Part shown: positions 1 through 64,000 of the stretch, piece by piece | How the letters are laid out: every line of letters begins with the position of its first letter | How positions within the stretch are numbered: position 1 is the first letter of the stretch | Source of the DNA: Escherichia phage FL04 | Sequence record: PP358550 | Strand: one strand, 5' to 3' | Length of the DNA stretch: 64,000 nucleotides | Program-made: the position numbers and the translations under genes | The notes under the pieces: model-generated | What the model saw: only the letters and a program-made list of their open reading frames with translations | Told to the model about the DNA's origin: nothing | Databases searched by the model: none

Positions 1-2
1 CT

Positions 3-629
3 AATGCTTTACCGCCAAAATGGATCGTAAGTCGCTTTTATACTCTCAAGGAAGGTAACGCACCTGATGGTCGTCCGATCCGAGATCTGTTTCTGGAGAT
101 GACTACAGCCGAAGCACAGTTTTATAATGATCTGACAGACGATAAGCCATTTCTCGTAAATTCGGTGGACCTTGATGGCAATGTCACATCAATCATCACA
201 CATGGTGGGGGAGTGAAAAATATTACTTCTCTGCGTGATCACGGTTGGGAAATTGCTTGTGTATTTCCTGCGGATGTACGCGGATTCTTTGATGAGGTAT
301 CTGATATTAAAGTAAATGCACTGGAACCATATGACGAGATCCCACCACTGAAAGAAGAAAAAGAGTTGACACCAGAAGATGTAGATAGTACACTACACCC
401 AGACCTATTTAAGAAGATTAGCGGTTTATGGACTGTTACCCTGTATCCAACCGCATTAGGTCTAGAATTGGGTATGCCAACTTATTCTGATATTGATAAC
501 TGGAATAAGAGCATTGATAAAGAGGTTACAAGAGAGCGAAATAATGCTAAAATGCAACTTAAAGAGAAACGCAAAAATCTTGAACGACAACTGAAAGAAA
601 CAAAACATTTGCTTTCTACATTCGATTGA
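3..629 (+). CDS. hypothetical protein, 5-prime partial (reading frame open to window start)
   Basis: No stop codon in this frame between position 3 and 629; internal Met at 99; same orientation as downstream primase gene. Identity not recognised. Confidence 0.5.
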   Translation, partial: NALPPKWIVSRFYTLKEGNAPDGRPIRDLFLEMTTAEAQFYNDLTDDKPFLVNSVDLDGNVTSIITHGGGVKNITSLRDHGWEIACVFPADVRGFFDEVSDIKVNALEPYDEIPPLKEEKELTPEDVDSTLHPDLFKKISGLWTVTLYPTALGLELGMPTYSDIDNWNKSIDKEVTRERNNAKMQLKEKRKNLERQLKETKHLLSTFD

Positions 630-659
630 TCTATAATGAAACTCTAAGGAGACTATATT

Positions 660-1037
660 ATGAAAAATATGATTACGCCGGAAGATGTAGCATTCAAAAC
701 CGCATTCAACGGAGATATTCTTATTTTTATCGACGGTAAACACGCCGGAATGATTGAACCGGAAGGTCGCTGGGGTGTTGCTGAACTATATAACGTGGCG
801 GGTGTAGAAGGTCATAAAACAGCACTTGTTTTCTTGTCAGATAAAGATCAAATGCGTCGAAAAATTGCTGCGCTCTATAATGAAGCAGTATATTTCTACG
901 AACCGTTTCATCGTATTAAAACGATCTCCCGCGTGACTCGAAAAGATGTTAATGCTTGTGTTATCAAGATTGTAGAGAATCAGGATAAACTGACGAAAGA
1001 CCAGATTGTTGACTTACTGAAAGAGATTATTCTATGA
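660..1037 (+). CDS. hypothetical protein (125 aa)
   Basis: ATG preceded by AGGAGA; stop overlaps next start (ATGA). Confidence 0.65.
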   Translation: MKNMITPEDVAFKTAFNGDILIFIDGKHAGMIEPEGRWGVAELYNVAGVEGHKTALVFLSDKDQMRRKIAALYNEAVYFYEPFHRIKTISRVTRKDVNACVIKIVENQDKLTKDQIVDLLKEIIL

Positions 1038-1210
1038 TTGGATTTAAACAGTTTGTTGAAGAAAATAAACTCAAAGAAGATATGACCGCTGGCGATGCTG
1101 GCGGCAATCCTGAGAAGATCGCAGCAGGGGAAACGAGCGGATCTATTACCAATCGTGGACCTAGTGTAGCGGGTAAAGAAAAACGCAAAAAGGAGAAAGA
1201 CGGTGCTTAG
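1034..1210 (+). CDS. hypothetical small protein (58 aa, Lys-rich C-terminus)
   Basis: ATG overlapping upstream stop (ATGA); not in the ORF track (under 60 aa); part of a chain of translationally coupled small ORFs. Confidence 0.4.
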   Translation: MIGFKQFVEENKLKEDMTAGDAGGNPEKIAAGETSGSITNRGPSVAGKEKRKKEKDGA

Positions 1211-1361
1211 TATCATCATGTTTATCGTTGGCTTGCTGTCCGCTATTGTCGGTGTTGTTGTTTTCGGATTATCTGGACACAAAACAAAAACAGAAAAGTT
1301 ATCCGAGATCACAATGTATGTTGGTGTAGTTCTCATTCTGTTGTCGGTGGCGCTTAAATGA
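1203..1361 (+). CDS. hypothetical small membrane protein (about 52 aa, GTG start; alternative ATG at 1218)
   Basis: AAGGAG 7 nt upstream of GTG 1203; hydrophobic segments; stop overlaps ATG of next ORF. Confidence 0.35.
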   Translation: MLSIIMFIVGLLSAIVGVVVFGLSGHKTKTEKLSEITMYVGVVLILLSVALK

Positions 1362-1561
1362 TTACGATGAAATGTCTTAAAAGCACATATGCACTTTTTG
1401 AAGCCGGAAAAGAATATGAATTTACAGAACTTGATTCGGTAGGCCGTTTTCGTGTATTCTCTTACACATCGCCAGATGGTAGTGTCTACAAATTTGGCTT
1501 AGATGAGAACGGAGAGAATGAAAATGAAAGTGTGGGAACTTTCATGAAATTTGAGCTATAA
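1358..1561 (+). CDS. hypothetical protein (67 aa)
   Basis: ATG overlapping upstream stop; ends 10 nt before primase start. Confidence 0.55.
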   Translation: MITMKCLKSTYALFEAGKEYEFTELDSVGRFRVFSYTSPDGSVYKFGLDENGENENESVGTFMKFEL

Positions 1562-1570
1562 GAGGTTAAT

Positions 1571-2599
1571 ATGATTTACTACGCAGATTATGAAATAGCG
1601 GAAAAAGCCATATACGGCGAACGAAATTTTAAACGGTTGCATACTAGCTCATTTACGCTGGTCTGTAGTTGTCCGATCTGCGGTGACTCAAAGAAAAATC
1701 ATACTCAAGCGCGATTCCGTATCTATACCTATAAGGATAGTTTGCGTTGCGGCTGTTTCAACTGTAACTACAATCAGCCGTTAGGTGAATTTCTCAAACA
1801 GTATAAGCCGGACCTATTCAGGGAATGGCTTATGGAACGACGGAAGGAACAAGGCGACCACAAGAACACCACGTTCAAGCCACTGAAAAAGGTAGAAAAG
1901 CCGGAGATTAAGAAAGTGCAAACATTGCCTTTCTGCGAGAGATTAGATACTCTTCCGGCTAATCATCCTATAATAAAGTATGTCAGTGATCGCTGTATTC
2001 CTCACGATAAATGGGATCTTCTGTATTTCACTAGAGAATGGCAAAAGGTAGCAAATCACATTAAGGCTGATACTTTCAAGAATCCACAACCTGAACCGCG
2101 TTTAGTGATTCCTATCTTTAACCGCGAGAACAAGATAGAATCCATTCAGGGGCGAGCATTGAGAAAGGATTACGGAAAGACCAAATATATGACGATTAAA
2201 ACTCATGAGTTAGCGAGTAAGGTCTATGGTCTTGAACGCGCCGATCCGAGTAAACCAGTGTATTTCTTAGAAGGTCCGATCGATTCATTGTTTATTGATA
2301 ACGGGTGTGCAATTACTGGCGGTACTTTGGGATTAGATGAAATCCCTTTCCCAGACCAGCGAGTGTTTGTACTTGATGCGGAACCACGGTCTGCCGATAC
2401 AATGCACCGACTGGAAAAGTTTATCAATGCAGGTGAAAAGATTGTATTGTGGGACCGTTGCCCGTGGCATTCTAAAGACGTTAACGCCATGATTCAGGAC
2501 GAGGGCGCTACACGCGACCAGATCATGGAATATATCAAAGAGAACACCGTACAAGGTCTGATGGCTAAAATGCGGTTTATGAAATATTGTAAATTTTAA
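1571..2599 (+). CDS. 61: DNA primase gp61
   Basis: 342 aa; N-terminal Zn-ribbon CPICGDSKK...CFNCNY, conserved PIIKYV, LEGPIDSLFI, KDVNAMI..GAT motifs matching T4 gp61 along its length. Confidence 0.93.
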   Translation: MIYYADYEIAEKAIYGERNFKRLHTSSFTLVCSCPICGDSKKNHTQARFRIYTYKDSLRCGCFNCNYNQPLGEFLKQYKPDLFREWLMERRKEQGDHKNTTFKPLKKVEKPEIKKVQTLPFCERLDTLPANHPIIKYVSDRCIPHDKWDLLYFTREWQKVANHIKADTFKNPQPEPRLVIPIFNRENKIESIQGRALRKDYGKTKYMTIKTHELASKVYGLERADPSKPVYFLEGPIDSLFIDNGCAITGGTLGLDEIPFPDQRVFVLDAEPRSADTMHRLEKFINAGEKIVLWDRCPWHSKDVNAMIQDEGATRDQIMEYIKENTVQGLMAKMRFMKYCKF

Positions 2600-2607
2600 T
2601 TAATGAG

Positions 2608-3132
2608 GTGAATATGTCAGAATTTAATTCTTGTGCTGGTCTGGTTAACGAAAAAGATATTAACGCGGCTATCGCCGCATATCATCACGCTATTGCAGAA
2701 GGTAAAGATCCGTTTCAGGTGATGCTAGAAATGCAAACTGGTTTGCAGGTTGCATTATCAGAAAAATTTGATTGGGTCCCAAATCCAACTAAGCTAGAGA
2801 CTTGCGGTGAAATGCTGGATTGGATGCAGCGGATGGATGACGCTATCGCAGACGAAACACGAGAGCTTTACACATCGCTGGGTGGAATGTCCAATGGTAA
2901 AGATGCAAGTGCAATCTGGAAAATGTGGAAAAAGAACCACGGGGAAGCGCGAGCGCGTAAATTCTCTGAACTGTCACCGGAAGATCAGCTTGAAGTGAAA
3001 TTTGAATTTGTGGATGCGATCCACTTCATTCTGTCAAAGATGATCCCGCTGGGTATTGACGCTCAAGAACTCTTTATTCTGTACTATCTGAAAAATGCTG
3101 AAAACTTCGCCCGTCAAGAACGCGGCTACTAA
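2608..3132 (+). CDS. hypothetical protein, possibly all-alpha NTP-pyrophosphatase-like (candidate dCTPase gp56 analogue)
   Basis: 174 aa; acidic ExxxE / ExxD patterns (ETCGEMLDWMQRMDDAIADETRE, EDQLEVKFEFVD); T4 gp56 is recalled as a similar length, but that match is from memory and unverified. Confidence 0.35.
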   Translation: MNMSEFNSCAGLVNEKDINAAIAAYHHAIAEGKDPFQVMLEMQTGLQVALSEKFDWVPNPTKLETCGEMLDWMQRMDDAIADETRELYTSLGGMSNGKDASAIWKMWKKNHGEARARKFSELSPEDQLEVKFEFVDAIHFILSKMIPLGIDAQELFILYYLKNAENFARQERGY

Positions 3133-3139
3133 AAATTAG

Positions 3140-3168
3140 TTGACACTACTCTATAATGGTTTTATTAT
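3140..3168 (+). promoter_or_regulatory. sigma70-type early promoter (TTGACA-17-TATTAT)
   Basis: -35 TTGACA 3140-3145, -10 TATTAT 3163-3168; immediately followed by hairpin plus T-run. Confidence 0.5.
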
Positions 3169-3198
3169 GCCTCCCGTCGAAAGATTGGAGGCTTTTTT
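3169..3198 (+). terminator. hairpin plus T-run (terminator/attenuator) whose 3-prime arm contains the GGAGG Shine-Dalgarno of the next gene
   Basis: GCCTCC...GGAGGC stem followed by TTTTTTATT, 4 nt before ATG 3202. Confidence 0.55.
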
Positions 3199-3201
3199 AT
3201 T

Positions 3202-3705
3202 ATGCAATTTACACCAGAAGAACTTAACATCATTGATGAATTGATGAACTCTAAAGAAAATATCGATATGTCGATCCTTAATGGATTGATCGAAAAGACT
3301 GAACGGTTAGTGCATCATGAAGCCTTGTATCGCGGTGTGAGCAAAAGAGAAGGCCGTAAGCTGGATACCTTAATTGTAGGTGATTCTTTCGTTGTAGATC
3401 GTCCTATGAGCTTTACGCCACTGCAATCAACAGCAGAGGACTTTGCAACCGATGTTTATGCAACAGGAAAGATTATTGCAATAAAACCTACCAAGCCTTG
3501 CATGAATTATTACGAACATGCTATTGACCGAGTGGTGTCTAAAGAGTATGACAATCCGACTACTCGACTGTCTTTGTATGCTATGTTGGCAGATGAGCGC
3601 GAGTGCATATACAAGACAGGGACGACCATGATCCTTGATGAGATCGAGGAAGTTTACGCGTGTAATGGCGATCTGATAGAGATTTACAAATTTTCTTTAA
3701 TTTAA
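3202..3705 (+). CDS. putative ADP-ribosyltransferase (ModA/ModB-like)
   Basis: 167 aa; R (LYRGVS), S-x-T (MSFTPLQST) and E-x-E (ADERECI) motifs in the order expected for R-S-E type ARTs. Confidence 0.4.
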   Translation: MQFTPEELNIIDELMNSKENIDMSILNGLIEKTERLVHHEALYRGVSKREGRKLDTLIVGDSFVVDRPMSFTPLQSTAEDFATDVYATGKIIAIKPTKPCMNYYEHAIDRVVSKEYDNPTTRLSLYAMLADERECIYKTGTTMILDEIEEVYACNGDLIEIYKFSLI

Positions 3706-3708
3706 GTG

Positions 3709-3738
3709 TTGACAGCACAAACCAGATAGACAATAATA
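3709..3738 (+). promoter_or_regulatory. sigma70-type early promoter
   Basis: TTGACA 3709-3714, 17-nt spacer, AATAAT-like -10 at 3732-3738. Confidence 0.55.
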
Positions 3739-3766
3739 CACACATACCAACTAAGGAGAATCAATT

Positions 3767-4522
3767 ATGAAACTGTTTGCTTTTAAATCTAACGAAGAAT
3801 TGGCGCTGGTTGTTTTCCGGCTGAACTCTATCATGGCTGGCGCTTCACGTCGCAACAAAGACTTCTCTATGAGCTTAGTCACTGTTCGTAACATTTACCG
3901 TCAGACTCATTGTGTCTATTCAGGTGAGGCTTTCGGTGAAGGTGATGACGGACTCTCCTTAGAGCGCATTGATTGCAATCTGGGATATGTTGATGGCAAT
4001 GTAATTCCGGTTAAACTGAAATACAATTCTTTCCGTGGCAATCACACTATCGAATCTCTTAAAGAGATCCAAGAACTAGGAACTAACGGTAAACTTTCTG
4101 ATGATGAAATTGCCCTACGTGCGAAGTACATCGAGTGGATCGAACTTAACGAGAATCGCATCAAAAATCAGGAAATGGCAATCGAAGAAAAGAAATTAGC
4201 AATCGAGCGCCACAAAAAGCACAACGAACCGGAGAAAGCAGAGGCAGCCGAGCGAGCGATTAAAAATACTCTCTTCCGTATGGAAGAACGTTATCAGAAA
4301 ATTGCAGATCTCAAGCAAGCCCTTAGCGAAATCAACAAGAAAGAAGAAAAACTTAAGGCTATTGCAAACAATACCGAAATCGTGCTAAAATATACCAGCG
4401 TTTTGATTGAATCTCTTTCTAAGTATGAGAACTTAACGCCAGCACAAAAAGAACGCGTGAAATACGGGCTTCCGATTGATGCGTCGTGGATTGAATTGAT
4501 GAAAGCGAAGGTAGGTTTATAA
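3767..4522 (+). CDS. hypothetical protein with C-terminal coiled coil
   Basis: 251 aa; RBS AAGGAGA; N-terminal region has a degenerate HNH-like stretch (SLERIDCNLGYVDGNV) without His; C-terminal half is K/E-rich. Confidence 0.6.
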   Translation: MKLFAFKSNEELALVVFRLNSIMAGASRRNKDFSMSLVTVRNIYRQTHCVYSGEAFGEGDDGLSLERIDCNLGYVDGNVIPVKLKYNSFRGNHTIESLKEIQELGTNGKLSDDEIALRAKYIEWIELNENRIKNQEMAIEEKKLAIERHKKHNEPEKAEAAERAIKNTLFRMEERYQKIADLKQALSEINKKEEKLKAIANNTEIVLKYTSVLIESLSKYENLTPAQKERVKYGLPIDASWIELMKAKVGL

Positions 4523-4836
4523 TGCATGTATTTGCTGTATGTTATCGTGATAAAGACGGATTCTTTCAATACTCAGTGGACGCGAAAGGTCGCGTCCTAA
4601 CTTGCGAAACACATGATGCTGCGTTAGCGTCAATGTGTGATCAGATAGATTATTGTGAGAGTCTATTGGCGGGTGAACCGAAATACAAGGTTGTACCTAA
4701 ACGAAAATTTGGCATAATCCGGTCTTCTGAAATTGTTCGGGATGGTATAGAATATAAAATTCCTGAATATGAAAAAGAACGGGTACGGCGAGAACTCAAT
4801 ACTATCTGTGTTCGCAAGGTGAGGATTTTAGGATAA
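4522..4836 (+). CDS. hypothetical protein (104 aa)
   Basis: Start overlaps upstream stop (TAATG); stop overlaps dda start. Confidence 0.55.
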   Translation: MHVFAVCYRDKDGFFQYSVDAKGRVLTCETHDAALASMCDQIDYCESLLAGEPKYKVVPKRKFGIIRSSEIVRDGIEYKIPEYEKERVRRELNTICVRKVRILG

Positions 4837-6227
4837 TGAGCAGAGTATTAACTTTCGATATGTTAACAGACGGGCAAAAACATGCTTTTGATGTTCTAAT
4901 GAAACGCATTGAACAAAAGAAGCATACAACTGTCCGGGGTGCGGCGGGTACTGGTAAAACCGCAATGATGAAATTCATTGTTCAGGAAATGGTCCGCCGT
5001 GGTGTAACTGGTGTGGTTTTGGCAACGCCTACCCACCAGGCTAAAAAAGTTTTGAGTAAAGCGGTAGGTCGTCAAGCATTTACTTTACATGCACTACTGC
5101 GACTAAACCCGACCAACTATGAAGATACTCAAGTATTTGAGCAAAAAGATACTCCTAAGCTAGATGATGTTCAGATCATCATTGTTGATGAAGCGAGTAT
5201 GGTCGATAAGAAACTATTTGATATTCTCATGAAGAGTATCAACGGTCGAATTGTTATTATTGCCGTGGGTGATCTGTACCAGTTACGACCAGTTGATCCG
5301 AGCGGTGCAACGTCGATCTCTCCTTTCTTCACCGATGAAAGGTTTCAGAATGTAGAACTTACAGAGATTAAACGATCTAATGCGCCAATAATTGATGTGG
5401 CGACCGCTGTCCGTAATGGTAAATGGGTATTCGAAAAGCAGTGCGGTAACGAGGGTGTATTCCATAGCTCAACTCTGCCGGAGTTTATGAAGCATTATTT
5501 CGAAACCGTTAAAACGCCGGAAGACCTTCTAGAAAACCGTATTCTGGCCTACACTAACAAGAGCGTCGAAAAACTCAATGAAATTGTGCGTAAGCGCGTT
5601 TATAACACCGATGAACCAGTGATTGTAGATGAAATTCTGGTTACTCAGGAACCATTGATCGAATATCTGCGAGATGAACGCGGGAAGAAGATTCCCAATG
5701 TTATTTTTAACAATGGTGAGATGATCCGAGTTAAAGAGGTCATCCCGCGTGAATTTACATTACGTTGCACGGGTGTAGATCCGCAACCAGTTTTAGGATA
5801 TACTCTGAAAGTGGAAAGCGTCGATGATGACGAAGACAAAGAAATCCTAAATCAGAAAGTCGGTTTAGATGCAGTCGGAATAACTACAGATAAACCAGAT
5901 TTAGTAGAAATCAACATTCTGACAGAACAACGTCAGAAGAACATTTTCTCTATCTATCTGAATACGGTCGCCGGACAATATCGCGAAATGAAGAAAGAGA
6001 ATCCGAATTTTAAACCGGATTGGGATTCTTTCTGGACGATGAAGCGTATGTTCTTGAATGTAAAAGCATTACCAGCTTGCACTATTCATAAGTCACAAGG
6101 AATCAGCGTAGACCGCGTGTTCCTGTATACCCCTTGCATGTGTACAGATAATGTTGACTTTGAATTGGCAATGCAGTTATTATATGTGGGTGTTACCCGT
6201 GCACGGTATCGTGTAGACTATATTTGA
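4836..6227 (+). CDS. dda: DNA helicase Dda (SF1B)
   Basis: 463 aa; Walker A GAAGTGKT, IIVDEASMVD, VGDLYQLRPV, RSNAPIIDVAT, LYVGVTRARY; collinear with T4 Dda. Confidence 0.93.
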   Translation: MSRVLTFDMLTDGQKHAFDVLMKRIEQKKHTTVRGAAGTGKTAMMKFIVQEMVRRGVTGVVLATPTHQAKKVLSKAVGRQAFTLHALLRLNPTNYEDTQVFEQKDTPKLDDVQIIIVDEASMVDKKLFDILMKSINGRIVIIAVGDLYQLRPVDPSGATSISPFFTDERFQNVELTEIKRSNAPIIDVATAVRNGKWVFEKQCGNEGVFHSSTLPEFMKHYFETVKTPEDLLENRILAYTNKSVEKLNEIVRKRVYNTDEPVIVDEILVTQEPLIEYLRDERGKKIPNVIFNNGEMIRVKEVIPREFTLRCTGVDPQPVLGYTLKVESVDDDEDKEILNQKVGLDAVGITTDKPDLVEINILTEQRQKNIFSIYLNTVAGQYREMKKENPNFKPDWDSFWTMKRMFLNVKALPACTIHKSQGISVDRVFLYTPCMCTDNVDFELAMQLLYVGVTRARYRVDYI

Positions 6228-6238
6228 GGAATATTATT

Positions 6239-6406
6239 ATGATTATGCGAAGTATCCCAGAATTTGACGAAGTGAAAGTATCGTATCATGGCGAATGTGT
6301 ATACATGCATTTCAGGTGGGGTAACTACGGATGGGGTATATCTGGAATCAGCGAGGCCGATTGTATTAATTCCATGATAGATCACTTCACTAAGCGGGGT
6401 TACTGA
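6239..6406 (+). CDS. hypothetical small protein (55 aa)
   Basis: ATG 6239 with GAGGA 8 nt upstream; track ORF begins at an upstream TTG. Confidence 0.45.
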   Translation: MIMRSIPEFDEVKVSYHGECVYMHFRWGNYGWGISGISEADCINSMIDHFTKRGY

Positions 6407-6407
6407 T

Positions 6408-6647
6408 ATGATGATTATTGATGAACTTGATAAACTGTTATGTTTAGATGCCATCGTAACATTCCATCGTGATAAAATTCACGCTGATTATGCACAACAT
6501 GTAATGTCTTTTCGACATAAAGTACAGTCGGTACAGGCGATGGAAAGTTTACTGATTAATGTTTGCAATTATCGGTCAACCAAATGCAATCTAGTGTTAG
6601 ATAAAAACGATCTGGAGTTATTCCGGCACATCGCGGAGGATATTTAA
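6408..6647 (+). CDS. hypothetical protein (79 aa)
   Basis: Tightly packed between upstream ORF and dexA. Confidence 0.5.
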   Translation: MMIIDELDKLLCLDAIVTFHRDKIHADYAQHVMSFRHKVQSVQAMESLLINVCNYRSTKCNLVLDKNDLELFRHIAEDI

Positions 6648-6648
6648 A

Positions 6649-7317
6649 ATGCTTCCAGTGGATTTAATGATTGACTTTGAAAGTTTAGGTTATCCGCCTG
6701 ATGGGGCGGTTATCAATATGGCGGCAATCGGATTTAAAGAAGATCCGCACAATCCACCTACATTTAAAGAACTGGTCGACAATTCCTTTCTGGTAAAATT
6801 TGATATTCCTTCCCAGAAAGGTGTAAGGGTGTTTGATCATGGTGTGGTTGAATGGTGGAAGAATACCGCCTCAGAAGGCATGAGAAAGCAATTAATCACA
6901 AATGGTACGGAAGTATCAACTAAAGAAGGTTTAGCGCGTTTTAACGCATTCTGTGAAGCCGTAGGAGTAGATCCGGTTAAATCCGTAATGTGGTCACGCG
7001 GTAATGCGTTTGATATTCCGTTACTAGTTGATATGATCCGCCGTGCACACAATACACGAGAGACGTTCAGCCTTGAACCTGTGCGATTCTGGAATATCCG
7101 AGATGTTCGCACCGCCATTGAGCGTACATTGATGCATCGCGGGATGTGTGAGTGTCCGTTACCAATGGGTACGCTAGATGGTTTTATCGCACATGATGCA
7201 ATTCATGATTGCGCTCGCGATATTCTTATGCTAATCTATGCACAACGTTATGCTATGGGTCTGGAAGACCTACCAGAAAATCCAGATCCAAATTCAGTTA
7301 AGAAACAAAGGGGATAA
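6649..7317 (+). CDS. dexA: exonuclease A (DexA, DnaQ-like 3-prime to 5-prime exonuclease)
   Basis: 222 aa; N-terminal DFESLG exonuclease motif, later HDAIHDC; T4 synteny (dda-dexA). Confidence 0.8.
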   Translation: MLPVDLMIDFESLGYPPDGAVINMAAIGFKEDPHNPPTFKELVDNSFLVKFDIPSQKGVRVFDHGVVEWWKNTASEGMRKQLITNGTEVSTKEGLARFNAFCEAVGVDPVKSVMWSRGNAFDIPLLVDMIRRAHNTRETFSLEPVRFWNIRDVRTAIERTLMHRGMCECPLPMGTLDGFIAHDAIHDCARDILMLIYAQRYAMGLEDLPENPDPNSVKKQRG

Positions 7318-7318
7318 T

Positions 7319-7492
7319 ATGCCATTATACGATTATTCTTGTGAAGAACACGGTCAATTTCAGAAAATCCGCAAAATTTCCGAACGTGAAAAGGCAGAAT
7401 GCCCTGAATGTGGTAAAGAATGCAAACAGGGATTAACTGCCCCGCGCGGTATTAATGGCGGGTACTATGATAAAAATGTGCGCGTGTCATGA
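7319..7492 (+). CDS. FmdB-like zinc-ribbon protein (57 aa)
   Basis: MPLYDYSCEEHGQF...CPECG pattern typical of FmdB-family Zn-ribbons; not in track at this start (track ORF starts further upstream). Confidence 0.5.
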   Translation: MPLYDYSCEEHGQFQKIRKISEREKAECPECGKECKQGLTAPRGINGGYYDKNVRVS

Positions 7493-7595
7493 GTCATATA
7501 CTTGACAATCACTCAATTTTTAATATGATTGTTGCAGCCGTCTTTGTGGCGGTTGCAGTAAGTTATGGTTATGTTATGTATTGGAGAGAGAAAAA

Positions 7596-8324
7596 GTGAA
7601 CATCAAAAAGTTTATTGTTGATGTTCTGGAGGCGAAAAGCGGAAATAGACTAAACTCAAATCTTTTTAAAGAAAATAAAATTCCAGAAATGGAAAAATTG
7701 TATCCTGCGGAATTTCAGATTATAAGGAATGAGTTTAAGTTCTGTAATGGAGGTCTCAGAAATCAACAACCATATAACGAGGCTGTTTATAGATTGCGCC
7801 ACGGAATAACAGGAAGAGTTAAATGTGCAAGATGCCCAAATCCTGTAAATTATCATACATACTCTAGAGGCTATCATAAATTTTGCTGTTCTCGTTGCGC
7901 ATCGTTGGACCAGGCACAAAACATAAAGATTGAACGAGAATGCGCTAAATGTGGTAAACCATTTGTTGCAATAAACGTATCTCAAAAGTATTGTTCTGAT
8001 GAGTGTCGATTGTTCGAGAAGCGAGAGCGAGAACTAGATAGGCCATATCATCATGCCGAAAATGGTATAAAAATATCAAAAAGAGAAGCGTTAGAAATTT
8101 TAGGCAGAGTTGACAATTGCGAGATATGCGGTGTAAAATTCATAAATGAACGATGCGGCGTGAGAAAACGCCAAAAGTGGAAACATCTTGACCATAATCA
8201 TAAGACTGGTAAGATAAGAGGTGTTCTTTGTGGAAAATGTAATGCCGGATTAGGGATGTTCAAAGACGATCCTCAAAGATTATATGCGGCATTGGAATAC
8301 CTGAAACGAACTGACGGAGAATGA
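7596..8324 (+). CDS. Endonuclease VII-domain (HNH-like) nuclease with N-terminal Cys-rich zinc-ribbon repeats; putative homing endonuclease
   Basis: C-terminal HLDHNHKTGKIRGVLCGKCNAGLG matches Endo VII catalytic motif; several CxxC pairs upstream; probable GTG start at 7596 after GGAGAGAG (track starts at TTG 7581). Confidence 0.7.
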   Translation: MNIKKFIVDVLEAKSGNRLNSNLFKENKIPEMEKLYPAEFQIIRNEFKFCNGGLRNQQPYNEAVYRLRHGITGRVKCARCPNPVNYHTYSRGYHKFCCSRCASLDQAQNIKIERECAKCGKPFVAINVSQKYCSDECRLFEKRERELDRPYHHAENGIKISKREALEILGRVDNCEICGVKFINERCGVRKRQKWKHLDHNHKTGKIRGVLCGKCNAGLGMFKDDPQRLYAALEYLKRTDGE

Positions 8325-8330
8325 TATAAT

Positions 8331-10154
8331 ATGTCTGAATTTTTGCTGTTAGATGATCGCGCTCACTGTCTTAAGAGACCTTCAATGTACATCGGGTCAA
8401 CGACTTATGAATCACACAATCGTTTCCTATTTGGAAAATGGACCAAAGTTTCATACGTTCCTGGTCTAGTTAAAATTATTGATGAAATTATCGACAATTC
8501 TGTAGACGAGGCGATCCGCACTAATTTTGAGTACGCTAATGTTATTAGTGTGGATATAAAAGATAACATTGTGTCAGTAACAGATAATGGTCGCGGTATT
8601 CCGCAACATATTGTTACGACGCCAGAAGGGAAACAGATTCCACAACCAGTTGCTGCATGGACACGAGCTAAAGCAGGGTCTAACTTTGATGATACAAATC
8701 GTGTTACTATGGGTATGAATGGGATCGGAAGCGCGCTCACATCATTTTTCTCGTCCTGGTTTACTGGTGTGACGTGTGACGGAGAGAATGAACTGACCGT
8801 TCAATGTACCAATGGTGCAGAAAATATTAGCTGGTCATCTAAGCCGTCAAAACTGAAAGGAACTAAGGTTACGTTCTGCCCCGATTTCGATCATTTTGAA
8901 GGTATGATCATGTCACAAGAAATTTCAGATGTAATTTGTGACCGTATGTATTCCTTAAGTGTAATCTTTCCTAAGATCACGTTTAAGTTTAATGGCAAAA
9001 AGATAACCAGCAAATTCAAGGATTATGCTAAACTATACAATGATGATCCGTTTGTCATTGAAGATAAAAACTTTTCACTTGCCCTAGTTCCTGCGGTTGA
9101 AGGTGAAGGTTTTAAATCAGTATCATTTGCTAATGGTCTGTTTACCAAAAACGGGGGAACACACGTTGATTATGTGACAGATGATCTTTGTGAAGAGATT
9201 GTAAAACGAATCAAGAAAGAATATAAGGTTGATGTTACTAAAGCTGCGGTTAAGTCTGGATTGACCTGTATTCTTATTGTTCGTGAATTGCCAAACCTCC
9301 GTTTTGATTCACAGACAAAAGAACGATTGACTAATCCAACTGGTGATATCAAGCGTCATATTGATCTTGATTTTAAAAAACTGGCTAAAGTCATTGCGAA
9401 GAAAGAAAACATTATCATGCCTATTATTGCTGTAGTCCTGGCACGCAAAGAGGCAGCAGATAAAGCGGCAGCGACTAAGGCAGCAAAGGCAGCGAAACGG
9501 GCTAAGGTGGCAAAACACGTTAAAGCTAACCTTATTGGAACTGACGCAGAAACTACCCTGTTTTTGACGGAAGGTGATTCCGCGATCAACTATCTGATCT
9601 CTGTACGTGATCAAGATTTACATGGCGGTTTCCCGTTGCGAGGCAAAACTCTTACAACGTGGGAACAACCGGAGGCAAAGATCGTTAAGAACGCCGAAAT
9701 TTTTAACATCATGGCGATCACTGGCTTGCAATTTGGTGTTGATGCATTGGAAGTTATGCAATACAAAAATATTGCGATTATGACAGACGCTGATACTGAC
9801 GGGATTGGGTCTATTAAGCCTAGTCTGATCTCTTTCTTTGCACGTTGGCCTGAATTGTTCGAAGATGGACGAATCCGGTTTATCAAAACACCTATTATCA
9901 TTGCGGAACCAAAGAAAGGTGATGATGTTCGATGGTATTATGACCTAGAAGATTTTGAGAACGACCGAGATAATATCAAAGGTTATAGCATTCGATATAT
10001 CAAAGGGTTAGCATCGCTTACAGAATCAGATTATCATCGCGTGATCAACGATCCTGTAATGGAAATCATCACGTTACCGGAAAACTATAAAGAGCTATTC
10101 GATTTGCTCTATAGTGAAGATGCAGATCAGCGCAAAATTTGGATGCAATCATAA
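8331..10154 (+). CDS. 39: DNA topoisomerase II large subunit gp39 (unsplit, GyrB-like ATPase)
   Basis: 607 aa; Bergerat ATPase motifs (IDEIIDNSVDEAIR, DNGRGIP), Toprim region (LTEGDSA, MTDADTDG); length matches a fused gp39+gp60 as in T2-type phages. Confidence 0.93.
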   Translation: MSEFLLLDDRAHCLKRPSMYIGSTTYESHNRFLFGKWTKVSYVPGLVKIIDEIIDNSVDEAIRTNFEYANVISVDIKDNIVSVTDNGRGIPQHIVTTPEGKQIPQPVAAWTRAKAGSNFDDTNRVTMGMNGIGSALTSFFSSWFTGVTCDGENELTVQCTNGAENISWSSKPSKLKGTKVTFCPDFDHFEGMIMSQEISDVICDRMYSLSVIFPKITFKFNGKKITSKFKDYAKLYNDDPFVIEDKNFSLALVPAVEGEGFKSVSFANGLFTKNGGTHVDYVTDDLCEEIVKRIKKEYKVDVTKAAVKSGLTCILIVRELPNLRFDSQTKERLTNPTGDIKRHIDLDFKKLAKVIAKKENIIMPIIAVVLARKEAADKAAATKAAKAAKRAKVAKHVKANLIGTDAETTLFLTEGDSAINYLISVRDQDLHGGFPLRGKTLTTWEQPEAKIVKNAEIFNIMAITGLQFGVDALEVMQYKNIAIMTDADTDGIGSIKPSLISFFARWPELFEDGRIRFIKTPIIIAEPKKGDDVRWYYDLEDFENDRDNIKGYSIRYIKGLASLTESDYHRVINDPVMEIITLPENYKELFDLLYSEDADQRKIWMQS

Positions 10155-10157
10155 CAC

Positions 10158-10185
10158 TTGACATACAAGGGAGATTCTCTATAAT
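10158..10185 (+). promoter_or_regulatory. early promoter cassette with hairpin (PeSL-like)
   Basis: TTGACA 10158-10163, TATAAT 10180-10185; inverted repeat AGGGAGA/TCTCCCT brackets the -10. Confidence 0.6.
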
Positions 10186-10219
10186 GGGAGTCTCCCTTTT
10201 CTTTTATGAGGATTTAATA

Positions 10220-10519
10220 ATGAGCAAAAAGAATAACATGATGATGAGTATGGCAAAGTTCATGGAAGCAGACCTGATCAAAAATACAGTACAGCATGAA
10301 CGCCAGAGAGAAGCCGCAGTGATTGCAGAACAAGGTTTTCAGGTTATCCACAATCCACCTAAAGACACGGTTAAATCGAAATACAGAGACGATCTGAAAG
10401 ACCATGAAGTACGGGAACTGGTTAATGATCTGCGTGACATTGCCATCAAATATCATGGTTATCAGTGCTTACGAGAACTGATCGCAGAGCGAGTAATGGA
10501 TGCATTGAAAAAAGATTAA
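10220..10519 (+). CDS. hypothetical protein (99 aa)
   Basis: ATG 10220 with GAGGA upstream, downstream of promoter cassette. Confidence 0.55.
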   Translation: MSKKNNMMMSMAKFMEADLIKNTVQHERQREAAVIAEQGFQVIHNPPKDTVKSKYRDDLKDHEVRELVNDLRDIAIKYHGYQCLRELIAERVMDALKKD

Positions 10520-10526
10520 AAATCTG

Positions 10527-10555
10527 TTGACACTGGATCGGGGATATATCATAAT
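10527..10555 (+). promoter_or_regulatory. early promoter cassette with hairpin (PeSL-like)
   Basis: TTGACA-17-CATAAT; GGGGA/TCCCC inverted repeat spanning the -10. Confidence 0.6.
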
Positions 10556-10585
10556 GTCCCCATCGAAAACAAAAGGTTGACTTAT

Positions 10586-10780
10586 ATGAAACCGTTTAAG
10601 AATGAAGAAACTCAAAAATTTTGTGAAAAAATTGCAGAAATCTACTTGACAGGGAATAAGGAAAAAGCTAATATTATGTTCAAAGAGTCGGTTTCCATGA
10701 TGAAAGTAGCACGCTGGGAACTGATCGCAATGCAAGACCAAATTCGTTATCTAGTAACAAAGGAGAATCAAAATGCGTAA
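10586..10780 (+). CDS. hypothetical protein (64 aa)
   Basis: ATG 10586 downstream of promoter cassette. Confidence 0.5.
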   Translation: MKPFKNEETQKFCEKIAEIYLTGNKEKANIMFKESVSMMKVARWELIAMQDQIRYLVTKENQNA

Positions 10781-10967
10781 CCATTACATCGAACTGGCAA
10801 GCCGTAAAGTTTCAGACCTGAAAGGCGTAATTGCTTACTATGAAGAAGTCCTGAAAAACAAAATTGCTGATTGGGAACGTAAAGAATACAGCAAGTGCTT
10901 AGAGAAAAGCCGCGCTGAACTGGTTGACGCAGAAGCCCATCTGCAATGGGTAATTGAAAATGTATAA
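10773..10967 (+). CDS. hypothetical protein (64 aa)
   Basis: AAGGAGAATCAAAATG initiation region. Confidence 0.55.
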   Translation: MRNHYIELASRKVSDLKGVIAYYEEVLKNKIADWERKEYSKCLEKSRAELVDAEAHLQWVIENV

Positions 10968-10978
10968 GGAGTAGAAAA

Positions 10979-11236
10979 ATGAGTCGAAGTTTTGATTTTA
11001 TGATCGCCAAGTGTCATCGAGAAAAGAAATCGATGGACCTGTTTATGAAATGTCTGAGGTATGAATATGCACACCTTCGTAAACACAAAATTGATCCGCA
11101 AGTTTCCTACGAAAACATCAAGAAATATGCGAAAGAAGTGATTGACAACGATTGCACCGTGACATATAATGCGTTTATTGATTTATGGGCGTGGGATGTA
11201 ATCTACGCAGAGATGGACAAAGAAGATTTTAATTAA
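10979..11236 (+). CDS. hypothetical protein (85 aa)
   Basis: RBS GGAG upstream; precedes rIIA. Confidence 0.55.
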   Translation: MSRSFDFMIAKCHREKKSMDLFMKCLRYEYAHLRKHKIDPQVSYENIKKYAKEVIDNDCTVTYNAFIDLWAWDVIYAEMDKEDFN

Positions 11237-11250
11237 GTGAGGATTATATT

Positions 11251-13359
11251 ATGAAAATGCATATTGATAATGAAGAAGTATTTGGCAGTGACTTGAGCGG
11301 TGCGGTTGATTTTTCTCTGAAAGCAAGTAGCAAGGCTTTTATGGTGCTTTCTAAAAACACTTATCAATATTGTGAACGTGCTTGTGTCCGTGAGTATTCA
11401 TGTAATGCCACCGACACCCACAAAGAAGCCGGAACCTTAGATCGTCCGTTTGACATTCATTTACCGACTGCAATCGAACCGTATTTTTCTGTGCGCGATT
11501 ATGGTACTGGTATTCCGTCTAAGAAAGAATTAGAACAACTGTTTACGGTTTACTTTGAATCAACAAAAGACCAGACTAATGATTATATCGGATCTTTTGG
11601 TTTAGGTGCGAAGTCTGCTTATAGCTATACCGACACCTTTACAATCGTAAACTATTACAATGGTCGCGCTTATGGCTTTACGGCATTTGTGCAAAACTCT
11701 ATGCCGAAAATGGTGCAGATTTTCGACGAACCGACCTGTGAAGACAATGGTCTGAAAATCACTATTCCGGTGAAAGAAAAAGACATTCAGACATGGCATC
11801 GAGAAGCGCAATTTGTACTGCGTCATTTTGGGGAACACAAACCGAATATCAATGCAATCGAAATTAATTATTTCCCTAGCTTTGATAATTATTATGTTTG
11901 TAATGGGCGTGATAACGATTCCTATGTAGTATATGCAATCATGGGTAAGATCCAGTATCCGATCCCGTATGAATATGTTCGCGGAACATGGTTAGAAGCT
12001 GTAAACCGCCAGCACCAGACCATTTACATTAATTTTGAGTTGGGTGATCTAGACCTTATGCCATCGCGTGAAGAAGTTCACTTGTCAATTGAGACTAAAG
12101 CGAACATCGAAAAACGCATTGCAGAAATCAATGAAATGATGTTGGAAAAGGTTAAAGAAAAGATCGCCAACATTAAAACAGAGCGTAAACTTGCGCAATT
12201 TATGAGCGAGTATTCATCGACTCAACGCAATATTATTAGCAAGATGGGTAAGATCGGACAATGGGATGATCCGGTAGCAATCTATAATAAGTTTGTGAAT
12301 GCGGGTAAAGATTCGCCTAATGACGTAGAAGGTCAGGTGTATACTCTGTATCGTACTCGTCACACAATCAGTAAATTGCGCCCTGCTTTCGTTAGCAGTC
12401 AATACAACATTACGCATTTTGTATGGATGCATAAAGAAGATATTCTGTGTGTAATTGATGATACCGATAAACCGAAACTGCGTGCACTGACTCTTAACGG
12501 CATGGTCCAGGAATACGGAATCAATAAAAAGGTACTGGTGTTCCGTCAGCGCAACGAAAAACATATGGAGACTTTCGAGTACATCAAACAGTATTATGAT
12601 GATTCTGAAATGACCGTGATTAAGGTATCAGAGGCCGATGATCTGCGTGCTAAAGCAGTTAAACCGGAGAAGACCGAGCGTACACAACGTGAAGCTACTC
12701 CCAAGCTGCCTAACGTGTATATTATGGAAAAGATTGGTGACAGTTGGCATAAAACCAGCCATCACATGAAAGCGGCAGAGATTCGCGAGTTATCAGGCTT
12801 GCACATGTTCCGCGTAGGTGATGCATTCGAAAGCCGTAGTCGTAAATCGATCTATAGTGAAAATACATTACATACGGCGCTTGACTACTTCGGGGTAACA
12901 AAGTATATTATTACTCGAAACGAGACACAAAAATATCTCGTTGACGAACAATTGGAATGTGCGCTAGAATTTGTTCGCGGTAAGCTGGCTGGTCTGGCTA
13001 AGAAGGTTAAGACCAATCATCTGGGGTATGGCGAATATCTGGGTGTGATCACTATGTTGTTTCATGACGATGAACTAGAACGCTGTGTTCCAGAATTTAT
13101 TGACAGACTGTACGGTCGTCATTATAATAAAGAGGTTTCCAAGTTACTCCTTCGTACTCGTTGGATTATGGACGAAGAAACTAAAAAGATCTGTGATGAA
13201 AAATTCACGGCAGCAAACGAACGAATTAAAGCAGTTTGTGCGAAGTTTAAAGAGAATAGCCCGTTACTGTATGATATTGTAGATAACTGGTATCGTATTC
13301 TGCACAACGACAAACGCGCACAAGACTTTATGAAACTGGTTAAGAATGTTAAATTTTAA
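11251..13359 (+). CDS. rIIA: rIIA protein (lysis inhibition / membrane integrity protector)
   Basis: 702 aa; N-terminal region and overall length similar to T4 rIIA; adjacent to rIIB in conserved order. Confidence 0.8.
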   Translation: MKMHIDNEEVFGSDLSGAVDFSLKASSKAFMVLSKNTYQYCERACVREYSCNATDTHKEAGTLDRPFDIHLPTAIEPYFSVRDYGTGIPSKKELEQLFTVYFESTKDQTNDYIGSFGLGAKSAYSYTDTFTIVNYYNGRAYGFTAFVQNSMPKMVQIFDEPTCEDNGLKITIPVKEKDIQTWHREAQFVLRHFGEHKPNINAIEINYFPSFDNYYVCNGRDNDSYVVYAIMGKIQYPIPYEYVRGTWLEAVNRQHQTIYINFELGDLDLMPSREEVHLSIETKANIEKRIAEINEMMLEKVKEKIANIKTERKLAQFMSEYSSTQRNIISKMGKIGQWDDPVAIYNKFVNAGKDSPNDVEGQVYTLYRTRHTISKLRPAFVSSQYNITHFVWMHKEDILCVIDDTDKPKLRALTLNGMVQEYGINKKVLVFRQRNEKHMETFEYIKQYYDDSEMTVIKVSEADDLRAKAVKPEKTERTQREATPKLPNVYIMEKIGDSWHKTSHHMKAAEIRELSGLHMFRVGDAFESRSRKSIYSENTLHTALDYFGVTKYIITRNETQKYLVDEQLECALEFVRGKLAGLAKKVKTNHLGYGEYLGVITMLFHDDELERCVPEFIDRLYGRHYNKEVSKLLLRTRWIMDEETKKICDEKFTAANERIKAVCAKFKENSPLLYDIVDNWYRILHNDKRAQDFMKLVKNVKF
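13100..13128 (+). promoter_or_regulatory. internal sigma70-type promoter near the 3-prime end of rIIA
   Basis: TTGACA 13100-13105, 17-nt spacer, TATAAT 13123-13128. Confidence 0.45.
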
Positions 13360-13370
13360 GAGGTGATATT

Positions 13371-13502
13371 ATGACTAAACTGACCGCTATCCAGAAAGAA
13401 ACCATCCGTAAACAATACGCTCGCGGCTTGACTAAAGGCGAACTGGCACGAATCTATAATGTATCAGACCGCACAATCCGCAAGGTTGTAGAAGCAAAAT
13501 AA
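13371..13502 (+). CDS. small helix-turn-helix protein (43 aa)
   Basis: ATG after GAGGTGA; HTH-like GLTKGELARIYNVSDRTIRKV; not in track (under 60 aa). Confidence 0.45.
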   Translation: MTKLTAIQKETIRKQYARGLTKGELARIYNVSDRTIRKVVEAK

Positions 13503-13514
13503 TTCTGGTATAAT
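13486..13514 (+). promoter_or_regulatory. promoter with extended -10 (TTGTAG-17-TGgTATAAT) followed by leader hairpin
   Basis: TGGTATAAT at 13506-13514; hairpin GGGCG...CGCCC at 13525-13542 in the rIIB leader. Confidence 0.5.
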
Positions 13515-13564
13515 GATGTGAATCGGGCGGCGATAGTCGCCCAACTAATAGAGGAATGAATACT

Positions 13565-14557
13565 ATGACTAAAGCAAAAATCACCGTCTCTGACCGTAAC
13601 GTTCAATGCCTGGATTCTGCGAAACAAATCAAACTGGCTAAACAGTGGGGCGAAGGTAAGTTTACTACCCGCGAAGCACTTGCGGCAGCATTTGGTGTAT
13701 CTCGTCGCACTGCCTCCCGTGTATTACTGATTCAGAAAGACGCAGTAGCGGAAGGTCGCCAGGCACTAGAAAAACGTAAAGCACGCCGTAAAACCAGTAA
13801 AGGAAAAGGCGGTGAACGCGCAAAAAAGCCCGTGACTACTTCCTCAAAAATCGTAGCAATAGCCTCAACTAAGTTTATTACTATTACATGCGGTGACATT
13901 GTTTATACTGCTGATCCGTCGCATGTTAACTTTAATGAAGCACTGGAAGCGATTAAACATAATGATTTCATCAAAGCTATTACGCTGATTGACATTAAGA
14001 AAGCGGTTGAAGTATATTATCACGGCGCTTTCCGTATCGAAAATGGTATTGTGTATTATCATAATATTGTTCTTGATAATAATCTGACTCGTCGAGTTGT
14101 GGAGTCGATTAAAGAGAATAAGCCATATACGCACTATCTGAACTTCTTTGAGAAGTGCAAGAAAAACCCTAGCCGTAAGGCCGTAGATCGTCTATTTGAC
14201 TTCTTAGAGCACAACGACATTGAGATCGTGGAAGATGGTTGTTTCTATGCATGGAAACGTGTTGATGTTGATTATAAAGATTTCTTTACGCATACGTTTG
14301 ATAATAGCCCAGGTCGCACGGTTAAAATGAAGCGTAAAGACGTGGACCCAGATGATGATCGCACTTGCTCTAATGGACTCCACGTTGCAGCGAAACACTA
14401 TATTCCGCACTATGGCGGTGGACGAGGCCGAATCATTAAATGTAAAGTTGATCCGCGTCACGTTGTAAGTATCCCGAAAGATTATGCGAATGCCAAAATG
14501 CGCTGTCATCGTTACTATGTGGTTGAAGATGTGACCGAAGGGTTTAGCCATTACTAA
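13565..14557 (+). CDS. rIIB: rIIB protein
   Basis: Conserved blocks SRLFDFLEHNDIEI, FYAWKRVD, FDNSPG, SNGLHV, PRHVVSIP, AKMRC..Y.VVEDVTE matching T4 rIIB; start 13565 preferred over 13556 (RBS spacing). Confidence 0.88.
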   Translation: MTKAKITVSDRNVQCLDSAKQIKLAKQWGEGKFTTREALAAAFGVSRRTASRVLLIQKDAVAEGRQALEKRKARRKTSKGKGGERAKKPVTTSSKIVAIASTKFITITCGDIVYTADPSHVNFNEALEAIKHNDFIKAITLIDIKKAVEVYYHGAFRIENGIVYYHNIVLDNNLTRRVVESIKENKPYTHYLNFFEKCKKNPSRKAVDRLFDFLEHNDIEIVEDGCFYAWKRVDVDYKDFFTHTFDNSPGRTVKMKRKDVDPDDDRTCSNGLHVAAKHYIPHYGGGRGRIIKCKVDPRHVVSIPKDYANAKMRCHRYYVVEDVTEGFSHY

Positions 14558-14571
14558 CAGAGGAATTAATT

Positions 14572-14898
14572 ATGATTGATATGAAAGTTACTTGCGAAAG
14601 TGCACATGTTGAAGTTGAAAGTAGCCAATATTCATTGCGTCCGTCCGGTCGCGTTACTGTGACTATGGATGATGTTGATTTGGTTAATAATGTTAGTGTT
14701 GAAGATATCGTTAATGAGTATGATCATAGCGAACTGCTAGACGCAATTCCTGAACATGTTGTGATCCAGCACGTAGTAAGCAATAATGATCCATCGACTT
14801 TCATTAAAGAATATGGCGCTGATGAAATGCTCGATGAAATTGGTGAAAAGATTGTTATTGCATGGCTTGAAAACAACGGTTATACTGTAGAACAATAA
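14572..14898 (+). CDS. hypothetical highly acidic protein (108 aa)
   Basis: About 20 percent Asp+Glu, few basic residues; followed by terminator. Confidence 0.6.
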   Translation: MIDMKVTCESAHVEVESSQYSLRPSGRVTVTMDDVDLVNNVSVEDIVNEYDHSELLDAIPEHVVIQHVVSNNDPSTFIKEYGADEMLDEIGEKIVIAWLENNGYTVEQ

Positions 14899-14906
14899 TC
14901 AACATA

Positions 14907-14930
14907 GGCCGCTTTGCGCGGCCTTTCTTA
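14907..14930 (+). terminator. rho-independent terminator
   Basis: GGCCGC-TTTGC-GCGGCC hairpin followed by TTTCTTA. Confidence 0.6.
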
Positions 14931-14943
14931 GAGGGAATACATT

Positions 14944-15237
14944 ATGACGGTCACGGTTATTACCAAATACGACGACGAAAATGTGATTTACGGTGATGTG
15001 GTTGTTGTTCACGGTCGTAGCATGAAAGTTACTGGTAATTGTAAAGATGGTGCTATTATTTGCGGTGAATTGGTGAGAACAGTCAATCCTATCACCGACG
15101 AACAAAAGCGAGTCATTATCAGAAAACTTAAAGACAGTGGATATTGTAACGTCGTGGTGATTCAAGAAAAAATTGAAGTAGGCCAGTTATACACAAATCA
15201 GAAAACAATTCCAGTATCAATGATGAAAGGCGGTTAA
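14944..15237 (+). CDS. hypothetical protein (97 aa)
   Basis: RBS GAGGGA upstream of ATG. Confidence 0.55.
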   Translation: MTVTVITKYDDENVIYGDVVVVHGRSMKVTGNCKDGAIICGELVRTVNPITDEQKRVIIRKLKDSGYCNVVVIQEKIEVGQLYTNQKTIPVSMMKGG

Positions 15238-15239
15238 TA

Positions 15240-15602
15240 ATGCTAGGTCATTCTAAAATAGAAGATTGCTCATTCAGAGCAATGAAAGATGATTTTTCGG
15301 TCCTGTACGCGTCTATCCGAGAGTTGTTTGTAGATTTTAAGCAATTCAGGGAATACAAAGGCGTTAAGATGCGGGAGTGGGTATTCTGGCCTTTCTATAT
15401 CATTACTCTGTTTTCTATGGTATTTTGTTTTGTCGGGATCACTATCGCTAGTTTTGTCACTTGCGTTTTCCTGATTATCAGGTGTATCATGTTTGCTTTG
15501 ATTGCTGCCCCGTTTATTGTGTCAATCCTTCCGTTAAAATGGCTATTGGATTGGGCTGATAAATCTGATAAAGTAAAGAATGTGATTTGTAAGCGTGTAT
15601 GA
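15240..15602 (+). CDS. hypothetical membrane protein (120 aa)
   Basis: Two long hydrophobic segments (WVFWPFYIITLFSMVFCFVGITIASFV, MFALIAAPFIVSILPL). Confidence 0.55.
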   Translation: MLGHSKIEDCSFRAMKDDFSVLYASIRELFVDFKQFREYKGVKMREWVFWPFYIITLFSMVFCFVGITIASFVTCVFLIIRCIMFALIAAPFIVSILPLKWLLDWADKSDKVKNVICKRV

Positions 15603-15609
15603 GGTGAAG

Positions 15610-16956
15610 ATGAATAAATCAGTTACTTACCGCAGCCTTGAAAGCATTGTACATAATGAAGCTAAGGAATATGCGATCTATTCTGCCGAGGAACGCGGGA
15701 TTCCTCAATTAGTAGATGGGCTTAAACCAGTGCAACGCTTTGTTATGGAATGTGCTTTGCAAAAGAGTAAAGGCGACCGTAAGAAATTCCGTAAGATGGC
15801 AGATATTGGATCTGGTGTTGCTGAATTGGGGTATCACCACGGCGAAACTAATGCCGTAGAAGCCGGATCACTCATGGCGAATACATGGAGCAATAATACT
15901 CCACTGCTTGACGGTCAAGGTAACTTCGGATCTCGTTTAGTCCAGAAAGCAGGTGCAGCACGTTATATCTTTGCTCGTGTGCATGAAAACTTCTTTAAAA
16001 TCTATAAAGATATGAATTGCGCACCTAAGCACGAAGATCTGGAACACATCCCGCCAGCGTTCTACTTGCCAGTTGTGCCAATGGTATTGGCTAATGGTAT
16101 TAGTGGTATTGCTACAGGGTATAAAACTGACATTTTACCGCATTCACTGGAAAGCCTCATTGAATGCACAGAGCTAGCACTTGCCGGAAAACTGGATAAA
16201 GAACCTAGTGTTCAATTCCCGAAATTCACGGGTAAAGTTATCCCGCGAGATGATCGCGATGGTGTGATTCTTGAGGGTACATATGAACTAAACGGAAAGA
16301 CTAAGCTGACAATATCAGAAGTTCCTTATAAGTTCGACCGTGAGGAATATGTAGCGGTACTGGATGCACTGGAAGAAAAAGATCTGATTGTCTCATATAA
16401 TGACCGTTGCTCTAAGGACGGATTCAGATTTGAAGTAACACTGAAACGCGATTATTTCAAAAGCGAAGATGAATCCGCTCGACATGAGCAAATCATGAAG
16501 GATTTTAAACTAACGCAGTTAGTAGCCCAGAATATCGTAGTGGTTAATGAACGTGGTTTAGTAGAAGTATTCGAGAAAGCGAGCGATCTGATCCGTCGAT
16601 TCGTCGAAATCCGATTAGGGTATGTCGATAAACGCATTGAATTGATGCAAGCGGAAACGCTGGAAGCATACAATTATGCAATGGCTAAAGCCGAATTTAT
16701 CGATCGCGTAATTAAGGGCGAAATCGAGCTACAGGGCAAGAAAAAGGCCGAGGTAATGCAATCCATCAATGGACATGAAAAACTGCGTCCATACGCCGAT
16801 AAGCTAGTTTCTATGCCATTGTATAGCGTTACTCAAGAAGAGTATGATCGACTGGTCAAAGATGCCGATAAACATCATAGTGAATATGAGTATTGGACAA
16901 AGACGACCGCAATGAAGGAATATAAGAAAGATCTTAAAGAACTTAAGAAGGGTTGA
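15610..16956 (+). CDS. 52: DNA topoisomerase II medium subunit gp52 (GyrA-like)
   Basis: N-terminal AIYSAEERGIPQLVDGLKPVQRFV matches gp52/GyrA N-terminus; ATG 15610 after GAGGTGAAG. Confidence 0.9.
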   Translation: MNKSVTYRSLESIVHNEAKEYAIYSAEERGIPQLVDGLKPVQRFVMECALQKSKGDRKKFRKMADIGSGVAELGYHHGETNAVEAGSLMANTWSNNTPLLDGQGNFGSRLVQKAGAARYIFARVHENFFKIYKDMNCAPKHEDLEHIPPAFYLPVVPMVLANGISGIATGYKTDILPHSLESLIECTELALAGKLDKEPSVQFPKFTGKVIPRDDRDGVILEGTYELNGKTKLTISEVPYKFDREEYVAVLDALEEKDLIVSYNDRCSKDGFRFEVTLKRDYFKSEDESARHEQIMKDFKLTQLVAQNIVVVNERGLVEVFEKASDLIRRFVEIRLGYVDKRIELMQAETLEAYNYAMAKAEFIDRVIKGEIELQGKKKAEVMQSINGHEKLRPYADKLVSMPLYSVTQEEYDRLVKDADKHHSEYEYWTKTTAMKEYKKDLKELKKG

Positions 16957-17156
16957 TTATGAAAGAATATCCAGAAGGCGGTTATATTGCATTTCTGTAC
17001 AACAATAAAAAGATTGTGCCAATTGTCGTTGAAACACTGGAAGAATCCAACCGGATCACCAGTGAATCTCTGAGCAAATTAGCAGAAATGACAAACACGC
17101 CAGAACACAGAGCAAAGATCGACAGCTTGATGAAAGAATTATCAGAGAGGAAATAA
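16953..17156 (+). CDS. hypothetical protein (67 aa)
   Basis: Start overlaps gp52 stop (ATGA). Confidence 0.5.
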   Translation: MIMKEYPEGGYIAFLYNNKKIVPIVVETLEESNRITSESLSKLAEMTNTPEHRAKIDSLMKELSERK

Positions 17157-17159
17157 ATT

Positions 17160-17555
17160 ATGACTGAACGACGCATCACTTCAAATGGTTTGGGTACTCA
17201 TCATGCATGGATGGTTGACCCAGACAAAAATCCTTATAAACTTTACGATACAACAATTAAACCGTGGAATAATGGTGTGTGGAAAACACCACCCACAACA
17301 GCACCTATTATGACTGATCCGAAACCGATTAGCCCGATGGCGGAACCAGTACAGATCAAGCCGTTACCTTACCAGATAACGACGAATAGCATCACCAACA
17401 AACAAGAAAATGATATTGATATGATCTACGAGATGATTAAACTTTGGCGTGATGTTTATCTGGGTGTTCTATGCAACACAGATAAAAGTGCACATGCGGC
17501 AGCGGTGCTGGCATCTCATGCAGTAGACGAAGCCAAAAAGAAATTTAGTAAGTAA
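17160..17555 (+). CDS. hypothetical protein (131 aa)
   Basis: Followed by strong terminator. Confidence 0.55.
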   Translation: MTERRITSNGLGTHHAWMVDPDKNPYKLYDTTIKPWNNGVWKTPPTTAPIMTDPKPISPMAEPVQIKPLPYQITTNSITNKQENDIDMIYEMIKLWRDVYLGVLCNTDKSAHAAAVLASHAVDEAKKKFSK

Positions 17556-17565
17556 CTGACTATTA

Positions 17566-17592
17566 AGCCGATCCTTGTGGTCGGCTTTTTTA
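17566..17592 (+). terminator. rho-independent terminator
   Basis: AGCCGATC-CTTGT-GGTCGGCT hairpin plus TTTTTT; near-identical hairpin in opposite orientation at 28821-28853. Confidence 0.75.
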
Positions 17593-17605
17593 TTTGAAAA
17601 GTTGT

Positions 17606-17634
17606 TTGACTTCCATAATCCAGCATTGCATAAT
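17606..17634 (+). promoter_or_regulatory. sigma70-type early promoter
   Basis: TTGACT-17-CATAAT. Confidence 0.55.
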
Positions 17635-17665
17635 ACACACAGTGAAACAAAAAGGAGATTCAAAA

Positions 17666-17872
17666 ATGAAAGTACGTTGCATTGAAACCGATCACATCAA
17701 TTATAGCTTTGGTGTCGGGTGTGATTATGATGTTGATGTATTCACGGACAATAGCGGAAACACATTTGATGTAGTTCATGGTGACTATATTTGGTTTTAC
17801 TTTGACAAACAACAACTTACTGCAACCAAACGAAACGGTGATCCGGTAGCAAAATTTGAAATAATCGAATAA
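17666..17872 (+). CDS. hypothetical small protein (68 aa); paralog family with 47020 and frameshifted 44474
   Basis: AAGGAGA-N7-ATG; MKVRC...FGVG..YD... KFEIIE pattern shared with 47020..47238. Confidence 0.6.
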   Translation: MKVRCIETDHINYSFGVGCDYDVDVFTDNSGNTFDVVHGDYIWFYFDKQQLTATKRNGDPVAKFEIIE

Positions 17873-17878
17873 AATCTA

Positions 17879-17913
17879 TTGACACTGAATAATGGGAGTA
17901 GTAATATACTCCC
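17879..17913 (+). promoter_or_regulatory. PeSL-type early promoter (hairpin GGGAGTA-N6-TACTCCC overlapping -10)
   Basis: TTGACA 17879-17884, 17-nt spacer, TAATAT 17902-17907 inside hairpin. Confidence 0.65.
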
Positions 17914-17938
17914 ATTCCAAACAAAAGGAGAATCAAAG

Positions 17939-18211
17939 ATGAGCAACGAAAACAGCAAAGTGTTAGCAATTGCAAATAAAGTAGGTTACTGGAAATGCTG
18001 GGATGATATGGAGAAATTAGGCGGTCGCTATCTCGATAACTTAGAGTTGCATTATTGCCAAGCGCGTAATGCAGAAGTTGCTGGAGTAGCAATTGAAGAT
18101 ATCCCGTCTAAGGTCTTCGGATTCTCTAAAGATGATACTCTAGAATATGTTTTCAAGGCTGTTATGGATCAAGCATGGGAAGACGCAGAGACACGCGCTC
18201 TTGATTGGTGA
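17939..18211 (+). CDS. hypothetical protein (90 aa)
   Basis: AAGGAGAATCAAAGATG initiation region. Confidence 0.6.
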   Translation: MSNENSKVLAIANKVGYWKCWDDMEKLGGRYLDNLELHYCQARNAEVAGVAIEDIPSKVFGFSKDDTLEYVFKAVMDQAWEDAETRALDW

Positions 18212-18215
18212 TAAT

Positions 18216-18386
18216 ATGAACTGGTATAAAATTTGGAAAAATCAGGTGGAGGCTTATCTAGGGTATAAGCCCACCGACAAAGAATTACTTGATGCAATGT
18301 ATGAAGACGGACTAAATCCGAAAGTAGCCGCGCAAGAATACGCGGAATGGGTGAAGGTCGAAGATAACCTAAAGAGGAAACTATGA
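18216..18386 (+). CDS. hypothetical small protein (56 aa)
   Basis: ATG 18216 just after upstream stop. Confidence 0.45.
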   Translation: MNWYKIWKNQVEAYLGYKPTDKELLDAMYEDGLNPKVAAQEYAEWVKVEDNLKRKL

Positions 18387-18607
18387 AGAAAATGATTGCG
18401 ATTGCTTTGTTGGCGAGCGCATGTACTGTAAATGCTAACACCGCAGCGATGGTCGCGGCTGTAACTGCCGCAAATGCTTCCGTTATGGCATCGCAAGAGG
18501 CAGCACGCCAGCAAGCACAACAAGAAGCCAAGCGAAAAGCACATGAGGCGACGAAAAATTTTCACGAAAATAACAAAAAACTAGTTGACGCCAAAGGTCA
18601 TCGGTAG
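18383..18607 (+). CDS. hypothetical secreted protein (74 aa)
   Basis: Signal-peptide-like N-terminus MKKMIAIALLASACTVNA; Ala/Gln-rich mature part. Confidence 0.55.
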   Translation: MKKMIAIALLASACTVNANTAAMVAAVTAANASVMASQEAARQQAQQEAKRKAHEATKNFHENNKKLVDAKGHR

Positions 18608-18613
18608 TATTAT
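18585..18613 (+). promoter_or_regulatory. PeSL-type early promoter (degenerate hairpin)
   Basis: TTGACG-17-TATTAT; imperfect GGTAGTA/TACTCCC repeat. Confidence 0.55.
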
Positions 18614-18647
18614 ACTCCCATACCGAAACGAACTGGAGGAAATAAAA

Positions 18648-18890
18648 ATGGTTAAAGTGAATGTTATCGAAGTTGCACTGTACGACGCTGGGATCTTCCT
18701 GAATGAAAAAGAAGCTGCCGTGCTCGATGAACTGAAAACTGTTTTTGTTCCTGTAGTCGAAGACGATGAAGCAATCAAAATCGCTTCTCGTAAACTGTCC
18801 CGCGAAGCATTCGACATGATTGATCCGGTTTTCAAAGTTATGCACGAATGCGCGGTTATGATGACCGAAGAAGAAGCGAAAAATTTCTAA
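18648..18890 (+). CDS. hypothetical protein (80 aa)
   Basis: GGAGGAAATAAAAATG initiation region. Confidence 0.6.
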   Translation: MVKVNVIEVALYDAGIFLNEKEAAVLDELKTVFVPVVEDDEAIKIASRKLSREAFDMIDPVFKVMHECAVMMTEEEAKNF

Positions 18891-18897
18891 AAACTAG

Positions 18898-18932
18898 TTG
18901 ACGTAAAGATAAGGGAGTAGTAATATACTCCC
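18898..18932 (+). promoter_or_regulatory. PeSL-type early promoter
   Basis: TTGACG-17-TAATAT with GGGAGTA/TACTCCC hairpin. Confidence 0.65.
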
Positions 18933-18955
18933 ATACCAAACGAAAGGAGAATCAC

Positions 18956-19168
18956 ATGAAATCTATTGAGCAAGTAGTGACTGAATTTATGAGCTACGAA
19001 GGAAACCGCATCTTTGGACGTTCTCAAGTTCGCGAGATCGTAGAAGAAGTTGCGGGAGAGTTTGCGGAATCTGGTCACGTTATCACGCAAGAACGTAAAG
19101 AAGAAGCAGTAAGCCAGATCATGGCTATGCAGAAAATGCGTATTAATGCACGAGCGGGTAAAAATTAA
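18956..19168 (+). CDS. hypothetical protein (70 aa)
   Basis: AAGGAGAATCACATG initiation region. Confidence 0.6.
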   Translation: MKSIEQVVTEFMSYEGNRIFGRSQVREIVEEVAGEFAESGHVITQERKEEAVSQIMAMQKMRINARAGKN

Positions 19169-19178
19169 AAAATAGTTG

Positions 19179-19207
19179 TTGACAGGGGATCGCCGATCCC
19201 CTATAAT
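19179..19207 (+). promoter_or_regulatory. PeSL-type early promoter with palindromic 17-nt spacer
   Basis: TTGACA-GGGGATCGCCGATCCCC-TATAAT. Confidence 0.7.
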
Positions 19208-19238
19208 GAACTCATCAAGACAACGAAGGAGAATCAAA

Positions 19239-19394
19239 ATGAAACATACTCACAAATTAATGGTTAAATTTGAAGGCGCTAAGGGATATGAACGTTACGG
19301 TGTATTCTTCTCTGAGGATGATGCATGGGATGCTGGTTTGGCGACGTTCGCCGAGCACAACAACATTGAAGACTTTACTGTAGAAGAAATTTAA
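19239..19394 (+). CDS. hypothetical small protein (51 aa)
   Basis: AAGGAGAATCAAAATG initiation region. Confidence 0.5.
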   Translation: MKHTHKLMVKFEGAKGYERYGVFFSEDDAWDAGLATFAEHNNIEDFTVEEI

Positions 19395-19401
19395 AAAGTA
19401 T

Positions 19402-19436
19402 TTGACATCGGATTAAGGGAGTAGTAAGATACTCCC
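19402..19436 (+). promoter_or_regulatory. PeSL-type early promoter
   Basis: TTGACA-17-TAAGAT with GGGAGTA/TACTCCC hairpin. Confidence 0.65.
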
Positions 19437-19464
19437 ATCAAGACAAAACACTGAGGAATATATT

Positions 19465-20211
19465 ATGAAAAACATTATCGCTGCTATCGTTCTTTCTGCT
19501 ACTGCTTTCGGTGCTAACGCTGCGTCCTTTGATTGCGCTAAAGCTACTACCAAATCAGAGAAGTTTATTTGTGCTAATGAGTCTATCTCCGCACTGGACT
19601 CTAAACTTCATGAGGTGTATGTTAAGGCTGTTAAGATTGATCCGTCTCTGAAACAAGAGCAACGAAACTGGAATAAAACTGTTCGTGATACAATGATCAA
19701 TATCGGGCAGATTCAGCCACTGGAGGCTGTATATAACGCTCAAATCCAAAACTTGATGAATGTATTACCTAAAGAAGAAAGCGATTCAGAGACTTCTGCG
19801 AAGGTTGAAGAAGAACAACCGAAACAGGAAGCAAAAGTGGTAGAAGAACCGAAGGTCGAAACTTTTACCTATCAATGCACCGTTCGTTATGAGTGGAGTA
19901 TGAAAGATGGAATTTCCACAAAAATTAAAGAGGCTCCACTGTATGCAAAATATGGAAACCAGCCAGGGGATCTTAAAGTAACCATTAAAAATGGGAAGAT
20001 GGTTGATTTTGTATACATTGATGAATACAACGTACACAAAGCAAACGTACAAGAAACCGTTATGACTAAAGGCGGGTTTTATAAGAATGTTGGCAAGAAA
20101 GATCTATATGAATACTCCGTTTTCGAACCAAACGACGGAACTATTCGATTTGAAAAACGTCATCCTACATTCGGTGGCGCAATTGATGTAGATCAATACG
20201 TTTGCAAGTAA
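19465..20211 (+). CDS. secreted DUF1311/LprI-like domain protein
   Basis: 248 aa; signal peptide MKNIIAAIVLSATAFGANA; FDCAKATTKSEKFICANESISALDSKLHEVY...QRNWNK pattern typical of DUF1311 (LprI-like); acidic linker; C-terminal Cys-containing domain. Confidence 0.6.
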   Translation: MKNIIAAIVLSATAFGANAASFDCAKATTKSEKFICANESISALDSKLHEVYVKAVKIDPSLKQEQRNWNKTVRDTMINIGQIQPLEAVYNAQIQNLMNVLPKEESDSETSAKVEEEQPKQEAKVVEEPKVETFTYQCTVRYEWSMKDGISTKIKEAPLYAKYGNQPGDLKVTIKNGKMVDFVYIDEYNVHKANVQETVMTKGGFYKNVGKKDLYEYSVFEPNDGTIRFEKRHPTFGGAIDVDQYVCK

Positions 20212-20222
20212 GAGGTTAAATT

Positions 20223-20495
20223 ATGCAATTCAATAACATGAAGATTACAAAAGATTGGTGGAAGGCGATGCAAGATACTCCAGAAACCAAATTAAGCGAG
20301 ACAACAACCACAATACAAGTTGATTACGAAGATCCGAAAGACATATACAGAGAGCTTATAAAAGCTGGAAACTATCAAACACCAGATGGCCTTATTGACA
20401 TGATGGTTAAAGGTCTGTATAGTGGTAAAAATCCAGATATTTTACCGTGGTACGAGGGATATTTTAAAACATATCGTGACCACAACCGAAAATAA
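20223..20495 (+). CDS. hypothetical protein (90 aa)
   Basis: GAGG RBS. Confidence 0.55.
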   Translation: MQFNNMKITKDWWKAMQDTPETKLSETTTTIQVDYEDPKDIYRELIKAGNYQTPDGLIDMMVKGLYSGKNPDILPWYEGYFKTYRDHNRK

Positions 20496-20518
20496 TTTGT
20501 TGACGTGAGGATTATATT

Positions 20519-20710
20519 ATGGTAATTTTTAATCGTGATGGTATTATAGTTCGACAGCATCCATTCCTTGAATACTATCAGGTTGAACAATGGGGATATG
20601 GAGATTGCAACCGCTCATACGGTCAAAGCTGGGGATACCGTACAGTTTTTGAATCAACTAATATTGACAAAGTACGACAGAAAGTTTTAGAACTTCTTAA
20701 CGATAAGTGA
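20519..20710 (+). CDS. hypothetical protein (63 aa)
   Basis: GTGAGGATTATATTATG initiation motif. Confidence 0.55.
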   Translation: MVIFNRDGIIVRQHPFLEYYQVEQWGYGDCNRSYGQSWGYRTVFESTNIDKVRQKVLELLNDK

Positions 20711-20720
20711 GGATTACATC

Positions 20721-21089
20721 ATGGAAATTCAAAACAATTACGAAAAATGTGTTATTATCAATGATCTGCAACGTCAATTGCATCATTACGAAACCGATTA
20801 TAAAACAGCAACCAAAACCGGAAAGCTGAAAGTGTGGGAAGTCTGGTATAACCGGAACTATCTGGGAAGCATCCACAAACTTGATCGCAGTGATGTTTAT
20901 ACAATGCATGTGGGCGCGTGTGGCGAATCGGATGTAGCATCTAATTTCATGGAAGCACTTGCATTCTATGTAGAATATCTGGTAGACTATATCGAGTTGG
21001 AAGAGGAAGTGGTAGAATTGCTTCCTCCACCGGAAGAAGCGCCGGAAGCAACGATCCTGAAAGCATTAAAGAAAATCTTTGTTAAGTGA
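20721..21089 (+). CDS. hypothetical protein (122 aa)
   Basis: GTGAGGATTACATCATG initiation motif. Confidence 0.55.
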   Translation: MEIQNNYEKCVIINDLQRQLHHYETDYKTATKTGKLKVWEVWYNRNYLGSIHKLDRSDVYTMHVGACGESDVASNFMEALAFYVEYLVDYIELEEEVVELLPPPEEAPEATILKALKKIFVK

Positions 21090-21097
21090 GGTGAACT

Positions 21098-21430
21098 ATG
21101 AAAAATGTACTGATTGTGTGGGAACTGATTCCAGAAACTACTGAATTATATATGGTACAGGTTGATAATAAAGAATTTGAAATTCTGAAACGCGTCAACT
21201 GCAAATATATTAACATTGATGACATGACCCCAGAAATGGACTATGTAAACTATGCTCTCATGCAGCCTAGTTGGATTATGGATGAAACCAAAGCAGACGC
21301 CGAATCGCTGGGTGTGCCGGAAGAAGTATTAGCGAAATGGCATCAATTCAAAGTTGAAATAAAAGAGGGTGAACCGTTTATTCCTAGCGGTATGATCGAT
21401 GCGGTGATTGTAACAGGTTTTCATCTGTAA
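21098..21430 (+). CDS. hypothetical protein (110 aa)
   Basis: GTGAGGTGAACTATG initiation motif. Confidence 0.55.
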   Translation: MKNVLIVWELIPETTELYMVQVDNKEFEILKRVNCKYINIDDMTPEMDYVNYALMQPSWIMDETKADAESLGVPEEVLAKWHQFKVEIKEGEPFIPSGMIDAVIVTGFHL

Positions 21431-21442
21431 GGACATTATACA

Positions 21443-21775
21443 ATGTTTAACTATGACAAATATGAATCATGGAAAGCGACCGAATTGAAAGAGGCAGCGC
21501 GGTTAATCACACCGCGTCTTTATCCGGTGTTGTTTAGCGCCGATAAAGTAACAAGGGAAGTAAACGAGGCTCTATCGGTTTTAGGCTATCTGATCGATAA
21601 AGTAGAGAAAACATCGGTATTCACAAATAGTGTAGAATATACCCGGTATCGAGTGTTTTTAGATTCCTTGCTCGTTGTCATTAAGGCACTAAATGATCAT
21701 AACTACACCATGAACATGACGAAAATAATCGACGAAGCAAGAATTATGACAGAGAATATTTTCGGTAAATTTTGA
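21443..21775 (+). CDS. hypothetical protein (110 aa), tandem paralog of 21890..22213
   Basis: C-terminal ...DEARIMTENIFGKF versus paralog ...NDARKLAENVYGKF. Confidence 0.55.
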   Translation: MFNYDKYESWKATELKEAARLITPRLYPVLFSADKVTREVNEALSVLGYLIDKVEKTSVFTNSVEYTRYRVFLDSLLVVIKALNDHNYTMNMTKIIDEARIMTENIFGKF

Positions 21776-21889
21776 TTATGAAAGATGATGAATCATTGAA
21801 AATTGCACTGGTTATGCTATTACAAGGTATAGAATTAGCAAACCACGAAAAAATGTTGACACAACAGCGTGAAATTATGAGAGGTGATT

Positions 21890-22213
21890 ATGATCGAGTT
21901 TGAAATTGACAACTTTCACGAAAAAGCAGAAGACCTAACCAAAATTTTGATTAGTCGAGGTGCATATAATACGAAAGATATTATAAAAGAAGTTAATGTA
22001 GCGATGGACGCGATCCGAAAGGAATTTAAACATATTTCAGCGATTGGAGAAAATGGTCATCTTGAAGATGTTGAGCTGGTAGCACTGCGACGCTATTACT
22101 TCTTTGTTGATTGCATCATTGATCTAGCTAAAAATTATAGTCATTACATGAAAGATATTGTAAACGATGCACGTAAGTTGGCAGAGAATGTTTACGGGAA
22201 GTTTCCAGAATGA
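21890..22213 (+). CDS. hypothetical protein (107 aa), tandem paralog of 21443..21775
   Basis: ATG 21890 after GAGGTGA; shared C-terminal motif. Confidence 0.55.
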   Translation: MIEFEIDNFHEKAEDLTKILISRGAYNTKDIIKEVNVAMDAIRKEFKHISAIGENGHLEDVELVALRRYYFFVDCIIDLAKNYSHYMKDIVNDARKLAENVYGKFPE

Positions 22214-22458
22214 AATTAGAACAAGCGATTGTATACTTTGAGATGGGCTATGATATTGCTCGTGTAGAGTGGGAAGATGGTGATTTTGTCCGATTGATTG
22301 ATCTTCCAGAAACAGCTATTGCACTGGTCAAAGTAGAAAACGGCATACAACGAAATTACGCGTTTTCTGACGAAGACAAACAAGCCGATGACTGGTACGC
22401 TACCTGTTTTCATCATACAGCGTCAAAATGTGATTCAGGGGCTTCTATGCGCCAATAA
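22210..22458 (+). CDS. hypothetical protein (82 aa)
   Basis: Start overlaps upstream stop; last + strand gene before convergent terminator. Confidence 0.5.
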   Translation: MKLEQAIVYFEMGYDIARVEWEDGDFVRLIDLPETAIALVKVENGIQRNYAFSDEDKQADDWYATCFHHTASKCDSGASMRQ

Positions 22459-22490
22459 AAAGAAGGGGAGGCCGAAAGGCTTCCCCTTTA
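22455..22490. terminator. bidirectional terminator between convergent early (+) and late (-) units
   Basis: GGGGAGGCC-GAAA-GGCTTCCCC hairpin; T-run on - strand side (TTCTTTTTAT), short T-run on + side. Confidence 0.65.
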
Positions 22491-22492
22491 AG

Positions 22493-23149
22493 TTATCTAA
22501 TCCTTCCGAGGATTCTGGCAGATTGATTGCAAAGAGTATCTAAATTCTCAATGTCAATATCCGGTTTATTCTTCCATGAAATGGCGATACTACCAGAATA
22601 GACATTATCGAGATTGAATATAGGACAAGAATACATGAAACCTATATCGATATTCTCTAATTTCTTTTCTCTTGATGGAATATACTGGAAATCTTTATCG
22701 GTAAAATAGGATTTACCTAAAAGATGCCTACGATATTCTTCACTCGTTTTATTGATAGGGAATCCGCCTAAATTTTTTTCATCGATTGTATGCGGTAGCT
22801 TTCCTTCATATGCCACCAAATCAACAAAATAGTTTAGGTTTTTCGGACGAAAACTAAAAACAGCAGAAAAATCGGCATCAGCCGACACATGAACTATCTG
22901 TAACTGCTCCTGTGCTGCATTATCAAAATTGCGGTCTTTCTCTACCTGGAGAACGTGAGCATAAGTCTCATAACGAGTCTCTTTATACAAGGCAAATAAC
23001 TCGTTTTTACTATAGACGACAAATGCTAATATGGACAACACGACGGCAGCAAAAACACGAAGTACGAGCAACTCCGTGCTTTTAGTTGTGAAAATAGCGC
23101 GCAGGACATTTGAGATAGCAAAGTCTTTCCCTTTTTCAGAAACTTGCAT
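22493..23149 (-). CDS. t: holin T
   Basis: 218 aa, same length as T4 holin; conserved blocks EQLQIVH.S..ADFSAV.SFRPKNLNYFVD..AYEGKLP, MYSCP.FNLDN.Y.G, ARILGR; single N-terminal TM. Confidence 0.9.
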   Translation of the reverse strand: MQVSEKGKDFAISNVLRAIFTTKSTELLVLRVFAAVVLSILAFVVYSKNELFALYKETRYETYAHVLQVEKDRNFDNAAQEQLQIVHVSADADFSAVFSFRPKNLNYFVDLVAYEGKLPHTIDEKNLGGFPINKTSEEYRRHLLGKSYFTDKDFQYIPSREKKLENIDIGFMYSCPIFNLDNVYSGSIAISWKNKPDIDIENLDTLCNQSARILGRIR

Positions 23150-23182
23150 ATAATGCCCTAAGATAACTATGACAGTGTACTC

Positions 23183-23422
23183 TTATTTAGGTACTTGACT
23201 ATCACTATTTTTATTTTGCTCGTTGCTATCTTCTGACTGATCTTTATTAAACTCCTTATAAAGTTCTTCCACAAAACGATCATCAATTGGCGTATTGGTA
23301 TAAGCCGCAAGACGACGAGCGCAATAGAAGAAAATTTTAGTGAGCATCTTTTCACTAATTAACTTTGACAATAATTTCATTCCGAAATTAGACAAAGCAC
23401 CAATGACGATATTATAGACCAT
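23183..23422 (-). CDS. hypothetical small protein (79 aa) between adhesin and holin genes
   Basis: AAGGAG 7 nt upstream of ATG on - strand; hydrophobic N-terminus, acidic C-terminus. Confidence 0.5.
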   Translation of the reverse strand: MVYNIVIGALSNFGMKLLSKLISEKMLTKIFFYCARRLAAYTNTPIDDRFVEELYKEFNKDQSEDSNEQNKNSDSQVPK

Positions 23423-23487
23423 AGCCGTTTCTCCTTAGTAGTTTCCCCTTCCGTGGGAGTTTTCCTTAATTCTTTTTATAATTGCGT

Positions 23488-24270
23488 CTAAACAGCCGGT
23501 CCGTAAATAGCTCCGCGATTTTGCCACGTTGGAGAAGACCCTATAACAGCATATCCAGAATCGCCGCCATTATATTCAGATCCTTGACCACGAATATTAC
23601 ATCTACCTCCTGCGGCGCCTACCTCACCACCGCTTCCACCATTATAGATACCGTTCACGGACCCCGAACCGGGCGCATAAAGAGTACCAGCAGTTGCGCC
23701 TGATTGCATATCAATAGATCCGCCCGGCGCACCAAACGGACGCCCACCGCCACCGCCAAAGGTTAATCTCATTTGTGAAAAAGGAGAATAATACCCACCA
23801 CCGCCACCGCCACCGCCACCTGCAATAGCTCCACCATTATTAATTCTTAGTCTCCCACCAATATCATTTTGAATACAATGCCCACCGGCTGATCCAGGAC
23901 CATTGCTACCGCCATTCCCGCCACGACCATACATCGTTACGCCATGTATATTCAACTGAACATATTCATTCGGTGTATCTCCGTACATAAAGAATAAAGG
24001 AACATCTTTAGAATATGATACTAAATCTCCAGTGATATTAAACACTATAGGTGTACTACCTGCTTCAAAGCATCTATCACGGAACCACTGACCGTTGAAG
24101 TTATGGTCTGCACCAAGTGTATGAATAATTTCTCGCGAGCGACCTGCAAATTGACTCATCCAGCAAGGAACACCCAATCTTAATTGACCAGCCGCTTGAC
24201 TCATCCATCTTTGTCCTGTTTCATTTGCGGCTGAACTTCCAATCCAACCAGGAACACCAACTACTGCCAT
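23488..24270 (-). CDS. 38: receptor-recognising tail fibre adhesin gp38 (T2-type, glycine-rich motifs)
   Basis: 260 aa; N-terminus [48 protein letters not shown] matches T2-type gp38 attachment domain; poly-Gly motifs ([11 protein letters not shown]). Confidence 0.88.
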
Positions 24271-24285
24271 AATTTATACTCCAAA

Positions 24286-24300
24286 GGGGGCGTTGCCCCC
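24286..24300 (-). other. GC hairpin (GGGGGC-N3-GCCCCC) in the 37-38 intercistronic region, no U-tract
   Basis: Perfect 6-bp G/C stem; member of a recurring hairpin family (also 30017, 42099, 54848). Confidence 0.5.
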
Positions 24301-24306
24301 TTGTTG

Positions 24307-27105
24307 TTAGAATTTAAAATATTTACTAATTTTGCGAGCAATTTTAGTAAAGAGAGGCGTTTTCAATTCTTTAATTTCTTCACTCATTTCCTGAATAGCC
24401 TTAATTAAAAGAGCATTCACAGCGGAGTTAGAAATTGTCAGAACATCAGATCCATCAACTTCAACTTTAGACACAGCTTCCGGTAATTCTTTTTCAAGAT
24501 CCTGAGCAATAATACCAACTTCGCGTTTAATCACGCTACGATCTTTAATAGACTTAACTTTATCGTAAGTATAAACTTTCAGTCGGCAAACTTTTTCGAC
24601 CGCTCCATATTCTAATTCTTCTTTATTAATCTTGAGACGGGAGTCAGAACGAATATACACATCGCTAAAGCTACCATTTCCTGGTGTATAAAAGAATCCA
24701 TCATGATGGAATTCAAATATAGCTTGTGGGTGTCCAGCATCAGGAGAAGCCTCCGTGGATCCGACGCGAATGATTGCTTGCCCCCACTGTGATGGAATAC
24801 GACGCATACCAAAGTCAACAGCGGTGCTATATCCTTGATTGGTTATAACGCTTCTTGCTTTAAGAATAGGATAATAACTATCTTGACCAACATAACCATG
24901 ATCAACGAATAATGGAGCTTCTACTCGCCATTGGTTGCCCCAATCACCCGGTTGTCTAGCAATCCATCCAGAACCGTTAATGTGTACACGGTCGCGGTTA
25001 ACGTTAACCATTAAGGTATTTTGCGGGTTTAACGCAATCTCACCATTGTTTGTTATATGTACTGCCGCCTGAGTAGCATAGCTATAAAATGCTAGCGAAT
25101 TATCAGCACCACCTTTACCAATATACCAGTTACCATTCCCGTCTACGTCACCGCGAATATGCAAAGCGTTGCTGGCTGTAGTCGATAATACAATAGCATC
25201 ACCCGGACGTTTAATAGTCAATCGACCAGTTGATTCAACTTCACCAAAGAATTTAGTTTTAATTGCACCAGTCGCTAAAGTACGTTCAGTGGAAAAATGA
25301 GCGCCTTTACTATCTTCTAACTGAATAATGTTATCACGAGCGTTATTGCTATCACCCCAATGATTAAACCGGAAATAATCGCGTGATTGCTTACCACCCG
25401 CTTCAAACGTCAGCGTACCTTTACTTAAATTAACATCACCGCTAAAGGTAGCAGCAAGAGAACCGCCTTTTAATACTAAAGCGTTAGCACCGCTAGTGCC
25501 ACCCAAAGTAACATCGCCAGTTTTTAATTGATAGCGGAAAGGTCTATTTGTATTAAAGTTTCCATCTTGATCATTTTCGTCGGTGGAAAGAATATAAAGA
25601 CTTTCACCATCATTACGGAAAATTGTGCCAAATTTACCGCCATACATACGGAATGCATTAGATGAGCGGAATTTAACTTCTGTTTTAAATGTGGTAGTGT
25701 TATTAAGGTTAACAGTAGAGTTAAAATTGGTAGGAGCACCGAAGTTAACAGCACCATTAAAATCTTGTTGAGCTGTCCATGTGTGGCGACCATCTTCAAG
25801 AACAACACGGCGGACTGTGTAAGTTCTATTTCCAGAATTACCGAACACACGAACGACAAAATAACGGTAGTTTGTCTGGGATACAGTACCGCGCCAAACC
25901 TGAACAGTACGCCCTGTGCTAGTGTGTTCACTAGGACCAACGGAAAACATAACCAGGTTTCCGTCAATCGTCCCCCAATCCATATTTGCTGGCATGTTCT
26001 TTATTTTGTTCAAAGGAACGCTAAACATACTACCAGGAACAAAATCAAAGGTTTGCCAATCTAACTCCGCTAATTGAGCTTTAATACCACCCATACCCAA
26101 AGTAATTGGAAGAGAATAAGATGTATATACTTCGTTCCATACACCCCACGCACCACCAGTATATGCACGCTCAAAAATACGATCGCGAGTAGTTGCACCC
26201 GTTCCGGCAGTAGTAAATTTTTGGAAAATAGCACCACCAGAAGCACGCTGTTTAACTTCCAGCAAACCAACAATAACGGCTGGTAAACCTTCACCAGTAG
26301 GACAGTTAATAACGGCATCAGTGCCTAAAATGTTATATAACCCAGGAGTTTTAAAATCATTCAGATCTCCATCATAGAAAGTCGCTGGTGTGCCATGACC
26401 AACCTGCTTCCATTCCTCCCACTTAGGTGCACTAGCATCCCATGCAGCAGCGAGACAACGAGTATAAACCATACCCATGCGGGTAGTATAACGCTGCGTT
26501 CTTGTGTAGAAACCACCTTCAAATATTTCTAAAAATCCTTGTGCGGCTGATCCTTCTTCTGGATAATGGCGATCAAATGATGCGATTGCGCTTGAACTGT
26601 TTCTCCATAAGCCACAATGTTCTAATTCTCCCAAGCTATCAAGGTCAATCGTTTGTGAAAGTGGACGAGTTGACGCTTGAACATTACGCCACACACCCCA
26701 TGGACCATCTACACCATTCCATTTCGCAGACAAAGAACGGATATAAACGTTACCAGACCGAACAGTATAACGCTGAGTGCCAGCAAATTGACCAGCCACA
26801 AATACTTCTAATACACCTACAGCATTCTCTTCTGGGAATTTATTTGCTGGCTGCGCATTTGTTGAAGTTGATTTAGACCAAACGCCAGTAAATTTACCAG
26901 TAGGTCCATAATTATCTAAATTTGCATCAGATGGCAACTCACCGCGAAAGTGTCCCAAAGTAATTACATTATTGCTGTCATCTTTTGTATATAGTTCTCG
27001 ATCCGCTAGGTTAATAGCAAGTTCACCCGGAGTTAGAATATTCGCATCCGGCTTGCGACCTGCCGTACTTGTTCTTTTAAATTGGATTCTCTGTAAATCT
27101 GCCAT
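24307..27105 (-). CDS. 37: long tail fibre distal subunit gp37 with C-terminal intramolecular chaperone (S74-like) domain
   Basis: 932 aa; N-terminus MADLQRIQFKRTSTAGRKPDANILTPGELAINLADRELYTKDD matches gp37; C-terminal SDVYIRS/DSRLKINKEE...AVNALLIKAIQEM resembles autoproteolytic chaperone domain. Confidence 0.88.
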   Translation of the reverse strand: MADLQRIQFKRTSTAGRKPDANILTPGELAINLADRELYTKDDSNNVITLGHFRGELPSDANLDNYGPTGKFTGVWSKSTSTNAQPANKFPEENAVGVLEVFVAGQFAGTQRYTVRSGNVYIRSLSAKWNGVDGPWGVWRNVQASTRPLSQTIDLDSLGELEHCGLWRNSSSAIASFDRHYPEEGSAAQGFLEIFEGGFYTRTQRYTTRMGMVYTRCLAAAWDASAPKWEEWKQVGHGTPATFYDGDLNDFKTPGLYNILGTDAVINCPTGEGLPAVIVGLLEVKQRASGGAIFQKFTTAGTGATTRDRIFERAYTGGAWGVWNEVYTSYSLPITLGMGGIKAQLAELDWQTFDFVPGSMFSVPLNKIKNMPANMDWGTIDGNLVMFSVGPSEHTSTGRTVQVWRGTVSQTNYRYFVVRVFGNSGNRTYTVRRVVLEDGRHTWTAQQDFNGAVNFGAPTNFNSTVNLNNTTTFKTEVKFRSSNAFRMYGGKFGTIFRNDGESLYILSTDENDQDGNFNTNRPFRYQLKTGDVTLGGTSGANALVLKGGSLAATFSGDVNLSKGTLTFEAGGKQSRDYFRFNHWGDSNNARDNIIQLEDSKGAHFSTERTLATGAIKTKFFGEVESTGRLTIKRPGDAIVLSTTASNALHIRGDVDGNGNWYIGKGGADNSLAFYSYATQAAVHITNNGEIALNPQNTLMVNVNRDRVHINGSGWIARQPGDWGNQWRVEAPLFVDHGYVGQDSYYPILKARSVITNQGYSTAVDFGMRRIPSQWGQAIIRVGSTEASPDAGHPQAIFEFHHDGFFYTPGNGSFSDVYIRSDSRLKINKEELEYGAVEKVCRLKVYTYDKVKSIKDRSVIKREVGIIAQDLEKELPEAVSKVEVDGSDVLTISNSAVNALLIKAIQEMSEEIKELKTPLFTKIARKISKYFKF

Positions 27106-27140
27106 TTTATAAAATCCTTAACGGTTGTTAGAATAATATT

Positions 27141-27167
27141 ATTTAGAAAAGCGGGGATAATCCCCGC
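27141..27167 (-). terminator. rho-independent terminator after gp36 (- strand)
   Basis: GCGGGGA-TTA-TCCCCGC hairpin followed on - strand by TTTTCTAAAT. Confidence 0.6.
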
Positions 27168-27172
27168 TAGAA

Positions 27173-28663
27173 TTAGAAAGTACCAAAATCAATTACCGCA
27201 TTAAGCGGAACAGCGCCAACATCATCAGGAGTTGGTTTGTGTCCTTCGTGGTATAATTCAAATGTATCGGTGTCCTGAGTATTGTTGCGTGATTTAACGA
27301 AAATAATTTTAGAATCATGTGTGATGCCTAGTTTCTCGTGCGCTTTAATATCACTAACACGATGAATCATTGCTGTGCCATCTAAGCTATTAAGTCCAGC
27401 GTAGCAATTATCACCATTATAGTTAGCTTTTGCGGTACGAACGCCGTTTGCCGCCGGAACAGTTAACGGTCCTGTCATGGTATCGCCAGTTACGTTAACA
27501 TAGCGAATATCAGCCAATTTACGGTGATCTACATAGTTCCATGCAGTCCATGATTCATTAGAACACGAACGCCAGCACATCGGATGGTCAATAGATTCAG
27601 GATAATACACCTGAACAATTCGACGAGTACCGACCGCATCTTCTGGGCGATATACCATCAAAACGCCGTTATAATAGCTATCAGACGGTTTATTAGTACC
27701 TGATCCAGCATTTTCCACACGATAGATACCGCGATTAATAAGAGTGTTCCAATCAACGTTTCCAATGATTGTTGGATTTGCTACCATTGATTTTTTCTCA
27801 AAGTAGCTCAAACGAACCAATTCATTCGGACCAGCAGGATCGTTTGTCGCCAACATTCTAGGCGCTTGCAAGTTACCTTCCATAATATCACCAGCACGTT
27901 TAACCTGTGCATCATTGGTGACATTACCTAGTCCAACATCGGCTTTAGTTGGTTTATTGTTGGTGTGATAAAAACGACCTTCTTTGCCATTAACAAAAAT
28001 GGTAGGCTCATCTTTGCTACGGAATACCAACGTATCAAGAACGTTACCATAATAGATCTTAGTCGCATCAAAATTAATTAAATCACGTTCCCTTGCAATT
28101 AATTTCGAATCAACCGATAGTTTAACAGTGACAGTGTTTAAATTATATGTTCCTGTGAGAGTATCACCGCGACGAGACACCAAATCTAAATCATTATTCG
28201 TTGGTTTATTAACAGGGCTATAGACGCGTTGACCTGTGTCTTTAATGGTTGTCCCTTCGATAGTCCCTTTAGACTTAAATTCGCCCGTTGTGGTGTCAAT
28301 ATACGCCATAATAACGCCATCACGGGCATTAACAAAGCCTATTGACTTCCATGAATGCAAACCCCAGCTTACGCCGTCAAAATTAGCAGCGTCGCTCTGA
28401 CCTTTAAAGATACCATTCTTTTTGGTTTCCCCAGCCGATGCGCTACCTACGCTTAAACCTTCCTCGAAATGAACTTGCTTTTGAAATGTGCCACCTTCGG
28501 ATGCACTAACAGCATCAAAATCGGTAGCCGAAGGTCTATCAAAAGCGGTATAGATTTTATGACCTTTGTAGAAAAGCTGATCCCCCGCTGGCTGGATCGT
28601 CAAGTTTCCTTGCGTCCAAATGGGAGATCCACCTACAGTAGATCCATATTTCAAATCTGCCAT
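27173..28663 (-). CDS. 36: long tail fibre hinge/distal connector gp36 (enlarged, 496 aa)
   Basis: N-terminus MADLKYGSTVGGSPIWTQGN...PAGD matches T4 gp36 N-terminus; C-terminal extension relative to T4 (221 aa). Confidence 0.8.
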   Translation of the reverse strand: MADLKYGSTVGGSPIWTQGNLTIQPAGDQLFYKGHKIYTAFDRPSATDFDAVSASEGGTFQKQVHFEEGLSVGSASAGETKKNGIFKGQSDAANFDGVSWGLHSWKSIGFVNARDGVIMAYIDTTTGEFKSKGTIEGTTIKDTGQRVYSPVNKPTNNDLDLVSRRGDTLTGTYNLNTVTVKLSVDSKLIARERDLINFDATKIYYGNVLDTLVFRSKDEPTIFVNGKEGRFYHTNNKPTKADVGLGNVTNDAQVKRAGDIMEGNLQAPRMLATNDPAGPNELVRLSYFEKKSMVANPTIIGNVDWNTLINRGIYRVENAGSGTNKPSDSYYNGVLMVYRPEDAVGTRRIVQVYYPESIDHPMCWRSCSNESWTAWNYVDHRKLADIRYVNVTGDTMTGPLTVPAANGVRTAKANYNGDNCYAGLNSLDGTAMIHRVSDIKAHEKLGITHDSKIIFVKSRNNTQDTDTFELYHEGHKPTPDDVGAVPLNAVIDFGTF

Positions 28664-28696
28664 AAAGTAACCTCAAAAATTAGTTATAGTTCCGAG

Positions 28697-28704
28697 TATT
28701 TATA
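28697..28704 (-). promoter_or_regulatory. T4-type late promoter TATAAATA (for gp36)
   Basis: Exact TATAAATA on - strand about 35 nt upstream of gp36 ATG. Confidence 0.6.
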
Positions 28705-28820
28705 GAATGTTAACAAAATATCGCTTCGCGACGTGCCGTAGGCACTGACTAATTTTTAACCGAAACAAATTTCTATTATTCTAAAGATCTTTCTTCGTTT
28801 TGGTTACATTTTAACCAACT

Positions 28821-28853
28821 GTATAAAAATAAAGCCGACCACATGGATCGGCT
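28821..28853 (-). terminator. rho-independent terminator after gp35 (- strand)
   Basis: Hairpin AGCCGACC-ACATG-GATCGGCT (reverse complement of the 17566 terminator) followed on - strand by TTATTTTTAT. Confidence 0.7.
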
Positions 28854-28864
28854 TGTTAAAAATG

Positions 28865-30004
28865 TTAATCAACATCGAACTCTTTAAAGTTGTTGGATGT
28901 GATGTGTTTATTATCTCTAGGCAGTTTAAGAAGACTCATTACAGGGTTAGTAAAATCACCGTTATCCTGAATATGAGTTGTTCTAACACCATTAACACCA
29001 AATGAAGTAGGACCAGTAGTTTTGACGACTCCACTGATCGGCGTTATTAGTATGTTTCTAATTTTAACAATACCTTCATTGGAGTTGGTTGGATATCTGA
29101 TACAACCAGTTACTACACTATCAACTCCTTCCGGTACGGTATAGACGGCTTCAAACTTTTCCCATTGGTCTTTTTTGCTGGCATTGTATCGAACACCAGT
29201 TTGATATTGTCCATCGGTGAAGTAGTTGTGATAGAAACGCGCTGTTACGTTGGCTGCGGCTGCGGCACTATCACGGAACAATTCAAAGGATATTGATAGT
29301 TTGTCACCTGCCTTTATGTTAAAATCCTCAAGTGGGGCGCTGGTCTCATCATGAGGCCATTGTATTAGCTCGAAATGTTCGGCATCTTCGCTAACATACT
29401 CAACCGGATAATCTAAAAATCGTTGTGGTGTTCCTGTTATAGCAAGATCATCTATAGTATCATAGACTTTCTCAATTTGTATAGATGAATCTTGTCCTTC
29501 CCCGTTGGTCGCTTGCATCCCTTCACACACAATTTTACCCATTTTAGTAGAATAAATTGCTGCATAGGATACACGAGGCATTTGCTGTAGCAAAATGTGA
29601 TTCGGGAATGATACAGATCCCATCTTAGAAAATACAACATCACTTATCGGATCTGCAAACAATTCTCCATGCGTTGCCATCGCAATGATATAGTCACCTT
29701 TCAGCAAAGAAAGATAATCACGCATTGCCAAAACAGCACCGCGACCATAGAATACCTTTTCTTCGTGTAGTTGTCCAGTTGGAGTAAGAACTTTAAAATT
29801 TAGGCCATTTTCATAGCCAGTGCCAACGATCTCCACTCCATTAAATCTAATCCTTGCTGGTTTGGTAGAATCCGCATTAGATCCGCGTACTTCCAGCTTA
29901 TACATCACAGAGTTATTTTCTGAAATGCTGGTAAATGTCGCAGAGTCTTCGTCGAAATGCGCAAACCTAATTCCAGTGTTGCGTAATTCTATATCTTGTG
30001 TCAT
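28865..30004 (-). CDS. 35: long tail fibre hinge protein gp35
   Basis: 379 aa (T4 gp35 372 aa); position between gp34 and gp36. Confidence 0.7.
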   Translation of the reverse strand: MTQDIELRNTGIRFAHFDEDSATFTSISENNSVMYKLEVRGSNADSTKPARIRFNGVEIVGTGYENGLNFKVLTPTGQLHEEKVFYGRGAVLAMRDYLSLLKGDYIIAMATHGELFADPISDVVFSKMGSVSFPNHILLQQMPRVSYAAIYSTKMGKIVCEGMQATNGEGQDSSIQIEKVYDTIDDLAITGTPQRFLDYPVEYVSEDAEHFELIQWPHDETSAPLEDFNIKAGDKLSISFELFRDSAAAAANVTARFYHNYFTDGQYQTGVRYNASKKDQWEKFEAVYTVPEGVDSVVTGCIRYPTNSNEGIVKIRNILITPISGVVKTTGPTSFGVNGVRTTHIQDNGDFTNPVMSLLKLPRDNKHITSNNFKEFDVD

Positions 30005-30016
30005 AATAACCCCATA

Positions 30017-30032
30017 GGGGGCTTTCGCCCCC
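30017..30032 (-). other. GC hairpin GGGGGC-GAAA-GCCCCC (GNRA loop on - strand) between gp34 and gp35, no U-tract
   Basis: Perfect stem; 12 nt upstream of gp35 ATG. Confidence 0.5.
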
Positions 30033-30038
30033 CTTTAA

Positions 30039-33000
30039 TTAGTCTTCCCAGATAAAGTCTACGGTACGAGTCAGATTATTGGCGATGATTTTAACATTAC
30101 CAACTTTGATCCAATCACGAACCGTCATAGAGTTCATTAAACCACCTTCTGCAACTACTGCCCCGATTTCCTGAGCGGTAGGCTTATTCTGTTTGGTGTA
30201 AATTTCACCCCATGCGGTCCATTGACCACCAGTACCGGAACGGATATAATGTTTATGAGTACCATCAGGGGACCAAAGCTGGGTAAGCCCGTCCTCGTCA
30301 GTACCCCATTGCATCAGAGTACCGTTTTTCTTCTCTGGATAAGTTTCTTTGATGTTCTGGGTAGTAACTCGCATATTCCAGAAACCGATGTTACCGATTG
30401 CCGGAGCGGTTGCCGCGCTAGCTTCATGCTTAACAGAAACAATAGGCGCATTATCCATAGTCAGCTTACCGACCATTGTATCGCCAGCATTCTTAACAAA
30501 CTGACGGTTAAGAACTTCGTCAGCGTTTCCTGCGTGTACGATCTGATATTTCTGTCCGGAGATCTCTGTAGTTAACGTTTGAGAACCTGCCTTGATGTTA
30601 ACACTTCCACCGTGACCGATATTCAGCATACCATCTGGGGAACGAGTCATTGCCGGATTAGACTGGTCAACAATGTATAAACCGCCTTGTTTCGCATACA
30701 GGTTACGACCTGCAATAAAGTCTCTATATGCTGTCGCGTCGCCATTGTGTTCCATAGCAAAGGCGTAATGCTCGACGACTCCACCATCATTGATTTTACC
30801 GAAAGCAATAGCATCACTATCAACAACTTGCGCTGTTCCAGTACCACCAACGATAATAGACCAAGAGTTTTTCATGCCTTCCGATGCGGTTGTGCCATGC
30901 AGAGTAATTCCGGTGTGACCGTCAACTCCACGCTCCCCCAACACCAGATGACCATTACTCGGAACATCGGTCGAGTTCTTAGTCACAGACAGAGTTTCAA
31001 AGGAACCTGATTTTAAGCACTCTAAATCGCCCTTCACGTTAACGTTTTTATTAAACGTGTAATTGCTCTCTATGATCTGGTCAATGTCTCTACGCGCCCA
31101 TTTAGCGGCCTCTACGTTACCCAATTTCAAACTATTCTGAGCGGTTGCCATCTTAGGTAAGAAATTAGCAAGTGCGTAGTTTAATCCTTTCGGAGTTACC
31201 GCAATCCCGTCATGCTGGTAGTTTCCTAGCTCTTGAGTAGAACCTTGCAGATTATCACCAACAAAACAGTTTTCCTGAGTAGCAACTTTCAAGAAACCAC
31301 GACGCGCTTCGGTTGCTTTCCATGTATCCTCTGTCTGAACAACATATTTGAAGTTCTTCGGAGAAATTGCTACATTAGCCAGTGCACCAGCCACGGTTTC
31401 GGCTTGAGTACCAACTCGGATAATACCTTCTTTACCTTCGGTGGCCTTTTTGCCTTGCAGCTTTTTAGGAGTGATGATTGTAGTATCATCTTGACCAGCA
31501 TCCGTAAGCTGAGTAGTAGCAACTTTAGCGACACCTTTTGTGTCTTCGGTTGCATCCAGACCGCTGATCATGATACCTTGCCACAAATCACCAGTAAGGT
31601 TAAGCCCCTGAGTCGGATCTACTTTCAAACGCTGTGCATTCTCAAAGAAGGTTTTAATCTTCAATGGGGTAGAAATGCGAGCATCGTCACGACCTGCGTC
31701 AAATTCCGACTGAGTTGCAATTTCTGCTAAACCGTGTAAAGTTTCCGTAGCACGGCGAGTATGCAGTTTTTTAGGTGTGATAATATGGTTATCACTTTGG
31801 CCTAAGTTAGTTTCTTCCTGCGTAGCAATTTCAGCGATACCAGTACGGGATTCGGTAGCAGTACGCTTGGTTAACGTGCGAGTAGTGATCAGCAATGCAT
31901 CTTGCGGGGTTGATTCAGTAGCCCCTTGCACTTCCGCGTCAGTTGCCAGATACCCAACACCACGAGAAGTTTCAGTAGCTTTAACTTCGTTGATGTTTTG
32001 CGGAGTAACGATTTTAGCGTGGTCGTCGATGTTATAGATCCCTGTACCAGCTTCACCCCTTCGAGCGGCAGCATTACCGCCTACCTGAACAATTTCAGCG
32101 ATACCAGCAAGATCCTCGGACGCGCGACGTTCTTCTAACTTCTTAGGAGTGATTGCGCGGGTATCGTCTAAACCTTCGTTTGTTTCATGTTGAGTTGCAA
32201 TTTCCATCACACCACGACGGTCTTCGGTAGCAACACAGTCATTTAACTTTTTAGGTGTAACGATAACATCATCCAGGAAGCTGGAACCAGTATCTTGATG
32301 CGTTTCCGCTTGAGTTGCAATGCGAGCAATACCGCGTCGAGTTTCGTTGGCTGTTTTATTAGCCAGAACCTTTGGGGTCACCGCAACTTCGTCGCTAGGA
32401 TTATCTTCATGGTTTTTGTTTGTTTCATCCTGGGTAGCCAGTGCAATTACACCAACACGATCTTTACGAGTCGGATCTACTCGTTCTACAATCGGGTGAG
32501 CATGTGCCACCAACCAGTATTTCTTACCATCATCACCTTCTGAATAAGAGAACTCCAGATAAGGTACATAATCATTTGCAGCGTTGAAAGACAATTCAGA
32601 CACTCCAGTCCATGTATCGGTCCCATTGAATGGGTACTCGCTACGCTTAGGAAACTGAACCATGTTTTTCTGCATAAGGATTTTTGTATCCTCTTCTGAG
32701 GTAATGATTCGGCAAGTCTGGTTTCCGTGCATATACTGCATAGAAACTTGGATACGATCACCCGGCTCGACATTGGTCGGTAAAGTCAAGGTAACATCAC
32801 GATCACCAAATACTGCAACATAGCTATTAGGGGATAAGCGAGTATCACTAATGATAGGATTCAAGCGAACAGACTGATCGCCATCCCACAAACGCCATAA
32901 GTTTTCCGGTTTGTCAAAGATGAATACACCATGACCGCTACGCTTACCAACAATTTCTTTTACCCCGAAAGTACCGATCGATTGTTCTTGCGCACCTTCA

Positions 33001-33779
33001 TGTACTTTTACTGTAACATGGTTGGTTGCAGTCAATCCGTCAAGATCGGTAGTCTGGATCATATCACCGTTATTAGCAAACTTAGGAAGCATCAAAACAA
33101 TGTTACCTAAAGAACTACGACGGAATACCTGATCACCGTTTTGCATCTGAATCGGATCAATAGATGGCTGTGCATATACCCCGCGCGGCTCCGTTCCCGT
33201 CTGGTAAACGTGCCAGCGATTGCGAACAAAAATGAAGTAGTTCATTGCATAAGGGGTAGTACAATACCATTTGCGGTTGTTTACCACACCGTTATGATAG
33301 AACTCATGACCAGCCGCAAGGAACGATAACTCATTAACACCGCACTTGCCACCGATATCTTTTACTGTTATAGTGTCGCCCTCTGCCGGATTAGTAGGCA
33401 TTGAGAATGTCAAGTTTGCAAACTGACAGTCCGCTGCGATATAATCACCGGACTTTAAAGGAGTATCGCCGGAAGTTGCTGCAACATAATCCCAACGTGG
33501 GTCCGTGCGCAGTGCTTGCCATTTAGTCGGGTCAAAGTCACCTGCTGGTTTTGCGATATCTTCTTTTGCATAATACGGACGGTTTTGATAGATTGTAGTT
33601 CCGTATTGATCATAACCGCGAGTTGTGTCATACTGAGTAATACCATTATGGTAATTGAAAAATTCAACGTTGACCGCATCCGTTGATGTGTTTTTATCTG
33701 CGTATGCTACATTGACGACCTTTTCATTACCAGCGTCAAAGCCAAATGTGGCCTTGAAATGTTGAGAAAAATCTGCCAT
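30039..33779 (-). CDS. 34: long tail fibre proximal subunit gp34
   Basis: 1246 aa; N-terminus MADFSQHFKATFGFDAGNEKVVNVAYADKNTSTDAVNVEF resembles T4 gp34; internal repeats of type G(I/V)AxIATQxET. Confidence 0.88.
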   Translation of the reverse strand: MADFSQHFKATFGFDAGNEKVVNVAYADKNTSTDAVNVEFFNYHNGITQYDTTRGYDQYGTTIYQNRPYYAKEDIAKPAGDFDPTKWQALRTDPRWDYVAATSGDTPLKSGDYIAADCQFANLTFSMPTNPAEGDTITVKDIGGKCGVNELSFLAAGHEFYHNGVVNNRKWYCTTPYAMNYFIFVRNRWHVYQTGTEPRGVYAQPSIDPIQMQNGDQVFRRSSLGNIVLMLPKFANNGDMIQTTDLDGLTATNHVTVKVHEGAQEQSIGTFGVKEIVGKRSGHGVFIFDKPENLWRLWDGDQSVRLNPIISDTRLSPNSYVAVFGDRDVTLTLPTNVEPGDRIQVSMQYMHGNQTCRIITSEEDTKILMQKNMVQFPKRSEYPFNGTDTWTGVSELSFNAANDYVPYLEFSYSEGDDGKKYWLVAHAHPIVERVDPTRKDRVGVIALATQDETNKNHEDNPSDEVAVTPKVLANKTANETRRGIARIATQAETHQDTGSSFLDDVIVTPKKLNDCVATEDRRGVMEIATQHETNEGLDDTRAITPKKLEERRASEDLAGIAEIVQVGGNAAARRGEAGTGIYNIDDHAKIVTPQNINEVKATETSRGVGYLATDAEVQGATESTPQDALLITTRTLTKRTATESRTGIAEIATQEETNLGQSDNHIITPKKLHTRRATETLHGLAEIATQSEFDAGRDDARISTPLKIKTFFENAQRLKVDPTQGLNLTGDLWQGIMISGLDATEDTKGVAKVATTQLTDAGQDDTTIITPKKLQGKKATEGKEGIIRVGTQAETVAGALANVAISPKNFKYVVQTEDTWKATEARRGFLKVATQENCFVGDNLQGSTQELGNYQHDGIAVTPKGLNYALANFLPKMATAQNSLKLGNVEAAKWARRDIDQIIESNYTFNKNVNVKGDLECLKSGSFETLSVTKNSTDVPSNGHLVLGERGVDGHTGITLHGTTASEGMKNSWSIIVGGTGTAQVVDSDAIAFGKINDGGVVEHYAFAMEHNGDATAYRDFIAGRNLYAKQGGLYIVDQSNPAMTRSPDGMLNIGHGGSVNIKAGSQTLTTEISGQKYQIVHAGNADEVLNRQFVKNAGDTMVGKLTMDNAPIVSVKHEASAATAPAIGNIGFWNMRVTTQNIKETYPEKKNGTLMQWGTDEDGLTQLWSPDGTHKHYIRSGTGGQWTAWGEIYTKQNKPTAQEIGAVVAEGGLMNSMTVRDWIKVGNVKIIANNLTRTVDFIWED

Positions 33780-33807
33780 TATTGGGTCTCCTTTTATAGT
33801 ATGTTCA

Positions 33808-33815
33808 TATTTATA
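33808..33815 (-). promoter_or_regulatory. T4-type late promoter TATAAATA (for gp34)
   Basis: Exact TATAAATA on - strand about 30 nt upstream of gp34 ATG. Confidence 0.6.
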
Positions 33816-33853
33816 AAATAAGGCTTGATAGAAACAAAAGAGGATGATATATT

Positions 33854-34039
33854 ATGGTTAAAGTTGATTTGTCAGACGGTGCAAAATGGGTAGTTGACCG
33901 AATCCCTGATAAGGATTACAATTATTTTCGCGCAGAACTAAACAATGCAATTCTGCGAGTTATGGAGAAATACGGGTATGATCGTGAAGTATCTAGCTCG
34001 TTTGATGAGTCTGTTGTTGTGAGAGTGGAGAGAACTTAA
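33854..34039 (+). CDS. hypothetical protein (61 aa)
   Basis: Immediately upstream of rnh, same strand. Confidence 0.45.
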   Translation: MVKVDLSDGAKWVVDRIPDKDYNYFRAELNNAILRVMEKYGYDREVSSSFDESVVVRVERT

Positions 34040-34041
34040 TT

Positions 34042-34989
34042 ATGACGTATAACCCGTTTACAAAAACTACCGCTACACTTAATGATTTCTTTGATGATCC
34101 AGAAGATAAACTGCCGGAAGGTGTGCATTTGATTGATATGTCGCAGCTTATGATTGCTACTATCTCGCATACCTTTAAACCGGAAGATCCTATTAATGAA
34201 GGCATGATCCGTCATCTTATTCTTGACACCATGCGTTATAATATGACAAAATTCAAAGATCAATACCCAATCACGGTACTTGCTTTTGATTCAAGCAAAG
34301 GTTACTGGCGACGTGATATCGCACCTTACTATAAACGCAACCGTAAGGAAAAACGAGACGCAGATCCTCGTGATTGGGAGATGATCTTTGCTGCGATCAA
34401 TAAGATCACCGAAGAGTTTAAAGAGAACATGCCTTATCACGTTATTAAGGTTGACAAAGTTGAAGCAGATGATATAATCGCTGTGTTAACTAAAAAGTTT
34501 TCTGTAGAAGGTCGTCAGGTGCTAATCAACTCCGGCGATGGTGACTACACACAGTTGCACAAATACAAAAATGTGAAACAGTGGGCGCCAGTACAGAAAG
34601 CATGGAAGAAATGCAAATATGGTAGCCCTTACAAAGACCTTATGGTAAAATGTGTTAAGGGTGACGCAAAAGACGGTGTGGCTTCTGTCAAGTGTCGTAG
34701 TGATTTCATTATCTCTCGACTGGAAGGGGAACGAGCTAAACCAGTTCCAACCAAATGGTTGGAGCAAATTTTCGATGCCGAAGATCCAAAGTCTTTGATG
34801 ACAGAGGAAGAAGCACGACGATTTGACGAAAACCGCGAACTTATTGATTTCGATTACATCCCAGATGATATTCAGAATCAGATTCTGGAGTCATGGGAAA
34901 AATCTAAACCAGCACCACGCGGTAAAATTTATAACTATTTTGTAACAAATGCGTTAGTTAAAATGTTGCAGAAAATTGGTGAGTTCTAA
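34042..34989 (+). CDS. rnh: RNase H (5-prime to 3-prime exonuclease, FEN family)
   Basis: 315 aa; GYWRRD, MPY.V.K.DK.EADD.IAVL.KKFS.EG, DGD.TQLHKY.NVKQW, KDNVASVK.RSDF, LIDFDYIPD, PRGKIY.YFV matching T4 RNase H. Confidence 0.93.
   Translation: MTYNPFTKTTATLNDFFDDPEDKLPEGVHLIDMSQLMIATISHTFKPEDPINEGMIRHLILDTMRYNMTKFKDQYPITVLAFDSSKGYWRRDIAPYYKRNRKEKRDADPRDWEMIFAAINKITEEFKENMPYHVIKVDKVEADDIIAVLTKKFSVEGRQVLINSGDGDYTQLHKYKNVKQWAPVQKAWKKCKYGSPYKDLMVKCVKGDAKDGVASVKCRSDFIISRLEGERAKPVPTKWLEQIFDAEDPKSLMTEEEARRFDENRELIDFDYIPDDIQNQILESWEKSKPAPRGKIYNYFVTNALVKMLQKIGEF
34451..34478 (+). promoter_or_regulatory. internal sigma70-type promoter within rnh
   Basis: TTGACA 34451-34456, 16-nt spacer, TATAAT 34473-34478. 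Confidence 0.4.
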
Positions 34990-34999
34990 GGGTTGACAT

Positions 35000-35599
35000 A
35001 TGAAAGAACTTGAATTAAAATGCTATGCACACTCACAAATTGGCGTCGAAACCATCTGTGATTTGTGGGTGGCAATGTATGACGGATACAATCTCTTAGA
35101 CCGAGATAACATTCTAAAACACGAATTTTATTATGATACCGAAGATCATGCGCTACGTCAAAAAGGAATTTATGCACGACTTGACTGTCGAAAATCAGAG
35201 ATCATGGTCAAAATGGGTGATAATGAATCTGGACTATTCAACCGCGAGGAAATTACATTTTCAAATTGGGATGAGTTTGTCCATTTTATTGATAGTATAG
35301 GGGTAAACTCAGACTATATCACTACAACAATGCAAGTAATGACATATCGCAAGTCATTGACTATAGATATGGGTTGTGGTATAGTGGAAATGTGCAAAGA
35401 CACTTTCTATTATGGCAAAGTAGGCGAAGGATTGGGCGACACTGCTCATTATGAACTTGAGTTCGAGTTAAAATCAGGTGATGAAAAAGCACTTGACATT
35501 ATCCGAGAAATGATGCTAGAATATGTGGGTGACGATTTACGTCCTAGCGAAATCTCAAAAGCTGAACGTGGTTTTCAATTAATGACGAAAGAGGGTTAA
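35000..35599 (+). CDS. CYTH-like domain protein (triphosphate tunnel metalloenzyme family)
   Basis: 199 aa; N-terminal ExExK (KELELK), HEFYYDTEDHALRQKGIYARLD, REEITF, C-terminal HYELEFELK acidic strand motifs in the order typical of CYTH domains. Confidence 0.65.
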   Translation: MKELELKCYAHSQIGVETICDLWVAMYDGYNLLDRDNILKHEFYYDTEDHALRQKGIYARLDCRKSEIMVKMGDNESGLFNREEITFSNWDEFVHFIDSIGVNSDYITTTMQVMTYRKSLTIDMGCGIVEMCKDTFYYGKVGEGLGDTAHYELEFELKSGDEKALDIIREMMLEYVGDDLRPSEISKAERGFQLMTKEG

Positions 35600-35603
35600 T
35601 ATT

Positions 35604-36128
35604 ATGACTGAACAGAAAAAAGAAAAAGTAGTATTTGACGAAAATGTACACGGAAATACCCTGGCACAACTGATTAAAGAAGCCAGCGATCAGAAAACCA
35701 TTCAAGAAGCATACGGCGATAAGATCAAAGAGATCAAACAGCGTGCTAAAGAAGAATTAGGCGTAGACGGTAAAATGTGGGGCATTCTGTTTAAACTGTG
35801 TATCACCAGCAACAGCGCGAAACCTTCGAAGCAGAACGCGATGAAGCGGCAGAACTCTATGATCGGGTGTTCAATGCTTAATGAACATGCGGTAAAAGCC
35901 GCGAATAAAACAGCAAACGGTCTTGCAATCGAAAAACTGGTTGTTGAAGAGGGATTGACTTATCTTGAAGCGACCACTCAGTTTGTAGAGGAAAACTCTA
36001 TCGAATATGGTCACTATCAGAAATATATTCCGGTGTCCATTATTGACAAGATCACACAAGAATGTATAGTAAATAGAACGCTCAGGAAGGGAGTGATCGA
36101 CGAACCGACCAACACTCTCGATATTTAA
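35604..36128 (+). CDS. hypothetical protein (174 aa); positional equivalent of T4 gene 33
   Basis: Located between rnh-proximal gene and gp59; C-terminus ...TNTLDI; function not verifiable from sequence. Confidence 0.5.
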   Translation: MTEQKKEKVVFDENVHGNTLAQLIKEASDQKTIQEAYGDKIKEIKQRAKEELGVDGKMWGILFKLCITSNSAKPSKQNAMKRQNSMIGCSMLNEHAVKAANKTANGLAIEKLVVEEGLTYLEATTQFVEENSIEYGHYQKYIPVSIIDKITQECIVNRTLRKGVIDEPTNTLDI

Positions 36129-36137
36129 GGGGTATGT

Positions 36138-36818
36138 ATGATCAGAAACCGTCTTCCTCCAGATCCAGATATGCGAATTAATGCTAAATCTGTGTATATG
36201 TTATATTGCATGATGAAAGCTCACATGAACGGGCGTTATGATTGCGTAAAATATAATTGGAGGATGCGGTTGTCTGATGCCGCATTCAATAAACGCAGAG
36301 ATAAGTATTATTTCGCAAAATTAGCGGAAAAGTACAATCTAAGAGAATTATACTTCCTATTCCTAAGCAATCTGGTAGCTAATACCGATGCATGGGTAGG
36401 TGAAATCACCGATGTTGACGCATACGGGTTTTACATGGAGTACATCGGTAAAATCACTGATGCGGCAACACGATTTGACGATGACATTAAAAGTCTTGTA
36501 TACTTCTCAGAGAAACGCGGGGTTACTCTTAAAGAGCTAATTACATATAATCCCGCAACCGAAACTAGCGGTATCTTTAAACTACTGCAAAATCGGATTA
36601 TATCGTTTGAGTCGTTTATGTTGTTAGATAGCTTTCTAAATATAATCGACGAACACGACAAGGTAGCCAAAGACTTGATTTGGCAAACTTATAGTGTTAA
36701 AATGAAGGCGTACAAGAAACTACTTGTTATTGACGTCGCAAAAGCAAGAGCATTATTTGTTAAAGTAGTTAAAGAGTGTAAAGAAATATCTCAATTAAAA
36801 GCCGAAACAAATAGTTGA
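36138..36818 (+). CDS. 59: helicase loader gp59
   Basis: 226 aa; KSVYMLYCMMKAHMNGRYD.VKYNW.MR.SDAA..KRRDKY.F.KL.EKY.L.EL, LSNLVAN.DAW.G.I.D.DA matching T4 gp59. Confidence 0.92.
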   Translation: MIRNRLPPDPDMRINAKSVYMLYCMMKAHMNGRYDCVKYNWRMRLSDAAFNKRRDKYYFAKLAEKYNLRELYFLFLSNLVANTDAWVGEITDVDAYGFYMEYIGKITDAATRFDDDIKSLVYFSEKRGVTLKELITYNPATETSGIFKLLQNRIISFESFMLLDSFLNIIDEHDKVAKDLIWQTYSVKMKAYKKLLVIDVAKARALFVKVVKECKEISQLKAETNS

Positions 36819-36842
36819 CAAGTAAATTTAAATCTGTATAAT
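36815..36842 (+). promoter_or_regulatory. sigma70-type promoter upstream of gene 32
   Basis: TTGACA 36815-36820, 16-nt spacer, TATAAT 36837-36842. Confidence 0.55.
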
Positions 36843-36872
36843 AGTCTAGTAAATTAATCAAAAGAAGGAATA

Positions 36873-37847
36873 GTGAATATGTTTAAACGCCAAGATTCTT
36901 CCAAACTGCAAGCTCAACTGGCCGCACTGAAAGGTGGCAACGGTTTCTCCAAAGAAGATCCGAAAGAGTGGAAGATTAAGACTGATGCAGCAGGTAACGG
37001 TGAAGCCCTGATTCGCTTCCTGCCGTCTAAGACAGAAGACGGTCTGCCGATTGTGAAACTGGTAAACCATTCCTTCAAAGTTAATGGCAAATGGTATTGG
37101 GAAAACTGCTCCAGCACCCACGGTGATTTTGATTCTTGCCCTGTGTGCAAATATATTAACGAAAAAGACTTGTACAATACCGATAAAACCGAATGGCAAC
37201 TGATTAAGCGTAAAGCGTCTTACTACGCAAACATTCTGGTACTGAAAGATCCTCAAGCACCAGAAAATGAAGGTAAGGTATTCAAATTCCGCTTCGGTCA
37301 GAAAATTTATGATAAGATCGTTGCAATGGTGAACGTGAATACCGATATGGGCGAAGTTCCGGTAGATGTAACTTGTGTGTTCTCTGGTGCTAACTTCCTC
37401 CTGAAAGCTAAGAAGGTTGATAAACACCAGAACTATGATGATTCTCGTTTCATGCAGCAATCACAGCTTCCGAAAATTGAAGACGAAGCATATCAGAAAT
37501 ATCTGATGGAAAACATGGTTGATCTGAGTGAGATTGTAGCGCCTAGCCAGTTTAAACCGTTCGATGAACTGGAAACCAAATTTAAGAAAACTATGGGCGT
37601 TTCTATGGTAGCTGGTGCTGCGGCTTCCAGTGCTGCGGCAGCGATTAACAGCCAGCTTGACGATTTTGACGCACAGATGAATGCATTCGATTCTGGTATG
37701 ACCGCAGCTAGCACTGTAGTTGGTATTAACGCAGCTAGCACGGCGTTAGATTCTTCCGCTGATGACCTGATGGCATCTCTGGACCTGGGTGGCGGTACTT
37801 CCTCCGCTTCTGATCTGGATGATCTTGACGCTCTGTTAGGGATGTAA
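36873..37847 (+). CDS. 32: single-stranded DNA-binding protein gp32
   Basis: 324 aa; MFKR...EWK.K.D.AGNG.A.IRFLPSK, NHSFK.NGKWY.E.CSSTHGD.DSCPVC.YI...[19 protein letters not shown], acidic C-terminus (DLDDLDALL). Confidence 0.95.
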
Positions 37848-37858
37848 TGAATTTTACA

Positions 37859-37882
37859 GCCTCCCTCCGGGGAGGCTTTTTT
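37859..37882 (+). terminator. rho-independent terminator after gene 32
   Basis: GCCTCCC-TCCG-GGGAGGC hairpin plus TTTTTT. Confidence 0.75.
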
Positions 37883-37908
37883 ATTGCCTAAAATTTTATG
37901 AAAAGGTG

Positions 37909-37936
37909 TTGACATGCTTATGTGGTAATGTATAAT
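37909..37936 (+). promoter_or_regulatory. early promoter cassette (TTGACA-16-TATAAT, type TGTATAATGCACA)
   Basis: Followed by conserved CATCGAAACAA-GGAGGA initiation region; same cassette repeated at 39170 and 39553. Confidence 0.6.
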
Positions 37937-37966
37937 GCACACATCGAAACAATGGAGGATAAAAAT

Positions 37967-39181
37967 ATGTTAGTACGTCAAGCGCATGAAATTGAATGGA
38001 CTAAGGAGAAACATAATTGTAGAGCGAAAAGCCCAACAGATTTTTATGGTAAAATTTTAGAAATATGTAAAACAGAAAATTTAGTTTTTGTCGGCTTTGT
38101 TGGGGAATGGGAAGGAAACAAAACAAAAATAAAACTTATCTGCGAACATGGTCATGAATGGATATGTTCGATAGATAAATTTGTAAGTAAAGGAACAAGA
38201 TGTTCTCATAAACAATGTAAAGGTAAACGAATATCTAAAAAATTGTCTATATCCGAAACGGAATACAAAACGAGAATTTTAGAAATATGTGAAACTGAAA
38301 ATCTAATTTTCTTAGGTTTTGTTGGTGAATGGAAAGGGTGTGATACTAAAATTCGCATAAAATGCAAATACGGTCATGAATGGGATGTATCTATATATAG
38401 CTTCACAAAAATGAATACCAGATGCCCTACATGCGCAGGAAAGAACAAGACAAAAGACGAATACAAAACGAGAATTTTAGAAATATGTGAAACTGAAAAT
38501 CTAATTTTCTTAGGTTTTGTTGGTGAATGGAAAGGATGCCGCACAAAAATAAAACTTAGCTGCAAACACGGTCATGAATGGATATCTTCCATATTACATT
38601 TTGTGTATCAAAATACTCGCTGTCCTGTATGTGTTGGTAGATTGTCTATCGACGATAGAATGATACAGATTAATCAAGTTTGCAATTCTTTAGGTTATGT
38701 AATAATTAAGATCCACGAAGAATGGAAAAACACAGAAACTAAAATTGATGTTAAATGTTTATGTGATTATATATGGACAACAACAATACATAGAGTCATA
38801 CATGGGACTACAGGTTGCAGAAAGTGTGCTACATATGGATACAATACAAAAAAATCGGGGACTCTTTATATACAGAAATTAACCAACGATGATTCCTTTG
38901 TTGGTGTGAAATTTGGAATAACAAACAGAGACACGAATGAACGAATGAAAAACCAATCATCAAAGTCTAAATTCGACCATGAGATCTTTTATGAATTGAC
39001 TTTACAAGACGGTCAAAAGATCTTAGAATTAGAGAACAAGATCAAGGAAGCGATGAAAGGTAAAACTTCCTATATCTCAAAAGAAGATATGCCGGATGGC
39101 TGGACCGAAACAGTAGCGCCGTCTGAATTGAGCACTATCATGTATATCGTAAAAACTTTTGAAAAAGAGTTGACAGCGTAA
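37967..39181 (+). CDS. T5orf172 (GIY-YIG-like) domain protein with four N-terminal zinc-ribbon repeats; putative nuclease/homing endonuclease-like
   Basis: 404 aa; four ~70-aa repeats each with C..HGHEW ... RC..C; C-terminal GTLYIQKL...VGVKFGITNRDTNERMK pattern. Confidence 0.65.
   Translation: MLVRQAHEIEWTKEKHNCRAKSPTDFYGKILEICKTENLVFVGFVGEWEGNKTKIKLICEHGHEWICSIDKFVSKGTRCSHKQCKGKRISKKLSISETEYKTRILEICETENLIFLGFVGEWKGCDTKIRIKCKYGHEWDVSIYSFTKMNTRCPTCAGKNKTKDEYKTRILEICETENLIFLGFVGEWKGCRTKIKLSCKHGHEWISSILHFVYQNTRCPVCVGRLSIDDRMIQINQVCNSLGYVIIKIHEEWKNTETKIDVKCLCDYIWTTTIHRVIHGTTGCRKCATYGYNTKKSGTLYIQKLTNDDSFVGVKFGITNRDTNERMKNQSSKSKFDHEIFYELTLQDGQKILELENKIKEAMKGKTSYISKEDMPDGWTETVAPSELSTIMYIVKTFEKELTA
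38261..38547 (+). repeat. intragenic tandem direct repeat (two near-identical ~78-bp copies 210 bp apart, 38261-38337 and 38471-38547)
   Basis: GAATACAAAACGAGAATTTTAGAAATATGTGAAACTGAAAATCTAATTTTCTTAGGTTTTGTTGGTGAATGGAAAGG present twice; more diverged copy upstream. Confidence 0.8.
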
Positions 39182-39197
39182 CGCAATAGTGTATAAT
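39170..39197 (+). promoter_or_regulatory. early promoter cassette (TTGACA-16-TATAAT)
   Basis: Overlaps 3-prime end of upstream CDS; followed by CATATCGAAACAACGGAGGA. Confidence 0.6.
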
Positions 39198-39226
39198 GCA
39201 CATATCGAAACAACGGAGGATTAACA

Positions 39227-39556
39227 ATGTTTTTGAATGCCACCCTTTCCCAGAAAAGTGATAAAATCGAACTTCTGTATGTCATTGCTGATGTGGACGT
39301 ACAACGAAGAAATATAGATTTAAAAATTCACAAATATTATACTATGAGCGAATATCATGAAATAGAGATCCCACATAGTGTGTATCCTGCATTATTGTTA
39401 GGAAAAGGAAATCTAAGTGAATATTCTTTGAAAGTCATCAAAGATTCTAAATCAATGCTTGCTCATATGGAAAAAGATTTTCTTGATGAAGTTTCCGCGC
39501 TAGTTATTAAACTGAAAGAAGAAACAGCACCGCTTTTCATGGAACAAAAAGGTTGA
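39227..39556 (+). CDS. hypothetical protein (109 aa)
   Basis: GGAGGA RBS. Confidence 0.55.
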   Translation: MFLNATLSQKSDKIELLYVIADVDVQRRNIDLKIHKYYTMSEYHEIEIPHSVYPALLLGKGNLSEYSLKVIKDSKSMLAHMEKDFLDEVSALVIKLKEETAPLFMEQKG

Positions 39557-39580
39557 CGCCGAACACAGATGATGTATAAT
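39553..39580 (+). promoter_or_regulatory. early promoter cassette (TTGACG-16-TATAAT)
   Basis: Followed by ACATCGAAACAAAGAGAGGA initiation region. Confidence 0.6.
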
Positions 39581-39611
39581 ACAAACATCGAAACAAAGAG
39601 AGGACTATATT

Positions 39612-39941
39612 ATGTGGACAGTAGAAAAAATCGTTGACGAATCAACCGAAATTGTCTCGTGTGGCACTATTGAAGAATGTCTTAAAGCCGCTAACCGTGA
39701 ATGTATTACGGTTTATGAATCCCGTCGCGGTGATGGTAGCTTGATTCAAAGTGATTATCGTTACACCGCACATAAAATTGTATTCCGTTTCTGGGAAAAC
39801 GGTGTCAATGTCGGTGTCAGCTTACTGAAAATGTGGCGTGATTATTCCGAACGCTACTATGTTTCTCCTGATGATGGTAATGAATTTAAGACAGCAATCA
39901 CAGAAGAAAATGTAAACGAAAACTATTTCAAACTGATTTGA
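39612..39941 (+). CDS. hypothetical protein (109 aa)
   Basis: AGAGAGGA RBS. Confidence 0.55.
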   Translation: MWTVEKIVDESTEIVSCGTIEECLKAANRECITVYESRRGDGSLIQSDYRYTAHKIVFRFWENGVNVGVSLLKMWRDYSERYYVSPDDGNEFKTAITEENVNENYFKLI

Positions 39942-39956
39942 TGGGAGATTTATATT

Positions 39957-40526
39957 ATGATTCAATGTGTATTTGCTATTGGTGACACTAAAATGTCAGA
40001 TGAAAATTGGGCTTTTGGTTTTAAAGGCGGTTTACCGTGGGGGCGTCCAATTAAAAAGGACATGGAAAACTTTAAAATGCGCACTATGGGAGATGTTGAT
40101 CTTGCGGCGGTTGTAATGGGACGTAATACCTTTGAAAGTCTGCCTAAAGCACTGGAAGGTCGTCTTAATGTGGTTATTAGTACCGATGCCAGCAAGCCGA
40201 CACCGAAAGCCAAAAACGGCGACCAGCCTAATGTGTATACTGGAATTGAATTAAAGGATCTGTTAAAAGTCCTGGAGAAAACGCAAGGTTTGGTAAGTGT
40301 TATCGGTGGACCTTCCCTGATTGAAAAAGCGGTTGACTTTGCGGATCGTATTGTGTTAACATATGTTCAACGAGCAGGAATTAATGATCCGTTCGAATAT
40401 GATGTTGGTATCTCTAAGGAAATGATTCAGGAATTATATTTTGACTTTGCAACAAAAGAAGAACATAATTACTTCCTTGATGATTACCTGATCAGCGAAC
40501 AAATTTTAGAACGTAAGAAGGCGTAA
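39957..40526 (+). CDS. frd: dihydrofolate reductase
   Basis: 189 aa; FGFKGGLPWGRPIKKDMENFK, VVMGRNTFESLP, VIGGPSLIEKA matching DHFR motifs; T4 synteny (frd-td). Confidence 0.88.
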   Translation: MIQCVFAIGDTKMSDENWAFGFKGGLPWGRPIKKDMENFKMRTMGDVDLAAVVMGRNTFESLPKALEGRLNVVISTDASKPTPKAKNGDQPNVYTGIELKDLLKVLEKTQGLVSVIGGPSLIEKAVDFADRIVLTYVQRAGINDPFEYDVGISKEMIQELYFDFATKEEHNYFLDDYLISEQILERKKA

Positions 40527-40527
40527 C

Positions 40528-40620
40528 ATGAAAATTCTGACAGATTATGAGTGCAAACATTGTGGTGAATCTTTGATGTTTGCTGGTAGTCGGTGCTTAC
40601 ATTGCGGACGGGAACAATAA
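40528..40620 (+). CDS. small zinc-ribbon protein (30 aa)
   Basis: MKILTDYECKHCGESLMFAGSRCLHCGREQ; start overlaps frd stop; not in track. Confidence 0.35.
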   Translation: MKILTDYECKHCGESLMFAGSRCLHCGREQ

Positions 40621-40889
40621 TGAAAGTCGGTATTATTCAATTATGGACGGCTACCAGTGAAAACTACGCAGTAGCCGTAGATTATTACGGTTTACAATAT
40701 CTCTATGATGAAGCGAGCGCATCATGGCTTCCTGTGCAAGAAAATAGCGATATCTCAAGACCTGCTACTATATTCGACCGTGGCGTTGTCTTTATCGATA
40801 TTGACGAGACAGTAGCAAAACTGCGTAAGAAAGCAATCAATAAGAAAAAGGTGATGTGGGATGAAAGAATATTTGAAACTATTGCGTGA
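40620..40889 (+). CDS. hypothetical protein (89 aa)
   Basis: ATG 40620 overlapping upstream stop; 3-prime end overlaps td start by 29 nt. Confidence 0.45.
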   Translation: MKVGIIQLWTATSENYAVAVDYYGLQYLYDEASASWLPVQENSDISRPATIFDRGVVFIDIDETVAKLRKKAINKKKVMWDERIFETIA

Positions 40890-42093
40890 TGTTCTTGATA
40901 ATGGATGGCCTCGTGAAGACCGAACTGGGGTAGGTACGCTATCTAAATTCGGCGCAGAGATGCGAATTGATTTAAGCAAGGGTTTCCCATTACTGACCAC
41001 TAAAAAGATGGCTACAGCCTCTGTAATTGGCGAATTGCTATGGTTTATGGAGGGATCACTTGACCGCCGTCGCTTACAGGAAATTACACGCGGTAAGTTT
41101 GACGAAGAAGCCTTCGACATTTGGCGCGGCAACTGTCTTGATATGAAAGAAAAGAATCCTTTGCGATTCAATGGTTATAATGTCGGCAATATGTATGGTA
41201 TGGCATGGCGACGCAAACCGATTCATCCACACGGTGAAATCAAAATTAAGCGCGTTAAGAGCAAATATGCACATACATTTAAGCACCCGTGGGTAGAAGA
41301 CTTTACGCCAACCAATGAAACAGAAGACCGTTTATGTGCTATCTGGCGTGGTATGCGTTATGAAGAGTTTGATTCTGAATATAATCAATTCTTAGTAGCA
41401 GACCACTGGAAGACTCAATCTAATTTTGTTAATGATGCATATTGCTTGTGGGGATTCCAGGAATGGGTAGATGATGGTTATTTCGGTTATCTGCTTGATA
41501 GTGATTATCTGGGCGGGGATATTTTAGCGCCAGATACCACGATCTTTGCTAGTATGGACGTAGACACATCGAGCACTAAAGACGATGAAGAATATGTCTA
41601 TCGACCGAAGATTTGGGAAGACCAGTTACAAAACGTGATTGAACAAATTAAAAACAATCCAACGGATCGACGTATCATCATTGACTCATGGAACGTACAA
41701 GGAACACATAATGCTGTATTAGGTGTATGTCATCCTTTCGTGCAATTCTACGTCAATGAAGGTAAACTGTCTTGTATGTGGTTTCAGCGAAGCGTAGACA
41801 GCTTTTTAGGCTTGCCCTTTAACGTCGCCAGCTATGCGCTGTTAACTCACATCATAGCGAAAATGTGTGATCTTGAGGTAGGAGAACTGATTTTCTCTGG
41901 TGGAGATACTCACATTTACAAAAACCATTTTGATCAAGTTATGGAACAGTTAAGCCGTGTTCCGTTTGATAAACCAACGATTGAGTTGCCGGAATTTGAA
42001 TCTTTAGATGAGGTATTGACAAAGACTCCGAAAGACTTTAAAATTCACAACTATCAAAGCCATCCAGCAATCACCGCTCAAATGGCAGTATAA
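40861..42093 (+). CDS. td: thymidylate synthase with large internal in-frame insertion
   Basis: 410 aa; TS motifs DRTG.GT, LLWF, YG.AWR, DRRIII.SWN, active-site CHPFVQFYV, RSVDSFLGLPFN.ASYALLTHIIA, GGDTHIY; residues about 119-254 have no counterpart in canonical TS. Confidence 0.88.
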   Translation: MKEYLKLLRDVLDNGWPREDRTGVGTLSKFGAEMRIDLSKGFPLLTTKKMATASVIGELLWFMEGSLDRRRLQEITRGKFDEEAFDIWRGNCLDMKEKNPLRFNGYNVGNMYGMAWRRKPIHPHGEIKIKRVKSKYAHTFKHPWVEDFTPTNETEDRLCAIWRGMRYEEFDSEYNQFLVADHWKTQSNFVNDAYCLWGFQEWVDDGYFGYLLDSDYLGGDILAPDTTIFASMDVDTSSTKDDEEYVYRPKIWEDQLQNVIEQIKNNPTDRRIIIDSWNVQGTHNAVLGVCHPFVQFYVNEGKLSCMWFQRSVDSFLGLPFNVASYALLTHIIAKMCDLEVGELIFSGGDTHIYKNHFDQVMEQLSRVPFDKPTIELPEFESLDEVLTKTPKDFKIHNYQSHPAITAQMAV

Positions 42094-42098
42094 ACAAA

Positions 42099-42114
42099 GG
42101 GGGCGAAAGCCCCC
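42099..42114 (+). other. GC hairpin GGGGGC-GAAA-GCCCCC between td and nrdA, no U-tract
   Basis: Perfect 6-bp stem with GNRA tetraloop 6 nt after td stop. Confidence 0.5.
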
Positions 42115-42161
42115 AATATGGAGGATAAACTTGTTCCTGCTAAAATATGAAGTGAGGTAAT

Positions 42162-44405
42162 ATGATTAAAAATGTTGTTAAGTCTTCCGGTCTGACTGTT
42201 CCGTTTGAAAAAGAAAAAGTAATGAAAATTCTGGAAGCGGCAGCCGAAGGTCATAACGTTGATCCATATGAATTGTTTGATATGGTTGAACCACTTCTGA
42301 CAGAAGGTATGTCTACCAATGATATCCAGAAAGTATTGATTAAGGTCGCAGCAGATAACATTACTGTCGAAACACCCGATTATCAATATGTAGCAAGTAA
42401 CCTTGCAATGTTCGCGCTTCGCAAATCAGTATACGGTCAATTCCAACCTATTGATTTTTATAGCCATATTGAGCGTAATATTGCAACCGGAAAATATGAT
42501 CGCGAAATTCTGCAAAAGTATTCCCGTGAAGAAGTGGAATATCTGGAGAAATTCATCGACCATAAACTTGATTTTAAAATGACCTATGCTGGTGCGATGC
42601 AGTTAAAAGAGAAATATCTTGTTCAGGATCGCAGCACTAAGAAAATCATCGAAACACCGCAATTTGCGTATATGCTGATCGGTATGTGCTTGCATCAAGA
42701 AGAGACCGAAAATCGACTTGAACATGTGATTGATTTTTATAATGCGGTTGCGAATAAGCAAATCTCTCTGCCTACTCCGATTATGGCAGGTGTGCGTACC
42801 CCAACACGCCAATTTAGTTCGTGTGTGGTGATCGAAAGTGATGACTCATTGCAGGGTATTAATGAAACCGCAAATGCAATCATTAAGTATATTAGCAAGC
42901 GTGCTGGTATCGGTATCAACGCTGGCATGATTCGCGCGGAAGGATCTAAGATCGGGCATGGTGAAGTTCGTCATACTGGCGTTATCCCATTCTGGAAACA
43001 TTTTCAGACTGCCGTTAAGTCATGCTCACAAGGCGGTATTCGTGGCGGGGCAGCGACACTCTATTACCCAATGTGGCATTTAGAGTTTGAAAGTCTGATT
43101 GTGTTAAAGAACAATAAGGGCGTGGAAGATAACCGCATTCGCCATCTTGACTACGGCGTACAGATTAATAACCTGATGGTAGAGCGATTCCTTAAACGGG
43201 ATTACATTACTCTGTTTAGTCCAGATGTTGCGGGTGGCTTGTTGTGGGATCTATACTTCCGAGATGAGGAAGGTTTCCGCCAACTTTACGAAAAACTGGA
43301 AAAAGATCCGAGTGTTCGTAAAACTCGTGTTAAAGCCGAAGACCTGTTTTTAGCGGTGGCAATTGAACGTTTTAACACTGGTCGAATCTACCCAACGTTC
43401 ACAGACAACATGAACAATCACGGGGCGTTTATTCGTAATGTAGCACCGATTAAACAATCTAACCTGTGTTGTGAAATTGCACTGCCTACTAAACCGATGG
43501 GTCGTGATGATTCAGAAATTAGCCTATGTACTTTGGCAGCATATGTTTTAGGTAATTTCGATATCGAAAATATGGAAGAAGTAGAACGCATTGCTATGGT
43601 TATGGTGCGTGCACTTGACAACCTGTTAGATTATCAGGATTATCCTGTAGAACAAGCTCTGACAGCCAAAAAACGTCGCTCTCTGGGTGTTGGTGTTACT
43701 AACTTTGCATCATATCTAGCAGATAATTTCTTCACATATGAAGACGCTAACGAGTTTACGCATAAAACGTTTGAACGCTTGCAATATGCTCTGATTAAGG
43801 CTAGTGTGCGACTGGCTAAAGAGAAGGGTGCTTGCGAACTGATGCACGAAACACGCTATGGTCGCGGTGAACTGCCTATCGACTGGTACAAAAAGACAGT
43901 AGATGAACTGGTTGATCCGGTGTATGAGATGGATTGGGAAGAACTGCGCGAAGACCTGAAAAAATATGGCATTCGTAACAGTACACTGTCGGCGCTGATG
44001 CCTTGTGAGTCGTCTTCTCAGGTATCTAACAGCACAAACGGTATTGAACCGCCTCGCGGGATTGTATCGGTTAAAGGATCGAAAGAAGGACAATTTAATC
44101 AGGTTATTCCGAACGTAGAGAATAATGCTGATGTTATTGACCTGCTTTGGACACTGATCAAGAAAGGTAACAAGCCTTATCTGACACTGGCAGCAATCAT
44201 GCAGAAGTTTGTGGATCAGGCGATTAGTTCCAATACATCCTATGATCCAAGCACTTATAAGACTGGTAAAGTCGATATTGCTGATGTATTAGATGATATG
44301 TTGTTTGCTCAATATTACGGTCTGAAAACCCTGTATTATGCGAACGTTCGCGACGGTGCAGATGGTACGGAAGACGCTAGCGAGTGCTCATCTTGCAAGC
44401 TGTAA
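42162..44405 (+). CDS. nrdA: ribonucleotide reductase large subunit (class Ia)
   Basis: 747 aa; N-terminal ATP-cone region, catalytic region with SNLCCEI, C-terminal CSSCKL redox pair. Confidence 0.92.
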   Translation: MIKNVVKSSGLTVPFEKEKVMKILEAAAEGHNVDPYELFDMVEPLLTEGMSTNDIQKVLIKVAADNITVETPDYQYVASNLAMFALRKSVYGQFQPIDFYSHIERNIATGKYDREILQKYSREEVEYLEKFIDHKLDFKMTYAGAMQLKEKYLVQDRSTKKIIETPQFAYMLIGMCLHQEETENRLEHVIDFYNAVANKQISLPTPIMAGVRTPTRQFSSCVVIESDDSLQGINETANAIIKYISKRAGIGINAGMIRAEGSKIGHGEVRHTGVIPFWKHFQTAVKSCSQGGIRGGAATLYYPMWHLEFESLIVLKNNKGVEDNRIRHLDYGVQINNLMVERFLKRDYITLFSPDVAGGLLWDLYFRDEEGFRQLYEKLEKDPSVRKTRVKAEDLFLAVAIERFNTGRIYPTFTDNMNNHGAFIRNVAPIKQSNLCCEIALPTKPMGRDDSEISLCTLAAYVLGNFDIENMEEVERIAMVMVRALDNLLDYQDYPVEQALTAKKRRSLGVGVTNFASYLADNFFTYEDANEFTHKTFERLQYALIKASVRLAKEKGACELMHETRYGRGELPIDWYKKTVDELVDPVYEMDWEELREDLKKYGIRNSTLSALMPCESSSQVSNSTNGIEPPRGIVSVKGSKEGQFNQVIPNVENNADVIDLLWTLIKKGNKPYLTLAAIMQKFVDQAISSNTSYDPSTYKTGKVDIADVLDDMLFAQYYGLKTLYYANVRDGADGTEDASECSSCKL

Positions 44406-44413
44406 AATAAGTG

Positions 44414-44442
44414 TTGACGCGGGGAGAAATCCCCGCTATAAT
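44414..44442 (+). promoter_or_regulatory. PeSL-type early promoter with hairpin spacer
   Basis: TTGACG-GCGGGGA-GAAA-TCCCCGC-TATAAT. Confidence 0.65.
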
Positions 44443-44473
44443 ACAACCATCAAAAACAAGTGAGGATTTTATT

Positions 44474-44642
44474 ATGACCAAATTAAAATGTGTTGCTGTA
44501 GATTTTTGAACTAGCTGATAGCTTTGTTGTTGGTGATGAATATGATGCTCGACATGATGGGACTTGCTACTACGTCGAGGATGAATATGGTGTAGAATGG
44601 GCGATTCTTCCTGATGATAAATGTTTTGAGGTTGTCGGATAA
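44474..44642 (+). pseudogene. small ORF disrupted by +1 frameshift at a T5 run (or programmed frameshift / sequence error)
   Basis: MTKLKCVAVDF-stop at 44507; continuing in +1 frame from 44508 gives ELADSFVVGDEYDARHDGTCYYVEDEYGVEWAILPDDKCFEVVG; joined product resembles paralogs at 17666 and 47020. Confidence 0.45.
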
Positions 44643-44815
44643 TGGCTACTGTATGGTTATTGATTGCAATCAGCAATTCAATGTATAATTACGGAAATAT
44701 GTCAAGCATTGAATTTGCAACAAAGCAGGATTGCGTTAAAGCTCGCGAGATTATCCGCGAAGACAATAAACGATTTATGAATCTATATTGCGTTGAAAAA
44801 CAAAAGGTGAACTAA
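44642..44815 (+). CDS. hypothetical small protein (57 aa), tandem paralog A
   Basis: MATVWLLIAISNS... ; ATG overlaps upstream stop; not in track. Confidence 0.45.
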   Translation: MATVWLLIAISNSMYNYGNMSSIEFATKQDCVKAREIIREDNKRFMNLYCVEKQKVN

Positions 44816-44982
44816 TGGCTACATTATGGTTATTGCTTTCCGTTAGCGTAGGAGTATATAATAAAGGAACTGTTACCAGCGTAGAGTTTTCATCATATCA
44901 AAATTGTTTTGAAGCTGTGCAGGAATTGCAGCAGGATAGCGAAATAAACAGAAATACTAAGTTCTTTTGTGTTAAAAAGTGA
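44815..44982 (+). CDS. hypothetical small protein (55 aa), tandem paralog B
   Basis: MATLWLLLSVSVG... similar to preceding ORF throughout; not in track. Confidence 0.45.
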   Translation: MATLWLLLSVSVGVYNKGTVTSVEFSSYQNCFEAVQELQQDSEINRNTKFFCVKK

Positions 44983-44997
44983 TAGTGAGGTGAATTA

Positions 44998-46158
44998 ATG
45001 AGCGTATTTAACCGCGAACATGTTGATATTATGAACGAACCGATGTTTCTGGGTAGTGGGTTGGGTATCGCTCGCTATGATATTCAGCGTCATCAAGTAT
45101 TTGAAGAACTGATCGAAAAGCAATTGTCATTTTTCTGGCGTCCAGAAGAAATTTCACTTGCAACCGACCGCATTCAATATCTTAATATGGGTGACGTTGA
45201 AAAGCGTTTCTTTACTGAAAACTTGAAGTATCAGACATTACTTGATTCTATTCAAGGTCGCGCACCGTCCGCAGCATTTGGTCCAATTGTATCTGATCCA
45301 ACTCTCGATACATGGTTGCAAACATGGACATTCAGCGAAACGATTCATAGCCGAAGCTATACACACATTATGCGTAACTGTTTCATTGATCCGGCTAGTG
45401 AGTTCGACCAGATCATCGATAACCCTGCTATCATGAAGCGAGCGGAATCTATCGGGAAATATTATGATGATGTTCTTTATTGGATTCGTAAGTATGAGAA
45501 TGCAAAAGAAGATCTCCGCTATTGGGAAGAACGAGACGACCAGACAGCATTAGATGATGCAAGAAGATTTTTTGAAGATACAAAACGAGATCTGATGGCT
45601 TCGATTTATCTGTGTGCACACTGCGTAAATGCACTGGAAGCAATCCGTTTTTATGTGTCCTTTGCATGTACTTTCAGCTTTGCCGAACGTGGTTTACTGG
45701 AAGGTAACGCGAAGATCATGAAATTTATTGCGCGTGATGAACAACTTCACTTAAAAGGAACACAATACATTATTCGTCAATGGCAAACGGGGGTTGATGG
45801 TGATGAGTGGAAACAGATTGCGGAAGAACTTGAAGGCGAAGCAACGAAAATCTTTCTGGATGTTGTCGAGCAAGAAAAAGAATGGGTAGACCACCTATTC
45901 GCAATGGGGGCAATTCCTAACCTGTCACCGGAAATTCTGAAAACCTATGTAGAATACCTGGCAGATTCCCGTATGCGTGCTGCCGGACTGAAAAGCCCGT
46001 TTAGTGTTCGTCGTCATCCGTTACCGTGGATGCGTAAATGGTTGAACTCTGACGAAGTACAGAATGCAGCGCAGGAAGTAGAGATTATGTATCTGGTATC
46101 TCAGGTTAATACCGATTTAACAGATGACGACTACAACCGATTCGGGAAATATCTATGA
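44998..46158 (+). CDS. nrdB: ribonucleotide reductase small subunit (class Ia), uninterrupted
   Basis: 386 aa; di-iron ligand region (SETIHSRSYTHI, EAIRFYVSFA, LHLKGTQYI); no intron-like interruption. Confidence 0.92.
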   Translation: MSVFNREHVDIMNEPMFLGSGLGIARYDIQRHQVFEELIEKQLSFFWRPEEISLATDRIQYLNMGDVEKRFFTENLKYQTLLDSIQGRAPSAAFGPIVSDPTLDTWLQTWTFSETIHSRSYTHIMRNCFIDPASEFDQIIDNPAIMKRAESIGKYYDDVLYWIRKYENAKEDLRYWEERDDQTALDDARRFFEDTKRDLMASIYLCAHCVNALEAIRFYVSFACTFSFAERGLLEGNAKIMKFIARDEQLHLKGTQYIIRQWQTGVDGDEWKQIAEELEGEATKIFLDVVEQEKEWVDHLFAMGAIPNLSPEILKTYVEYLADSRMRAAGLKSPFSVRRHPLPWMRKWLNSDEVQNAAQEVEIMYLVSQVNTDLTDDDYNRFGKYL

Positions 46159-46631
46159 TATATTTTGTCGATTTAGATTTTACGATCACAGATCCAACAC
46201 ATCGACTAGCAAAGATGCCAACCGAAAATCTTGATAAAGTCGAGTCATGGATCGAATATAACAAAGCATGTGGGGGAGATTCCCCCATTTACGATGTAAT
46301 TCGTGTTATTAATGCTCTTTCCGACAACGGGCATTTGATTTACATCCTCACCGGACGAAGTTCACATGCTTACATGGAAACAATTGATTGGTTAATTTCT
46401 AACGGGGTGTGTTTTGATAAAATCTTTATGAGAGGCCGTACCGATTCCCGTAAAGATTATCACATCAAATTAGAGGTAATTAAATCCTTTGATAAAGATG
46501 AAGTTGTCGGAGTCTTTGAGGATAACCCAGAAGTGATTAAAGTTTTGCGTGAAAATGGTTATCGTGTCTTTGACGTAGGAAATCACAAAGATAAGACGCG
46601 AGCGGATATTGCAAATCACGGTCATGATTAA
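46155..46631 (+). CDS. HAD-superfamily phosphatase-like protein
   Basis: 158 aa; N-terminal DLDFT (DxDxT-like motif I), later ILTGRS, GVFEDNP; start overlaps nrdB stop. Confidence 0.5.
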   Translation: MIYFVDLDFTITDPTHRLAKMPTENLDKVESWIEYNKACGGDSPIYDVIRVINALSDNGHLIYILTGRSSHAYMETIDWLISNGVCFDKIFMRGRTDSRKDYHIKLEVIKSFDKDEVVGVFEDNPEVIKVLRENGYRVFDVGNHKDKTRADIANHGHD

Positions 46632-46643
46632 TGTTTGTTCAAA

Positions 46644-46667
46644 GTCGCCCATAGTGGCGACTTTTTT
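46644..46667 (+). terminator. rho-independent terminator
   Basis: GTCGCC-CATAGT-GGCGAC hairpin plus TTTTTT. Confidence 0.7.
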
Positions 46668-46678
46668 GTTATTGGGTG

Positions 46679-46707
46679 TTGACAATCTGATCTTGCCATA
46701 GCATAAT
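46679..46707 (+). promoter_or_regulatory. sigma70-type early promoter
   Basis: TTGACA-17-CATAAT followed by ACGCACATCGAAACGGAGGA. Confidence 0.6.
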
Positions 46708-46731
46708 ACGCACATCGAAACGGAGGAACAT

Positions 46732-46950
46732 ATGGAAACAGAAGAACAAGTCATTGCACATTTTCATCGTAAAAAGATGAAACTTAGAATTGAAAAGCAG
46801 TACATCAATCACTACATTGACCGAGTTCACTTAACAAGTACACCTTACCTATTCCGGTTGATAAACCCTAGAAAACGGTGGGAGAAGTTGGATAGAAACA
46901 CAAAAATAATTGATAAGCTCACCCAGTGGTGGAATGAATACAACAAGTAA
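46732..46950 (+). CDS. hypothetical protein (72 aa)
   Basis: GGAGGA RBS. Confidence 0.55.
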   Translation: METEEQVIAHFHRKKMKLRIEKQYINHYIDRVHLTSTPYLFRLINPRKRWEKLDRNTKIIDKLTQWWNEYNK

Positions 46951-46957
46951 AAAGTAG

Positions 46958-46992
46958 TTGACACTGAATAACGGGGGTAGTAAGATACTCCC
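46958..46992 (+). promoter_or_regulatory. PeSL-type early promoter
   Basis: TTGACA-17-TAAGAT with GGGGGTA/TACTCCC hairpin. Confidence 0.65.
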
Positions 46993-47019
46993 ATCGAAAC
47001 GAAACAAAGGAGAATCAAA

Positions 47020-47238
47020 ATGAAATTTACTTGCACCGACTCTATCAGCAAACACTTTGTAGTAGGCGAAGTATACGAATCTACTACCATTCGCCAGCGT
47101 GACCTGATGGGTCGCCTTTACAATCAGCCAGTATTCATTATTGGCGAAGAATTGTTCTACATTGAAAACCGTCCGTGGGTTGCTTTCAATAAACGAGGAC
47201 GCAAGGTAGCAAAATTCGAACTTGTCATTAAAAAGTAG
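47020..47238 (+). CDS. hypothetical small protein (72 aa), paralog of 17666..17872
   Basis: MKFTC...FVVGEVYE...VAKFELVIKK. Confidence 0.6.
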   Translation: MKFTCTDSISKHFVVGEVYESTTIRQRDLMGRLYNQPVFIIGEELFYIENRPWVAFNKRGRKVAKFELVIKK

Positions 47239-47273
47239 TTGACAGCATGAAACGGGGGTAGTAATATACCCCC
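47239..47273 (+). promoter_or_regulatory. PeSL-type early promoter
   Basis: TTGACA-17-TAATAT with GGGGGTA/TACCCCC hairpin. Confidence 0.65.
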
Positions 47274-47296
47274 ATCGAAACGAAATACACTTTAAG

Positions 47297-47455
47297 GAGA
47301 ATCAAATGAACAACTTTGACGCGGTACTGAAAATGGCAATCGAAACTTACGCGGAGATCTCCGGCGAGAAAGTAGAGGACATTATCAAAGAATGTCAGAA
47401 CTTTGAAAGCCAGACAGCCAAGAATGTTCAAATGTTGATGTTTGCGGTTGCATAA
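47297..47455 (+). CDS. hypothetical small protein (52 aa)
   Basis: AAGGAGAATCAAATG; not in track. Confidence 0.45.
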   Translation, partial: ENQMNNFDAVLKMAIETYAEISGEKVEDIIKECQNFESQTAKNVQMLMFAVA

Positions 47456-47464
47456 AAAAAGCAG

Positions 47465-47499
47465 TTGACAGCATATCACGGGAGTAGTAAGATACTCCC
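47465..47499 (+). promoter_or_regulatory. PeSL-type early promoter
   Basis: TTGACA-17-TAAGAT with GGGAGTA/TACTCCC hairpin. Confidence 0.65.
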
Positions 47500-47526
47500 A
47501 TACCAAAACAACTAAGGAGTATCAAG

Positions 47527-47925
47527 ATGATTAAATTTCAAACTCGCAAAGACGTTCTGGACTTCGTTAAAGTTTTCGGTTACGCTGCATTGCAACATGC
47601 AATGGACAAAATGACCATCTCCCCAGATCAGACTATGCTGATCCGTATGGTTAAAGCAACCGCCTACAAAAACGACATTACCCTCTCAGAAATCAACGAC
47701 GGTAATACTGTTCGCGAGGTAATTGTTTCTTTCGAATCACCGAAAATTGGCGGTTTTCATACCACGATGTTAGGTGAAATCACTGTCACTGTATACGGGC
47801 AAGGTGGCGGAGTGTTTACCGTCAAAGAAGCAATGGAAAATGGAACGCTGAACAAAGAAAAACTGGAATTTGTCCTGAAAATCATCAAGGAGCGTAACGA
47901 AGCTCGCGATATTCTGGAAAGTTAA
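47527..47925 (+). CDS. hypothetical protein (132 aa)
   Basis: AAGGAGTATCAAGATG. Confidence 0.6.
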   Translation: MIKFQTRKDVLDFVKVFGYAALQHAMDKMTISPDQTMLIRMVKATAYKNDITLSEINDGNTVREVIVSFESPKIGGFHTTMLGEITVTVYGQGGGVFTVKEAMENGTLNKEKLEFVLKIIKERNEARDILES

Positions 47926-47932
47926 TAAGGTG

Positions 47933-47957
47933 GGCGGGAGAAATCCCGCCTTTGTTG
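47933..47957 (+). terminator. rho-independent terminator
   Basis: GGCGGGA-GAAA-TCCCGCC hairpin plus TTTGTTG. Confidence 0.6.
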
Positions 47958-47975
47958 TGACGTGAGGAAAGGATA

Positions 47976-48437
47976 ATGATTAATGAGCTAATAGAAAACT
48001 ATGGATTCGTTAAATATTCATGTTTAGAGTGTAAAGATGGTGATGTGATTCTGCCGCCTCAGAAGAACCGTTTAAATGTTCTTTACGCTATTGTTGTTGA
48101 TGATGAACTGGTATACATTGGTCAGACTGTCAATCTCAGAAAGCGGATCAATTATTACCGGACTAGCATTAACAGACAAACACCAACAGCGGATACTCGC
48201 AAGAGTAAGAATATTCATAAGGCGCTAGAGGAAGGTAAGACAGTAACATTCTATTACCGACAGTGCTTTGAGTTGTACATCGAGAATCCAACGGGTAAGG
48301 ATATTATAAGCACTGCCGATATCGAAGAACCTGTTTTGATCACCAAATTTAAACCAGAATGGAACACAAATTATGTCAACAAAAGAAAACAACAAAAAAG
48401 TTTTAGCATTGTTCAAAAATCTGATGACACTATGTGA
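47976..48437 (+). CDS. GIY-YIG-like endonuclease domain protein
   Basis: 153 aa; NVLYAIVVDDELVYIGQTVNLRKRINYY resembles GIY-(N10)-YIG...R motif; 3-prime end overlaps rnlA. Confidence 0.55.
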   Translation: MINELIENYGFVKYSCLECKDGDVILPPQKNRLNVLYAIVVDDELVYIGQTVNLRKRINYYRTSINRQTPTADTRKSKNIHKALEEGKTVTFYYRQCFELYIENPTGKDIISTADIEEPVLITKFKPEWNTNYVNKRKQQKSFSIVQKSDDTM

Positions 48438-49542
48438 CGGATCTGATACGTTCTATTACAAAGATGAAATTACGGCGATGCAAACCCGTATGCGCATTTT
48501 TAGTTATCTGTACTTGAGCAAACCGGAAATGTGGAATAAACCAGATGCGTTAGAGTGTCGCGGGATCATGTTTGAAATTGACGATAAAGGTCGTCCGGTC
48601 CGCATCGCATCTCGTCCTATGGAGAAGTTTTTTAATTTGGGTGAGAATGATCGCGCTCGCTTTAAGCCGGAAGATGTGGAAATGGTCATGGACAAAATGG
48701 ACGGTAGTCTAGTAAGCACATACATTGATAACGGCTATGTTCAGTTGAAGTCTAAAGCGGCCTTGTACTCAAGCCAGGCAGAGAGAGCAAACGGTCTTCT
48801 GTATTCAGAGAAGTATGCGGATCTACGCGCTAAGATTGCTGATATTGGGTCTGATTATACTTTCAACTTTGAATATACAGCGCCCAGCAACCGAATTGTT
48901 GTAGAATATTCTGAACCGTCGCTAACACTTCTGAATGTACGCCATAACGTCACAGGAGAGTACGTACCGCATCAAATGCTATTTTCTGACGCAATCCTAC
49001 GTCCTCATCTGGTAAATGCGTTACAGGTTGATTCAGCGCGTTTTAGCAATATTCTTGATGAAGTTCGGACCGCAGAAGGTATCGAAGGAATTGTTGCACG
49101 CACTAAAGACGGTCAAATGTTCAAAGTGAAGAGTGAATGGTATATTGGTGTGCATAACATTAAAAACACATCGATGTTTCCTAATAACCTGATCTACTAT
49201 GTCGTAGAAAGCGAAACCGATGATTTGCGTGCTGCATATGAAGGCGAACCGGAAGCACTGGAACGAATCGAGCTATTCGAGGAAGCATTCAGGTCTATTC
49301 TTCGCAATGCCTTCACGACAGCAACAGAATTTTATAACGCACACGCGGGAGAAGACAGAAAGACATATGCATCAAATGCGACTATCGAATCACGTAAACA
49401 TGGTGATGCACAAGCATATATTTTCATGTGTCTGATGATTGCATTTGATGGTCTTGATTATGACCGTATTCTGGATTCAATGAAAACTTACTATCTACGG
49501 AATTATAAGAAACTTATTCCGGCTGATAAGATTGATTGGTAA
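48373..49542 (+). CDS. rnlA: RNA ligase 1
   Basis: 389 aa; conserved blocks ALECRGIMFE, PVRIASRPMEKFFNL, active-site DKMDGSLVSTY, NFE.TAP.NRIV, LLNVR.N.TGEY, KDRKTYA, FLKNYKKFIP-like C-terminus, matching T4 Rnl1. Confidence 0.92.
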   Translation: MSTKENNKKVLALFKNLMTLCDGSDTFYYKDEITAMQTRMRIFSYLYLSKPEMWNKPDALECRGIMFEIDDKGRPVRIASRPMEKFFNLGENDRARFKPEDVEMVMDKMDGSLVSTYIDNGYVQLKSKAALYSSQAERANGLLYSEKYADLRAKIADIGSDYTFNFEYTAPSNRIVVEYSEPSLTLLNVRHNVTGEYVPHQMLFSDAILRPHLVNALQVDSARFSNILDEVRTAEGIEGIVARTKDGQMFKVKSEWYIGVHNIKNTSMFPNNLIYYVVESETDDLRAAYEGEPEALERIELFEEAFRSILRNAFTTATEFYNAHAGEDRKTYASNATIESRKHGDAQAYIFMCLMIAFDGLDYDRILDSMKTYYLRNYKKLIPADKIDW

Positions 49543-49548
49543 TAATAA

Positions 49549-49572
49549 GCGGGGCTAGTTCCCCGCCTTTTG
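49549..49572 (+). terminator. rho-independent terminator
   Basis: GCGGGG-CTAGTT-CCCCGC hairpin plus CTTTTGT. Confidence 0.6.
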
Positions 49573-49586
49573 TCGTTGGGGGTAAT

Positions 49587-49910
49587 ATGTCAAAGCTGAT
49601 ATACATTGTTATCATCTCTGTGTTGCTAGGGGTAGGTGGTAATATGTGGTGGGAAAATAAAAAGGAGGTAGATCGACTGAATCAGGAATTTACAGAGTAT
49701 AAGAAAAAGACAGATGAAAAGATGAAGGTCGTAGACTCACTACAAAAGGAGATGTACGGAATAAGAACTAAGTTTGCAGAAGAACAAAACAAAGCAATGA
49801 AAGACGCTACACGAGGCTATGTAGTAGCACAAAAACCAAAGTTGGTAGAGAAACAGCTTAATGATTCATTTAAGGAGTTTACCGAAGAATTAAAGGAGGC
49901 TACTAAATGA
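49587..49910 (+). CDS. putative i-spanin (membrane-anchored coiled-coil protein)
   Basis: 107 aa; N-terminal TM (LIYIVIISVLLGVGG), charged helical remainder; position upstream of pseT as for T4 spanins. Confidence 0.5.
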   Translation: MSKLIYIVIISVLLGVGGNMWWENKKEVDRLNQEFTEYKKKTDEKMKVVDSLQKEMYGIRTKFAEEQNKAMKDATRGYVVAQKPKLVEKQLNDSFKEFTEELKEATK

Positions 49911-50026
49911 GCATAGAAATATTGCCTACACAAGAGCAGATAAGCAATTTTAATCTGGTTGATTATCTGTGGATAGGTGCAAGCATTATTATCCTGATGG
50001 TGTTTTCAATTTTCGTGATACACTGG

Positions 50027-50359
50027 ATGTTTAAGAAAGCACATAAGAATTTTCAGACCTCCATAATCCATGTCTTCGCTTTGCCTATTGTATTTGCGCT
50101 TTCTTCGTGTACAATGGACCATTATTCACAGGAACCGAAATTACATCCTCCACTACCAGCACCAATAGAAAAAGTTGACATTGACCTGAAAGTGGATACA
50201 ATAGACGGTAAACCTAGAGTTTCTATGTCGTGGGAGGACTCCCAAAAATTCAGAGTCTGGCTTGCGGATATTAAGAGATATACACTTGAAAGTAAGTTGA
50301 TCATGTGTTATTATCGAAAAGAACTTAATGAGGAACGGTGCAAACCGAAGGAGAAATAA
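50027..50359 (+). CDS. putative o-spanin (lipoprotein); alternative upstream start at 49907
   Basis: Signal peptide with lipobox ALSSC, Pro-rich mature region (PKLHPPLPAPIEK); start overlaps i-spanin frame. Confidence 0.45.
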   Translation: MFKKAHKNFQTSIIHVFALPIVFALSSCTMDHYSQEPKLHPPLPAPIEKVDIDLKVDTIDGKPRVSMSWEDSQKFRVWLADIKRYTLESKLIMCYYRKELNEERCKPKEK

Positions 50360-51237
50360 TGCCGAAATGTGAAGTGATTTTAACCGTTGGTTGTTCTGGG
50401 TCCGGTAAAACTACATGGGCGATGGAAACATGTAAACGGTTTAGTAATTATCGTAATGTGAATCGTGATGATCTTCGTCTTATGTTGTTTGGTGTTGACT
50501 CACATTTGAAATACAAGTATACTAAGGAAAAAGAAAAGCTGGTAGAGTCTATTCAGAGAATGATTGCTCGTGAGACTCTATCACGCGGATTGAGTATCAT
50601 TATCTCCGATACCAACCTGAAAGAAAAACATCGTGTATTCTACAAAGAACTTGCAAAAGAATTTAACGCGGTGTATACTGAACAAGTGTTCAATGAATCA
50701 TTTGAGACACTAAAGAAACGTAATTTATATCGCGGTGAGAAAGCAATTCCACTTTCTCATTTGCGCAACCAATTTTATCTGATGCAGGAATATATGGGTC
50801 AAGAAGTATACAAACCGAATACCATGCTGCCAAAGGCAGTGATCTTTGATATTGATGGGACATTAGCGGATAAGGGCGGTCGTCATCCGTTTGACTGGAC
50901 AAAGGTCAAAGAAGATAAACCTCGTCCGCAAGTGGTCGAAATGCTTAAACTGTATCGTGATAATGGTTATCGTATCATTACATGCTCAGGGCGTGAGGAT
51001 GTTTGCGAAGAAGATACTCTGCAATGGTTGCGTGAACAGGGTATTGAACCGAGTGATCACTTTCAACGTGAAACTAATGATCGTCGTCCTGATCATGAAG
51101 TGAAGAAAGAGATCTTCTTCTCTGAAATTGCACCGCGTTATCATGTTGTTTTGGCGGTAGATGACCGTGATCAAGTGGTTGACATGTACCGCTCAATTGG
51201 TGTAGAATGTTTTCAGGTTAACTACGGAGAATTTTAA
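50359..51237 (+). CDS. pseT: polynucleotide 5-prime kinase / 3-prime phosphatase
   Basis: Walker A GCSGSGKTTWA, NRDD.R, IISDTNL, phosphatase DIDGTLA, SGRE, KEEIF, AVDDRDQVVDMYRSIGVEC.QV matching T4 Pnk. Confidence 0.92.
   Translation: MPKCEVILTVGCSGSGKTTWAMETCKRFSNYRNVNRDDLRLMLFGVDSHLKYKYTKEKEKLVESIQRMIARETLSRGLSIIISDTNLKEKHRVFYKELAKEFNAVYTEQVFNESFETLKKRNLYRGEKAIPLSHLRNQFYLMQEYMGQEVYKPNTMLPKAVIFDIDGTLADKGGRHPFDWTKVKEDKPRPQVVEMLKLYRDNGYRIITCSGREDVCEEDTLQWLREQGIEPSDHFQRETNDRRPDHEVKKEIFFSEIAPRYHVVLAVDDRDQVVDMYRSIGVECFQVNYGEF
51179..51208 (+). promoter_or_regulatory. internal promoter-like element at the 3-prime end of pseT
   Basis: TTGACA-18-TAGAAT. Confidence 0.3.
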
Positions 51238-51440
51238 TGTTTACCGATAAACTCAAGCAATTAGGCGAAGCACTTGCTAAACGTGGTTTTAGTGTTGATA
51301 TTGAACCAGCGCCAGTTATGCCGTTTAGCGATGAACGTCGCAGTGTATATGTCATCATGAGAAATAATCATGGTGTGAATACATTCAATGTAAAACAGTA
51401 TAGCGACGGATCAGTAGAATACTTTCGCGTATACGGTTAA
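51237..51440 (+). CDS. hypothetical protein (67 aa)
   Basis: Start overlaps pseT stop (TAATG). Confidence 0.5.
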   Translation: MFTDKLKQLGEALAKRGFSVDIEPAPVMPFSDERRSVYVIMRNNHGVNTFNVKQYSDGSVEYFRVYG

Positions 51441-51461
51441 TTACTATGTGAGGATTATATT

Positions 51462-51968
51462 ATGTTGTCACAAACTTACATGCAGATCGCCTATCTAATC
51501 GCAAAGAACTCTAAATGCGTTTCGTGGAAGGTAGGCGCACTGATCGAAAAAGACGGGCGAATCATTTCTACTGGATTTAACGGAACTCCAGCAGGGCAAG
51601 TAAATTGTAGCTGTCATGCACATAAAAACGGTTGGCTGGATGATGACGGCAAAATGATCCCAGAAAAACGACCAGAGCATAGTGCATGGTCACAGAAAAA
51701 CGAGATCCATGCTGAATTAAATGCTATTTTGTTTGCTGCCCGTAGCGGTGTATCGATTGAAGGCGCTAGTATGTGGTGTACTGCTTCACCGTGTCCAGAT
51801 TGCGCTAAAGCAATTGCAAACAGTGGTATTAAACATCTATACTATTGCGACACATATGATCGAAATGGTGGGCGTGATTGGGCTGATATTCTGAATAATG
51901 CAGATATTACAATCACGCGTATTCCAAAAGCATTATTGACTGATTTGAAGGGTATTGATAATGACTGA
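51462..51968 (+). CDS. cd: deoxycytidylate (dCMP) deaminase
   Basis: 168 aa; zinc-binding HAELNAI and SPCPDCAK motifs. Confidence 0.88.
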   Translation: MLSQTYMQIAYLIAKNSKCVSWKVGALIEKDGRIISTGFNGTPAGQVNCSCHAHKNGWLDDDGKMIPEKRPEHSAWSQKNEIHAELNAILFAARSGVSIEGASMWCTASPCPDCAKAIANSGIKHLYYCDTYDRNGGRDWADILNNADITITRIPKALLTDLKGIDND

Positions 51969-52275
51969 ACAAGTTGATAATATCGCACTTCGTGAAGCAC
52001 TAAAGAAAATGTTTTCGGTCGGTACTCACTCTTTGCAGTTTACTAAGAAAGATGGTACTGTCCGTGAGATGATCGCCACGCGAGATCCGGCACTGATGCC
52101 GTTTGAAACATACGAAAAGTGGTTAGTTCCGAATGTTGAAAAACCGCGTAAAGAATCAGAAACATCTTTGCCAGTATATGAAATTGCAGTTGAAGGTTTC
52201 CGTAGTTTTGGGCTTGATAGTCTGATTAATGTAGACGGGCTGACTCCAGCGCAGATCGTCGAAATTTATAAATAA
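51961..52275 (+). CDS. hypothetical protein (104 aa)
   Basis: ATG 51961 overlapping cd stop. Confidence 0.5.
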   Translation: MTEQVDNIALREALKKMFSVGTHSLQFTKKDGTVREMIATRDPALMPFETYEKWLVPNVEKPRKESETSLPVYEIAVEGFRSFGLDSLINVDGLTPAQIVEIYK

Positions 52276-52316
52276 TTCATCATTAAACTGTATTGATTTG
52301 AAGAGGTAATAAAATT

Positions 52317-52640
52317 ATGACCGTTAAAACTCCTAAAGCACTTGGTGACTATGTGATCATTGAAGCTAAAGCAGAAAGCGCAGGGACAGAAGTAAAAAGC
52401 TCTATGGGGATCATTATTGAGCAAAAGCGCACTATGGGCGAGATTCCGCTGGTAGGTAAGATTATTGATATCGGTGAAACGGTAGATAAAGAATTGCTGG
52501 GTAAAACTGTTTTACTGCCACATGGCAAGATGAATAAAGTTCCTCATCCAGACGTTATTAACGGCGTTAAGAAGGAAGAAGAGATCGACCTGAAATGGAC
52601 TGTAACACACAAACAGAATATTGTGGTAGTTTACGGTTAA
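52317..52640 (+). CDS. 31: co-chaperonin gp31 (GroES-like)
   Basis: 107 aa; GroES-like pattern (GDYVIIEAKAES..., IIDIGETVDKELLGKTVLLP, NKVPHPDVINGV); T4 synteny (cd-31). Confidence 0.75.
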   Translation: MTVKTPKALGDYVIIEAKAESAGTEVKSSMGIIIEQKRTMGEIPLVGKIIDIGETVDKELLGKTVLLPHGKMNKVPHPDVINGVKKEEEIDLKWTVTHKQNIVVVYG

Positions 52641-52651
52641 TGATTTTAAAC

Positions 52652-52678
52652 GGCGGGAAATAATCCCGCCTATATTTT
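52652..52678 (+). terminator. rho-independent terminator
   Basis: GGCGGGA-AATAA-TCCCGCC hairpin followed by TATATTTTGG. Confidence 0.55.
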
Positions 52679-52723
52679 GGCTATATGATTTTGTAAGTTA
52701 TTGATTATTAAGGAAATTTTATT

Positions 52724-52888
52724 ATGAAAACTATGAATGTAAACATCCACGAAATCCATACCGAAGTATTCACCGAAGAAGACCAGTTTGGTGTATGGGT
52801 AAATCCTCATTCGATTACTATCGATATTCCTAATGACGATTATGATCCGTTCTCTCTGATTAGCGAGATTAGTTTCAATGACTTCTGA
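52724..52888 (+). CDS. hypothetical small acidic protein (54 aa)
   Basis: AAGGAAATTTTATTATG; not in track. Confidence 0.4.
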   Translation: MKTMNVNIHEIHTEVFTEEDQFGVWVNPHSITIDIPNDDYDPFSLISEISFNDF

Positions 52889-53357
52889 AATTGATATCTA
52901 TGCGGGTGGACCTTATCCATCGGGTGAATTGAGTAATTTCAATAAAAGACCATTCCGTTTATTTGGCTGCGATATTAACAGCACAGAAGGATTTTTACAG
53001 GGGCTAAGATTTAAGAACCCTCAGAGACAAAGAGAAATCTTTTTGATGCACGGTGGCAAAGCAAAAAGAACCGGAAGAACTGAAAAGATTGAGAATCACA
53101 TGTTATATTTTCAGGGTCGCCCGATTCATCGAATGAGTGAGCATTATTACAGACTGGTACATCTGGCATTTGTTACGATGGCACGGAATAACCCAGAATT
53201 TTGTAAAGCATTACTTGCTACCGGAAATAAGAAATTACGTCATAGCATAGGTGGAACTGATCCGTTAAAGACTATATTGACTGAATCGGAATTTTGTAGT
53301 ATCCTCAATGATATTCGTGAACGTTTAACAAAACGAGGTGAAAATGTCAATTCTTAA
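52878..53357 (+). CDS. NADAR-family (YbiA/DUF1768-like) protein
   Basis: 159 aa; GELSNFNKRPFRLFGCDINSTEGFLQGLRF and CKALLATGNKKLRHSIGGTDPL align with NADAR signature blocks. Confidence 0.65.
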   Translation: MTSEIDIYAGGPYPSGELSNFNKRPFRLFGCDINSTEGFLQGLRFKNPQRQREIFLMHGGKAKRTGRTEKIENHMLYFQGRPIHRMSEHYYRLVHLAFVTMARNNPEFCKALLATGNKKLRHSIGGTDPLKTILTESEFCSILNDIRERLTKRGENVNS

Positions 53358-54840
53358 TATCATTAATCAGCTTGCAGCAACAGACAAAACATCGCTGAAA
53401 GAAAAGATTCTGAAAGAATCCGCGAGCAATGAAACGCTGAAAGAATGCTTTTATCTGGCATATTGCAAACAGGTTACGTTTGGCGTAAAGAAATACGATA
53501 AACCGTCTCGCTATTCGTCTGTATTGTCTTTATCCGGTGCATTACAGGTCTTTAAAAATAAACTTGCCACGCGTCAAGTAACTGGTAATGCAGCATTACA
53601 GCTAGTTACCGATACTCTGACTTGCTTGTCAGAGGATGATGCTAAAGTTGCAATGATGGTCCTGAATCGTGATCTGGAATGCGGCTGTTCCGCTACCACT
53701 GCAAACAAGGTATGGAAGAAACTGATCCCCCAGCAACCGTGCCACCTTGCATCGTCATGTTCTGATAAGACTATTGCTAATATCAAGTATCCGGCGTATG
53801 CACAACTTAAAAGCGATGGCGCTCGTGGTATGGCTGATATTGACGGGGAAACATTAGCAATCTATACCCGCTCAGGTAATACCTATCAAGGGCTTGATGA
53901 TTTGTTTGCGGTTTTAGAGCGTCTACGAGGCCGTGGAATTGTTCTAGATGGCGAATTGGTATATATGCCTACCCTTTCGCAAACACCAGCGCAGAACTTC
54001 GTTGAAAGCGTTTATGATGGTACTCTGTCATGGATATTTGAAGAAGAGGAAATGCCATTAACGCCAGTAGCGGAAGCAGTGAAAGAATCCGTTGTTGCAG
54101 ATCGTCAGACCGGAAATGGTATCCTCAACAAATCACTTAAAGGAACTATTCCAAAAGAAGAAGCCCAATGTATTGTTTACACTGTCTGGGATGTTATCGA
54201 CCGTGATGTGTATTACGGAAACGAGAAAGCAACGAAGAAATATAAAGATCGATTCGAAGAACTAAAACAGATTGTTGAAGAACTTAACGATCCTCGTGTT
54301 CAGATCATAGAAAACACTGTAGTTAACAATATCGATGAAGCTCGCGAAGTATATCATCGTTATGTCAACATGGGCTTAGAAGGTATTATCCTTAAAAATT
54401 TACATGGTGTATTTGAAGATCGCCGTAGTAAAGATCAGGTTAAATTTAAAGAAGTGATTGACTTCGACGCGGAAATTGTTGATGTATATCCGCATAGTAA
54501 AGACCCCAATAAGGTAGGCGGTTTTACTGTCCGTAGTGCGTGCGGACGAATGATGACTAACACCGGATCGGGATTAACCGACACTACAACCGAAAAAGGT
54601 GATGATGGTACTGAACGTGTAATTCCGTTCGATCGTCGAAATGAACTCGACCGAGAAATGTTATGGGCTGACCGTCATAACCTGATTGGAAAAGTCATTG
54701 AGATGACATGCAACGGGTACATTCGCAGCAAATCACGTAAAGAAGATGAACCGGAGTTCTCTTTATTTCTCCCAATCATCAAACGTATTCGCTACGACAA
54801 GACCACTGCAAATACAGTAAAAGAGGTATTCGATGTGTGA
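53338..54840 (+). CDS. 30: ATP-dependent DNA ligase gp30
   Basis: 500 aa; adenylation motif I lysine in AQLKSDGARG, downstream nucleotidyltransferase motifs; N-terminus similar to T4 ligase. Confidence 0.92.
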   Translation: MKMSILNIINQLAATDKTSLKEKILKESASNETLKECFYLAYCKQVTFGVKKYDKPSRYSSVLSLSGALQVFKNKLATRQVTGNAALQLVTDTLTCLSEDDAKVAMMVLNRDLECGCSATTANKVWKKLIPQQPCHLASSCSDKTIANIKYPAYAQLKSDGARGMADIDGETLAIYTRSGNTYQGLDDLFAVLERLRGRGIVLDGELVYMPTLSQTPAQNFVESVYDGTLSWIFEEEEMPLTPVAEAVKESVVADRQTGNGILNKSLKGTIPKEEAQCIVYTVWDVIDRDVYYGNEKATKKYKDRFEELKQIVEELNDPRVQIIENTVVNNIDEAREVYHRYVNMGLEGIILKNLHGVFEDRRSKDQVKFKEVIDFDAEIVDVYPHSKDPNKVGGFTVRSACGRMMTNTGSGLTDTTTEKGDDGTERVIPFDRRNELDREMLWADRHNLIGKVIEMTCNGYIRSKSRKEDEPEFSLFLPIIKRIRYDKTTANTVKEVFDV

Positions 54841-55309
54841 TAATGAAGGGGCGAAAGCCCCTAAACCTAAAAAATTGTCAAAGAAAGAGCAACGCCAGAT
54901 CCTGAAAATGAAATATGGTGGACGTTGTGCCTATTGTGGTGAGGAATTAGGGGATCGCTGGCACGCAGACCACATCAAACCAGTATTGCGACGCTCAAAG
55001 GTAGTCTATGATGAAAATGGACGAATTGTCCGTAATGATGATGGATCGTGGAAGTATAAGGTTGTAGGAATGCATAAACCGGAGCATGATATACTTGATA
55101 ACATGAATCCGGCATGTGTGCAATGCAATCTTTATAAAAGCTGCATGGGCTTAGAATCCTGGCGTAAGTGTATACGCGAGAACTTCCAGAAGTACATTCA
55201 GCGCAATATGGGATTGCGAGCGGCTAAACGCTTTGGCTTGCTGTCAATCCACGACCAGCCAGTAGAATTTTATTTCGAAAAGTACGATCGCGAGCATCAA
55301 GAAAAATAA
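54833..55309 (+). CDS. HNH endonuclease
   Basis: 158 aa; CAYCGEEL...WHADHIKP...NMNPACVQCN HNH motif; start overlaps ligase stop. Confidence 0.7.
   Translation: MCDNEGAKAPKPKKLSKKEQRQILKMKYGGRCAYCGEELGDRWHADHIKPVLRRSKVVYDENGRIVRNDDGSWKYKVVGMHKPEHDILDNMNPACVQCNLYKSCMGLESWRKCIRENFQKYIQRNMGLRAAKRFGLLSIHDQPVEFYFEKYDREHQEK
54848..54861 (+). other. GC hairpin GGGGC-GAAA-GCCCC within the first codons of the HNH gene
   Basis: Same core as hairpins at 30017 and 42099. Confidence 0.45.
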
Positions 55310-55321
55310 TTCAAAAAGTTG

Positions 55322-55350
55322 TTGACAGGGGATCACGTATCCCCTATACT
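55322..55350 (+). promoter_or_regulatory. PeSL-type early promoter with palindromic spacer
   Basis: TTGACA-GGGGATCACGTATCCCC-TATACT. Confidence 0.65.
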
Positions 55351-55395
55351 ACACACATCAAAACGAAACACACTTTCTTAAACGGAGAATCAAAA

Positions 55396-55707
55396 ATGAA
55401 ATACATCGTAACGCTGCCAATGATTGACTTCGACGGAACCATGAACACTCAGAAGACCATGAGCGCGGAGAACCAACTGAAAAACGCTATCCTGATTCGT
55501 GAAGTTCGCAAGGCACTGGCAAAAGAATTTAACACCAAAATTCATTCTGTAACTGGCGAACGTTTCGCGGATCATCTTGATATCAATATCAAACCAGTGC
55601 GCAACGGTGTTATCTCTGTAACAACCAACCGCCCACATGCTGACGCTGATAATCTGACCGCTCGCGCAGAAGATGTAATTATGACCGTTATCATGGAAAA
55701 ACTTTAA
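55396..55707 (+). CDS. hypothetical protein (103 aa)
   Basis: ACGGAGAATCAAAAATG. Confidence 0.6.
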   Translation: MKYIVTLPMIDFDGTMNTQKTMSAENQLKNAILIREVRKALAKEFNTKIHSVTGERFADHLDINIKPVRNGVISVTTNRPHADADNLTARAEDVIMTVIMEKL

Positions 55708-55715
55708 AAAAGTTG

Positions 55716-55745
55716 TTGACAGGGGAGGTTAAACTCCCCTATAAT
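55716..55745 (+). promoter_or_regulatory. PeSL-type early promoter with palindromic spacer
   Basis: TTGACA-GGGGAGGTTAAACTCCCC-TATAAT. Confidence 0.65.
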
Positions 55746-55779
55746 ACACACATACCGAAACGAACTAGGAGAATCAATT

Positions 55780-55959
55780 ATGAACTTCAACGAAATCATC
55801 GCTAAAATCCGCTACAACGAAGAAACCATTGAACTGATGCAAAACAATATCACCAATGGCTATATGATTGCAGCGTCACAAGAAATCATTGATTTGACAG
55901 TAGCAGAAAATGCTCAGTTGAAACATCAACTTTCAACGGCTGGCGTAATTGTTATGTAA
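55780..55959 (+). CDS. hypothetical small protein (59 aa)
   Basis: AGGAGAATCAATTATG; not in track. Confidence 0.45.
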   Translation: MNFNEIIAKIRYNEETIELMQNNITNGYMIAASQEIIDLTVAENAQLKHQLSTAGVIVM

Positions 55960-55976
55960 TAAAGAGAGGTGACTAA

Positions 55977-56297
55977 ATGGCAAAAGTTCAGGTAGGCGAG
56001 GTCTTCAAAATGGAAGACCACACCGTGGAAGATATGAAAGGCGCAGTATTGAAAGTAATTAATTCAATGTGGCGTAGTGTGCTTTACATCAACTTTATCG
56101 ACGGTGATGTGTGGTGGGCTAGCGATAGCGTTAAATGGGATGAGGAAGGTAGTCTGATTATCAAGTTCTACAAAGGTCATACTCACTGGTTAGGATCAGA
56201 GGATGTTGTAGAAGTTCTGGCGGTTGATGTTATGCCAGGAGAGATAGAGAATCTTAGCGGAACAGCAAAAGAAGCATTGACACGCCATTTTGCGTAA
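55977..56297 (+). CDS. hypothetical protein (106 aa)
   Basis: AGAGAGGTGACTAAATG. Confidence 0.55.
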   Translation: MAKVQVGEVFKMEDHTVEDMKGAVLKVINSMWRSVLYINFIDGDVWWASDSVKWDEEGSLIIKFYKGHTHWLGSEDVVEVLAVDVMPGEIENLSGTAKEALTRHFA

Positions 56298-56353
56298 TGT
56301 AGTATAACAATAATCGGGAGGGTAATACTCTCCCACAAATTGAGGATAATATT

Positions 56354-56872
56354 ATGTGTGGTCTTAAAATGGTTGCTGAATACAAGCGGTCTGGTAATGT
56401 TATGATGTATCGACGCAATACCAACGAAGACTGGAAACCTTCCAAACGAATTAAATCCATCCAGACGTTTATGAATAACATAAAAGAAAACCTTTTCGTT
56501 AAGCGTGCTCTGGTGTTGGACATTGGGAAGTTTACGAAGCTGTATAATTTTGAGGAAAATACTATGGAACATACTAATTTGTTTGTAGCCGAACCTTTCG
56601 TTGAAGGCAATAAAAATCTTGCTAAAACAATCATTTTGTATTCGGATTGGATCTTTTATATCGATGGGAATTTAGACGTATATTGTCGCACAACTCCAAA
56701 TGATTCGTTTTATATCGAAGAAAACGACACTCATAATCATTGGTATGATGGAAACGACAAAACAGAACTAGCTGTTGTCCTAGCGTCAGACGTAGAACCT
56801 GAAAACGCGGACAAAGTAGCAGACAAATTTATGACGTACGCATATCAAGATAAAGATGAAGATGAAGAATAA
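56354..56872 (+). CDS. hypothetical protein (172 aa)
   Basis: TGAGGATAATATTATG. Confidence 0.55.
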   Translation: MCGLKMVAEYKRSGNVMMYRRNTNEDWKPSKRIKSIQTFMNNIKENLFVKRALVLDIGKFTKLYNFEENTMEHTNLFVAEPFVEGNKNLAKTIILYSDWIFYIDGNLDVYCRTTPNDSFYIEENDTHNHWYDGNDKTELAVVLASDVEPENADKVADKFMTYAYQDKDEDEE

Positions 56873-56879
56873 AAAGTTG

Positions 56880-56909
56880 TTGACAGGGGATCGGGAGATC
56901 CCCTATAAT
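56880..56909 (+). promoter_or_regulatory. PeSL-type early promoter with palindromic spacer
   Basis: TTGACA-GGGGATCGGGAGATCCCC-TATAAT. Confidence 0.65.
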
Positions 56910-56942
56910 ACACACATACCGAAACGAAATAGGAGAATCAAA

Positions 56943-57110
56943 ATGTTCGAGACTAAAGCAGCATGTGAAGCATATATCATTGAAACCCACGGCGAAGATT
57001 ATCTGAAATTTGACATTGTAGTAGCACAGAAGATTGTAGGGATGGTTGCGAAATACCTCGGAGTTAAAGAAGGTTACTATCCTAGCAACGCACCAGAAAT
57101 TAACAAATAA
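56943..57110 (+). CDS. hypothetical small protein (55 aa)
   Basis: AGGAGAATCAAAATG. Confidence 0.5.
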   Translation: MFETKAACEAYIIETHGEDYLKFDIVVAQKIVGMVAKYLGVKEGYYPSNAPEINK

Positions 57111-57124
57111 TTTTATAAAAAGTG

Positions 57125-57153
57125 TTGACAGGGGAGGATAACTCCCCTACAAT
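57125..57153 (+). promoter_or_regulatory. PeSL-type early promoter with palindromic spacer
   Basis: TTGACA-GGGGAGGATAACTCCCC-TACAAT; heads a six-gene operon. Confidence 0.65.
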
Positions 57154-57193
57154 ACAACCATCAAGACTAGATACCACTTAGGAGAATCAAACA

Positions 57194-57445
57194 ATGGCTA
57201 ACATCGAAACCGCAAAGAAAATCGCTAAAGACCTGAACGTTAAAGGCTTCCGTAAACTGAAATTACAGCGTGTACGCTACACCATCGGCAAACAGTGCTC
57301 TTTCATGAGCGAAGAAGTTGCTAACAGCCTCATTGATAACCTGATTGCGGCTGGCTGGGAAGTTGCGGATCTGAAAACTTGCCGCGAACTGGCTAACAAA
57401 GGTCTTTTAGATTCTGTTACTATCAAACCAATGGGGGCAGCGTGA
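57194..57445 (+). CDS. hypothetical protein (83 aa)
   Basis: First 16 nt of the ORF (ATGGCTAACATCGAAA) identical to ORF at 59748. Confidence 0.6.
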   Translation: MANIETAKKIAKDLNVKGFRKLKLQRVRYTIGKQCSFMSEEVANSLIDNLIAAGWEVADLKTCRELANKGLLDSVTIKPMGAA

Positions 57446-57687
57446 AAAGAAAATTAATTAAACGCAATAAGGAATTTCTTAATAACTGCATTAAGGCCGC
57501 TAATGGTTGGCCTTTGTGCCTCTTCCTTTATGATTGGTATTCTAAACAATCGGCTGAGGAAGCACGACACTATAAGAAGATCAGAAAAGAATCATATACA
57601 AAACAAGGCCGCATTAATGGACTTTACTTAATGTGGCACGGCAAAGAACCTTCTAAAATCTGTGTTGGATTAAAGGGGCGTATATGA
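57442..57687 (+). CDS. hypothetical protein (81 aa, GTG start)
   Basis: GTG overlapping upstream stop; stop overlaps next ATG. Confidence 0.5.
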   Translation: MKRKLIKRNKEFLNNCIKAANGWPLCLFLYDWYSKQSAEEARHYKKIRKESYTKQGRINGLYLMWHGKEPSKICVGLKGRI

Positions 57688-58400
57688 AACAAAAATTAAT
57701 ATTCTGTAACTTTGACGGATCGGGGATAATGGGGCTAGAATGGGCTAAAGCAGGTCATAAGGTAGTCTGCTTTAATGCGGATGACGCCGACCACGGTACA
57801 TACAAAAAGTATAATACCAGATTTGAACACCCAAACATTACCTATGTAAACACATGGATTGATTTGAACTGGCTAGAAAGAGCAATGGACCTTGAATGGG
57901 GGAAACCGGATATTATCTTTGCATTCCCACCGTGCACCAATTTAGCTGTTAGTGGCGCTGCACACTTTGAACGAAAGAAACGAGAACAAGGACCATTGAT
58001 TCAAGTTCATGATGTAAGGGCAGCTAAAATAACCGCTTATTTGGGTGAATGGCTAGGAGTTCCCTACATGATAGAGAATCCTGTAAGCGTTATCTCTAGC
58101 ATGTGGCGTAAGCCTGATTACATGTTCCACCCGTGGGAATATGGCGGTTATTTGCCGGAAGATGATAAACATCCTACTTTTCCTGAGTATATCGCCGCCC
58201 GTGATATGTACCCGAAAAAGACTTGCTTATGGACCGGACAAGGCTTTATAATGCCAGAAAAGAAACCGTTGCAGATTAATAAAGGGTACAGTAAACAGCA
58301 TTCTAAGCTAGGCGGGAAAGGAACGAAAACAAAGACTATCAGGTCACTTACCCCGCGAGGATTCGCAAAGGCAGTATTTGAAGCAAATAAGGATCTATGA
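57684..58400 (+). CDS. C5-cytosine methyltransferase-like protein (minimal catalytic core, no obvious target-recognition domain)
   Basis: 238 aa; motif I-like FCNFDGSGIMGLEWAKAGHKVVCFNADD, motif IV-like IIFAFPPCTNLAVSGAA (Pro-Cys), motif VI-like YMIENPVS; no recognisable motif VIII/TRD. Confidence 0.6.
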   Translation: MKQKLIFCNFDGSGIMGLEWAKAGHKVVCFNADDADHGTYKKYNTRFEHPNITYVNTWIDLNWLERAMDLEWGKPDIIFAFPPCTNLAVSGAAHFERKKREQGPLIQVHDVRAAKITAYLGEWLGVPYMIENPVSVISSMWRKPDYMFHPWEYGGYLPEDDKHPTFPEYIAARDMYPKKTCLWTGQGFIMPEKKPLQINKGYSKQHSKLGGKGTKTKTIRSLTPRGFAKAVFEANKDL

Positions 58401-58735
58401 TGAGATTGTTTAAGTATTCGCTAACGTCAAATTACGATAAACAAGGTCATTGCATCCGTTGCCCTGATTGTCATAGCCATAACATCGAAAGCAAGATCAC
58501 CGATCATATTGATGGACTTTGGTCGCCAGCAAGTGAAATAGAATACTATTGCGCTGATTGTGGAATTGTAGTAGCATATTGGGCATACGGATCATATGAT
58601 CCATACTTCCAGATGGGAGAACGTTCAATCCCTGCGCTTATCTGGAGAATTAAGAACAATATCCGCTATTCATGGGATGAGTTCTTAAAAGATATTGATT
58701 TACGTGATGATCCATTCAGGAGAACTATATTATGA
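58397..58735 (+). CDS. zinc-ribbon protein (112 aa)
   Basis: CIRCPDCHSH ... CADCG; start overlaps upstream stop (ATGA). Confidence 0.55.
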   Translation: MMRLFKYSLTSNYDKQGHCIRCPDCHSHNIESKITDHIDGLWSPASEIEYYCADCGIVVAYWAYGSYDPYFQMGERSIPALIWRIKNNIRYSWDEFLKDIDLRDDPFRRTIL

Positions 58736-58910
58736 TAACACCACAACTACACGGTAAAGAGATTTGCGATCTTACTTGGGAAGAGTTGGTCATGTATCGC
58801 GACACCTACAAATGGTTTGAATCCATGAAAGAATTTGTAGCAGCAGTACGAGAAGAAATGAGCATTCGCCAGTATGCGGACGCATATATTGAAAAGGTAA
58901 GCACACTATG
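58731..58910 (+). CDS. hypothetical small protein (59 aa)
   Basis: Overlapping start/stop with neighbours; not in track. Confidence 0.4.
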
Positions 58911-59426
58911 AACCGTTTAACGCCTAAACGCCGTTACTATACCAATACTAAAAACTTTGTCATCTCTGTTTATGAGGCGTGGTTAGAAGATGGCTTTATC
59001 AACATGAACCCAGATTATCAGCGTCCTTTGGTATGGGACACCGAAAACAAACGTATGTTTATCGAAAACCTGATTAATGATTTTCCGGTTGGTGCTATCG
59101 CAATGGCTAAGATTGATGATGGCTCTCGCTATGAGATCGAAATCGTGGACGGTAAACAGCGTTTAAACGCAATATTCTCCTTCATGAAGGATGAGTTTAG
59201 CATTGCTGGTAATGATGATTCTATGTTGTATTACAGTGATTTTACGCCAGCAGAAAAGCGACGTTTCCGAAATCTCGGACTACCCGCGATCATGATGGAA
59301 GAGAGCACACGAGAAGACCGATTAGAGTATTTCTACAAAACAAACTTTTTCGGTGTGCCTCAATCGGAAGAACATCGCCAGCATGTGATTGCCCTATTGC
59401 AAGATGAGCAATTAAAAAATAACTAA
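58908..59426 (+). CDS. stand-alone DUF262 / ParB-like (GmrS N-terminal type) domain protein
   Basis: 172 aa; DYQRPLVW and VDGKQRLNAIF (DGQQR-like) motifs; start overlaps upstream stop. Confidence 0.6.
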   Translation: MNRLTPKRRYYTNTKNFVISVYEAWLEDGFINMNPDYQRPLVWDTENKRMFIENLINDFPVGAIAMAKIDDGSRYEIEIVDGKQRLNAIFSFMKDEFSIAGNDDSMLYYSDFTPAEKRRFRNLGLPAIMMEESTREDRLEYFYKTNFFGVPQSEEHRQHVIALLQDEQLKNN

Positions 59427-59433
59427 AAAGTTG

Positions 59434-59462
59434 TTGACAGGGGATCATCGATCCCCTATAAT
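59434..59462 (+). promoter_or_regulatory. PeSL-type early promoter with palindromic spacer
   Basis: TTGACA-GGGGATCATCGATCCCC-TATAAT. Confidence 0.65.
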
Positions 59463-59496
59463 ACACACATACCGAAACGAACTAGGAGAATCAAAC

Positions 59497-59676
59497 ATGA
59501 AACACTTAACCATCGAATCGGCAATCATCGCAATCGCTAAAGTTCAAGCGGCTTATAATTGCACTGACATTGAAGCCATTTCAAAAATGCAAGCAGAAGC
59601 AGCAAAAGCGGGTGACGAGAAATCTTTAGATGTTCTCTGCGAAATCAAAGCAGAATTGATTTCAAAAATGTTCTAA
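59497..59676 (+). CDS. hypothetical small protein (59 aa)
   Basis: AGGAGAATCAAACATG. Confidence 0.5.
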   Translation: MKHLTIESAIIAIAKVQAAYNCTDIEAISKMQAEAAKAGDEKSLDVLCEIKAELISKMF

Positions 59677-59682
59677 AAGTTG

Positions 59683-59717
59683 TTGACATAACAGAGGGTG
59701 TATATCATAATACACCC
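59683..59717 (+). promoter_or_regulatory. PeSL-type early promoter (hairpin GGGTGTA/TACACCC around -10)
   Basis: TTGACA-17-CATAAT. Confidence 0.65.
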
Positions 59718-59747
59718 ATACCGAAACGAACTACTAAGGAGTATCAA

Positions 59748-59960
59748 ATGGCTAACATCGAAATCATCATTACCGACGTAACTTATGACCGCATTAACGA
59801 AATCGGTACTGCATTACTGGAAGATGGAACAACTCGTACCATCAACTACGCAGAATACGTTGAAATGCGCGGTTGTATTAAACGAGTAGGAAAATATATC
59901 CTGATTGAAAAAGACTATTCAGGATACACCTTAGAGCAATTGCTCGATGGTGCATTATAA
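59748..59960 (+). CDS. hypothetical protein (70 aa)
   Basis: Starts MANIE like ORF 57194; followed by terminator. Confidence 0.6.
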   Translation: MANIEIIITDVTYDRINEIGTALLEDGTTRTINYAEYVEMRGCIKRVGKYILIEKDYSGYTLEQLLDGAL

Positions 59961-59965
59961 TAAAT

Positions 59966-59987
59966 GGGGGCGTTAAGCCCCTTTTTC
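59966..59987 (+). terminator. rho-independent terminator
   Basis: GGGGC-GTTAA-GCCCC hairpin plus TTTTT. Confidence 0.7.
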
Positions 59988-60027
59988 ATAAATATAGGTT
60001 TATAGGTTATCAACTAGAGGATATAAA

Positions 60028-62079
60028 ATGTTTAACTTAGAAATCGACGATCTAATGATTGAATCTTTCGAGAAATGGCTGTTGACGGAAGAGGAAGAAA
60101 ACTTTGGCAGTATTGCTCCGGTACAGTGCTTAAAGCCTAAGCAGAATCCTAAACAGCTTTTTGCAGTACAGACACGCGATAAAGATGTGATTGTCCGTCT
60201 TTGTAACTTCACCAACAAAACACCTAAAATCATTCGTATGGGTGACAAGACCGCACATGTTGTACTGTGCGAAATGAACAAAAGCGGTCGTATTGTACAG
60301 CTTAAAAATGGTCTAGGCGATAACCCGATTGCAGTTATGTCAAGTGCTTTTGATGTGGTTATGGAAACAGCCCGTAAAGCGCAATTAGACGCTGTTATGT
60401 TCCGTTTTAACGTATCCCGCATGAAAGGTAAGACCGAACTGGTTAAGCGCGTTATAGAGCGTTTGGTGCGTCGTACACCGAAGTTTGAAGTATTCCAGCA
60501 GGAAGTAATGACCAGCAAAAAGATCGCTTTAGTTGTTGTCAAGCGTCGCGGGATGGCGATTGATAAGATTAAAGGGATTAAACTTGATGAATCCTTGTTC
60601 ACTAAAGTAGAAAGTGATTTAGGTGATCGCTGGGTATCTAAGGCTACTGGTGAATCTCTGACTAAAGATGAGGCATATGCGGCTAGTCTTGTGTCAGAAG
60701 AAGAACGAAACGCGGAAGCAGAACAACGAGTAGCGGCTAAATCTCGTTTGACTAAAGAAGAAATGCTGAAAACTCAAGCGACCTATAACAGCGACTATGT
60801 GAATCATCCAGAAAAAATTAATCTTAAACCGGAAGAAGATATCACCGAAGCAGAACCTAAGAAACAGTTTAATACTCTGATTGACCGTCAAGCCTTAGAA
60901 CGTTCAACCGCTCGTTCTCTGAATGACTGGACAAGTGATATTATCACTCGCTATGGTTTCATGCGTACTATTTTTGAAAGCGAAGCCGATGCAAAATACG
61001 CAGTAAGCGAACTGGTAAAAGTTCAGGATCAATATGATCCATTGTCTGCGGAAGTTATCGCAGCATCAATCAAACGCTTAAAAGAAATCATGAGCGAGGA
61101 AGTATTCGAAAACAAGATCACCGCCCTGGCAATGGATCGAGTAGACCAGTCTATGCCAGCAGATGTAAAAGCTGAAATGCTGCGTAGTCACATCACCCAG
61201 ATTAAAACCGATGCCCTACGTAATGTTGCTTCCGGTATGTTTGAAGCAATTGCTAGCAACATGGGTGAAATGATGGCAGATATTGATCTTGATCTGCCGG
61301 GCGCGGAAGGTTTTGTGTTGAGCGAATATGCCGATGCAGCATACATCAATATGAACAACTTCCTAACCGACCGTAAGCTGGAAGAGTTTGAAGGCATCGC
61401 AGATCCAGAAGAATTGGTCAAGATGTGCGATGCATTGGATAATGCCTTCTCCAACTATGGCGTTAAACTTGATCCGGGTACTATTCTGTATCGTGGTATG
61501 GACTTCCGGTCGCAAATGTGGGAAACTGCACGTAAGCAAAAAGCGTTTTACTTTAAAAACTATGTGAGCACTTCCCTTGCACCTAACATTTTTGGCGGCT
61601 GGAATGCAAACGTGGCTAGTGCCGTTGCTGGTGTTGATTCTATGGCTGGCTCTCGCGGTGAAGGTGGCGCTAATGTTGCTTTCTCCATTGCTGGCGCGGA
61701 AAACATCCCTGTATTGCCAGTAGGTAACAAAGCATTTGCTTACAAAGAATGCGAGATTTTACTTCCTCGCGGTGTTGTGTTATCCTTTGATACGGTAACT
61801 CGTGCTACGGCATCGACGGATTCACAAGAAACTTATTACATTGAGGCACATATTATGAACAAAAATGAACTGGCAGCATTACAAGAATCTGGCGAGATGA
61901 TCGCGGACGGTGATGCATTCATCCGTGAAGGTGTTATTAAACCTGCTTCTGACCTGTCTTTCTCCAGCTTCATTAGCGAAGCTAAAACCGAACGTAAGAA
62001 AGCAGATAAGGCAACTCTACGTCAGCTTATCGCTGATCTGGTATCTGTAGACGCAATGCCAGATAAATTTAAAATGTAA
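60028..62079 (+). CDS. alt: ADP-ribosyltransferase Alt
   Basis: 683 aa (T4 Alt 682 aa); C-terminal catalytic region with R (LYRGM), STS (YVSTSL) and ExE (KECEILLPRG) motifs. Confidence 0.8.
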   Translation: MFNLEIDDLMIESFEKWLLTEEEENFGSIAPVQCLKPKQNPKQLFAVQTRDKDVIVRLCNFTNKTPKIIRMGDKTAHVVLCEMNKSGRIVQLKNGLGDNPIAVMSSAFDVVMETARKAQLDAVMFRFNVSRMKGKTELVKRVIERLVRRTPKFEVFQQEVMTSKKIALVVVKRRGMAIDKIKGIKLDESLFTKVESDLGDRWVSKATGESLTKDEAYAASLVSEEERNAEAEQRVAAKSRLTKEEMLKTQATYNSDYVNHPEKINLKPEEDITEAEPKKQFNTLIDRQALERSTARSLNDWTSDIITRYGFMRTIFESEADAKYAVSELVKVQDQYDPLSAEVIAASIKRLKEIMSEEVFENKITALAMDRVDQSMPADVKAEMLRSHITQIKTDALRNVASGMFEAIASNMGEMMADIDLDLPGAEGFVLSEYADAAYINMNNFLTDRKLEEFEGIADPEELVKMCDALDNAFSNYGVKLDPGTILYRGMDFRSQMWETARKQKAFYFKNYVSTSLAPNIFGGWNANVASAVAGVDSMAGSRGEGGANVAFSIAGAENIPVLPVGNKAFAYKECEILLPRGVVLSFDTVTRATASTDSQETYYIEAHIMNKNELAALQESGEMIADGDAFIREGVIKPASDLSFSSFISEAKTERKKADKATLRQLIADLVSVDAMPDKFKM

Positions 62080-62096
62080 TTTTTAAGAAATAATGG

Positions 62097-62125
62097 TTGA
62101 CTCAAACGGGGACTAGTTTTATACT
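62097..62125 (+). promoter_or_regulatory. early promoter overlapping a hairpin/terminator after alt
   Basis: TTGACT-17-TATACT; imperfect inverted repeat CGGGGACTAGT/ACTAGCCCCG followed by TTTTCTG. Confidence 0.55.
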
Positions 62126-62157
62126 AGCCCCGTTTTCTGTTATATGGGAGGTTTAAA

Positions 62158-62982
62158 ATGTTCAAGAAATTACAGGATTTTCGTCTTTCAGAAGAATCAC
62201 GCGAATCAATGATGGAACGTATGGATAATTACATCGAAACATATGACATTGAGGGGATTAATGGTTACATGATCACTGAGATGATCAGCGATCAGATTAA
62301 CTTTGATGATTATGTGAAGGTTATCCGCTTCCTTGAGCGCGAGACACAAGATTATGGATTTGTCAAGAAAATCATTAATGTGATGTATGAAGTACACTCC
62401 GAAGACTTTGGAGATAATGTATTCAAACATTACAAACATAACAACATAACCCCAGCAGAATATAATGCAATCTGTGATTATGTGTCTGAACAATACGAAT
62501 GGGTAAATGGTGCTCTCTTAGGGGAAGAAGACATGACCGATGAGATATCAGAGATTGTTGATTTGATGGATTGTGTCATGGATAAAACCGAAAAGTTAAA
62601 CGGTACTCTTTATCGAGGTCAACATCTTGACATTCAGACAATAGAGCGTATCATTGAAGATAAGGAGTTTACCTTTAAAAACTTTGTATCTACCAGCATG
62701 ACACCGATCATCTTTGGAGGATGGCTATCAAACAGCACTAGCCTTTATTGTGAGAATCGATATGAATCAATGACCGGAAAGATGCAACATTCTTGTAATG
62801 TATCATGGGTAATTGACGTAAAAGATCATAAAGGTTTTGTTGTTGGGTCAATTGCATGGAACCCTTGCGAATGTGAAGTAATTTTACCGCGAGGGACTTG
62901 CGTCAAGGTAAACGACGTAGTAGAATCTTTCGGCGATGAGAATCGTAGACAATTTACAATTTTCGGTGAGGTGACTAAATGA
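62158..62982 (+). CDS. Alt-like ADP-ribosyltransferase paralog (274 aa)
   Basis: LYRGQ, FVSTSMTPIIFGGW, CECEVILPRGT mirror the Alt catalytic motifs. Confidence 0.65.
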   Translation: MFKKLQDFRLSEESRESMMERMDNYIETYDIEGINGYMITEMISDQINFDDYVKVIRFLERETQDYGFVKKIINVMYEVHSEDFGDNVFKHYKHNNITPAEYNAICDYVSEQYEWVNGALLGEEDMTDEISEIVDLMDCVMDKTEKLNGTLYRGQHLDIQTIERIIEDKEFTFKNFVSTSMTPIIFGGWLSNSTSLYCENRYESMTGKMQHSCNVSWVIDVKDHKGFVVGSIAWNPCECEVILPRGTCVKVNDVVESFGDENRRQFTIFGEVTK

Positions 62983-63464
62983 AAATGATTAAACTGATTG
63001 GTCTTGCGGCTGCATTCATGCTTACTGGTTGTGCCAACATGGAAGCTATGATGAATGCTAAATCAGATCCGGTTTTCTTGCTTCGTGAATGTAAAGCAGC
63101 ATATGCAAGTGATGATCAGATCGAATCATGCTTTATTTCTAAAATGGAACGTCGAGACGTGGATCGCGTTAAAGTTGGTTTAGCACCACAAACGCAGATG
63201 TTCAAGGATGCAATCAAAGAAGCGCGGGAAGAGAAAGCACAAGAAGAAAAGAAGCGTCAAGAAGAATTGCGCAAGCAGAAAGAAGAGTCTATACAACTTG
63301 AGAAGATGAAAGCGCGGGATCGCTGTATTATCATGTCTGACATGCAGATAGAGCAAGAAGCAAGAAAGGCAGCATTAAACGGTGATTATGACCGTTATGA
63401 AGAACTTAACAGCGCAGAATTTCAAACTAAGGCACTAAAATATTGCAATGATTTAGCAAAATAA
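62979..63464 (+). CDS. putative lipoprotein with coiled-coil region
   Basis: 161 aa; signal peptide with lipobox LTGC; K/E-rich central region. Confidence 0.6.
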   Translation: MKMIKLIGLAAAFMLTGCANMEAMMNAKSDPVFLLRECKAAYASDDQIESCFISKMERRDVDRVKVGLAPQTQMFKDAIKEAREEKAQEEKKRQEELRKQKEESIQLEKMKARDRCIIMSDMQIEQEARKAALNGDYDRYEELNSAEFQTKALKYCNDLAK

Positions 63465-63467
63465 AAA

Positions 63468-63486
63468 GGCGGGGATAATCCCCGCC
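63468..63486. terminator. bidirectional terminator between convergent genes
   Basis: GGCGGGGA-TAA-TCCCCGCC hairpin flanked by AAAAA and TTTCGTTT. Confidence 0.65.
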
Positions 63487-63495
63487 TTTCGTTTA

Positions 63496-64000
63496 TCAGA
63501 ACCAGTTAGTGACAGTATTCACCACACGTCCACCAACGCCATTTAGACGCGATAAAGCATTACCAGCAGCAGATAACCCACTATCAAGTAAATTATTGCC
63601 GAAAGTGTTTGTTATTGCGTTTATTGCCTTATCCTCAATCCATTCTCGCGCGGCTTGCTCTCCTACAGCACCAGTTTGCATAGTCCTATACGCAAAAGTA
63701 ACATCGAATGTTGTAATTTCGTTGTTGTTTTCATAGGTTAATTCCGGTGCACTCACACCAACAGGAACACAACCATTAAACATCATGATCGTGTGAGGAA
63801 CTCCCATTCGGTTATGTAAGTTAACCTGAATATCTGCTTCAACGTCAACAGGAAGCGCACGAAGCCCTGTAACTGGGTCTTCTACTGAGTTAACCCAATC
63901 CTGCATTGCTCTATAGTTTGATGCGCTAGAGTCCATTCTAAAGCTCAATACAAGCGGATCAAAATCACGTCCGGTAATTCGAATGTTTGGCGCATTGTGG
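63496..64000 (-). CDS. late structural protein, 3-prime part only (gene continues past window end); possibly tail-tube/baseplate family gp54 by synteny with alt
   Basis: Frame open on - strand from 64000 down to stop at 63496; convergent with alt operon; identity not verified. Confidence 0.4.
   Translation of the reverse strand, partial: HNAPNIRITGRDFDPLVLSFRMDSSASNYRAMQDWVNSVEDPVTGLRALPVDVEADIQVNLHNRMGVPHTIMMFNGCVPVGVSAPELTYENNNEITTFDVTFAYRTMQTGAVGEQAAREWIEDKAINAITNTFGNNLLDSGLSAAGNALSRLNGVGGRVVNTVTNWF

Follow-up and report, generated by a model that had tools for sequence, protein, structure and literature searches.

The 64,000-nucleotide stretch of Escherichia phage FL04 DNA analysed here (record PP358550; the window) carries six ORFs on the + strand at 57194-59426, between promoter/stem-loop (PeSL) cassettes at 57125 and 59434. 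One of the products resembles DNA C5-cytosine methyltransferases (MTases) and another is a DUF262 protein. The sequence-only reading did not recognise this combination as a described T-even phage module and suggested a joint DNA-modification, anti-restriction or superinfection-exclusion system. The question raised by the locus is whether its genes make up one new system or are separate genes sharing a transcript.

The cassette at the head of the operon (57125..57153, + strand) has TTGACA and TACAAT hexamers 17 nt apart, with the hairpin GGGGAG..CTCCCC in the spacer. The next one (59434..59462, + strand) is TTGACA-17-TATAAT with the hairpin GGGGATC..GATCCCC. A sigma-70 consensus whose -35 and -10 elements enclose a GC-rich stem-loop is present at both ends of the operon, and no further cassette of PeSL type was found between them. 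The whole window contains five such cassettes, all on the + strand. The upstream cassette (56880..56909, + strand; TTGACA-18-TATAAT, spacer hairpin GGGGATC..GATCCCC) drives a single small gene at 56943-57110, a homolog of RB49p191; another small gene follows the operon at 59498-59676, with the PeSL at 59434..59462 as its promoter. PeSLs are known as powerful sigma-70-like promoters as well as effective terminators, which drive modular shuffling in RB49 and phi1 (PMC2839356). The cassettes described in the hyperplastic regions of these phages (Arbiol et al. 2010; Comeau et al. 2014) have the same TTGACA/TATAAT consensus and the same G4...C4 hairpin in the spacer, and likewise bound short same-strand gene units. 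The present unit, with six cistrons, is longer than most of those in RB49/phi1, but otherwise nothing essential differs. By analogy with published PeSLs (PMC2839356), the stem-loop at 57125 would double as terminator of the upstream unit, and the cassette at 59434 would be both the operon terminator and the promoter for the following small gene.

The first gene, g1 (57194..57445, 83 aa, phrog_14908), is preceded by an AGGAGA ribosome-binding site, and its stop codon is overlapped by the GTG start of g2 (57442..57687, 81 aa, phrog_7065). These are followed by g3 (57684..58400, 238 aa, phrog_757), which from its sequence is a putative compact Dcm-like orphan DNA C5-cytosine MTase; g4 (58397..58735, 112 aa, phrog_2993), a four-Cys Zn-ribbon protein; the 59-aa ORFan g5 (58732..58911); and g6 (58908..59426, 172 aa), a stand-alone DUF262 (GmrS/ParB-like) predicted NTP-binding domain. 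All five gene junctions are 4-nt ATGA or GTGA overlaps. The ORF check and the hexamer and hairpin sequences thus agree with the sequence-only reading as regards gene positions, the promoter ahead of the operon, the cassette behind it and translational coupling. Host RNA polymerase would initiate at the 57125 PeSL, the six cistrons would be translated as a chain via the overlaps, and the transcript would be ended by the stem-loop of the 59434 PeSL. The alt gene is located just downstream of the operon.

Comparison with relatives showed that the region is indeed an early operon of six genes, in a coliphage of RB49-like type (Krischvirus). Its counterparts in RB49 are ORFs p190, p189.1, p189, p188 and p187. 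The RB49-equivalent genes are at least 97% conserved across 56 Krischvirus records, the exception being the 59-aa g5, and the concern that the genes might be absent or inactivated in close relatives proved unfounded, as they are intact in essentially all of them. The MTase/DUF262 combination is therefore not new: it is already present in T-even relatives (RB49). Colinearity with kaaroe and RB49 starts only at 56871, at the upstream PeSL (56880..56909), and this left breakpoint coincides exactly with a PeSL. Cassette shuffling mediated by PeSLs, described in 2010 (PMC2839356), explains how the operon was assembled. Three of the genes, g1, g2 and g5, are ORFans. Krischvirus-specific g1 was found in 56 phage records, all at least 95% identical. 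Distant homologs of g2 occur in Dhakavirus-like phages, in ~105-110-kb Salmonella/Escherichia phages and in ~172-kb Enterobacter phages, and the gene is absent from some Krischvirus contigs (L089). Relative to RB49, g5 is a precise insertion of ~177 bp between g4 and g6; elsewhere it is present in kaaroe alone (1 of 50,697 phage records), and Pfam and phrog-type profile searches gave no family match for it.

Motif I, a Pro-Cys motif IV and an ENV-like motif VI had been noticed in g3 from the sequence alone. All three are present and are invariant in 44 homologs: F10-D-G12-S13-G14 (motif I, FxGxG, the SAM-binding loop), P82-P83-C84 (motif IV, with the predicted catalytic Cys) and E131-N132-P133 (motif VI). 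This also removed the doubt whether the catalytic Cys region would be conserved. The match to PF00145 had a score of 15.7 bits (E 0.01), below the gathering cut-off of 22, and an E value of 0.01 or lower was reached by 7 of the 44 family members (best 1.3e-6). A sequence search of the PDB with g3 alone found no match, and a profile search with the g3 family gave only E of about 1; as these searches were uninformative, comparison of folds was needed. Structural matches to the predicted structure were mostly DNMT3A/B and bacterial DNA MTases, DNMT3A/B being the best, and the model has the fold of a C5-MTase catalytic domain, in line with the first expectation. The statement that g3 has no recognisable target-recognition domain (TRD) was correct in that a large TRD is lacking, but a compact, highly conserved insert of ~70 residues (about 145-215) occupies the position expected of a TRD, between motifs VIII and IX, as it does in DNMT3A/B. 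Residues of the H163 region, D174, Y176, K178, T180 and W183 are invariant in this insert, the size of which is far below that of bacterial TRDs and comparable to DNMT3. Compared with the type II C5-MTases of PF00145 (M.HhaI, M.HaeIII and E. coli Dcm), whose large TRD it lacks, g3 is about 90-240 residues shorter and its sequence similarity is marginal.

g3 matched phrog_757 at 8e-91, and 7314 homologs were found in a family with a length of about 225-250 aa. Along its entire length it shares 55% identity with bas06_0055 from Escherichia phage KarlJaspers (Bas06), a figure that refers to the Bas06 protein, whereas methyl transfer was shown for its relative, K42 Dcm. K42 Dcm methylates when expressed alone, triggers retron Ec86, and had its methyl transfer shown by LC-MS of msDNA; its quadruple mutant C82A/E128A/K175A/K176A is inactive, K175/K176 being predicted by the authors to bind substrate (bioRxiv 10.1101/2023.08.16.553469). 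C84, E131 and K178/K179 of g3 align with C82, E128 and K175/K176 of K42 Dcm, respectively. The Bas06/K42 proteins and g3 therefore share the catalytic Cys, Glu and Lys-Lys positions as well as the best structural match (DNMT3A/B); they belong to one length class (236 vs 238 aa) and are alike orphans without a cognate nuclease. They differ in their setting, g3 being part of an early operon of a T4-like myovirus and Bas06 being a ~51.5-kb Hanrivervirus (Drexlerviridae), and in a loop at about residues 195-208, which reads 'GYSKQHSKLGGK' in g3 and 'DKDNPGWAKTGGK' in the Bas06/K42 type. As this variable loop differs, the target motif of g3 may differ too. No nuclease signature was detected in any neighbour of g3 with Pfam, phrog, NCBIfam or PADLOC, which makes g3 an orphan MTase. 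On sequence grounds, g3 is assigned to the 'Dcm-like' proteins of phages, a family that is very common, has been annotated before and includes one member for which activity was shown by experiment.

The Pfam score under the cut-off, together with the lack of reported 5mC in DNA of Krischvirus TB34, could also be taken to mean that g3 is not a DNA MTase here and instead modifies RNA (Dnmt2-like) or transfers something other than methyl, for example carboxymethyl from Cx-SAM. We consider this highly improbable: the full-length 55% identity is to bas06_0055, whose K42 relative makes 5mC in DNA, and the structural matches are dominated by DNMT3A/B and bacterial DNA MTases. By analogy with K42 Dcm, g3 would be an active orphan SAM-dependent C5-cytosine MTase, belonging to the short 'Dcm-like' enzymes of phages. 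Cys84 would attack C6 of a flipped-out cytosine and Glu131 would protonate N3, while the insert (about 145-215, including K178/K179) would read a short motif in the manner of the small DNMT3 TRD.

The motif would most probably be CCWGG or a relaxed CCNGG. The assignment of CCWGG to K42 Dcm was based on a single mutated msDNA site (bioRxiv 10.1101/2023.08.16.553469). CCWGG is ~2.4-fold under-represented in the window; this rarity does not identify the g3 target. The assemblies of Krischviruses SAP and TB34 show motif-locked C>T discrepancies at CCCGG, hinting that CCNGG, and not CCWGG, may be the target of a g3-type MTase. Cytosine modification of SAP has been reported, its pathway being unexplained. 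TB34 has not been reported as modified, and no methylation of its virion DNA was reported by HPLC/MS. Site counts suggest that methylation of a rare 5-bp motif would affect a mere 0.04% or so of nucleotides, an amount that the assay used on TB34 may well have been unable to show. There are zero differences between SAP and TB34 within the operon, and the operon was rejected as the cause of their difference in modification since it contains no variant. Methylation of replicating phage DNA by g3 would protect it against restriction enzymes of the EcoRII/SsoII type and would, as a side effect, expose it to sensors of methylation, for instance retron Ec86.

The assignment of the 172-aa product to DUF262 held up: g6 matched Pfam GmrSD_N/DUF262 at 5.2e-20 and contains the motif DGKQR. 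Profile searches also found BrxU (3.8e-9) and SspE, and PADLOC gave matches to NsnA (8e-21) and PD-T4-2_A (6e-12). The AF2 model (pLDDT 95.7) consists only of the N-domain and one terminal helix; its top folds in Foldseek were ParB, PadC, Noc and BrxU, with KorB and Srx also among the matches, so that the expected ParB-like fold was found. Y37-Q38-R39, W43, Q84 and N146 are invariant in 47 short homologs; D81, G82 and R85 of the pocket D81-G82-K83-Q84-R85 are nearly so. On the strength of this model, g6 is a stand-alone ParB/GmrS-like domain with predicted NTP binding. With GmrSD, BrxU and SspE, in which a DUF262 NTPase is combined with a DUF1524/HNH nuclease, it shares the N-terminal DUF262 domain and the QR...W and DGxQR motifs, but it stops after the NTPase domain. 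Neither Pfam, NCBIfam nor PADLOC revealed a nuclease domain in g6, and DUF1524/HNH is neither fused to it nor adjacent as a GmrD. Without a nuclease domain or partner gene, g6 on its own cannot act as a restriction enzyme. The ParB/Srx fold and the arginine-rich nucleotide pocket are common to g6, the ParB/Noc/KorB CTPase clamps and PadC/Srx/Osa; against these, its sequence identity is 8-17%, and the model lacks the HTH DNA-binding and C-terminal dimerisation domains of canonical ParB clamps. In contrast to DndB/DpdB accessory proteins, g6 is not inside a dnd or dpd cluster, homologs of these genes being absent from the operon and its flanks. Short stand-alone DUF262 proteins were found in 325 phage records, many of them ~160-190 aa long with an intact nucleotide pocket, and include relatives of g6 in RB16-like, Slopekvirus and ST64B-like phages.

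The closest characterised domain relatives of g6 are defence proteins (BrxU, SspE, NsnA, PD-T4-2_A), and g6 is expressed early beside host-takeover genes, with alt just downstream. It could be an anti-defence decoy that heterodimerises with, or competes against, GmrSD/BrxU, SspE or Menshen NsnA, and may thereby offset the type IV liability created by 5mC from g3. BrxU does cleave 5mC-containing DNA, and at least one type IV enzyme of a host needs an additional GmrS-like subunit that stands alone (PMC12373910). This explanation is nevertheless unlikely. TB34 DNA does not serve as a substrate for BrxU in vitro even though the phage has g6, so protection is possibly unneeded; identity of g6 to any long DUF262 protein is at most 40%, which gives no indication that g6 was recently captured from a host enzyme; and a passive decoy does not require a strictly conserved catalytic-type pocket. 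As we infer from the intact YQR/DGKQR pocket, any role of g6 would be that of a single-domain ParB/GmrS-type nucleotide-binding switch acting on its own, as in RB16-like, Slopekvirus and ST64B-like phages, the best guess being a partner, from host or phage, that it binds in an NTP-dependent manner.

Two Zn-ribbon proteins had been placed between g3 and g6, but the CxxC...CxxC pattern is confined to g4, and g5 contains just one Cys. The four Cys of g4 (C22, C25, C52 and C55) are followed by a conserved WAYGxxxP tail. Pfam assigned to g4 only a TFIIB-type Zn ribbon, and NCBIfam searches with all six proteins gave two weak Zn-ribbon-type matches, both to g4, and none for g1-g3, g5 or g6. A word-indexed search for g4 homologs returned its own cluster alone, and homologs were instead drawn from phage records, where Nonagvirus, Felixounavirus, Suspvirus and Autographivirales carry them in unrelated settings. 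As a small protein with a Zn ribbon, g4 is of a kind often met in the DNA-metabolism regions of phages.

In the system first described, GmrS and GmrD are encoded separately. The CT596 enzyme has been described as bipartite. In RB49, g4 and g6 adjoin, and the CxxCxxCHSHN...DH...CxxC pattern of g4 superficially resembles a His-Me finger, so that the pair could be a split GmrS/GmrD-like modification-dependent nuclease, excluding hmC-containing T-even competitors while TB34 DNA itself is unmodified. However, conservation within the g4 family is confined to the four Cys and the WAYGxxxP tail and does not extend to the His and Asn; this ruled out g4 as an HNH nuclease and led us to reject the split enzyme. 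The Pfam result, the fact that g4 homologs elsewhere never adjoin DUF262 genes and the separation of g4 from g6 by g5 in the window also make it extremely improbable.

The remaining evidence concerns linkage. Homologs of g1 to g6 were found in 56, 171, 1581, 277, 1 (among 50,697) and 325 phage records, respectively, so each gene has a different distribution. tblastn searches, which very divergent small partners can escape, found no homologs of g1, g2, g4, g5 or g6 within 6 kb on either side of 79 non-Krischvirus MTase loci, and none of the other operon genes within 10 kb on either side of 78 non-Krischvirus DUF262 loci. Clustering of the neighbours of short DUF262 genes revealed only lineage-specific synteny (at most 12 loci, one phage group), and the gene contexts in RB16, Slopekvirus and ST64B differ. 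In all ~56 Krischvirus genomes, g1, g3, g4 and g6 remain together and tightly coupled; such togetherness would be compatible with cooperation that evolved in that genus alone.

ParB-like ATPases that assist DNA-modifying enzymes have precedents. One could accordingly imagine a single DNA-modification machine made up of MTase, Zn-ribbon protein and DUF262 protein. Its ParB-like NTPase would load the TRD-poor MTase onto DNA or target it there, as in ParB-MTase fusions or DpdA/DpdB, and the machine could underlie the cytosine modification of SAP. Conservation of the shared operon, in which stop and start codons overlap, across ~56 Krischvirus genomes, the intact NTP pocket of g6, the compactness of the g3 recognition insert and the unexplained pathway in SAP speak for such a machine. 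It is very unlikely all the same. The MTase and DUF262 families are each abundant alone and never co-located in the 157 non-Krischvirus loci, the K42 homolog methylates when expressed alone, and SAP and TB34 have identical operons, yet only SAP was reported as modified. In addition, g4 and g6 evidently do not need close coupling, since both here and in kaaroe they are separated by g5. A joint module, as first proposed, is thus at odds with the known MTase family, the differing distributions, the absence of linkage outside Krischvirus and the published PeSLs. By sequence comparison the operon appears to consist of unrelated accessory genes strung together, with no sign of one new system. We consider it probable that this is a PeSL-recombined early sigma-70 unit in a Krischvirus hyperplastic region, the accessory genes of which work independently. 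It seems quite unlikely that in Krischvirus the compact MTase, perhaps targeting CCNGG, has come to function as a pair with the stand-alone GmrS/ParB-like NTPase. Two versions of such a pair can be pictured: the NTPase might load the TRD-poor MTase onto DNA, or neutralise DUF262-type host type IV enzymes attacking MTase-installed 5mC.

The locus is a textbook case of PeSL-driven mosaicism, and little changes by its carrying an ordinary phage orphan cytosine MTase. Short stand-alone DUF262 proteins form a sizeable and well-conserved phage family, the nearest characterised relatives of which are bacterial immune nucleases. The cytosine chemistry of Krischvirus, in which SAP and TB34 differ, is a published puzzle. 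A Dcm-like enzyme that, by analogy, is probably active, together with the CCCGG discrepancies between assemblies, would provide a concrete candidate motif for it.

The source of the window is a Krischvirus, that is, an RB49-like T4-type coliphage. The region 57100-59480 was matched in 63 phage records, 56 of which cover at least 80% of it at about 97-99% identity, and the closest record is that of phage kaaroe (99.2%). Six ORFs, here termed g1 to g6, were found where the sequence-only reading had placed them, all on the + strand. Neighbouring ORFs always overlap by 4 nt (GTGA at 57442; ATGA at 57684, 58397, 58732 and 58908), and a purine-rich Shine-Dalgarno-like stretch lies 5′ of each of the six starts. 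The proposal that the operon is bounded by promoter cassettes also held, as both flanking promoters are of the PeSL (promoter-early stem-loop) type. They are located on the + strand at 57125-57153 (TTGACA-GGGGAGGATAACTCCCC-TACAAT) and 59434-59462 (TTGACA-GGGGATCATCGATCCCC-TATAAT). Five cassettes with a G4...C4 hairpin in the spacer are present in the window, in every case on the + strand, and scanning revealed no further one between 57125 and 59434. In RB49 and phi1, PeSLs are strong sigma-70-like early promoters, their stem-loops are transcription terminators, and they lead to modular shuffling in hyperplastic regions (PMC2839356). Upstream of the operon, a mechanical 84-aa ORF at 56856-57110 has its start 5′ of the promoter in the PeSL at 56880. 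More probably, the gene there is 56943-57110, a 55-aa RB49p191 homolog with TAGGAGA ahead of it.

The 238-aa product of g3 (57684-58400) matches Pfam PF00145 weakly (E 0.01, 15.7 bits with a cut-off of 22) and the PHROGs family phrog_757 'DNA methyltransferase' strongly (8e-91). Homologs are numerous (n=7314) and, among the 120 matches listed, nearly all are 220-260 aa long. By tblastn, 1581 of 50,697 phage records were matched, including those of Kagunavirus, Hanrivervirus, ~48-53-kb Klebsiella, rV5-like and ~140-150-kb Salmonella phages. When 44 homologs (about 60% identity) were aligned, the catalytic Cys region proved to be conserved: F10, G12-S13-G14, P82-P83-C84, E131-N132-P133, K178 and an I-R-S-L-T-P-R-G block show no or almost no variation. 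The AlphaFold2 model (pLDDT 91.5, pTM 0.90) gave DNMT3A/B catalytic domains as top PDB matches in Foldseek (E 1e-7). The statement that the protein lacks a recognisable target-recognition domain (TRD) was too strong, since a conserved insert of ~70 residues occupies that position; a similarly placed small TRD is found in DNMT3 enzymes. Its specificity could vary within the family, as the loop at about 195-208 is of two sequence types.

A characterised relative of g3 exists. In a preprint, the trigger of retron Ec86 was identified as the 'Dcm' (711 bp) of K42, a phage that is a strain of KarlJaspers Bas06; the authors superposed the AlphaFold2 model of this Dcm on DNMT3A. This enzyme produced 5mC on msDNA as detected by LC-MS, with the effect mapped to a CCTGG site; the quadruple mutant C82A/E128A/K175A/K176A was inactive in retron-triggering assays and served as the negative control of the methylation experiment (10.1101/2023.08.16.553469). 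We located the Bas06 gene at 40087-40797 of MZ501090, annotated 'Dcm-like C5 cytosine methyltransferase'. Because its product and that of g3 are 55% identical end to end (E 6e-92), and because C84, E131, K178 and K179 of g3 line up with the mutated residues, g3 belongs to an already known family that is widely annotated and has one member with activity shown by experiment.

In two Krischvirus phages with 99.96% identity, a 2026 study reported canonical cytosines (TB34) and hmC/glc-hmC (SAP); its authors found no pathway (PMC13390438). The operon does not explain this difference, since it is present in both phages and the published variant table lists no difference inside it (SAP 39772-41827; PMC13390438). 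A methyltransferase with a 5-bp motif would modify only ~0.04% of nucleotides, as estimated from site counts, and the negative HPLC result is therefore no argument against g3 activity.

Inspection of the TB34-versus-SAP 'SNPs' (Table S5 of PMC13390438) on SAP 1-45000 and 107000-141000 revealed that all 12 inspected change the central C of 5′-CCCGG-3′ to T (G>A on the other strand). These 79 kb contain 22 CCSGG sites, of which 12 are hit. At the capsid site, the one site compared, RB49, MIZ2 and kvi have CCCGG like SAP, which makes TB34 the outlier. The remaining differences in the table are 1-nt indels in essential genes, indicating assembly error. The study's laboratory used MinION R9.4.1 for bacterial genomes, and the platform for TB34 itself is not stated. 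The CCCGG discrepancies could be motif-locked miscalls or deamination reflecting cytosine methylation by the phage enzyme at CCNGG or CCGG; they could also be a plain basecaller artefact. They are a possible clue to the target of the phage methyltransferase. Several 6-bp palindromes are missing from window 1-64000 (observed/expected: AAGCTT 0/15, AGCGCT 0/14, CCGCGG 0/12, AGTACT 0/11.8, ACCGGT 0/9.9), GGCC is at 0.42 of expectation, and CCWGG occurs 28 times against ~68 expected. Such strong avoidance of restriction sites fits a phage with largely unmodified DNA.

The 172-aa product of g6 (58908-59426) matches Pfam GmrSD_N (DUF262) at 5e-20. Its best PADLOC matches, NsnA (8e-21) and PD-T4-2_A (6e-12), both lie in the N-terminal part of longer proteins; g6 itself contains no DUF1524/HNH nuclease or HTH. 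Among 6097 matches in an exhaustive representative search were many stand-alone proteins of 150-190 aa and many of 250-290 aa with the domain at the C-terminus. The latter (P0145, P0152, P0153, P0159 and others) have ~120 residues ahead of DUF262 and matched no other Pfam domain; this architecture is uncharacterised and related to the short family. No variation was found at Y37-Q38-R39, W43, Q84 and N146 across 47 short homologs, and very little at D81, G82, R85 and G149. The family profile matches BrxU (7p9k, 3.8e-9), other DUF262 proteins and SspE, and the AlphaFold2 model (pLDDT 95.7) matches ParB-CTP structures, PadC, Noc, BrxU, KorB and sulfiredoxin in Foldseek. The g6 product is thus a ParB/GmrS-type nucleotide-binding domain alone, with an apparently functional pocket.

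Only one Zn-ribbon protein, not two, is encoded between g3 and g6. The g4 product (58397-58735, 112 aa) belongs to phrog_2993 and is a Zn ribbon with four Cys (Pfam Zn_Ribbon_TF 6e-4); its homologs from Nonagvirus, Felixounavirus, Suspvirus, Autographivirales, an Acinetobacter phage and a Vibrio phage conserve only C22, C25, C52, C55 and a WAYGxxxP tail. A His-Me nuclease reading was rejected, the suggestive His and Asn not being conserved. The 59-aa g5 product (58732-58911) has one Cys and no family match; with RB49 as reference, g5 is a precise insertion from the g4 stop to the g6 start, matched among phage records in kaaroe only. Krischvirus-specific g1 (57194-57445, 83 aa; 56 records) has no other family outside this genus. 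Its product aligns with residues 722-785 of the PADLOC model RT_UG35 (938 positions), a defence-associated reverse transcriptase (E 2.6e-5). Distant homologs of g2 (57442-57687, 81 aa) occur in Dhakavirus-like, ~105-110-kb Salmonella/Escherichia and ~172-kb Enterobacter phages. In the 150-kb Krischvirus-like metagenomic contig L089 (8775-10516) g2 is absent and a sequence resembling g1 (90% identity over 60 aligned aa) directly adjoins the methyltransferase gene, which is another variant of the operon.

The observation behind the sequence-only reading is real and well above chance, and its domain identifications were correct. A novel combined module, however, was not supported, since gene distributions differ (56, 171, 1581, 277, 1 and 325 phage records for g1 to g6) and the loci analyzed outside Krischvirus showed no co-location. 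Relatives of g1, g2, g4, g5 and g6 were found within 6 kb of g3 homologs in none of 79 non-Krischvirus loci (80 viral loci analyzed), and relatives of g1-g5 within 10 kb of short DUF262 homologs in none of 78 (80 analyzed). The RB16, Slopekvirus and ST64B contexts have nothing in common with this operon, and clustering detected no neighbour family of DUF262 genes beyond lineage synteny. As 60 rank-spread g3 matches included no 170-180-kb T4-like phage of the g6-carrying kind, Krischvirus seems to be the only group in which both families occur in one genome.

Colinearity of the window with kaaroe, RB49 and SAP begins exactly at the PeSL at 56871, with different cassettes upstream, which shows that the window does not come from kaaroe itself. 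Except for PeSL repeats, 55000-56870 has no similarity to these three phages at the syntenic position; ORFs 55977-56297 (106 aa) and 56354-56872 (172 aa) form a different cassette. The colinearity break at a PeSL, the insertion of g5 and the loss of g2 are what cassette assembly through PeSLs is expected to leave behind, and are not the mark of a co-evolving module. Overall, the operon is a gene block already known from RB49, and the type of mosaic region in which it lies is known as well; of its elements of interest, g6 alone is truly uncharacterised.

What the first reader, a model, noticed from the sequence alone, without database searches (positions are those of the whole stretch)
59683..59765. 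Promoter cassette conservation extends into the coding sequence: two unrelated ORFs share their first five codons
The ORFs at 57194 and 59748 both begin ATGGCTAACATCGAAA (MANIE), directly after near-identical leader sequences, and then diverge completely. This suggests the mobile promoter cassette carries the translation start and first codons, and that downstream genes were acquired by recombination within the first codons.
Basis: seen in the sequence. Interest (0 to 1): 0.4.

Follow-up and report, generated by a model that had tools for sequence, protein, structure and literature searches.

The report
Two phage genes share five codons
Two unrelated small early genes of an RB49-type coliphage, each behind a known mobile promoter cassette (PeSL), begin with the same 16 bases; this is real and unlikely to be chance, but it is a one-off local copying event and not a property of the cassette.

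Summary
The window is a Krischvirus (RB49-like T4-type coliphage). The "promoter cassettes" are the published PeSLs (promoter-early stem-loops, Arbiol et al. 2010). The two ORFs are RB49 ORF190 (57194) and ORF185 (59748).

In detail: ATGGCTAACATCGAAA is exact at both starts, and the proteins are otherwise unrelated. It is rare under shuffling, at 0.7% of window shuffles, 1.5% genome-wide and 0.05% among PeSL-driven genes. The leaders, however, are not near-identical: they are about 70% alike, with a 3-nt indel at the ATG.

- Across 41 PeSL-driven genes, conservation stops at the ATG.
- ORF190's NIE codons are ancestral to its own family, since diverged orthologues start MNIEAAKK and MLTIETAKK. 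No cassette brought them.
- ORF185's MANIE is Krischvirus-specific; its closest outgroup starts MVTSKK.
- Natural PeSL exchanges at this locus (MIZ4, ECD7-like, SFHK24) cross over in the leader, not in the codons.

The best reading is that a short patch of ORF190's native 5' end was copied onto ORF185, by micro-conversion, template switching or in-frame capture. A second such pair (MAIIT) in a related metagenomic phage supports this. Coincidence remains possible, at about 25%. Interest is low to moderate.

The parts
57105..57124 (+). AT-rich upstream part of PeSL191/190, including the stop codon of the upstream ORF (RB49 ORF191, window 56943-57110)
   Evidence: Sequence read. PeSL anatomy as defined in PMC2839356.
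57125..57153 (+). Sigma-70 promoter of PeSL191/190: -35 TTGACA (57125-57130), 17-nt spacer, -10 TACAAT (57148-57153). The spacer holds the stem-loop GGGGAG-GATAA-CTCCCC (57131-57147).
   Evidence: 11/12 match to consensus; fold -19.4 kcal/mol, z=-4.8.
57154..57193 (+). Leader of ORF190 with SD AGGAG (57180-57184). GGAGAATCAAA matches 10 of 11 positions of the T4 RegB/S1 strong-site consensus GGAGRAYARAA.
   Evidence: Consensus quoted from PMC3014915. The same leader, GATACCACTTAGGAGAATCAAACAATGGC, precedes ORF194 in kaaroe.
57194..57209 (+). Shared 16-mer ATGGCTAACATCGAAA (MANIE plus 1 nt), copy 1. It is native to the ORF190 family.
   Evidence: Orthologues in L036, L037, L038 and L040.
57194..57445 (+). 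ORF190 homologue (83 aa, phrog_14908, function unknown)
59663..59682 (+). AT-rich upstream part of PeSL186/185, including the stop codon of ORF186 (59674-59676)
   Evidence: repeat family D1.
59683..59717 (+). Sigma-70 promoter of PeSL186/185: -35 TTGACA (59683-59688), 17-nt spacer, -10 CATAAT (59706-59711). The stem-loop GGGTGTAT-ATCATA-ATACACCC (59696-59717) overlaps the -10 box.
   Evidence: -13.6 kcal/mol, z=-3.4. This PeSL sub-class, with the stem over the -10 box, is described in PMC2839356.
59718..59747 (+). Leader of ORF185 with SD AAGGAG (59736-59741). It differs from the ORF190 leader by an indel and mismatches.
59748..59763 (+). Shared 16-mer ATGGCTAACATCGAAA, copy 2. It is lineage-specific within the ORF185 family.
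   Evidence: Outgroups.
59748..59960 (+). ORF185 homologue (70 aa, phrog_10679/VOG7339, function unknown). Homologues occur in Drexlerviridae, Seuratvirus and an unclassified element.
59966..59982 (+). Intrinsic-terminator-like hairpin that closes the PeSL-ORF array before alt (60028-62079)
   Evidence: alt annotation.

Best explanation
The region holds two ordinary PeSL cassettes of an RB49-type phage, each driving a small early ORFan. A PeSL consists of a strong sigma-70 early promoter, a terminator/attenuator stem-loop, and an SD that also resembles a RegB site.

The shared first five codons do not belong to the cassette. They are the native 5' end of ORF190. Most likely they were copied once, before the Krischvirus radiation, onto the 5' end of ORF185, a gene imported from the siphovirus/other-element gene pool.

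The copying would have been a short-patch event between two imperfect direct repeats 2.5 kb apart (PeSL 3' end + ATG + an 'MA..'-type start). Three routes are possible:
- ectopic templated synthesis or template switching;
- heteroduplex repair during T4-type recombination-dependent replication;
- an in-frame illegitimate join when the gene was captured next to a copy of the ORF190 start.

Later PeSL-PeSL exchanges reshuffled the leader upstream and left a 16-17-nt island of identity.

Shown: the identity; its rarity; the PeSL anatomy; the ancestry of ORF190's codons; the lineage-specificity of ORF185's codons; and PeSL exchange at this locus.

Inferred: that copying occurred, its direction, and the molecular route.
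For: 1. Rarity of a 13-nt prefix. Zero of 11,100 unrelated pairs exceed 8 nt in 62 other T4-like loci.
2. ORF190 family orthologues lie in syntenic ligase-to-alt regions. They keep AAC ATC GAA (L036, 73% aa identity) and ATC GAA AC (L037, 60%) at the start.
3. ORF185's closest outgroup, P0016 (56% identity), reads MVTSKK|IIIDVTYDRINEIGTA against MANIEI|IITDVTYDRINEIGTA. That is 5/12 nt identity after the ATG, followed by 36/45 over the next 15 codons. The diverged RB49-like relatives L038 and L040 lack ORF185 altogether.
4. An independent second case exists in L038. Two unrelated neighbouring ORFs (5909, 6525; BLASTP finds nothing) share ATGGCAATCATCAC. Their kaaroe orthologues start ATGGCATACATT and ATGGCACTGACT. 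The L038 family-98 start therefore differs by a 3-nt insertion plus substitutions, all of which bring it to the neighbour's sequence. The expected number of such pairs in those loci is about 0.001-0.01.
5. PeSLs at this exact locus do recombine: the hybrid PeSL and deletion in MIZ4, and the swapped promoter half in ECD7-like genomes. PeSL191/190 forms mini-circles experimentally (PMC2839356).
6. Templated mutagenesis from imperfect direct repeats is documented in T4 (Schultz & Drake 2008, Genetics 178:661). I saw this only as a reference; its content is from my own knowledge.
Against: - No intermediate ORF185 homologue (60-95% identity) exists to show the pre-copy start. The N-terminal tail of that family varies in length and sequence anyway, and other 15-nt windows of the ORF185/P0016 alignment are equally divergent. 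The 'sharp break' therefore carries little weight on its own.
- The identity is not contiguous with the leader (3-nt indel, SD mismatch), so an extra step of later leader exchange or indel is needed.
- All observed natural crossovers are in leaders, none in codons.
- The empirical tail of shared prefixes in this genome is heavier than in shuffles (pairs of 10, 10 and 9 nt). Genome-wide chance could therefore be as high as about 0.1.
- Both the PeSL restriction and the second example were evaluated post hoc.
Confidence: 0.48

Rival explanations
1. Coincidence. Two unrelated genes happen to start M-A-N-I-E with the same, mostly preferred, codons. N-terminal residue preferences (Ala at position 2) and codon bias in highly expressed early genes make this more likely.
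For: - The genome-wide shuffle gives P=0.015, and tail extrapolation from the observed 8-10-nt pairs gives up to about 0.1.
- AACATCGAAA occurs 5 times in the window, against 0.34 expected, because AAC/ATC/GAA are common codons. A third in-frame TAACATCGAAA lies at 58480.
- Both families natively carry an x-I-(E/K) pattern near the start: MLTIE and MNIE in one, MTIKT and CTIKT in the other.
- Exact MANIE 16-mers start several unrelated phage genes in IMG/VR.
- A first-stage scan of many windows will surface events of about 1% probability.
Against: - Identical codons given identical residues have a probability of only about 0.04 with this genome's usage.
- P is about 5e-4 within the PeSL-driven set.
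- No pair exceeds 8 nt among 11,100 unrelated pairs in other T4-like loci.
- A second case of the same kind (11 nt) turned up in the only diverged RB49-like contigs examined.
Confidence: 0.27
2. The mobile cassette itself includes the ATG and the first about five codons, and both downstream genes were acquired by recombination inside those codons.
For: - PeSLs are mobile and recombinogenic (PMC2839356).
- The homology of PeSL195/194 and PeSL191/190 runs through the ATG to +5 (ATGGC).
- ORF185's start is lineage-specific.
Against: - ORF190's codons are vertically inherited within its family.
- PeSL-driven genes as a class show no excess identity after the ATG.
- Only this one pair in a near-complete genome shares more than 10 nt.
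- IMG/VR holds no third Krischvirus gene family starting with the 16-mer.
- Natural and experimentally mapped crossovers lie between the -10 box and the ATG.
Confidence: 0.07
3. Convergent or shared function of the 5' segment. The 17-nt RNA around the AUG would be a common translational operator or enhancer (for example a target of the phage RegA-type repressor). Alternatively, the MANIE peptide would be a common N-terminal signal, by analogy with the capsid-targeting leader of T-even internal proteins.
For: - Both initiation regions are predicted to be less structured than shuffles (z=+1.1 and +1.2).
- The phage encodes RegA and RegB homologues.
- RegA operators overlap the AUG (PMC3014915).
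- The 16-mer is invariant in every Krischvirus locus I read.
- Unrelated T-even internal proteins share only an N-terminal leader (PMC3012670).
Against: - The segment is not A+U-rich like known RegA operators.
- MANIE is 5 aa and lacks the (L/I)-x-E protease motif that, from my own knowledge, ends the T4 leader.
- Only two genes carry it.
- Both are driven by early sigma-70 promoters, which fits poorly with virion packaging.
- Selection on function rarely fixes 13 consecutive identical nucleotides, synonymous sites included.
Confidence: 0.1

Closest known systems
PeSL (promoter-early stem-loop) cassettes of RB49/phi1-type phages (Arbiol, Comeau, Kutateladze, Adamia & Krisch 2010, Genome Biol Evol 2:140, PMC2839356; Comeau et al. 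2014, PMC4122927)
   Same: - The anatomy is identical: upstream stop codon in an AT-rich tract, consensus -35/-10, GC-rich stem-loop between the boxes or over the -10 box, then the SD and ATG of an ORFan.
- The genome type and hyperplastic region are the same.
- The cassette at 57125 is the published PeSL191/190.
- Natural variants at this locus show PeSL-PeSL exchange.
   Different: - The published element ends at the ATG.
- The 13 further identical bases shared by ORF185 and ORF190 are not mentioned in that paper (text search).
- By my analysis they are not a general part of the element.
T-even internal-protein (IP) loci: diverse unrelated proteins that share only a conserved N-terminal capsid-targeting sequence behind conserved early regulatory elements (PMC3012670; Repoila et al. 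1994 as discussed in PMC2839356)
   Same: Unrelated ORFs in a plastic locus lie behind repeated regulatory cassettes and share their first codons.
   Different: - The IP leader is about 10 aa, is shared by many proteins, is functional (scaffold targeting) and is removed by the prohead protease.
- Here only 5 aa are shared, by two proteins only.
- There is no protease motif, and expression is from early promoters only.
Templated mutagenesis or ectopic micro-conversion between imperfect direct repeats in phage T4 (Schultz & Drake 2008, Genetics 178:661; seen as a reference, content from my own knowledge)
   Same: A short patch of about 14-17 nt becomes identical to a nearby imperfect repeat. The flanks remain different. 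The phage has T4-type replication and recombination.
   Different: That work reports laboratory mutations within a single gene. Here the event is inferred from evolution, lies between the 5' ends of two different genes, and has not been observed directly.

Membership tests
PeSL cassette | Sigma-70 consensus -35 and -10 hexamers with a spacing of about 17 nt | tested here: met
   TTGACA-17-TACAAT at 57125-57153 and TTGACA-17-CATAAT at 59683-59711, each matching 11 of 12 positions.
PeSL cassette | [quoted passage not shown] | tested here: met
   - 57131-57147: 6-bp G/C stem between the boxes, -19.4 kcal/mol, z=-4.8.
- 59696-59717: 8-bp stem over the -10 box, -13.6 kcal/mol, z=-3.4.
PeSL cassette | AT-rich upstream tract containing the upstream gene's stop codon; SD and ATG of a downstream ORFan at the 3' end | tested here: met
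   Read directly. ORFs listed. Both downstream genes are annotated as hypothetical proteins in all records.
PeSL cassette | Member of a repeated family concentrated in hyperplastic regions of an RB49-type genome | tested here: met
   Repeat families D1-D8. About 18-22 cassettes in the window. The window matches Krischvirus genomes at 94-99% identity.
PeSL cassette | Acts as a site of homologous exchange (deletion, replacement, mini-circles) | tested here: met
   - MIZ4 lacks the ORF186-191 block and carries a hybrid PeSL in front of ORF185.
- ECD7-like and SFHK24 genomes carry other upstream halves.
- There is experimental evidence for PeSL191/190 in RB49.
PeSL cassette | Promoter and terminator activity in vivo | not testable with these tools
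   This needs reporter assays. The paper tested other PeSLs (193/192, 206/205, 211/210).
IP-type N-terminal capsid-targeting leader | A leader of about 10 residues shared by many unrelated proteins of the locus | tested here: not met
   Only two proteins share it, and only 5 residues. No other start in a near-complete genome shares more than 10 nt.
IP-type N-terminal capsid-targeting leader | The leader ends in the prohead-protease motif (L/I)-x-E (my own knowledge of T4 gp21 sites) | tested here: not met
   In M-A-N-I-E the Ile lies directly before the Glu, not two residues before it.
IP-type N-terminal capsid-targeting leader | The protein is packaged in the virion | not testable with these tools
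   This needs virion proteomics.
Templated patch or micro-conversion between imperfect repeats | Several simultaneous changes, including indels, that all convert the recipient to the donor sequence | tested here: inconclusive
   - L038 family-98 start versus its kaaroe orthologue: a 3-nt insertion plus substitutions give identity to the neighbour.
- For ORF185, only an outgroup at 56% identity is available.
Templated patch or micro-conversion between imperfect repeats | Donor sequence demonstrably older than the recipient patch | tested here: met
   ORF190's AAC ATC GAA is present in diverged orthologues. ORF185's MANIE is absent from all outgroups.

The most novel reading that the evidence does not exclude
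In PeSL-dense hyperplastic regions of RB49-type phages, recombination-dependent replication occasionally copies the first 4-5 codons of one ORFan onto an unrelated neighbour, or fuses an incoming foreign gene in frame to a resident start. The modular 'linker' then functionally reaches into the coding sequence and creates chimeric N-termini. This would be a small-scale, previously undescribed route of 5'-end shuffling that helps foreign genes acquire a working initiation region.
Probability: 0.35. Interest if true: 0.45.

Novelty: already known. Interest (0 to 1): 0.27.

Why it matters
The cassettes themselves are textbook PeSLs, so nothing new is gained there. If the shared codons do record a copying event, PeSL-mediated shuffling is not perfectly 'clean' at the ATG, and homologous linkers can drag or overwrite the first codons of cargo genes. 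That bears on how orphan genes captured from other phages obtain efficient translation starts. It also bears on how reliable N-terminal residues are for homology and annotation in hyperplastic regions. The effect is small, because only two cases were found, and it has no demonstrated functional consequence.

Tried and rejected
1. Hidden paralogy of the two ORFs. Rejected: BLASTP finds no alignment, the PHROG families differ, and the homologue sets and taxonomic ranges differ.
2. General extension of PeSL conservation into coding sequence. The window alone hinted at it (p=0.03, focal pair included). It vanished with 41 PeSL genes genome-wide (p=0.37).
3. A third gene family with the same start. 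An IMG/VR scan for the 16-mer found only the same two Krischvirus genes. All other hits are unrelated genes or internal sites.
4. Natural recombinants joined inside the 16-mer. Chimeric queries (190 leader + 185 body, and the reverse) found no full-length match in 58 Krischvirus genomes.
5. Origin of the codons from a PeSL leader motif. CATCGAAAC follows the -10 box in 5 leaders and also sits in ORF190 codons 3-6. However, the similarity of these coding-sequence starts to leaders ranks only 3rd and 8th of 260, so I did not pursue it.
6. The third in-frame TAACATCGAAA at 58480 (HNIES in the ORF188 homologue). The homologous position in L039 reads DID, so I treat it as coincidence.
7. Capsid-targeting leader analogy. 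The motif and the length do not fit.
8. Anchoring more RB49-like hyperplastic regions with the HNH protein in IMG/VR. This returned mainly unrelated siphovirus HNH genes. The ligase anchor gave diverse T4-like loci, which served as a null set.
9. L038 and L040 have no close relative in the phage collection, so their full genomes could not be examined.

Full report
**What the region is.**
The window matches Krischvirus genomes (RB49, phi1, JSE, kaaroe and others) at 94-99% identity. The segment 55.3-60.0 kb is the hyperplastic region between DNA ligase and alt. It is an array of small ORFs of unknown function, most of them preceded by a roughly 90-bp repeat.

The repeat has these parts:
- an AT-rich tract holding the upstream stop codon;
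- TTGACA, a 17-18-nt spacer, and TATAAT;
- a G/C-rich stem-loop;
- a leader (..CATACCGAAACGAAC.. or ..CATCGAAAC..);
- the SD GGAG(A/T)ATCAA, followed by the ATG.

This is the PeSL (promoter-early stem-loop) described for RB49 and phi1 by Arbiol et al. 2010 (PMC2839356). [quoted passage not shown]

In RB49 numbering:
- the ORF at 57194 is ORF190;
- the ORF at 59748 is ORF185;
- the cassette at 57125 is PeSL191/190.

The finding's coordinates (59683-59765) cover PeSL186/185 and the first six codons of ORF185. This is the PeSL sub-class whose stem (59696-59717) overlaps the -10 box.

**Checking the observation.**
ATGGCTAACATCGAAA is exact at 57194 and at 59748, and occurs nowhere else in the window even with two mismatches. 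The proteins are unrelated beyond it.

Rarity of the 13 shared nucleotides after the ATG:

| Reference set | Result |
|---|---|
| 94 gene starts in the window | Longest prefix; next best 9 nt; 0.7% of codon-column shuffles reach it |
| 18 PeSL-driven starts | 0.05% of shuffles; analytic expectation 1.5e-4 |
| 249 starts, near-complete genome (window plus the rest of kaaroe) | Still the top pair; runners-up 10, 10 and 9 nt; shuffle P=0.015 |
| 62 other T4-like ligase loci (0.88 Mb, 11,100 unrelated within-locus pairs) | Maximum is 8 nt |

The real tail in this genome is heavier than the shuffled one, and extrapolating it gives up to about 0.1 genome-wide.

So the identity is more than the start codon and ribosome-binding site, and it is unlikely, though not impossible, by chance.

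The statement that the leaders are 'near-identical' is wrong. They are two different PeSL sub-types, with a 3-nt indel immediately before the ATG and a mismatch in the SD.

**Does the cassette carry first codons?**
No, not as a rule. For 41 PeSL-driven genes, mean column identity is 0.47 at -10..-1 and drops to 0.29 at +4..+9. It cannot be distinguished from that of 205 other genes (permutation p=0.37 with one focal gene removed). No other unrelated pair in the genome shares more than 10 nt. IMG/VR contains no third Krischvirus gene family with this start.

**Whose codons are they?**
ORF190 has orthologues in syntenic ligase-to-alt regions of more distant, uncultured RB49-like phages.

| Locus | aa identity to ORF190 | 5' end | N-terminus |
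|---|---|---|---|
| L036 | 73% | ccacttaggagaatcaaat ATG AAC ATC GAA GCA GCA AAG | MNIEAAKK |
| L037 | 60% | ATG TTA ACT ATC GAA ACA GCA AAA | MLTIETAKK |
| L038 | | ATG AAA GTA GAT GCA GCA AAG | MKVDAAKK |
| L040 | | ATG TTA AAC GCT GCT AAG | MLNAAKK |

AAC-ATC-GAA-A therefore belongs to the ORF190 gene lineage.

ORF185 is different:
- It is absent from L038 and L040.
- Its homologues sit in Drexlerviridae, Seuratvirus and an unclassified element.
- They begin MAIKVTKKETK.., MLKCTIKTIR.., MTIKTIV.. and, for the closest one at 56% identity, MVTSKK.
- After that start, 15 of the next 16 residues are identical to ORF185.

MANIE is thus specific to the Krischvirus copy of ORF185. If one start is a copy of the other, the direction is ORF190 to ORF185.

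The caveat is that the N-terminal tail of that family is variable anyway. Other 15-nt windows of the same alignment are just as divergent.

**Recombination at the locus.**
- In MIZ4 the whole ORF186-191 block is missing. ORF185 is preceded by a hybrid PeSL whose promoter half is that of the ORF191-type cassette and whose leader half is ORF185's own.
- ECD7-like genomes carry the same hybrid without the deletion.
- SFHK24 has yet another upstream half and a slightly different leader.
- In every case the crossover lies upstream of the SD, as in the published mini-circles.
- Searches with artificial chimeras found no genome in which the two genes had recombined through the 16-mer.
- The homology of PeSL195/194 and PeSL191/190 in kaaroe runs through the ATG to +5 (..GATACCACTTAGGAGAATCAAACAATGGC). 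Homology tracts therefore need not end exactly at the start codon.

**A second example.**
In L038, two unrelated neighbouring ORFs (5909-6196 and 6525-6797; no BLASTP hit) both begin ATGGCAATCATCAC (MAIIT), again behind dissimilar leaders. Their kaaroe orthologues begin ATGGCATACATTACT (MAYIT) and ATGGCACTGACTAAA (MALTK). The L038 start of the second family thus differs by a 3-nt insertion and several substitutions, all of which make it identical to its neighbour. The expected number of prefixes of 11 nt or more among the roughly 400 within-locus pairs of L036, L038 and L040 is about 0.001-0.01, depending on the null. This was found without pre-selection, and it is the main reason I rank copying above coincidence.

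**Mechanism (inferred).**
PeSL-ORF junctions are imperfect direct repeats a few hundred to a few thousand bases apart, in a phage whose replication is recombination-driven. Three routes would each leave a 14-17-nt island of identity that starts near the ATG:
- a nascent strand or a heteroduplex that pairs in the conserved SD-ATG region of the wrong cassette and is extended or repaired for a few codons before returning;
- templated mutagenesis or micro-conversion;
- an in-frame illegitimate join during capture of the foreign gene.

The outgroup start ATGGTAACT.. already resembles ATGGCTAAC.. (ATGG and TAAC, offset by one base). That resemblance could have seeded mispairing, but this is only suggestive. 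Subsequent leader exchange and small indels, both documented above, would explain why identity is not continuous upstream.

The conserved leader itself has functional reasons to be conserved up to the ATG. It holds the SD, and GGAGAATCAAA matches 10 of 11 positions of the T4 RegB/S1 strong-site consensus GGAGRAYARAA. Both initiation regions are predicted to be unstructured.

**Rivals.**
- Coincidence (about 0.27) is kept alive by the heavier empirical tail, by codon and N-terminal biases, by the native x-I-(E/K) pattern in both families, and by the fact that a broad first-stage scan will surface rare events.
- A shared function of the RNA segment or of the peptide (about 0.1) cannot be excluded, but it lacks the features of RegA operators or of the T-even capsid-targeting leader.

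**Comparison and verdict.**
The elements are members of the PeSL family, and all sequence-testable defining features are met. In fact they are the published ones. The shared five codons are not mentioned in the 2010 paper. They are best seen as a scar of local copying, not as part of the cassette. Nothing indicates a new kind of system. Interest is low to moderate.

Noticed in passing
L038:5909-6196 and L038:6525-6797 (ENA metagenome contig, RB49-like phage): A second pair of unrelated neighbouring ORFs shares its start, ATGGCAATCATCAC (MAIIT). Their kaaroe orthologues start MAYIT and MALTK. No close relative of this phage is in the phage collection.
   Followed up: partly
window 24307-27105, 27173-28663 and 30039-33779 (all minus strand): Three large genes that look like long tail-fibre genes all begin ATGGCAGATTT (MADL/MADF), sharing 8 nt after the ATG. 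My BLAST clustering did not group them into one family.
   Followed up: no
window 57181-57191, and the SD of most PeSLs (for example 55769, 56932, 59486): The conserved PeSL SD-spacer GGAGAATCAAA matches 10 of 11 positions of the T4 RegB/S1 strong cleavage consensus GGAGRAYARAA (PMC3014915). PeSL-driven early mRNAs may be built-in RegB targets. kaaroe annotates site-specific RNA endonuclease genes.
   Followed up: partly
L040:5016-5060 versus window 57215-57259: A roughly 45-nt block of the ORF190 family (AAGAAAATCGCTAAAGACCTGAACGTTAAAGGCTTCCGTAAACTG) is 98% identical between phages whose proteins are only about 63% identical. Codons 9-16 match at 24 of 24 nt. This is either a mosaic patch or nucleotide-level constraint.
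   Followed up: partly
L041:5900-7010 (Logan/ENA contigs of 17-42 kb; no match in the phage collection): The element carrying the closest outgroup of ORF185 has its own repeated promoter cassettes in front of small ORFs (caggggTTGACCCTAAGT.CT.ACCTATGTA.TATA.GCATCAAC ... AGGAGA). It also carries three OMP beta-barrel genes and a serine recombinase. The cassette architecture resembles PeSLs but lies outside T4-like phages.
   Followed up: partly
window 57684-58400 and 58908-59426: A Dcm-type cytosine methyltransferase gene and a GmrSD_N (DUF262) domain ORF sit together between the two PeSL-ORF modules. L036 keeps the GmrSD_N ORF in the same position.
   Followed up: no
L020 (ECD7-like IMG/VR contig), leader of the ORF185 orthologue: The SD is AATGAG instead of AAGGAG. 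The promoter half is a different PeSL, with the stem GGGATCggtgATCCC between the boxes. This is a natural weakened-SD variant of the same gene.
   Followed up: no
window 58480-58490: A third in-frame TAACATCGAAA (..H-N-I-E-S..) lies inside the zinc-ribbon ORF, between the two MANIE genes. AACATCGAAA occurs 5 times in the window against 0.34 expected. I judged this to be codon-usage coincidence.
   Followed up: yes
window 44642-44815 and 44815-44982: Two adjacent small hydrophobic ORFs begin MATVWLLIAI and MATLWLLLSV. This looks like a tandem duplication of a small membrane protein gene.
   Followed up: no

Follow-up and report, generated by a model that had tools for sequence, protein, structure and literature searches.

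The window analyzed here is a 64,000-nt stretch of Escherichia phage FL04 (sequence record PP358550), and the genome around the locus is that of a Krischvirus, an RB49-like T4 relative. Between a full-length alt gene and the convergent gene 54 lie two further genes, namely, one for a short Alt-like ADP-ribosyltransferase (ART), hereafter the short ART, and one for a lipoprotein, together with a series of transcription and translation signals (Table 1).

Table 1. Features of the alt-gene 54 interval, given as positions in the window
Feature	Position	Strand	Basis or remark
Intrinsic terminator hairpin, predicted to insulate alt from upstream early transcription	59966..59982	+	Terminator scan
Late-promoter-like box CATAAATA (7/8 of TATAAATA)	59987..59994	+	33 nt before alt start codon
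alt, full-length 683-aa Alt-like ART, presumed virion-packaged	60028..62079	+	PHROG 802, E 1.9e-179, full length; PF03496
Early sigma-70-type promoter, -35 TTGACT, 17-nt spacer, -10 TATACT	62097..62125	+	Consensus scan, 10/12
G4-loop-C4 stem-loop over -10 box, then TTTTCT	62104..62135	+	Terminator/attenuator half of PeSL
Shine-Dalgarno GGGAGG, 6 nt 5' of ATG	62146..62151	+	Sequence; GG core invariant in six lineages
Short Alt-like ADP-ribosyltransferase ORF, 274 aa	62158..62982	+	ATG start; = RB49p183 / RB49ORF183c
All-helical N-terminal half, residues 1-145, fast-diverging, recombining	62158..62592	+	DSSP of model; identity, dS
LYRGQ, residues 151-155, with catalytic Arg153 (NAD-binding region 1)	62608..62622	+	Alignment
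S178-T179-S180 motif (region 2)	62689..62697	+	Alignment
E238-C-E240, ExE of ARTT loop (region 3, catalytic Glu)	62869..62877	+	Alignment
161-aa lipoprotein gene	62979..63464	+	Start overlaps short ART stop (ATGA); ORF list
Bidirectional terminator, short ART/lipoprotein operon versus convergent gene 54	63464..63490	.	12-bp stem, terminator scan

The short ART is 100% identical to RB49p183 (RB49ORF183c), and its start codon lies 78 nt after the alt stop codon. The Pfam profile PF03496 (ADPrib_exo_Tox) matched residues 82-266 with an E value of 4.3e-16 and 59.3 bits (gathering cut-off, 23.4 bits), covering profile positions 2-187 of 196, and PHROG 15144 ('ADP-ribosyltransferase') covered the product end to end (E 2.6e-198). 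Residues 8-268 also aligned to positions 330-602 of 674 in PHROG 802 ('Alt-like'; E 3e-45). In BLASTP, residues 151-257 shared 37% identity with residues 487-593 of the neighboring Alt (E 1e-16), and the protein shared 31% identity with residues 413-593 of T4 Alt (E 1e-23). PHROG 802, BLASTP, and the alignments thus match the short ART to the catalytic module in the C-terminal part of Alt; the first ~330 and the last ~70-80 residues of the longer protein are missing. The alignments showed no counterpart of the Alt N-terminal propeptide L-x-E-(V/L/S)-F-(D/E) or of the Alt C-terminal tail (conserved YDGD...KF). The N-terminal Tevenvirinae_ADPRT domain PF26846 is absent as well; all clusters of the short family carry PF03496 alone, and precomputed Pfam assignments place both domains in nearly all full-length Alts. 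The first-pass annotation had proposed a second Alt-family ART directly 3' of alt that lacks the long N-terminal region of Alt, and both points were borne out, the former by PF03496, PHROG 802, and BLASTP and the latter by the PHROG 802 alignment starting at position 330 and the missing PF26846.

The gene itself is not new. It is a known alt paralogue, on record since 2003-2006: it is annotated as RB49p183/ORF183c, with a RefSeq description that likens it to the C-terminal portion of T4 Alt, and RB49ORF183c was published as a paralogous duplication of alt (Nolan et al. 2006). With both the gene and its relationship to alt already recorded, the discovery is a modest one. What is new here is the absence of the Alt termini and of PF26846, the PeSL cassette, the conserved synteny and selection, and the recombination mosaic.

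The product carries a complete R-S-ExE signature, formed by R153, S178-T-S, and E238-x-E240. All three Alt catalytic motifs previously read from the 274-aa product were found, namely, LYRGQ, FVSTSMTPIIFGGW (residues 176-189), and CECEVILPRG (residues 237-246). R153, S178, E238, and E240 were invariant in 41 aligned homologs, seven short-family clusters reaching down to ~45% identity included, and both glutamates, on whose conservation the earlier proposal had been made to depend, are thus kept throughout. T179 was likewise invariant in the homolog alignments, and S180 was at least 90% conserved. When known enzymes were aligned, R153 proved invariant across Alt, T2 Alt.-2, ModA, ModB, and RB49 ModB, and the S178, E238, and E240 columns were invariant with T4 Alt, T2 Alt.-2, ModA, and ModB. 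An AlphaFold (AF2) model (pLDDT 89.4, pTM 0.87) predicts an ART fold composed of a helical N-terminal part and a split beta-sandwich core. Foldseek searches with this model returned Vis, C3bot2, CDTa, Certhrax, and iota Ia as best matches (E 3e-11 to 1e-9; TM ~0.6, normalised to targets), with a probability of 1.00 for Vis, C3bot2, CDTa, and Ia. A close solved structure was also sought by sequence, which yielded marginal matches alone (a Tre1-like PAAR protein, E 0.07; SpvB; Vis), and the short ART is therefore without a close solved relative.

Short ARTs form a family of seven 90%-identity clusters, 271-288 aa in length and 45-99% identical, with the catalytic residues present in all of them and the order alt, short ART, lipoprotein gene, and convergent gene 54 kept across the seven. 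The protein is 100% identical in 32 cultured Krischvirus genomes among the matches listed and the ~58 cultured Krischvirus genomes carrying the region all show at least 97.8% identity. The gene is under purifying selection, with a dN/dS of 0.11 overall, 0.10 in the N-terminal half, and 0.04 in the core. Two candidates for further short forms were discarded, since P0007 (415 aa) is an N-truncated T2-type alt.-2 and P0008 the second part of a full-length alt that is split in two (356 + 316 aa). The short family constitutes a separate clade, at a distance of ~0.71-0.74 to all full-length Alts. A recent duplication of the neighboring alt was rejected because the family is about equidistant from all Alts and because T4 Alt, not the neighbor, is the best BLASTP match.

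The neighboring alt is 99% identical to RB49 alt, and its product shares 27% identity with T4 Alt over 695 aligned positions (E 1e-61). The terminator 5' of alt (dG -12.2 kcal/mol, z -2.4 by RNA folding) corresponds to the TransTerm prediction 'alt<--RB49ORF185c' in the supplement of Nolan et al. At L010, a locus at 45% identity, the G and C arms of this hairpin are swapped with pairing kept, and the late-promoter-like box reads AATAAATA at the same position; an xATAAATA box and a terminator thus lie 5' of alt in both the window and L010. T4 alt displays the same layout, with TATAAATA directly after the upstream hairpin. Because CATAAATA is not among the 17 RB49 late promoters of Nolan et al., the alt box is a predicted rather than a proven promoter.

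The short ART is preceded by signals of a different class. Its early promoter (GTTGACT-17-TATACT) follows an A-rich tract, carries a promoter annotation in the GEC-3S record, and was predicted by Nolan et al. as Pe:112388. It is among the weakest early-consensus matches, scoring 9.3 versus 19-47 in the Nolan prediction and 7.4 versus 30-62 bits with a PWM trained on 34 further early promoters of RB49. With the same PWM, it outscores every non-promoter position of the RB49 genome, and the 36 of 327,936 positions scoring as high are all on the early strand. The -35 box, spacer length, and -10 box are invariant in six lineages. The stem-loop over the -10 box is highly stable (dG -20.6 kcal/mol, z -5.0; 0/200 shuffles as stable), and 98.3% of its cells are paired across the six lineages, two pairs showing compensatory changes; pairing falls to 35-48% once the register is slid. 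Hairpin and T-run are kept across these lineages, with protein identity among them down to 45%.

This arrangement shows the layout of a PeSL (promoter-early stem-loop) as defined previously (PMC2839356 and PMC4122927; Arbiol et al. 2010; Comeau et al. 2014), with an intergenic -35/N17/-10 promoter, an A-rich tract, and a GN-loop-CN stem-loop over the -10 box. Early promoter and terminator activity has been shown experimentally for PeSL cassettes of RB49 and phi1, namely, 193/192, 206/205, and 211/210 (PMC2839356), and by analogy the stem-loop at the short ART probably ends the alt transcript. Compared with those cassettes, the short ART element is a weaker consensus match (TTGACT/TATACT, AGCCCCGT instead of ACACCCAT) and is found not within a hyperplastic region but at the border of the conserved alt-gene 54 block. 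No late-promoter box like TATAAATA was found between alt and the short ART, and TATAAATA itself does not occur anywhere close to the ORF in the window. The top-scoring RB49 'late promoter' of Nolan et al. (Pl:112065, score 15.9) falls inside the short ART ORF and was rejected, its sequence being TACAAACA and not TATAAATA.

Downstream, an ORF of 159-174 aa is found 3' of the short ART in every locus long enough. The lipoprotein encoded in the window matches PHROG 16112, a PHROG without assigned function, and its lipobox L-x-G-C and four further cysteines are kept in five lineages. It is only 31-47% identical where gp54 is 76-93% identical and is hypervariable between otherwise near-identical phages. 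The terminator closing the operon (dG -19.6 kcal/mol, z -4.5 by RNA folding) is also annotated in the GEC-3S record, and Nolan et al. predicted it as '54-><-RB49ORF182c'.

Together with the lipoprotein gene, the N-terminal half of the short ART forms a sharply delimited recombination mosaic, its flanks being 93-98% identical. Relative to family member P0002, the N-terminal half is 72% identical and the core 96%, and relative to P0003 the values are 43-54% and 82%, respectively. At the DNA level, identity falls to 65-77% between 62180 and 62600, and dS is 1.9 in the N-terminal half versus 0.66 for comparison. Positive selection was considered for this half and found no support in its low dN/dS; with the high dS, this makes the divergence look like an exchange of old alleles. 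Residues ~97-145 correspond to helices common to Alt and C3-like ARTs. The helical N-terminal half probably sets target choice and is a candidate specificity domain.

Taken together, we consider it reasonably likely that the short ART is an early-made, probably unpackaged, arginine-type mono-ART and a functional analogue of ModA and ModB. That it is an active enzyme, specific for arginine, expressed early, and not carried in virions is inferred, as are its targets; the arginine specificity is taken entirely from the ExE motif and family membership. The protein would be an old paralogue of the capsid-borne Alt, cut down to the catalytic module, to which a helical N-terminal region peculiar to the family is joined. 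Its gene and the lipoprotein gene would be co-transcribed from the PeSL right after infection by the unmodified host sigma-70 RNA polymerase, and the PeSL stem-loop would also terminate the late alt transcript. Given early PeSL signals separate from the late alt signals, the locus would encode two temporally separated enzymes, a late one, Alt, which is packaged and then injected, and an early one, the short ART, which is synthesized in the cytoplasm. There, with NAD+, it would ADP-ribosylate arginines of host (or phage) proteins during host takeover and so play the role of T4 ModA/ModB.

The suggestion of an unpackaged, intracellular enzyme had already been made in the first-pass annotation; it is now independently backed by the regulatory DNA, a conserved early cassette without a late promoter, unlike that of alt, and absence from virions is a prediction from sequence. 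The accompanying premise that the long N-terminal region of Alt is the packaging determinant found no support in the literature read, where only ~7 N-terminal residues of T4 Alt are removed, with its C-terminus also processed by gp21 (PMC9026906). The short ART is nonetheless likely unpackaged because it has no PF26846 and neither of the gp21-processed Alt termini. Targeting in T4 is known only for a 10-aa sequence of internal proteins (PMC9026906). The short ART N-terminus (MFKKLQDFRLSE) was compared with every ATG-initiated RB49 ORF, and the best non-self score was 26 versus 60 for self; no annotated internal proteins were found in RB49. The literature searched yielded no experiment on the short ART protein and no Krischvirus virion proteome, transcriptome, or functional ART study. 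A protein made early could, however, still enter proheads at a later stage.

It is quite improbable, in our estimation, that virions carry the short ART too, its N-terminus (MFKKLQDFRLSE/E, the slash marking the cut) being a capsid-targeting propeptide removed by a gp21-type prohead protease, making two injected ARTs. L-S-E at residues 10-12 does fit the (L/I)-x-E rule of the T4-type prohead protease, and such a motif occurs within the first 13 residues in 5/7 short-family members versus 9% of RB49 ORFs; these five sequences are related and are therefore not independent observations, and the motif is missing in P0006 and P0021. A 10-residue N-terminal sequence suffices for T4 head targeting (PMC9026906), but the short ART N-terminus resembles no other RB49 protein and shows no homology to the propeptide at the start of Alt. 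Delivery in the phage head is frequent among phage ARTs (PMC9503650), and the gene adjoins alt and tail/baseplate genes; however, the promoter 5' of it is of the early class, with no late promoter there, and a strong conserved hairpin and T-run part it from the late alt transcript. Far less credible still is a decaying, functionless remnant of a tandem alt duplication, as annotated for the broken T4 copies alt.-1 and alt.-2. Nolan et al. name RB49ORF183c in one sentence with these two, and truncated or split Alt paralogues do exist elsewhere (P0007 and P0008), but the T4 remnants copy the N-terminal and not the catalytic part of alt. Moreover, the short ART ORF is intact at 271-288 aa across 45-99% identity, its catalytic residues are invariant with a dN/dS of 0.04-0.11, a conserved promoter and Shine-Dalgarno sequence of its own precede it, and its predicted fold is complete and confident. 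The conservation data effectively refute the remnant reading.

A third alternative, which we regard as unlikely, keeps early activity and directs it mainly, instead of at the takeover of RNA polymerase or translation, against host defence or toxin proteins, or at a non-protein or RNA-linked substrate like that of ModB, the allelic N-terminal domains tracking host targets. T4 Alt counters MazF in this way, and AcrIF11 counters Cascade. Accessory or conflict genes between PeSLs typically show the kind of mosaic seen for the N-terminal half and lipoprotein gene (PMC2839356), viral ARTs have been described as fast-evolving conflict genes (PMC9503650), and precedents exist in the RNAylation by ModB and in the ART AcrIF11. 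On the other hand, dN/dS is 0.10 in the variable half too, with no signal of positive selection, and the protein is nearly invariant among the ~58 cultured Krischvirus genomes. An early-made, probably unpackaged ART analogous to the Mod proteins remains the reading that we prefer.

Alt, ModA, and ModB of T4 are a textbook case of viral host reprogramming by ADP-ribosylation, and RB49-type phages, many of them isolated with phage therapy in view, differ from T4 in their set, which consists of Alt, one Mod, and the short Alt paralogue. Should the short ART indeed be early and unpackaged, alt and the short ART would represent a natural experiment in which one catalytic module is used at two times, possibly on different targets, and the allelic N-terminal domains would give a handle on ART target specificity. 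ModB has recently been shown to attach RNA to proteins. More tentatively, and as a reading that we hold rather unlikely, the alt-gene 54 junction may be an exchangeable, PeSL-driven two-gene early cassette, in which the ART N-terminal half is a swappable targeting domain. Were this the case, alleles of that half, passed by recombination between otherwise near-identical phages, would point ADP-ribosylation at different proteins of the host, perhaps those of defence or toxin systems, the hypervariable lipoprotein would have an envelope function, e.g., superinfection exclusion, and the short ART would take the T4 role of ModA in RB49-type phages.

T4 Alt (gpAlt) is an NAD+--arginine ADP-ribosyltransferase and a virion internal protein. 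Like the neighboring Krischvirus Alt, it has the same R-S-ExE module and the same preceding helices (TPAE..Y..N..LLG) as the short ART, and its gene lies at the same place, with the early gene block on one side and gene 54 on the other. However, T4 Alt is ~680 aa long compared with 274 aa, and its gene has a terminator and a late promoter where the short ART has its own early PeSL promoter. In T2 and RB51, alt.-2 is likewise a second alt-derived gene between alt and gene 54 but, unlike the short ART, it is full length (685 aa) and retains both the MELITELFD start and the tail at the C-terminus. It starts 3 nt after alt without promoter or terminator of its own and is therefore presumably co-expressed late. 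T4 alt.-1 and alt.-2 are broken N-terminal copies, and the Krischvirus short ART is the opposite, a catalytic part with independent early signals.

T4 ModA and ModB (~200 aa, early, non-virion) resemble the short ART in being small, single-module R-S-ExE proteins with predicted early sigma-70 expression. In BLASTP, the short ART matched ModA with an E value of 0.41, ModB with 1.2, and RB49 ModB with 0.07, and there was no Mod PHROG among its PHROG matches; without significant similarity, the analogy to ModA/ModB is therefore functional only and not a family relationship. The Mod genes also lie at another locus, and the short ART has an extra helical N-terminal extension of ~95 residues. The ART set of RB49 comprises alt, the short ART, and one ModB-like gene, with no ModA, such that the short ART would make the third ART of RB49, next to the three of T4 (Alt, ModA, and ModB). 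Finally, the C3-like, Vis, iota/CDTa, and Certhrax toxins (PF03496) share with the short ART the same predicted fold, R, STS, and ExE at 15-21% identity, but the short ART, unlike these toxins, is phage-encoded and presumably intracellular and comes without a secretion or translocation component.

The gene immediately downstream of alt encodes a 274-aa protein (hereafter short ART), which the first-pass annotation had recognized as a second Alt-like ADP-ribosyltransferase; its ORF boundaries were recovered exactly, as were the motifs LYRGQ (residues 151–155), FVSTSMTPIIFGGW (176–189), and CECEVILPRG (237–246). The match to the ART superfamily far exceeds chance. Pfam PF03496 was hit with an E value of 4.3e-16 (59.3 bits, cut-off 23.4), PHROG 15144 ("ADP-ribosyltransferase") covers the protein from end to end (E 2.6e-198), PHROG 802 ("Alt-like") aligns residues 8–268 with profile positions 330–602 of 674 (E 3e-45), and BLASTP against the neighboring Alt gives 37% identity over residues 151–257 (E 1e-16). 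The region shares 98.6–99.4% DNA identity with the RB49-like coliphages kaaroe, GoldenSnicker, Phi1, JSE, GEC-3S, and RB49 (genus Krischvirus), and short ART itself matches the RB49 product at every residue (100%), with identity of at least 97.8% across the ~58 cultured genomes carrying the region. Beyond the Krischvirus short ARTs, identity drops at once to about 30%, and the next matches are all full-length Alts. The gene and its kinship to alt are thus correctly described but already on record: RefSeq lists RB49p183 as an "ADP-ribosyltransferase" that is "similar to C-terminal part of T4 Alt protein," and Nolan et al. (2006) named RB49ORF183c, 44RRORF188c, and T4 alt.-1/alt.-2 as paralogous duplications of alt (PMC1524935). 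The enzyme family is well known, and short ART is an unexceptional member of it.

Upon alignment with the Alt of the window, T4 Alt, T2 Alt.-2, T4 ModA, T4 ModB, and RB49 ModB, the columns holding R153, S178, E238, and E240 show no variation, and the R-S-ExE triad of short ART is therefore intact. All four residues are also invariant across 41 aligned short and full-length relatives, so the refuting case named at first pass, a lack of conservation of the catalytic glutamates in homologs, does not arise. An AlphaFold2 model built from the 41-sequence alignment was confident (pLDDT 89.4, pTM 0.87), with residues 1–145 helical and residues 146–274 forming a beta-rich core. Foldseek comparison of this model with the PDB retrieved the R-S-E toxins Vis, C3bot2, CDTa, Certhrax, and iota Ia (E 3e-11 to 1e-9), while a sequence search for solved structures found none close. 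In the R-S-E family, an ExE motif, as opposed to the QxE of C3, accompanies arginine as the acceptor, and by analogy short ART would modify arginine.

The most informative new evidence on short ART comes from regulatory DNA. T4 alt resembles alt of the window in its layout, with an upstream hairpin and a perfect TATAAATA, and in a metagenomic relative (Alt 48% identical) the hairpin arms are swapped and followed by AATAAATA. No TATAAATA-like box was seen ahead of the short ART ORF. The gap between the two genes reads AAGAAATAATGG-TTGACT-N17-TATACT, with a G4-loop-C4 hairpin across the -10 box (dG -20.6 kcal/mol, z -5.0; 0 of 200 shuffles equally stable) and then TTTTCT. This architecture matches the promoter-early stem-loop (PeSL) cassettes of RB49/phi1, which are sigma-70 early promoters as well as effective terminators (Arbiol et al. 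2010; PMC2839356, PMC4122927), and precisely this site is among the early promoters predicted by Nolan et al. (Pe:112388), but its score is low, at 9.3 versus 19–47 for most others. When 34 strong RB49 early promoters, with the short ART site excluded, were used to train a position weight matrix, that site scored 7.4 bits, a value equaled or exceeded at only 36 of 327,936 RB49 genome positions. These comprise the 34 training promoters, the short ART site, and another predicted promoter; the early-transcription strand carries all of them and the opposite strand none. Since only promoters score as high, the predicted short ART promoter is a weak yet genuine member of the RB49 early class. Furthermore, the -35 box, 17-nt spacer, -10 box, G/C stem, and T-run are invariant in six lineages whose ART proteins are as little as 45% identical; inner stem positions covary among them (C:G, U:A, A:U), and 98.3% of stem cells are paired overall versus 35–48% with the register slid. 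In the simplest reading, alt would be late and packaged, and short ART would form an early operon with the lipoprotein gene that follows it.

Features of the alt–short ART region, with DNA identities between the window and L017, the metagenomic locus of short-form cluster P0002
Feature	Position	Strand	Remarks
172-aa ORF	58908-59426	+	
Early promoter	59434-59462		Perfect or near-perfect
Early promoter	59683-59711		Perfect or near-perfect
Terminator hairpin upstream of alt	59966-59982	+	Followed directly by CATAAATA
Late-promoter-like CATAAATA	59987-59994	+	33 nt ahead of alt ATG
alt	60028..62079	+	683 aa
Short ART ORF	62158..62982	+	ATG start; 274 aa; 78 nt past alt stop
Lipoprotein ORF	62979-63464	+	161 aa; ATG overlaps ART stop codon (ATGA)
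Bidirectional terminator	63464-63490		Would close the putative short ART/lipoprotein operon
alt and PeSL	up to ~62180		~93% identity
N-terminal half of ART	62180-62600		65-77% identity
Catalytic half of ART	62600-63000		87-93% identity
Lipoprotein gene	63020-63440		~40% identity
Gene 54	from ~63500		~92% identity

RB49 early promoters are highly stereotyped, reading AAAAAGTTGTTGACA, N17 often with a G/C hairpin over the -10 box, and then ACACCCAT; a simple early-promoter matrix run over the entire RB49 genome gave no match on the non-early strand. Two such promoters lie shortly upstream of alt (window 59431–59760). The 172-aa ORF in the same region contains NPDYQRPLVWD and IVDGKQRL, a putative DUF262/ParB-like signature (GmrSD N-terminal type), and such a domain standing alone among phage early genes might bear on type IV restriction. 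The top-scoring RB49 "late promoter" of Nolan et al. (Pl:112065, score 15.9) maps inside the short ART ORF (window 62406–62448; RB49 112023–112065, minus strand). It is not credible, its core reading TACAAACA and not TATAAATA, and seems to be either a false positive or an error in the table.

A search of 5.8 billion proteins, clustered at 90% identity, returned seven clusters of the short form (P0001–P0006 and P0021; 271–288 aa, 45–99% identical), the remaining matches being full-length Alt. A long alt-like ORF precedes every short homologue, a 159- to 174-aa ORF lies 3′ of short ART in every locus reaching far enough, and convergent gene 54 follows wherever the contig reaches. A neighbor-joining tree built on the catalytic region unites the short forms in one clade that lies ~0.71–0.74 from all Alts, including the neighbor. 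This near-equal distance points to an old paralogue and speaks against a recent local copy of alt. Between the window and P0002, dN/dS was 0.11 overall, 0.10 in the N-terminal half, and 0.04 in the core. Other reduced forms of Alt were also found: P0007 (415 aa, 14 contigs) is a T2-type alt.-2 without its first ~270 residues, and in L018 (2366–4386), the locus of P0008, a full-length alt is divided between two overlapping ORFs of 356 and 316 aa. The N-terminal part of Alt seems to have been lost or detached repeatedly, although assembly or gene calling may have produced some of these cases as artefacts.

Divergence from the window is distributed unevenly along the metagenomic loci of P0002 and P0003 (L015). 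Identity to the window, for P0002 and P0003 respectively, is 98% and 96% for Alt, 93% and 89% for gp54, 83% and 63% for short ART, and 34% and 47% for the lipoprotein; within short ART, the helical N-terminal half is 72% and 43–54% identical and the core 96% and 82%. The break points against L017 (62180–63440) are sharp and fall at the PeSL cassette and the bidirectional terminator. Given a dS of 1.9 in the N-terminal half versus 0.66 in the core, with low dN/dS in both, the mosaic looks like recombinational exchange of old alleles, and it agrees with the shuffling of modules that has been ascribed to PeSLs (PMC2839356). By this mosaic, the helical half is likely the specificity-determining part of short ART and the lipoprotein gene is a fast-swapping accessory gene. 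The latter always accompanies short ART, its product being 31–47% identical where gp54 is 76–93%. A lipobox (L-x-G-C) and four further cysteines are kept in five lineages, and the middle of the protein is charged and coiled-coil-like. The lipoprotein belongs to PHROG 16112, a group without assigned function; its sole other match, weak and confined to the signal-peptide region, was to a Cor superinfection-exclusion family (E 0.007). The protein could act early, either at the envelope or in superinfection exclusion.

Short ART consists of the Alt catalytic module plus the helices immediately preceding it. As the first-pass annotation had observed, the long N-terminal region of Alt is missing: these first ~330 residues correspond to PF26846 ("Tevenvirinae_ADPRT"), present in nearly all full-length Alts and in none of the short forms. 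Alignments indicate that the conserved C-terminal tail of Alt (~70–80 residues) is absent as well. The accompanying assumption that the long N-terminal region directs packaging finds no support in Kuhn and Thomas (2022), who describe Alt as a core protein, present at about 40 copies in each head, that loses only about 7 N-terminal residues and is also processed by gp21 at its C-terminus, making both termini propeptides; internal proteins alone have a defined targeting signal that is known, their 10-residue N-terminal sequence (PMC9026906). Even with that premise not established, the conclusion that short ART is unpackaged may hold, because it lacks both Alt termini. Krischvirus Alt itself ends in ...MPDKFKM, nearer to T2 Alt.-2 (...MSKKFKM) than to T4 Alt (...MPYKFVQG), and its propeptide region LMIE/SFE (residues 9–15) is shifted by six residues relative to LITE/LFD of T4 (3–9).

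On balance, we lean toward short ART being an active enzyme that would be produced in the cytoplasm early on, from its own PeSL promoter, would not be packaged, and would act during host takeover as an arginine-type mono-ART, making it a functional analogue of ModA/ModB and not a relative. No Krischvirus virion proteome, transcriptome, or biochemical study was found in the literature searched. Overlapping with this reading is the rather unlikely variant that the early enzyme is aimed at defence or toxin proteins or unusual substrates. That short ART is also packaged, via an N-terminal propeptide, is more doubtful still: (L/I)-x-E occurs within the first 13 residues of five of the seven short-family members versus 9% of RB49 ORFs, but these five are mutually related, the other two lack the motif, and the N-terminus of short ART, MFKKLQDFRLSE, resembles that of no other RB49 protein. 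A dead remnant of an alt duplication is highly improbable, since the stable synteny, the separate old clade, and a dN/dS of 0.04–0.11 exclude a decaying pseudogene. With its conserved early cassette, its allelic N-terminal domain, and the apparent division of two Alt paralogues into a late and an early one, short ART is a reasonable, though unsurprising, subject for follow-up.

It is common to find a second gene derived from alt at this position. In T2 and RB51 it is a full-length alt.-2 of 685 aa, whereas T4 has two broken ORFs, which its annotation ascribes to an old duplication of the beginning of alt. In T2 (L002 2743–2750) and RB51 (L003), alt.-2 begins 3 nt past the alt stop without a promoter or terminator and retains the same N-terminus as Alt, MELITELFD, so these phages may package two different Alt enzymes. 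RB49 carries three ART genes, namely, alt, short ART, and a ModB-like gene beside srd, and no ModA homologue was found in its genome. RB49 modB (8917–9420) is nearer to T4 ModB (E 8e-11) than to ModA (E 2e-6). The ART set of RB49 therefore comprises Alt, a short Alt paralogue, and a ModB-like enzyme, in contrast to the Alt, ModA, and ModB of T4.
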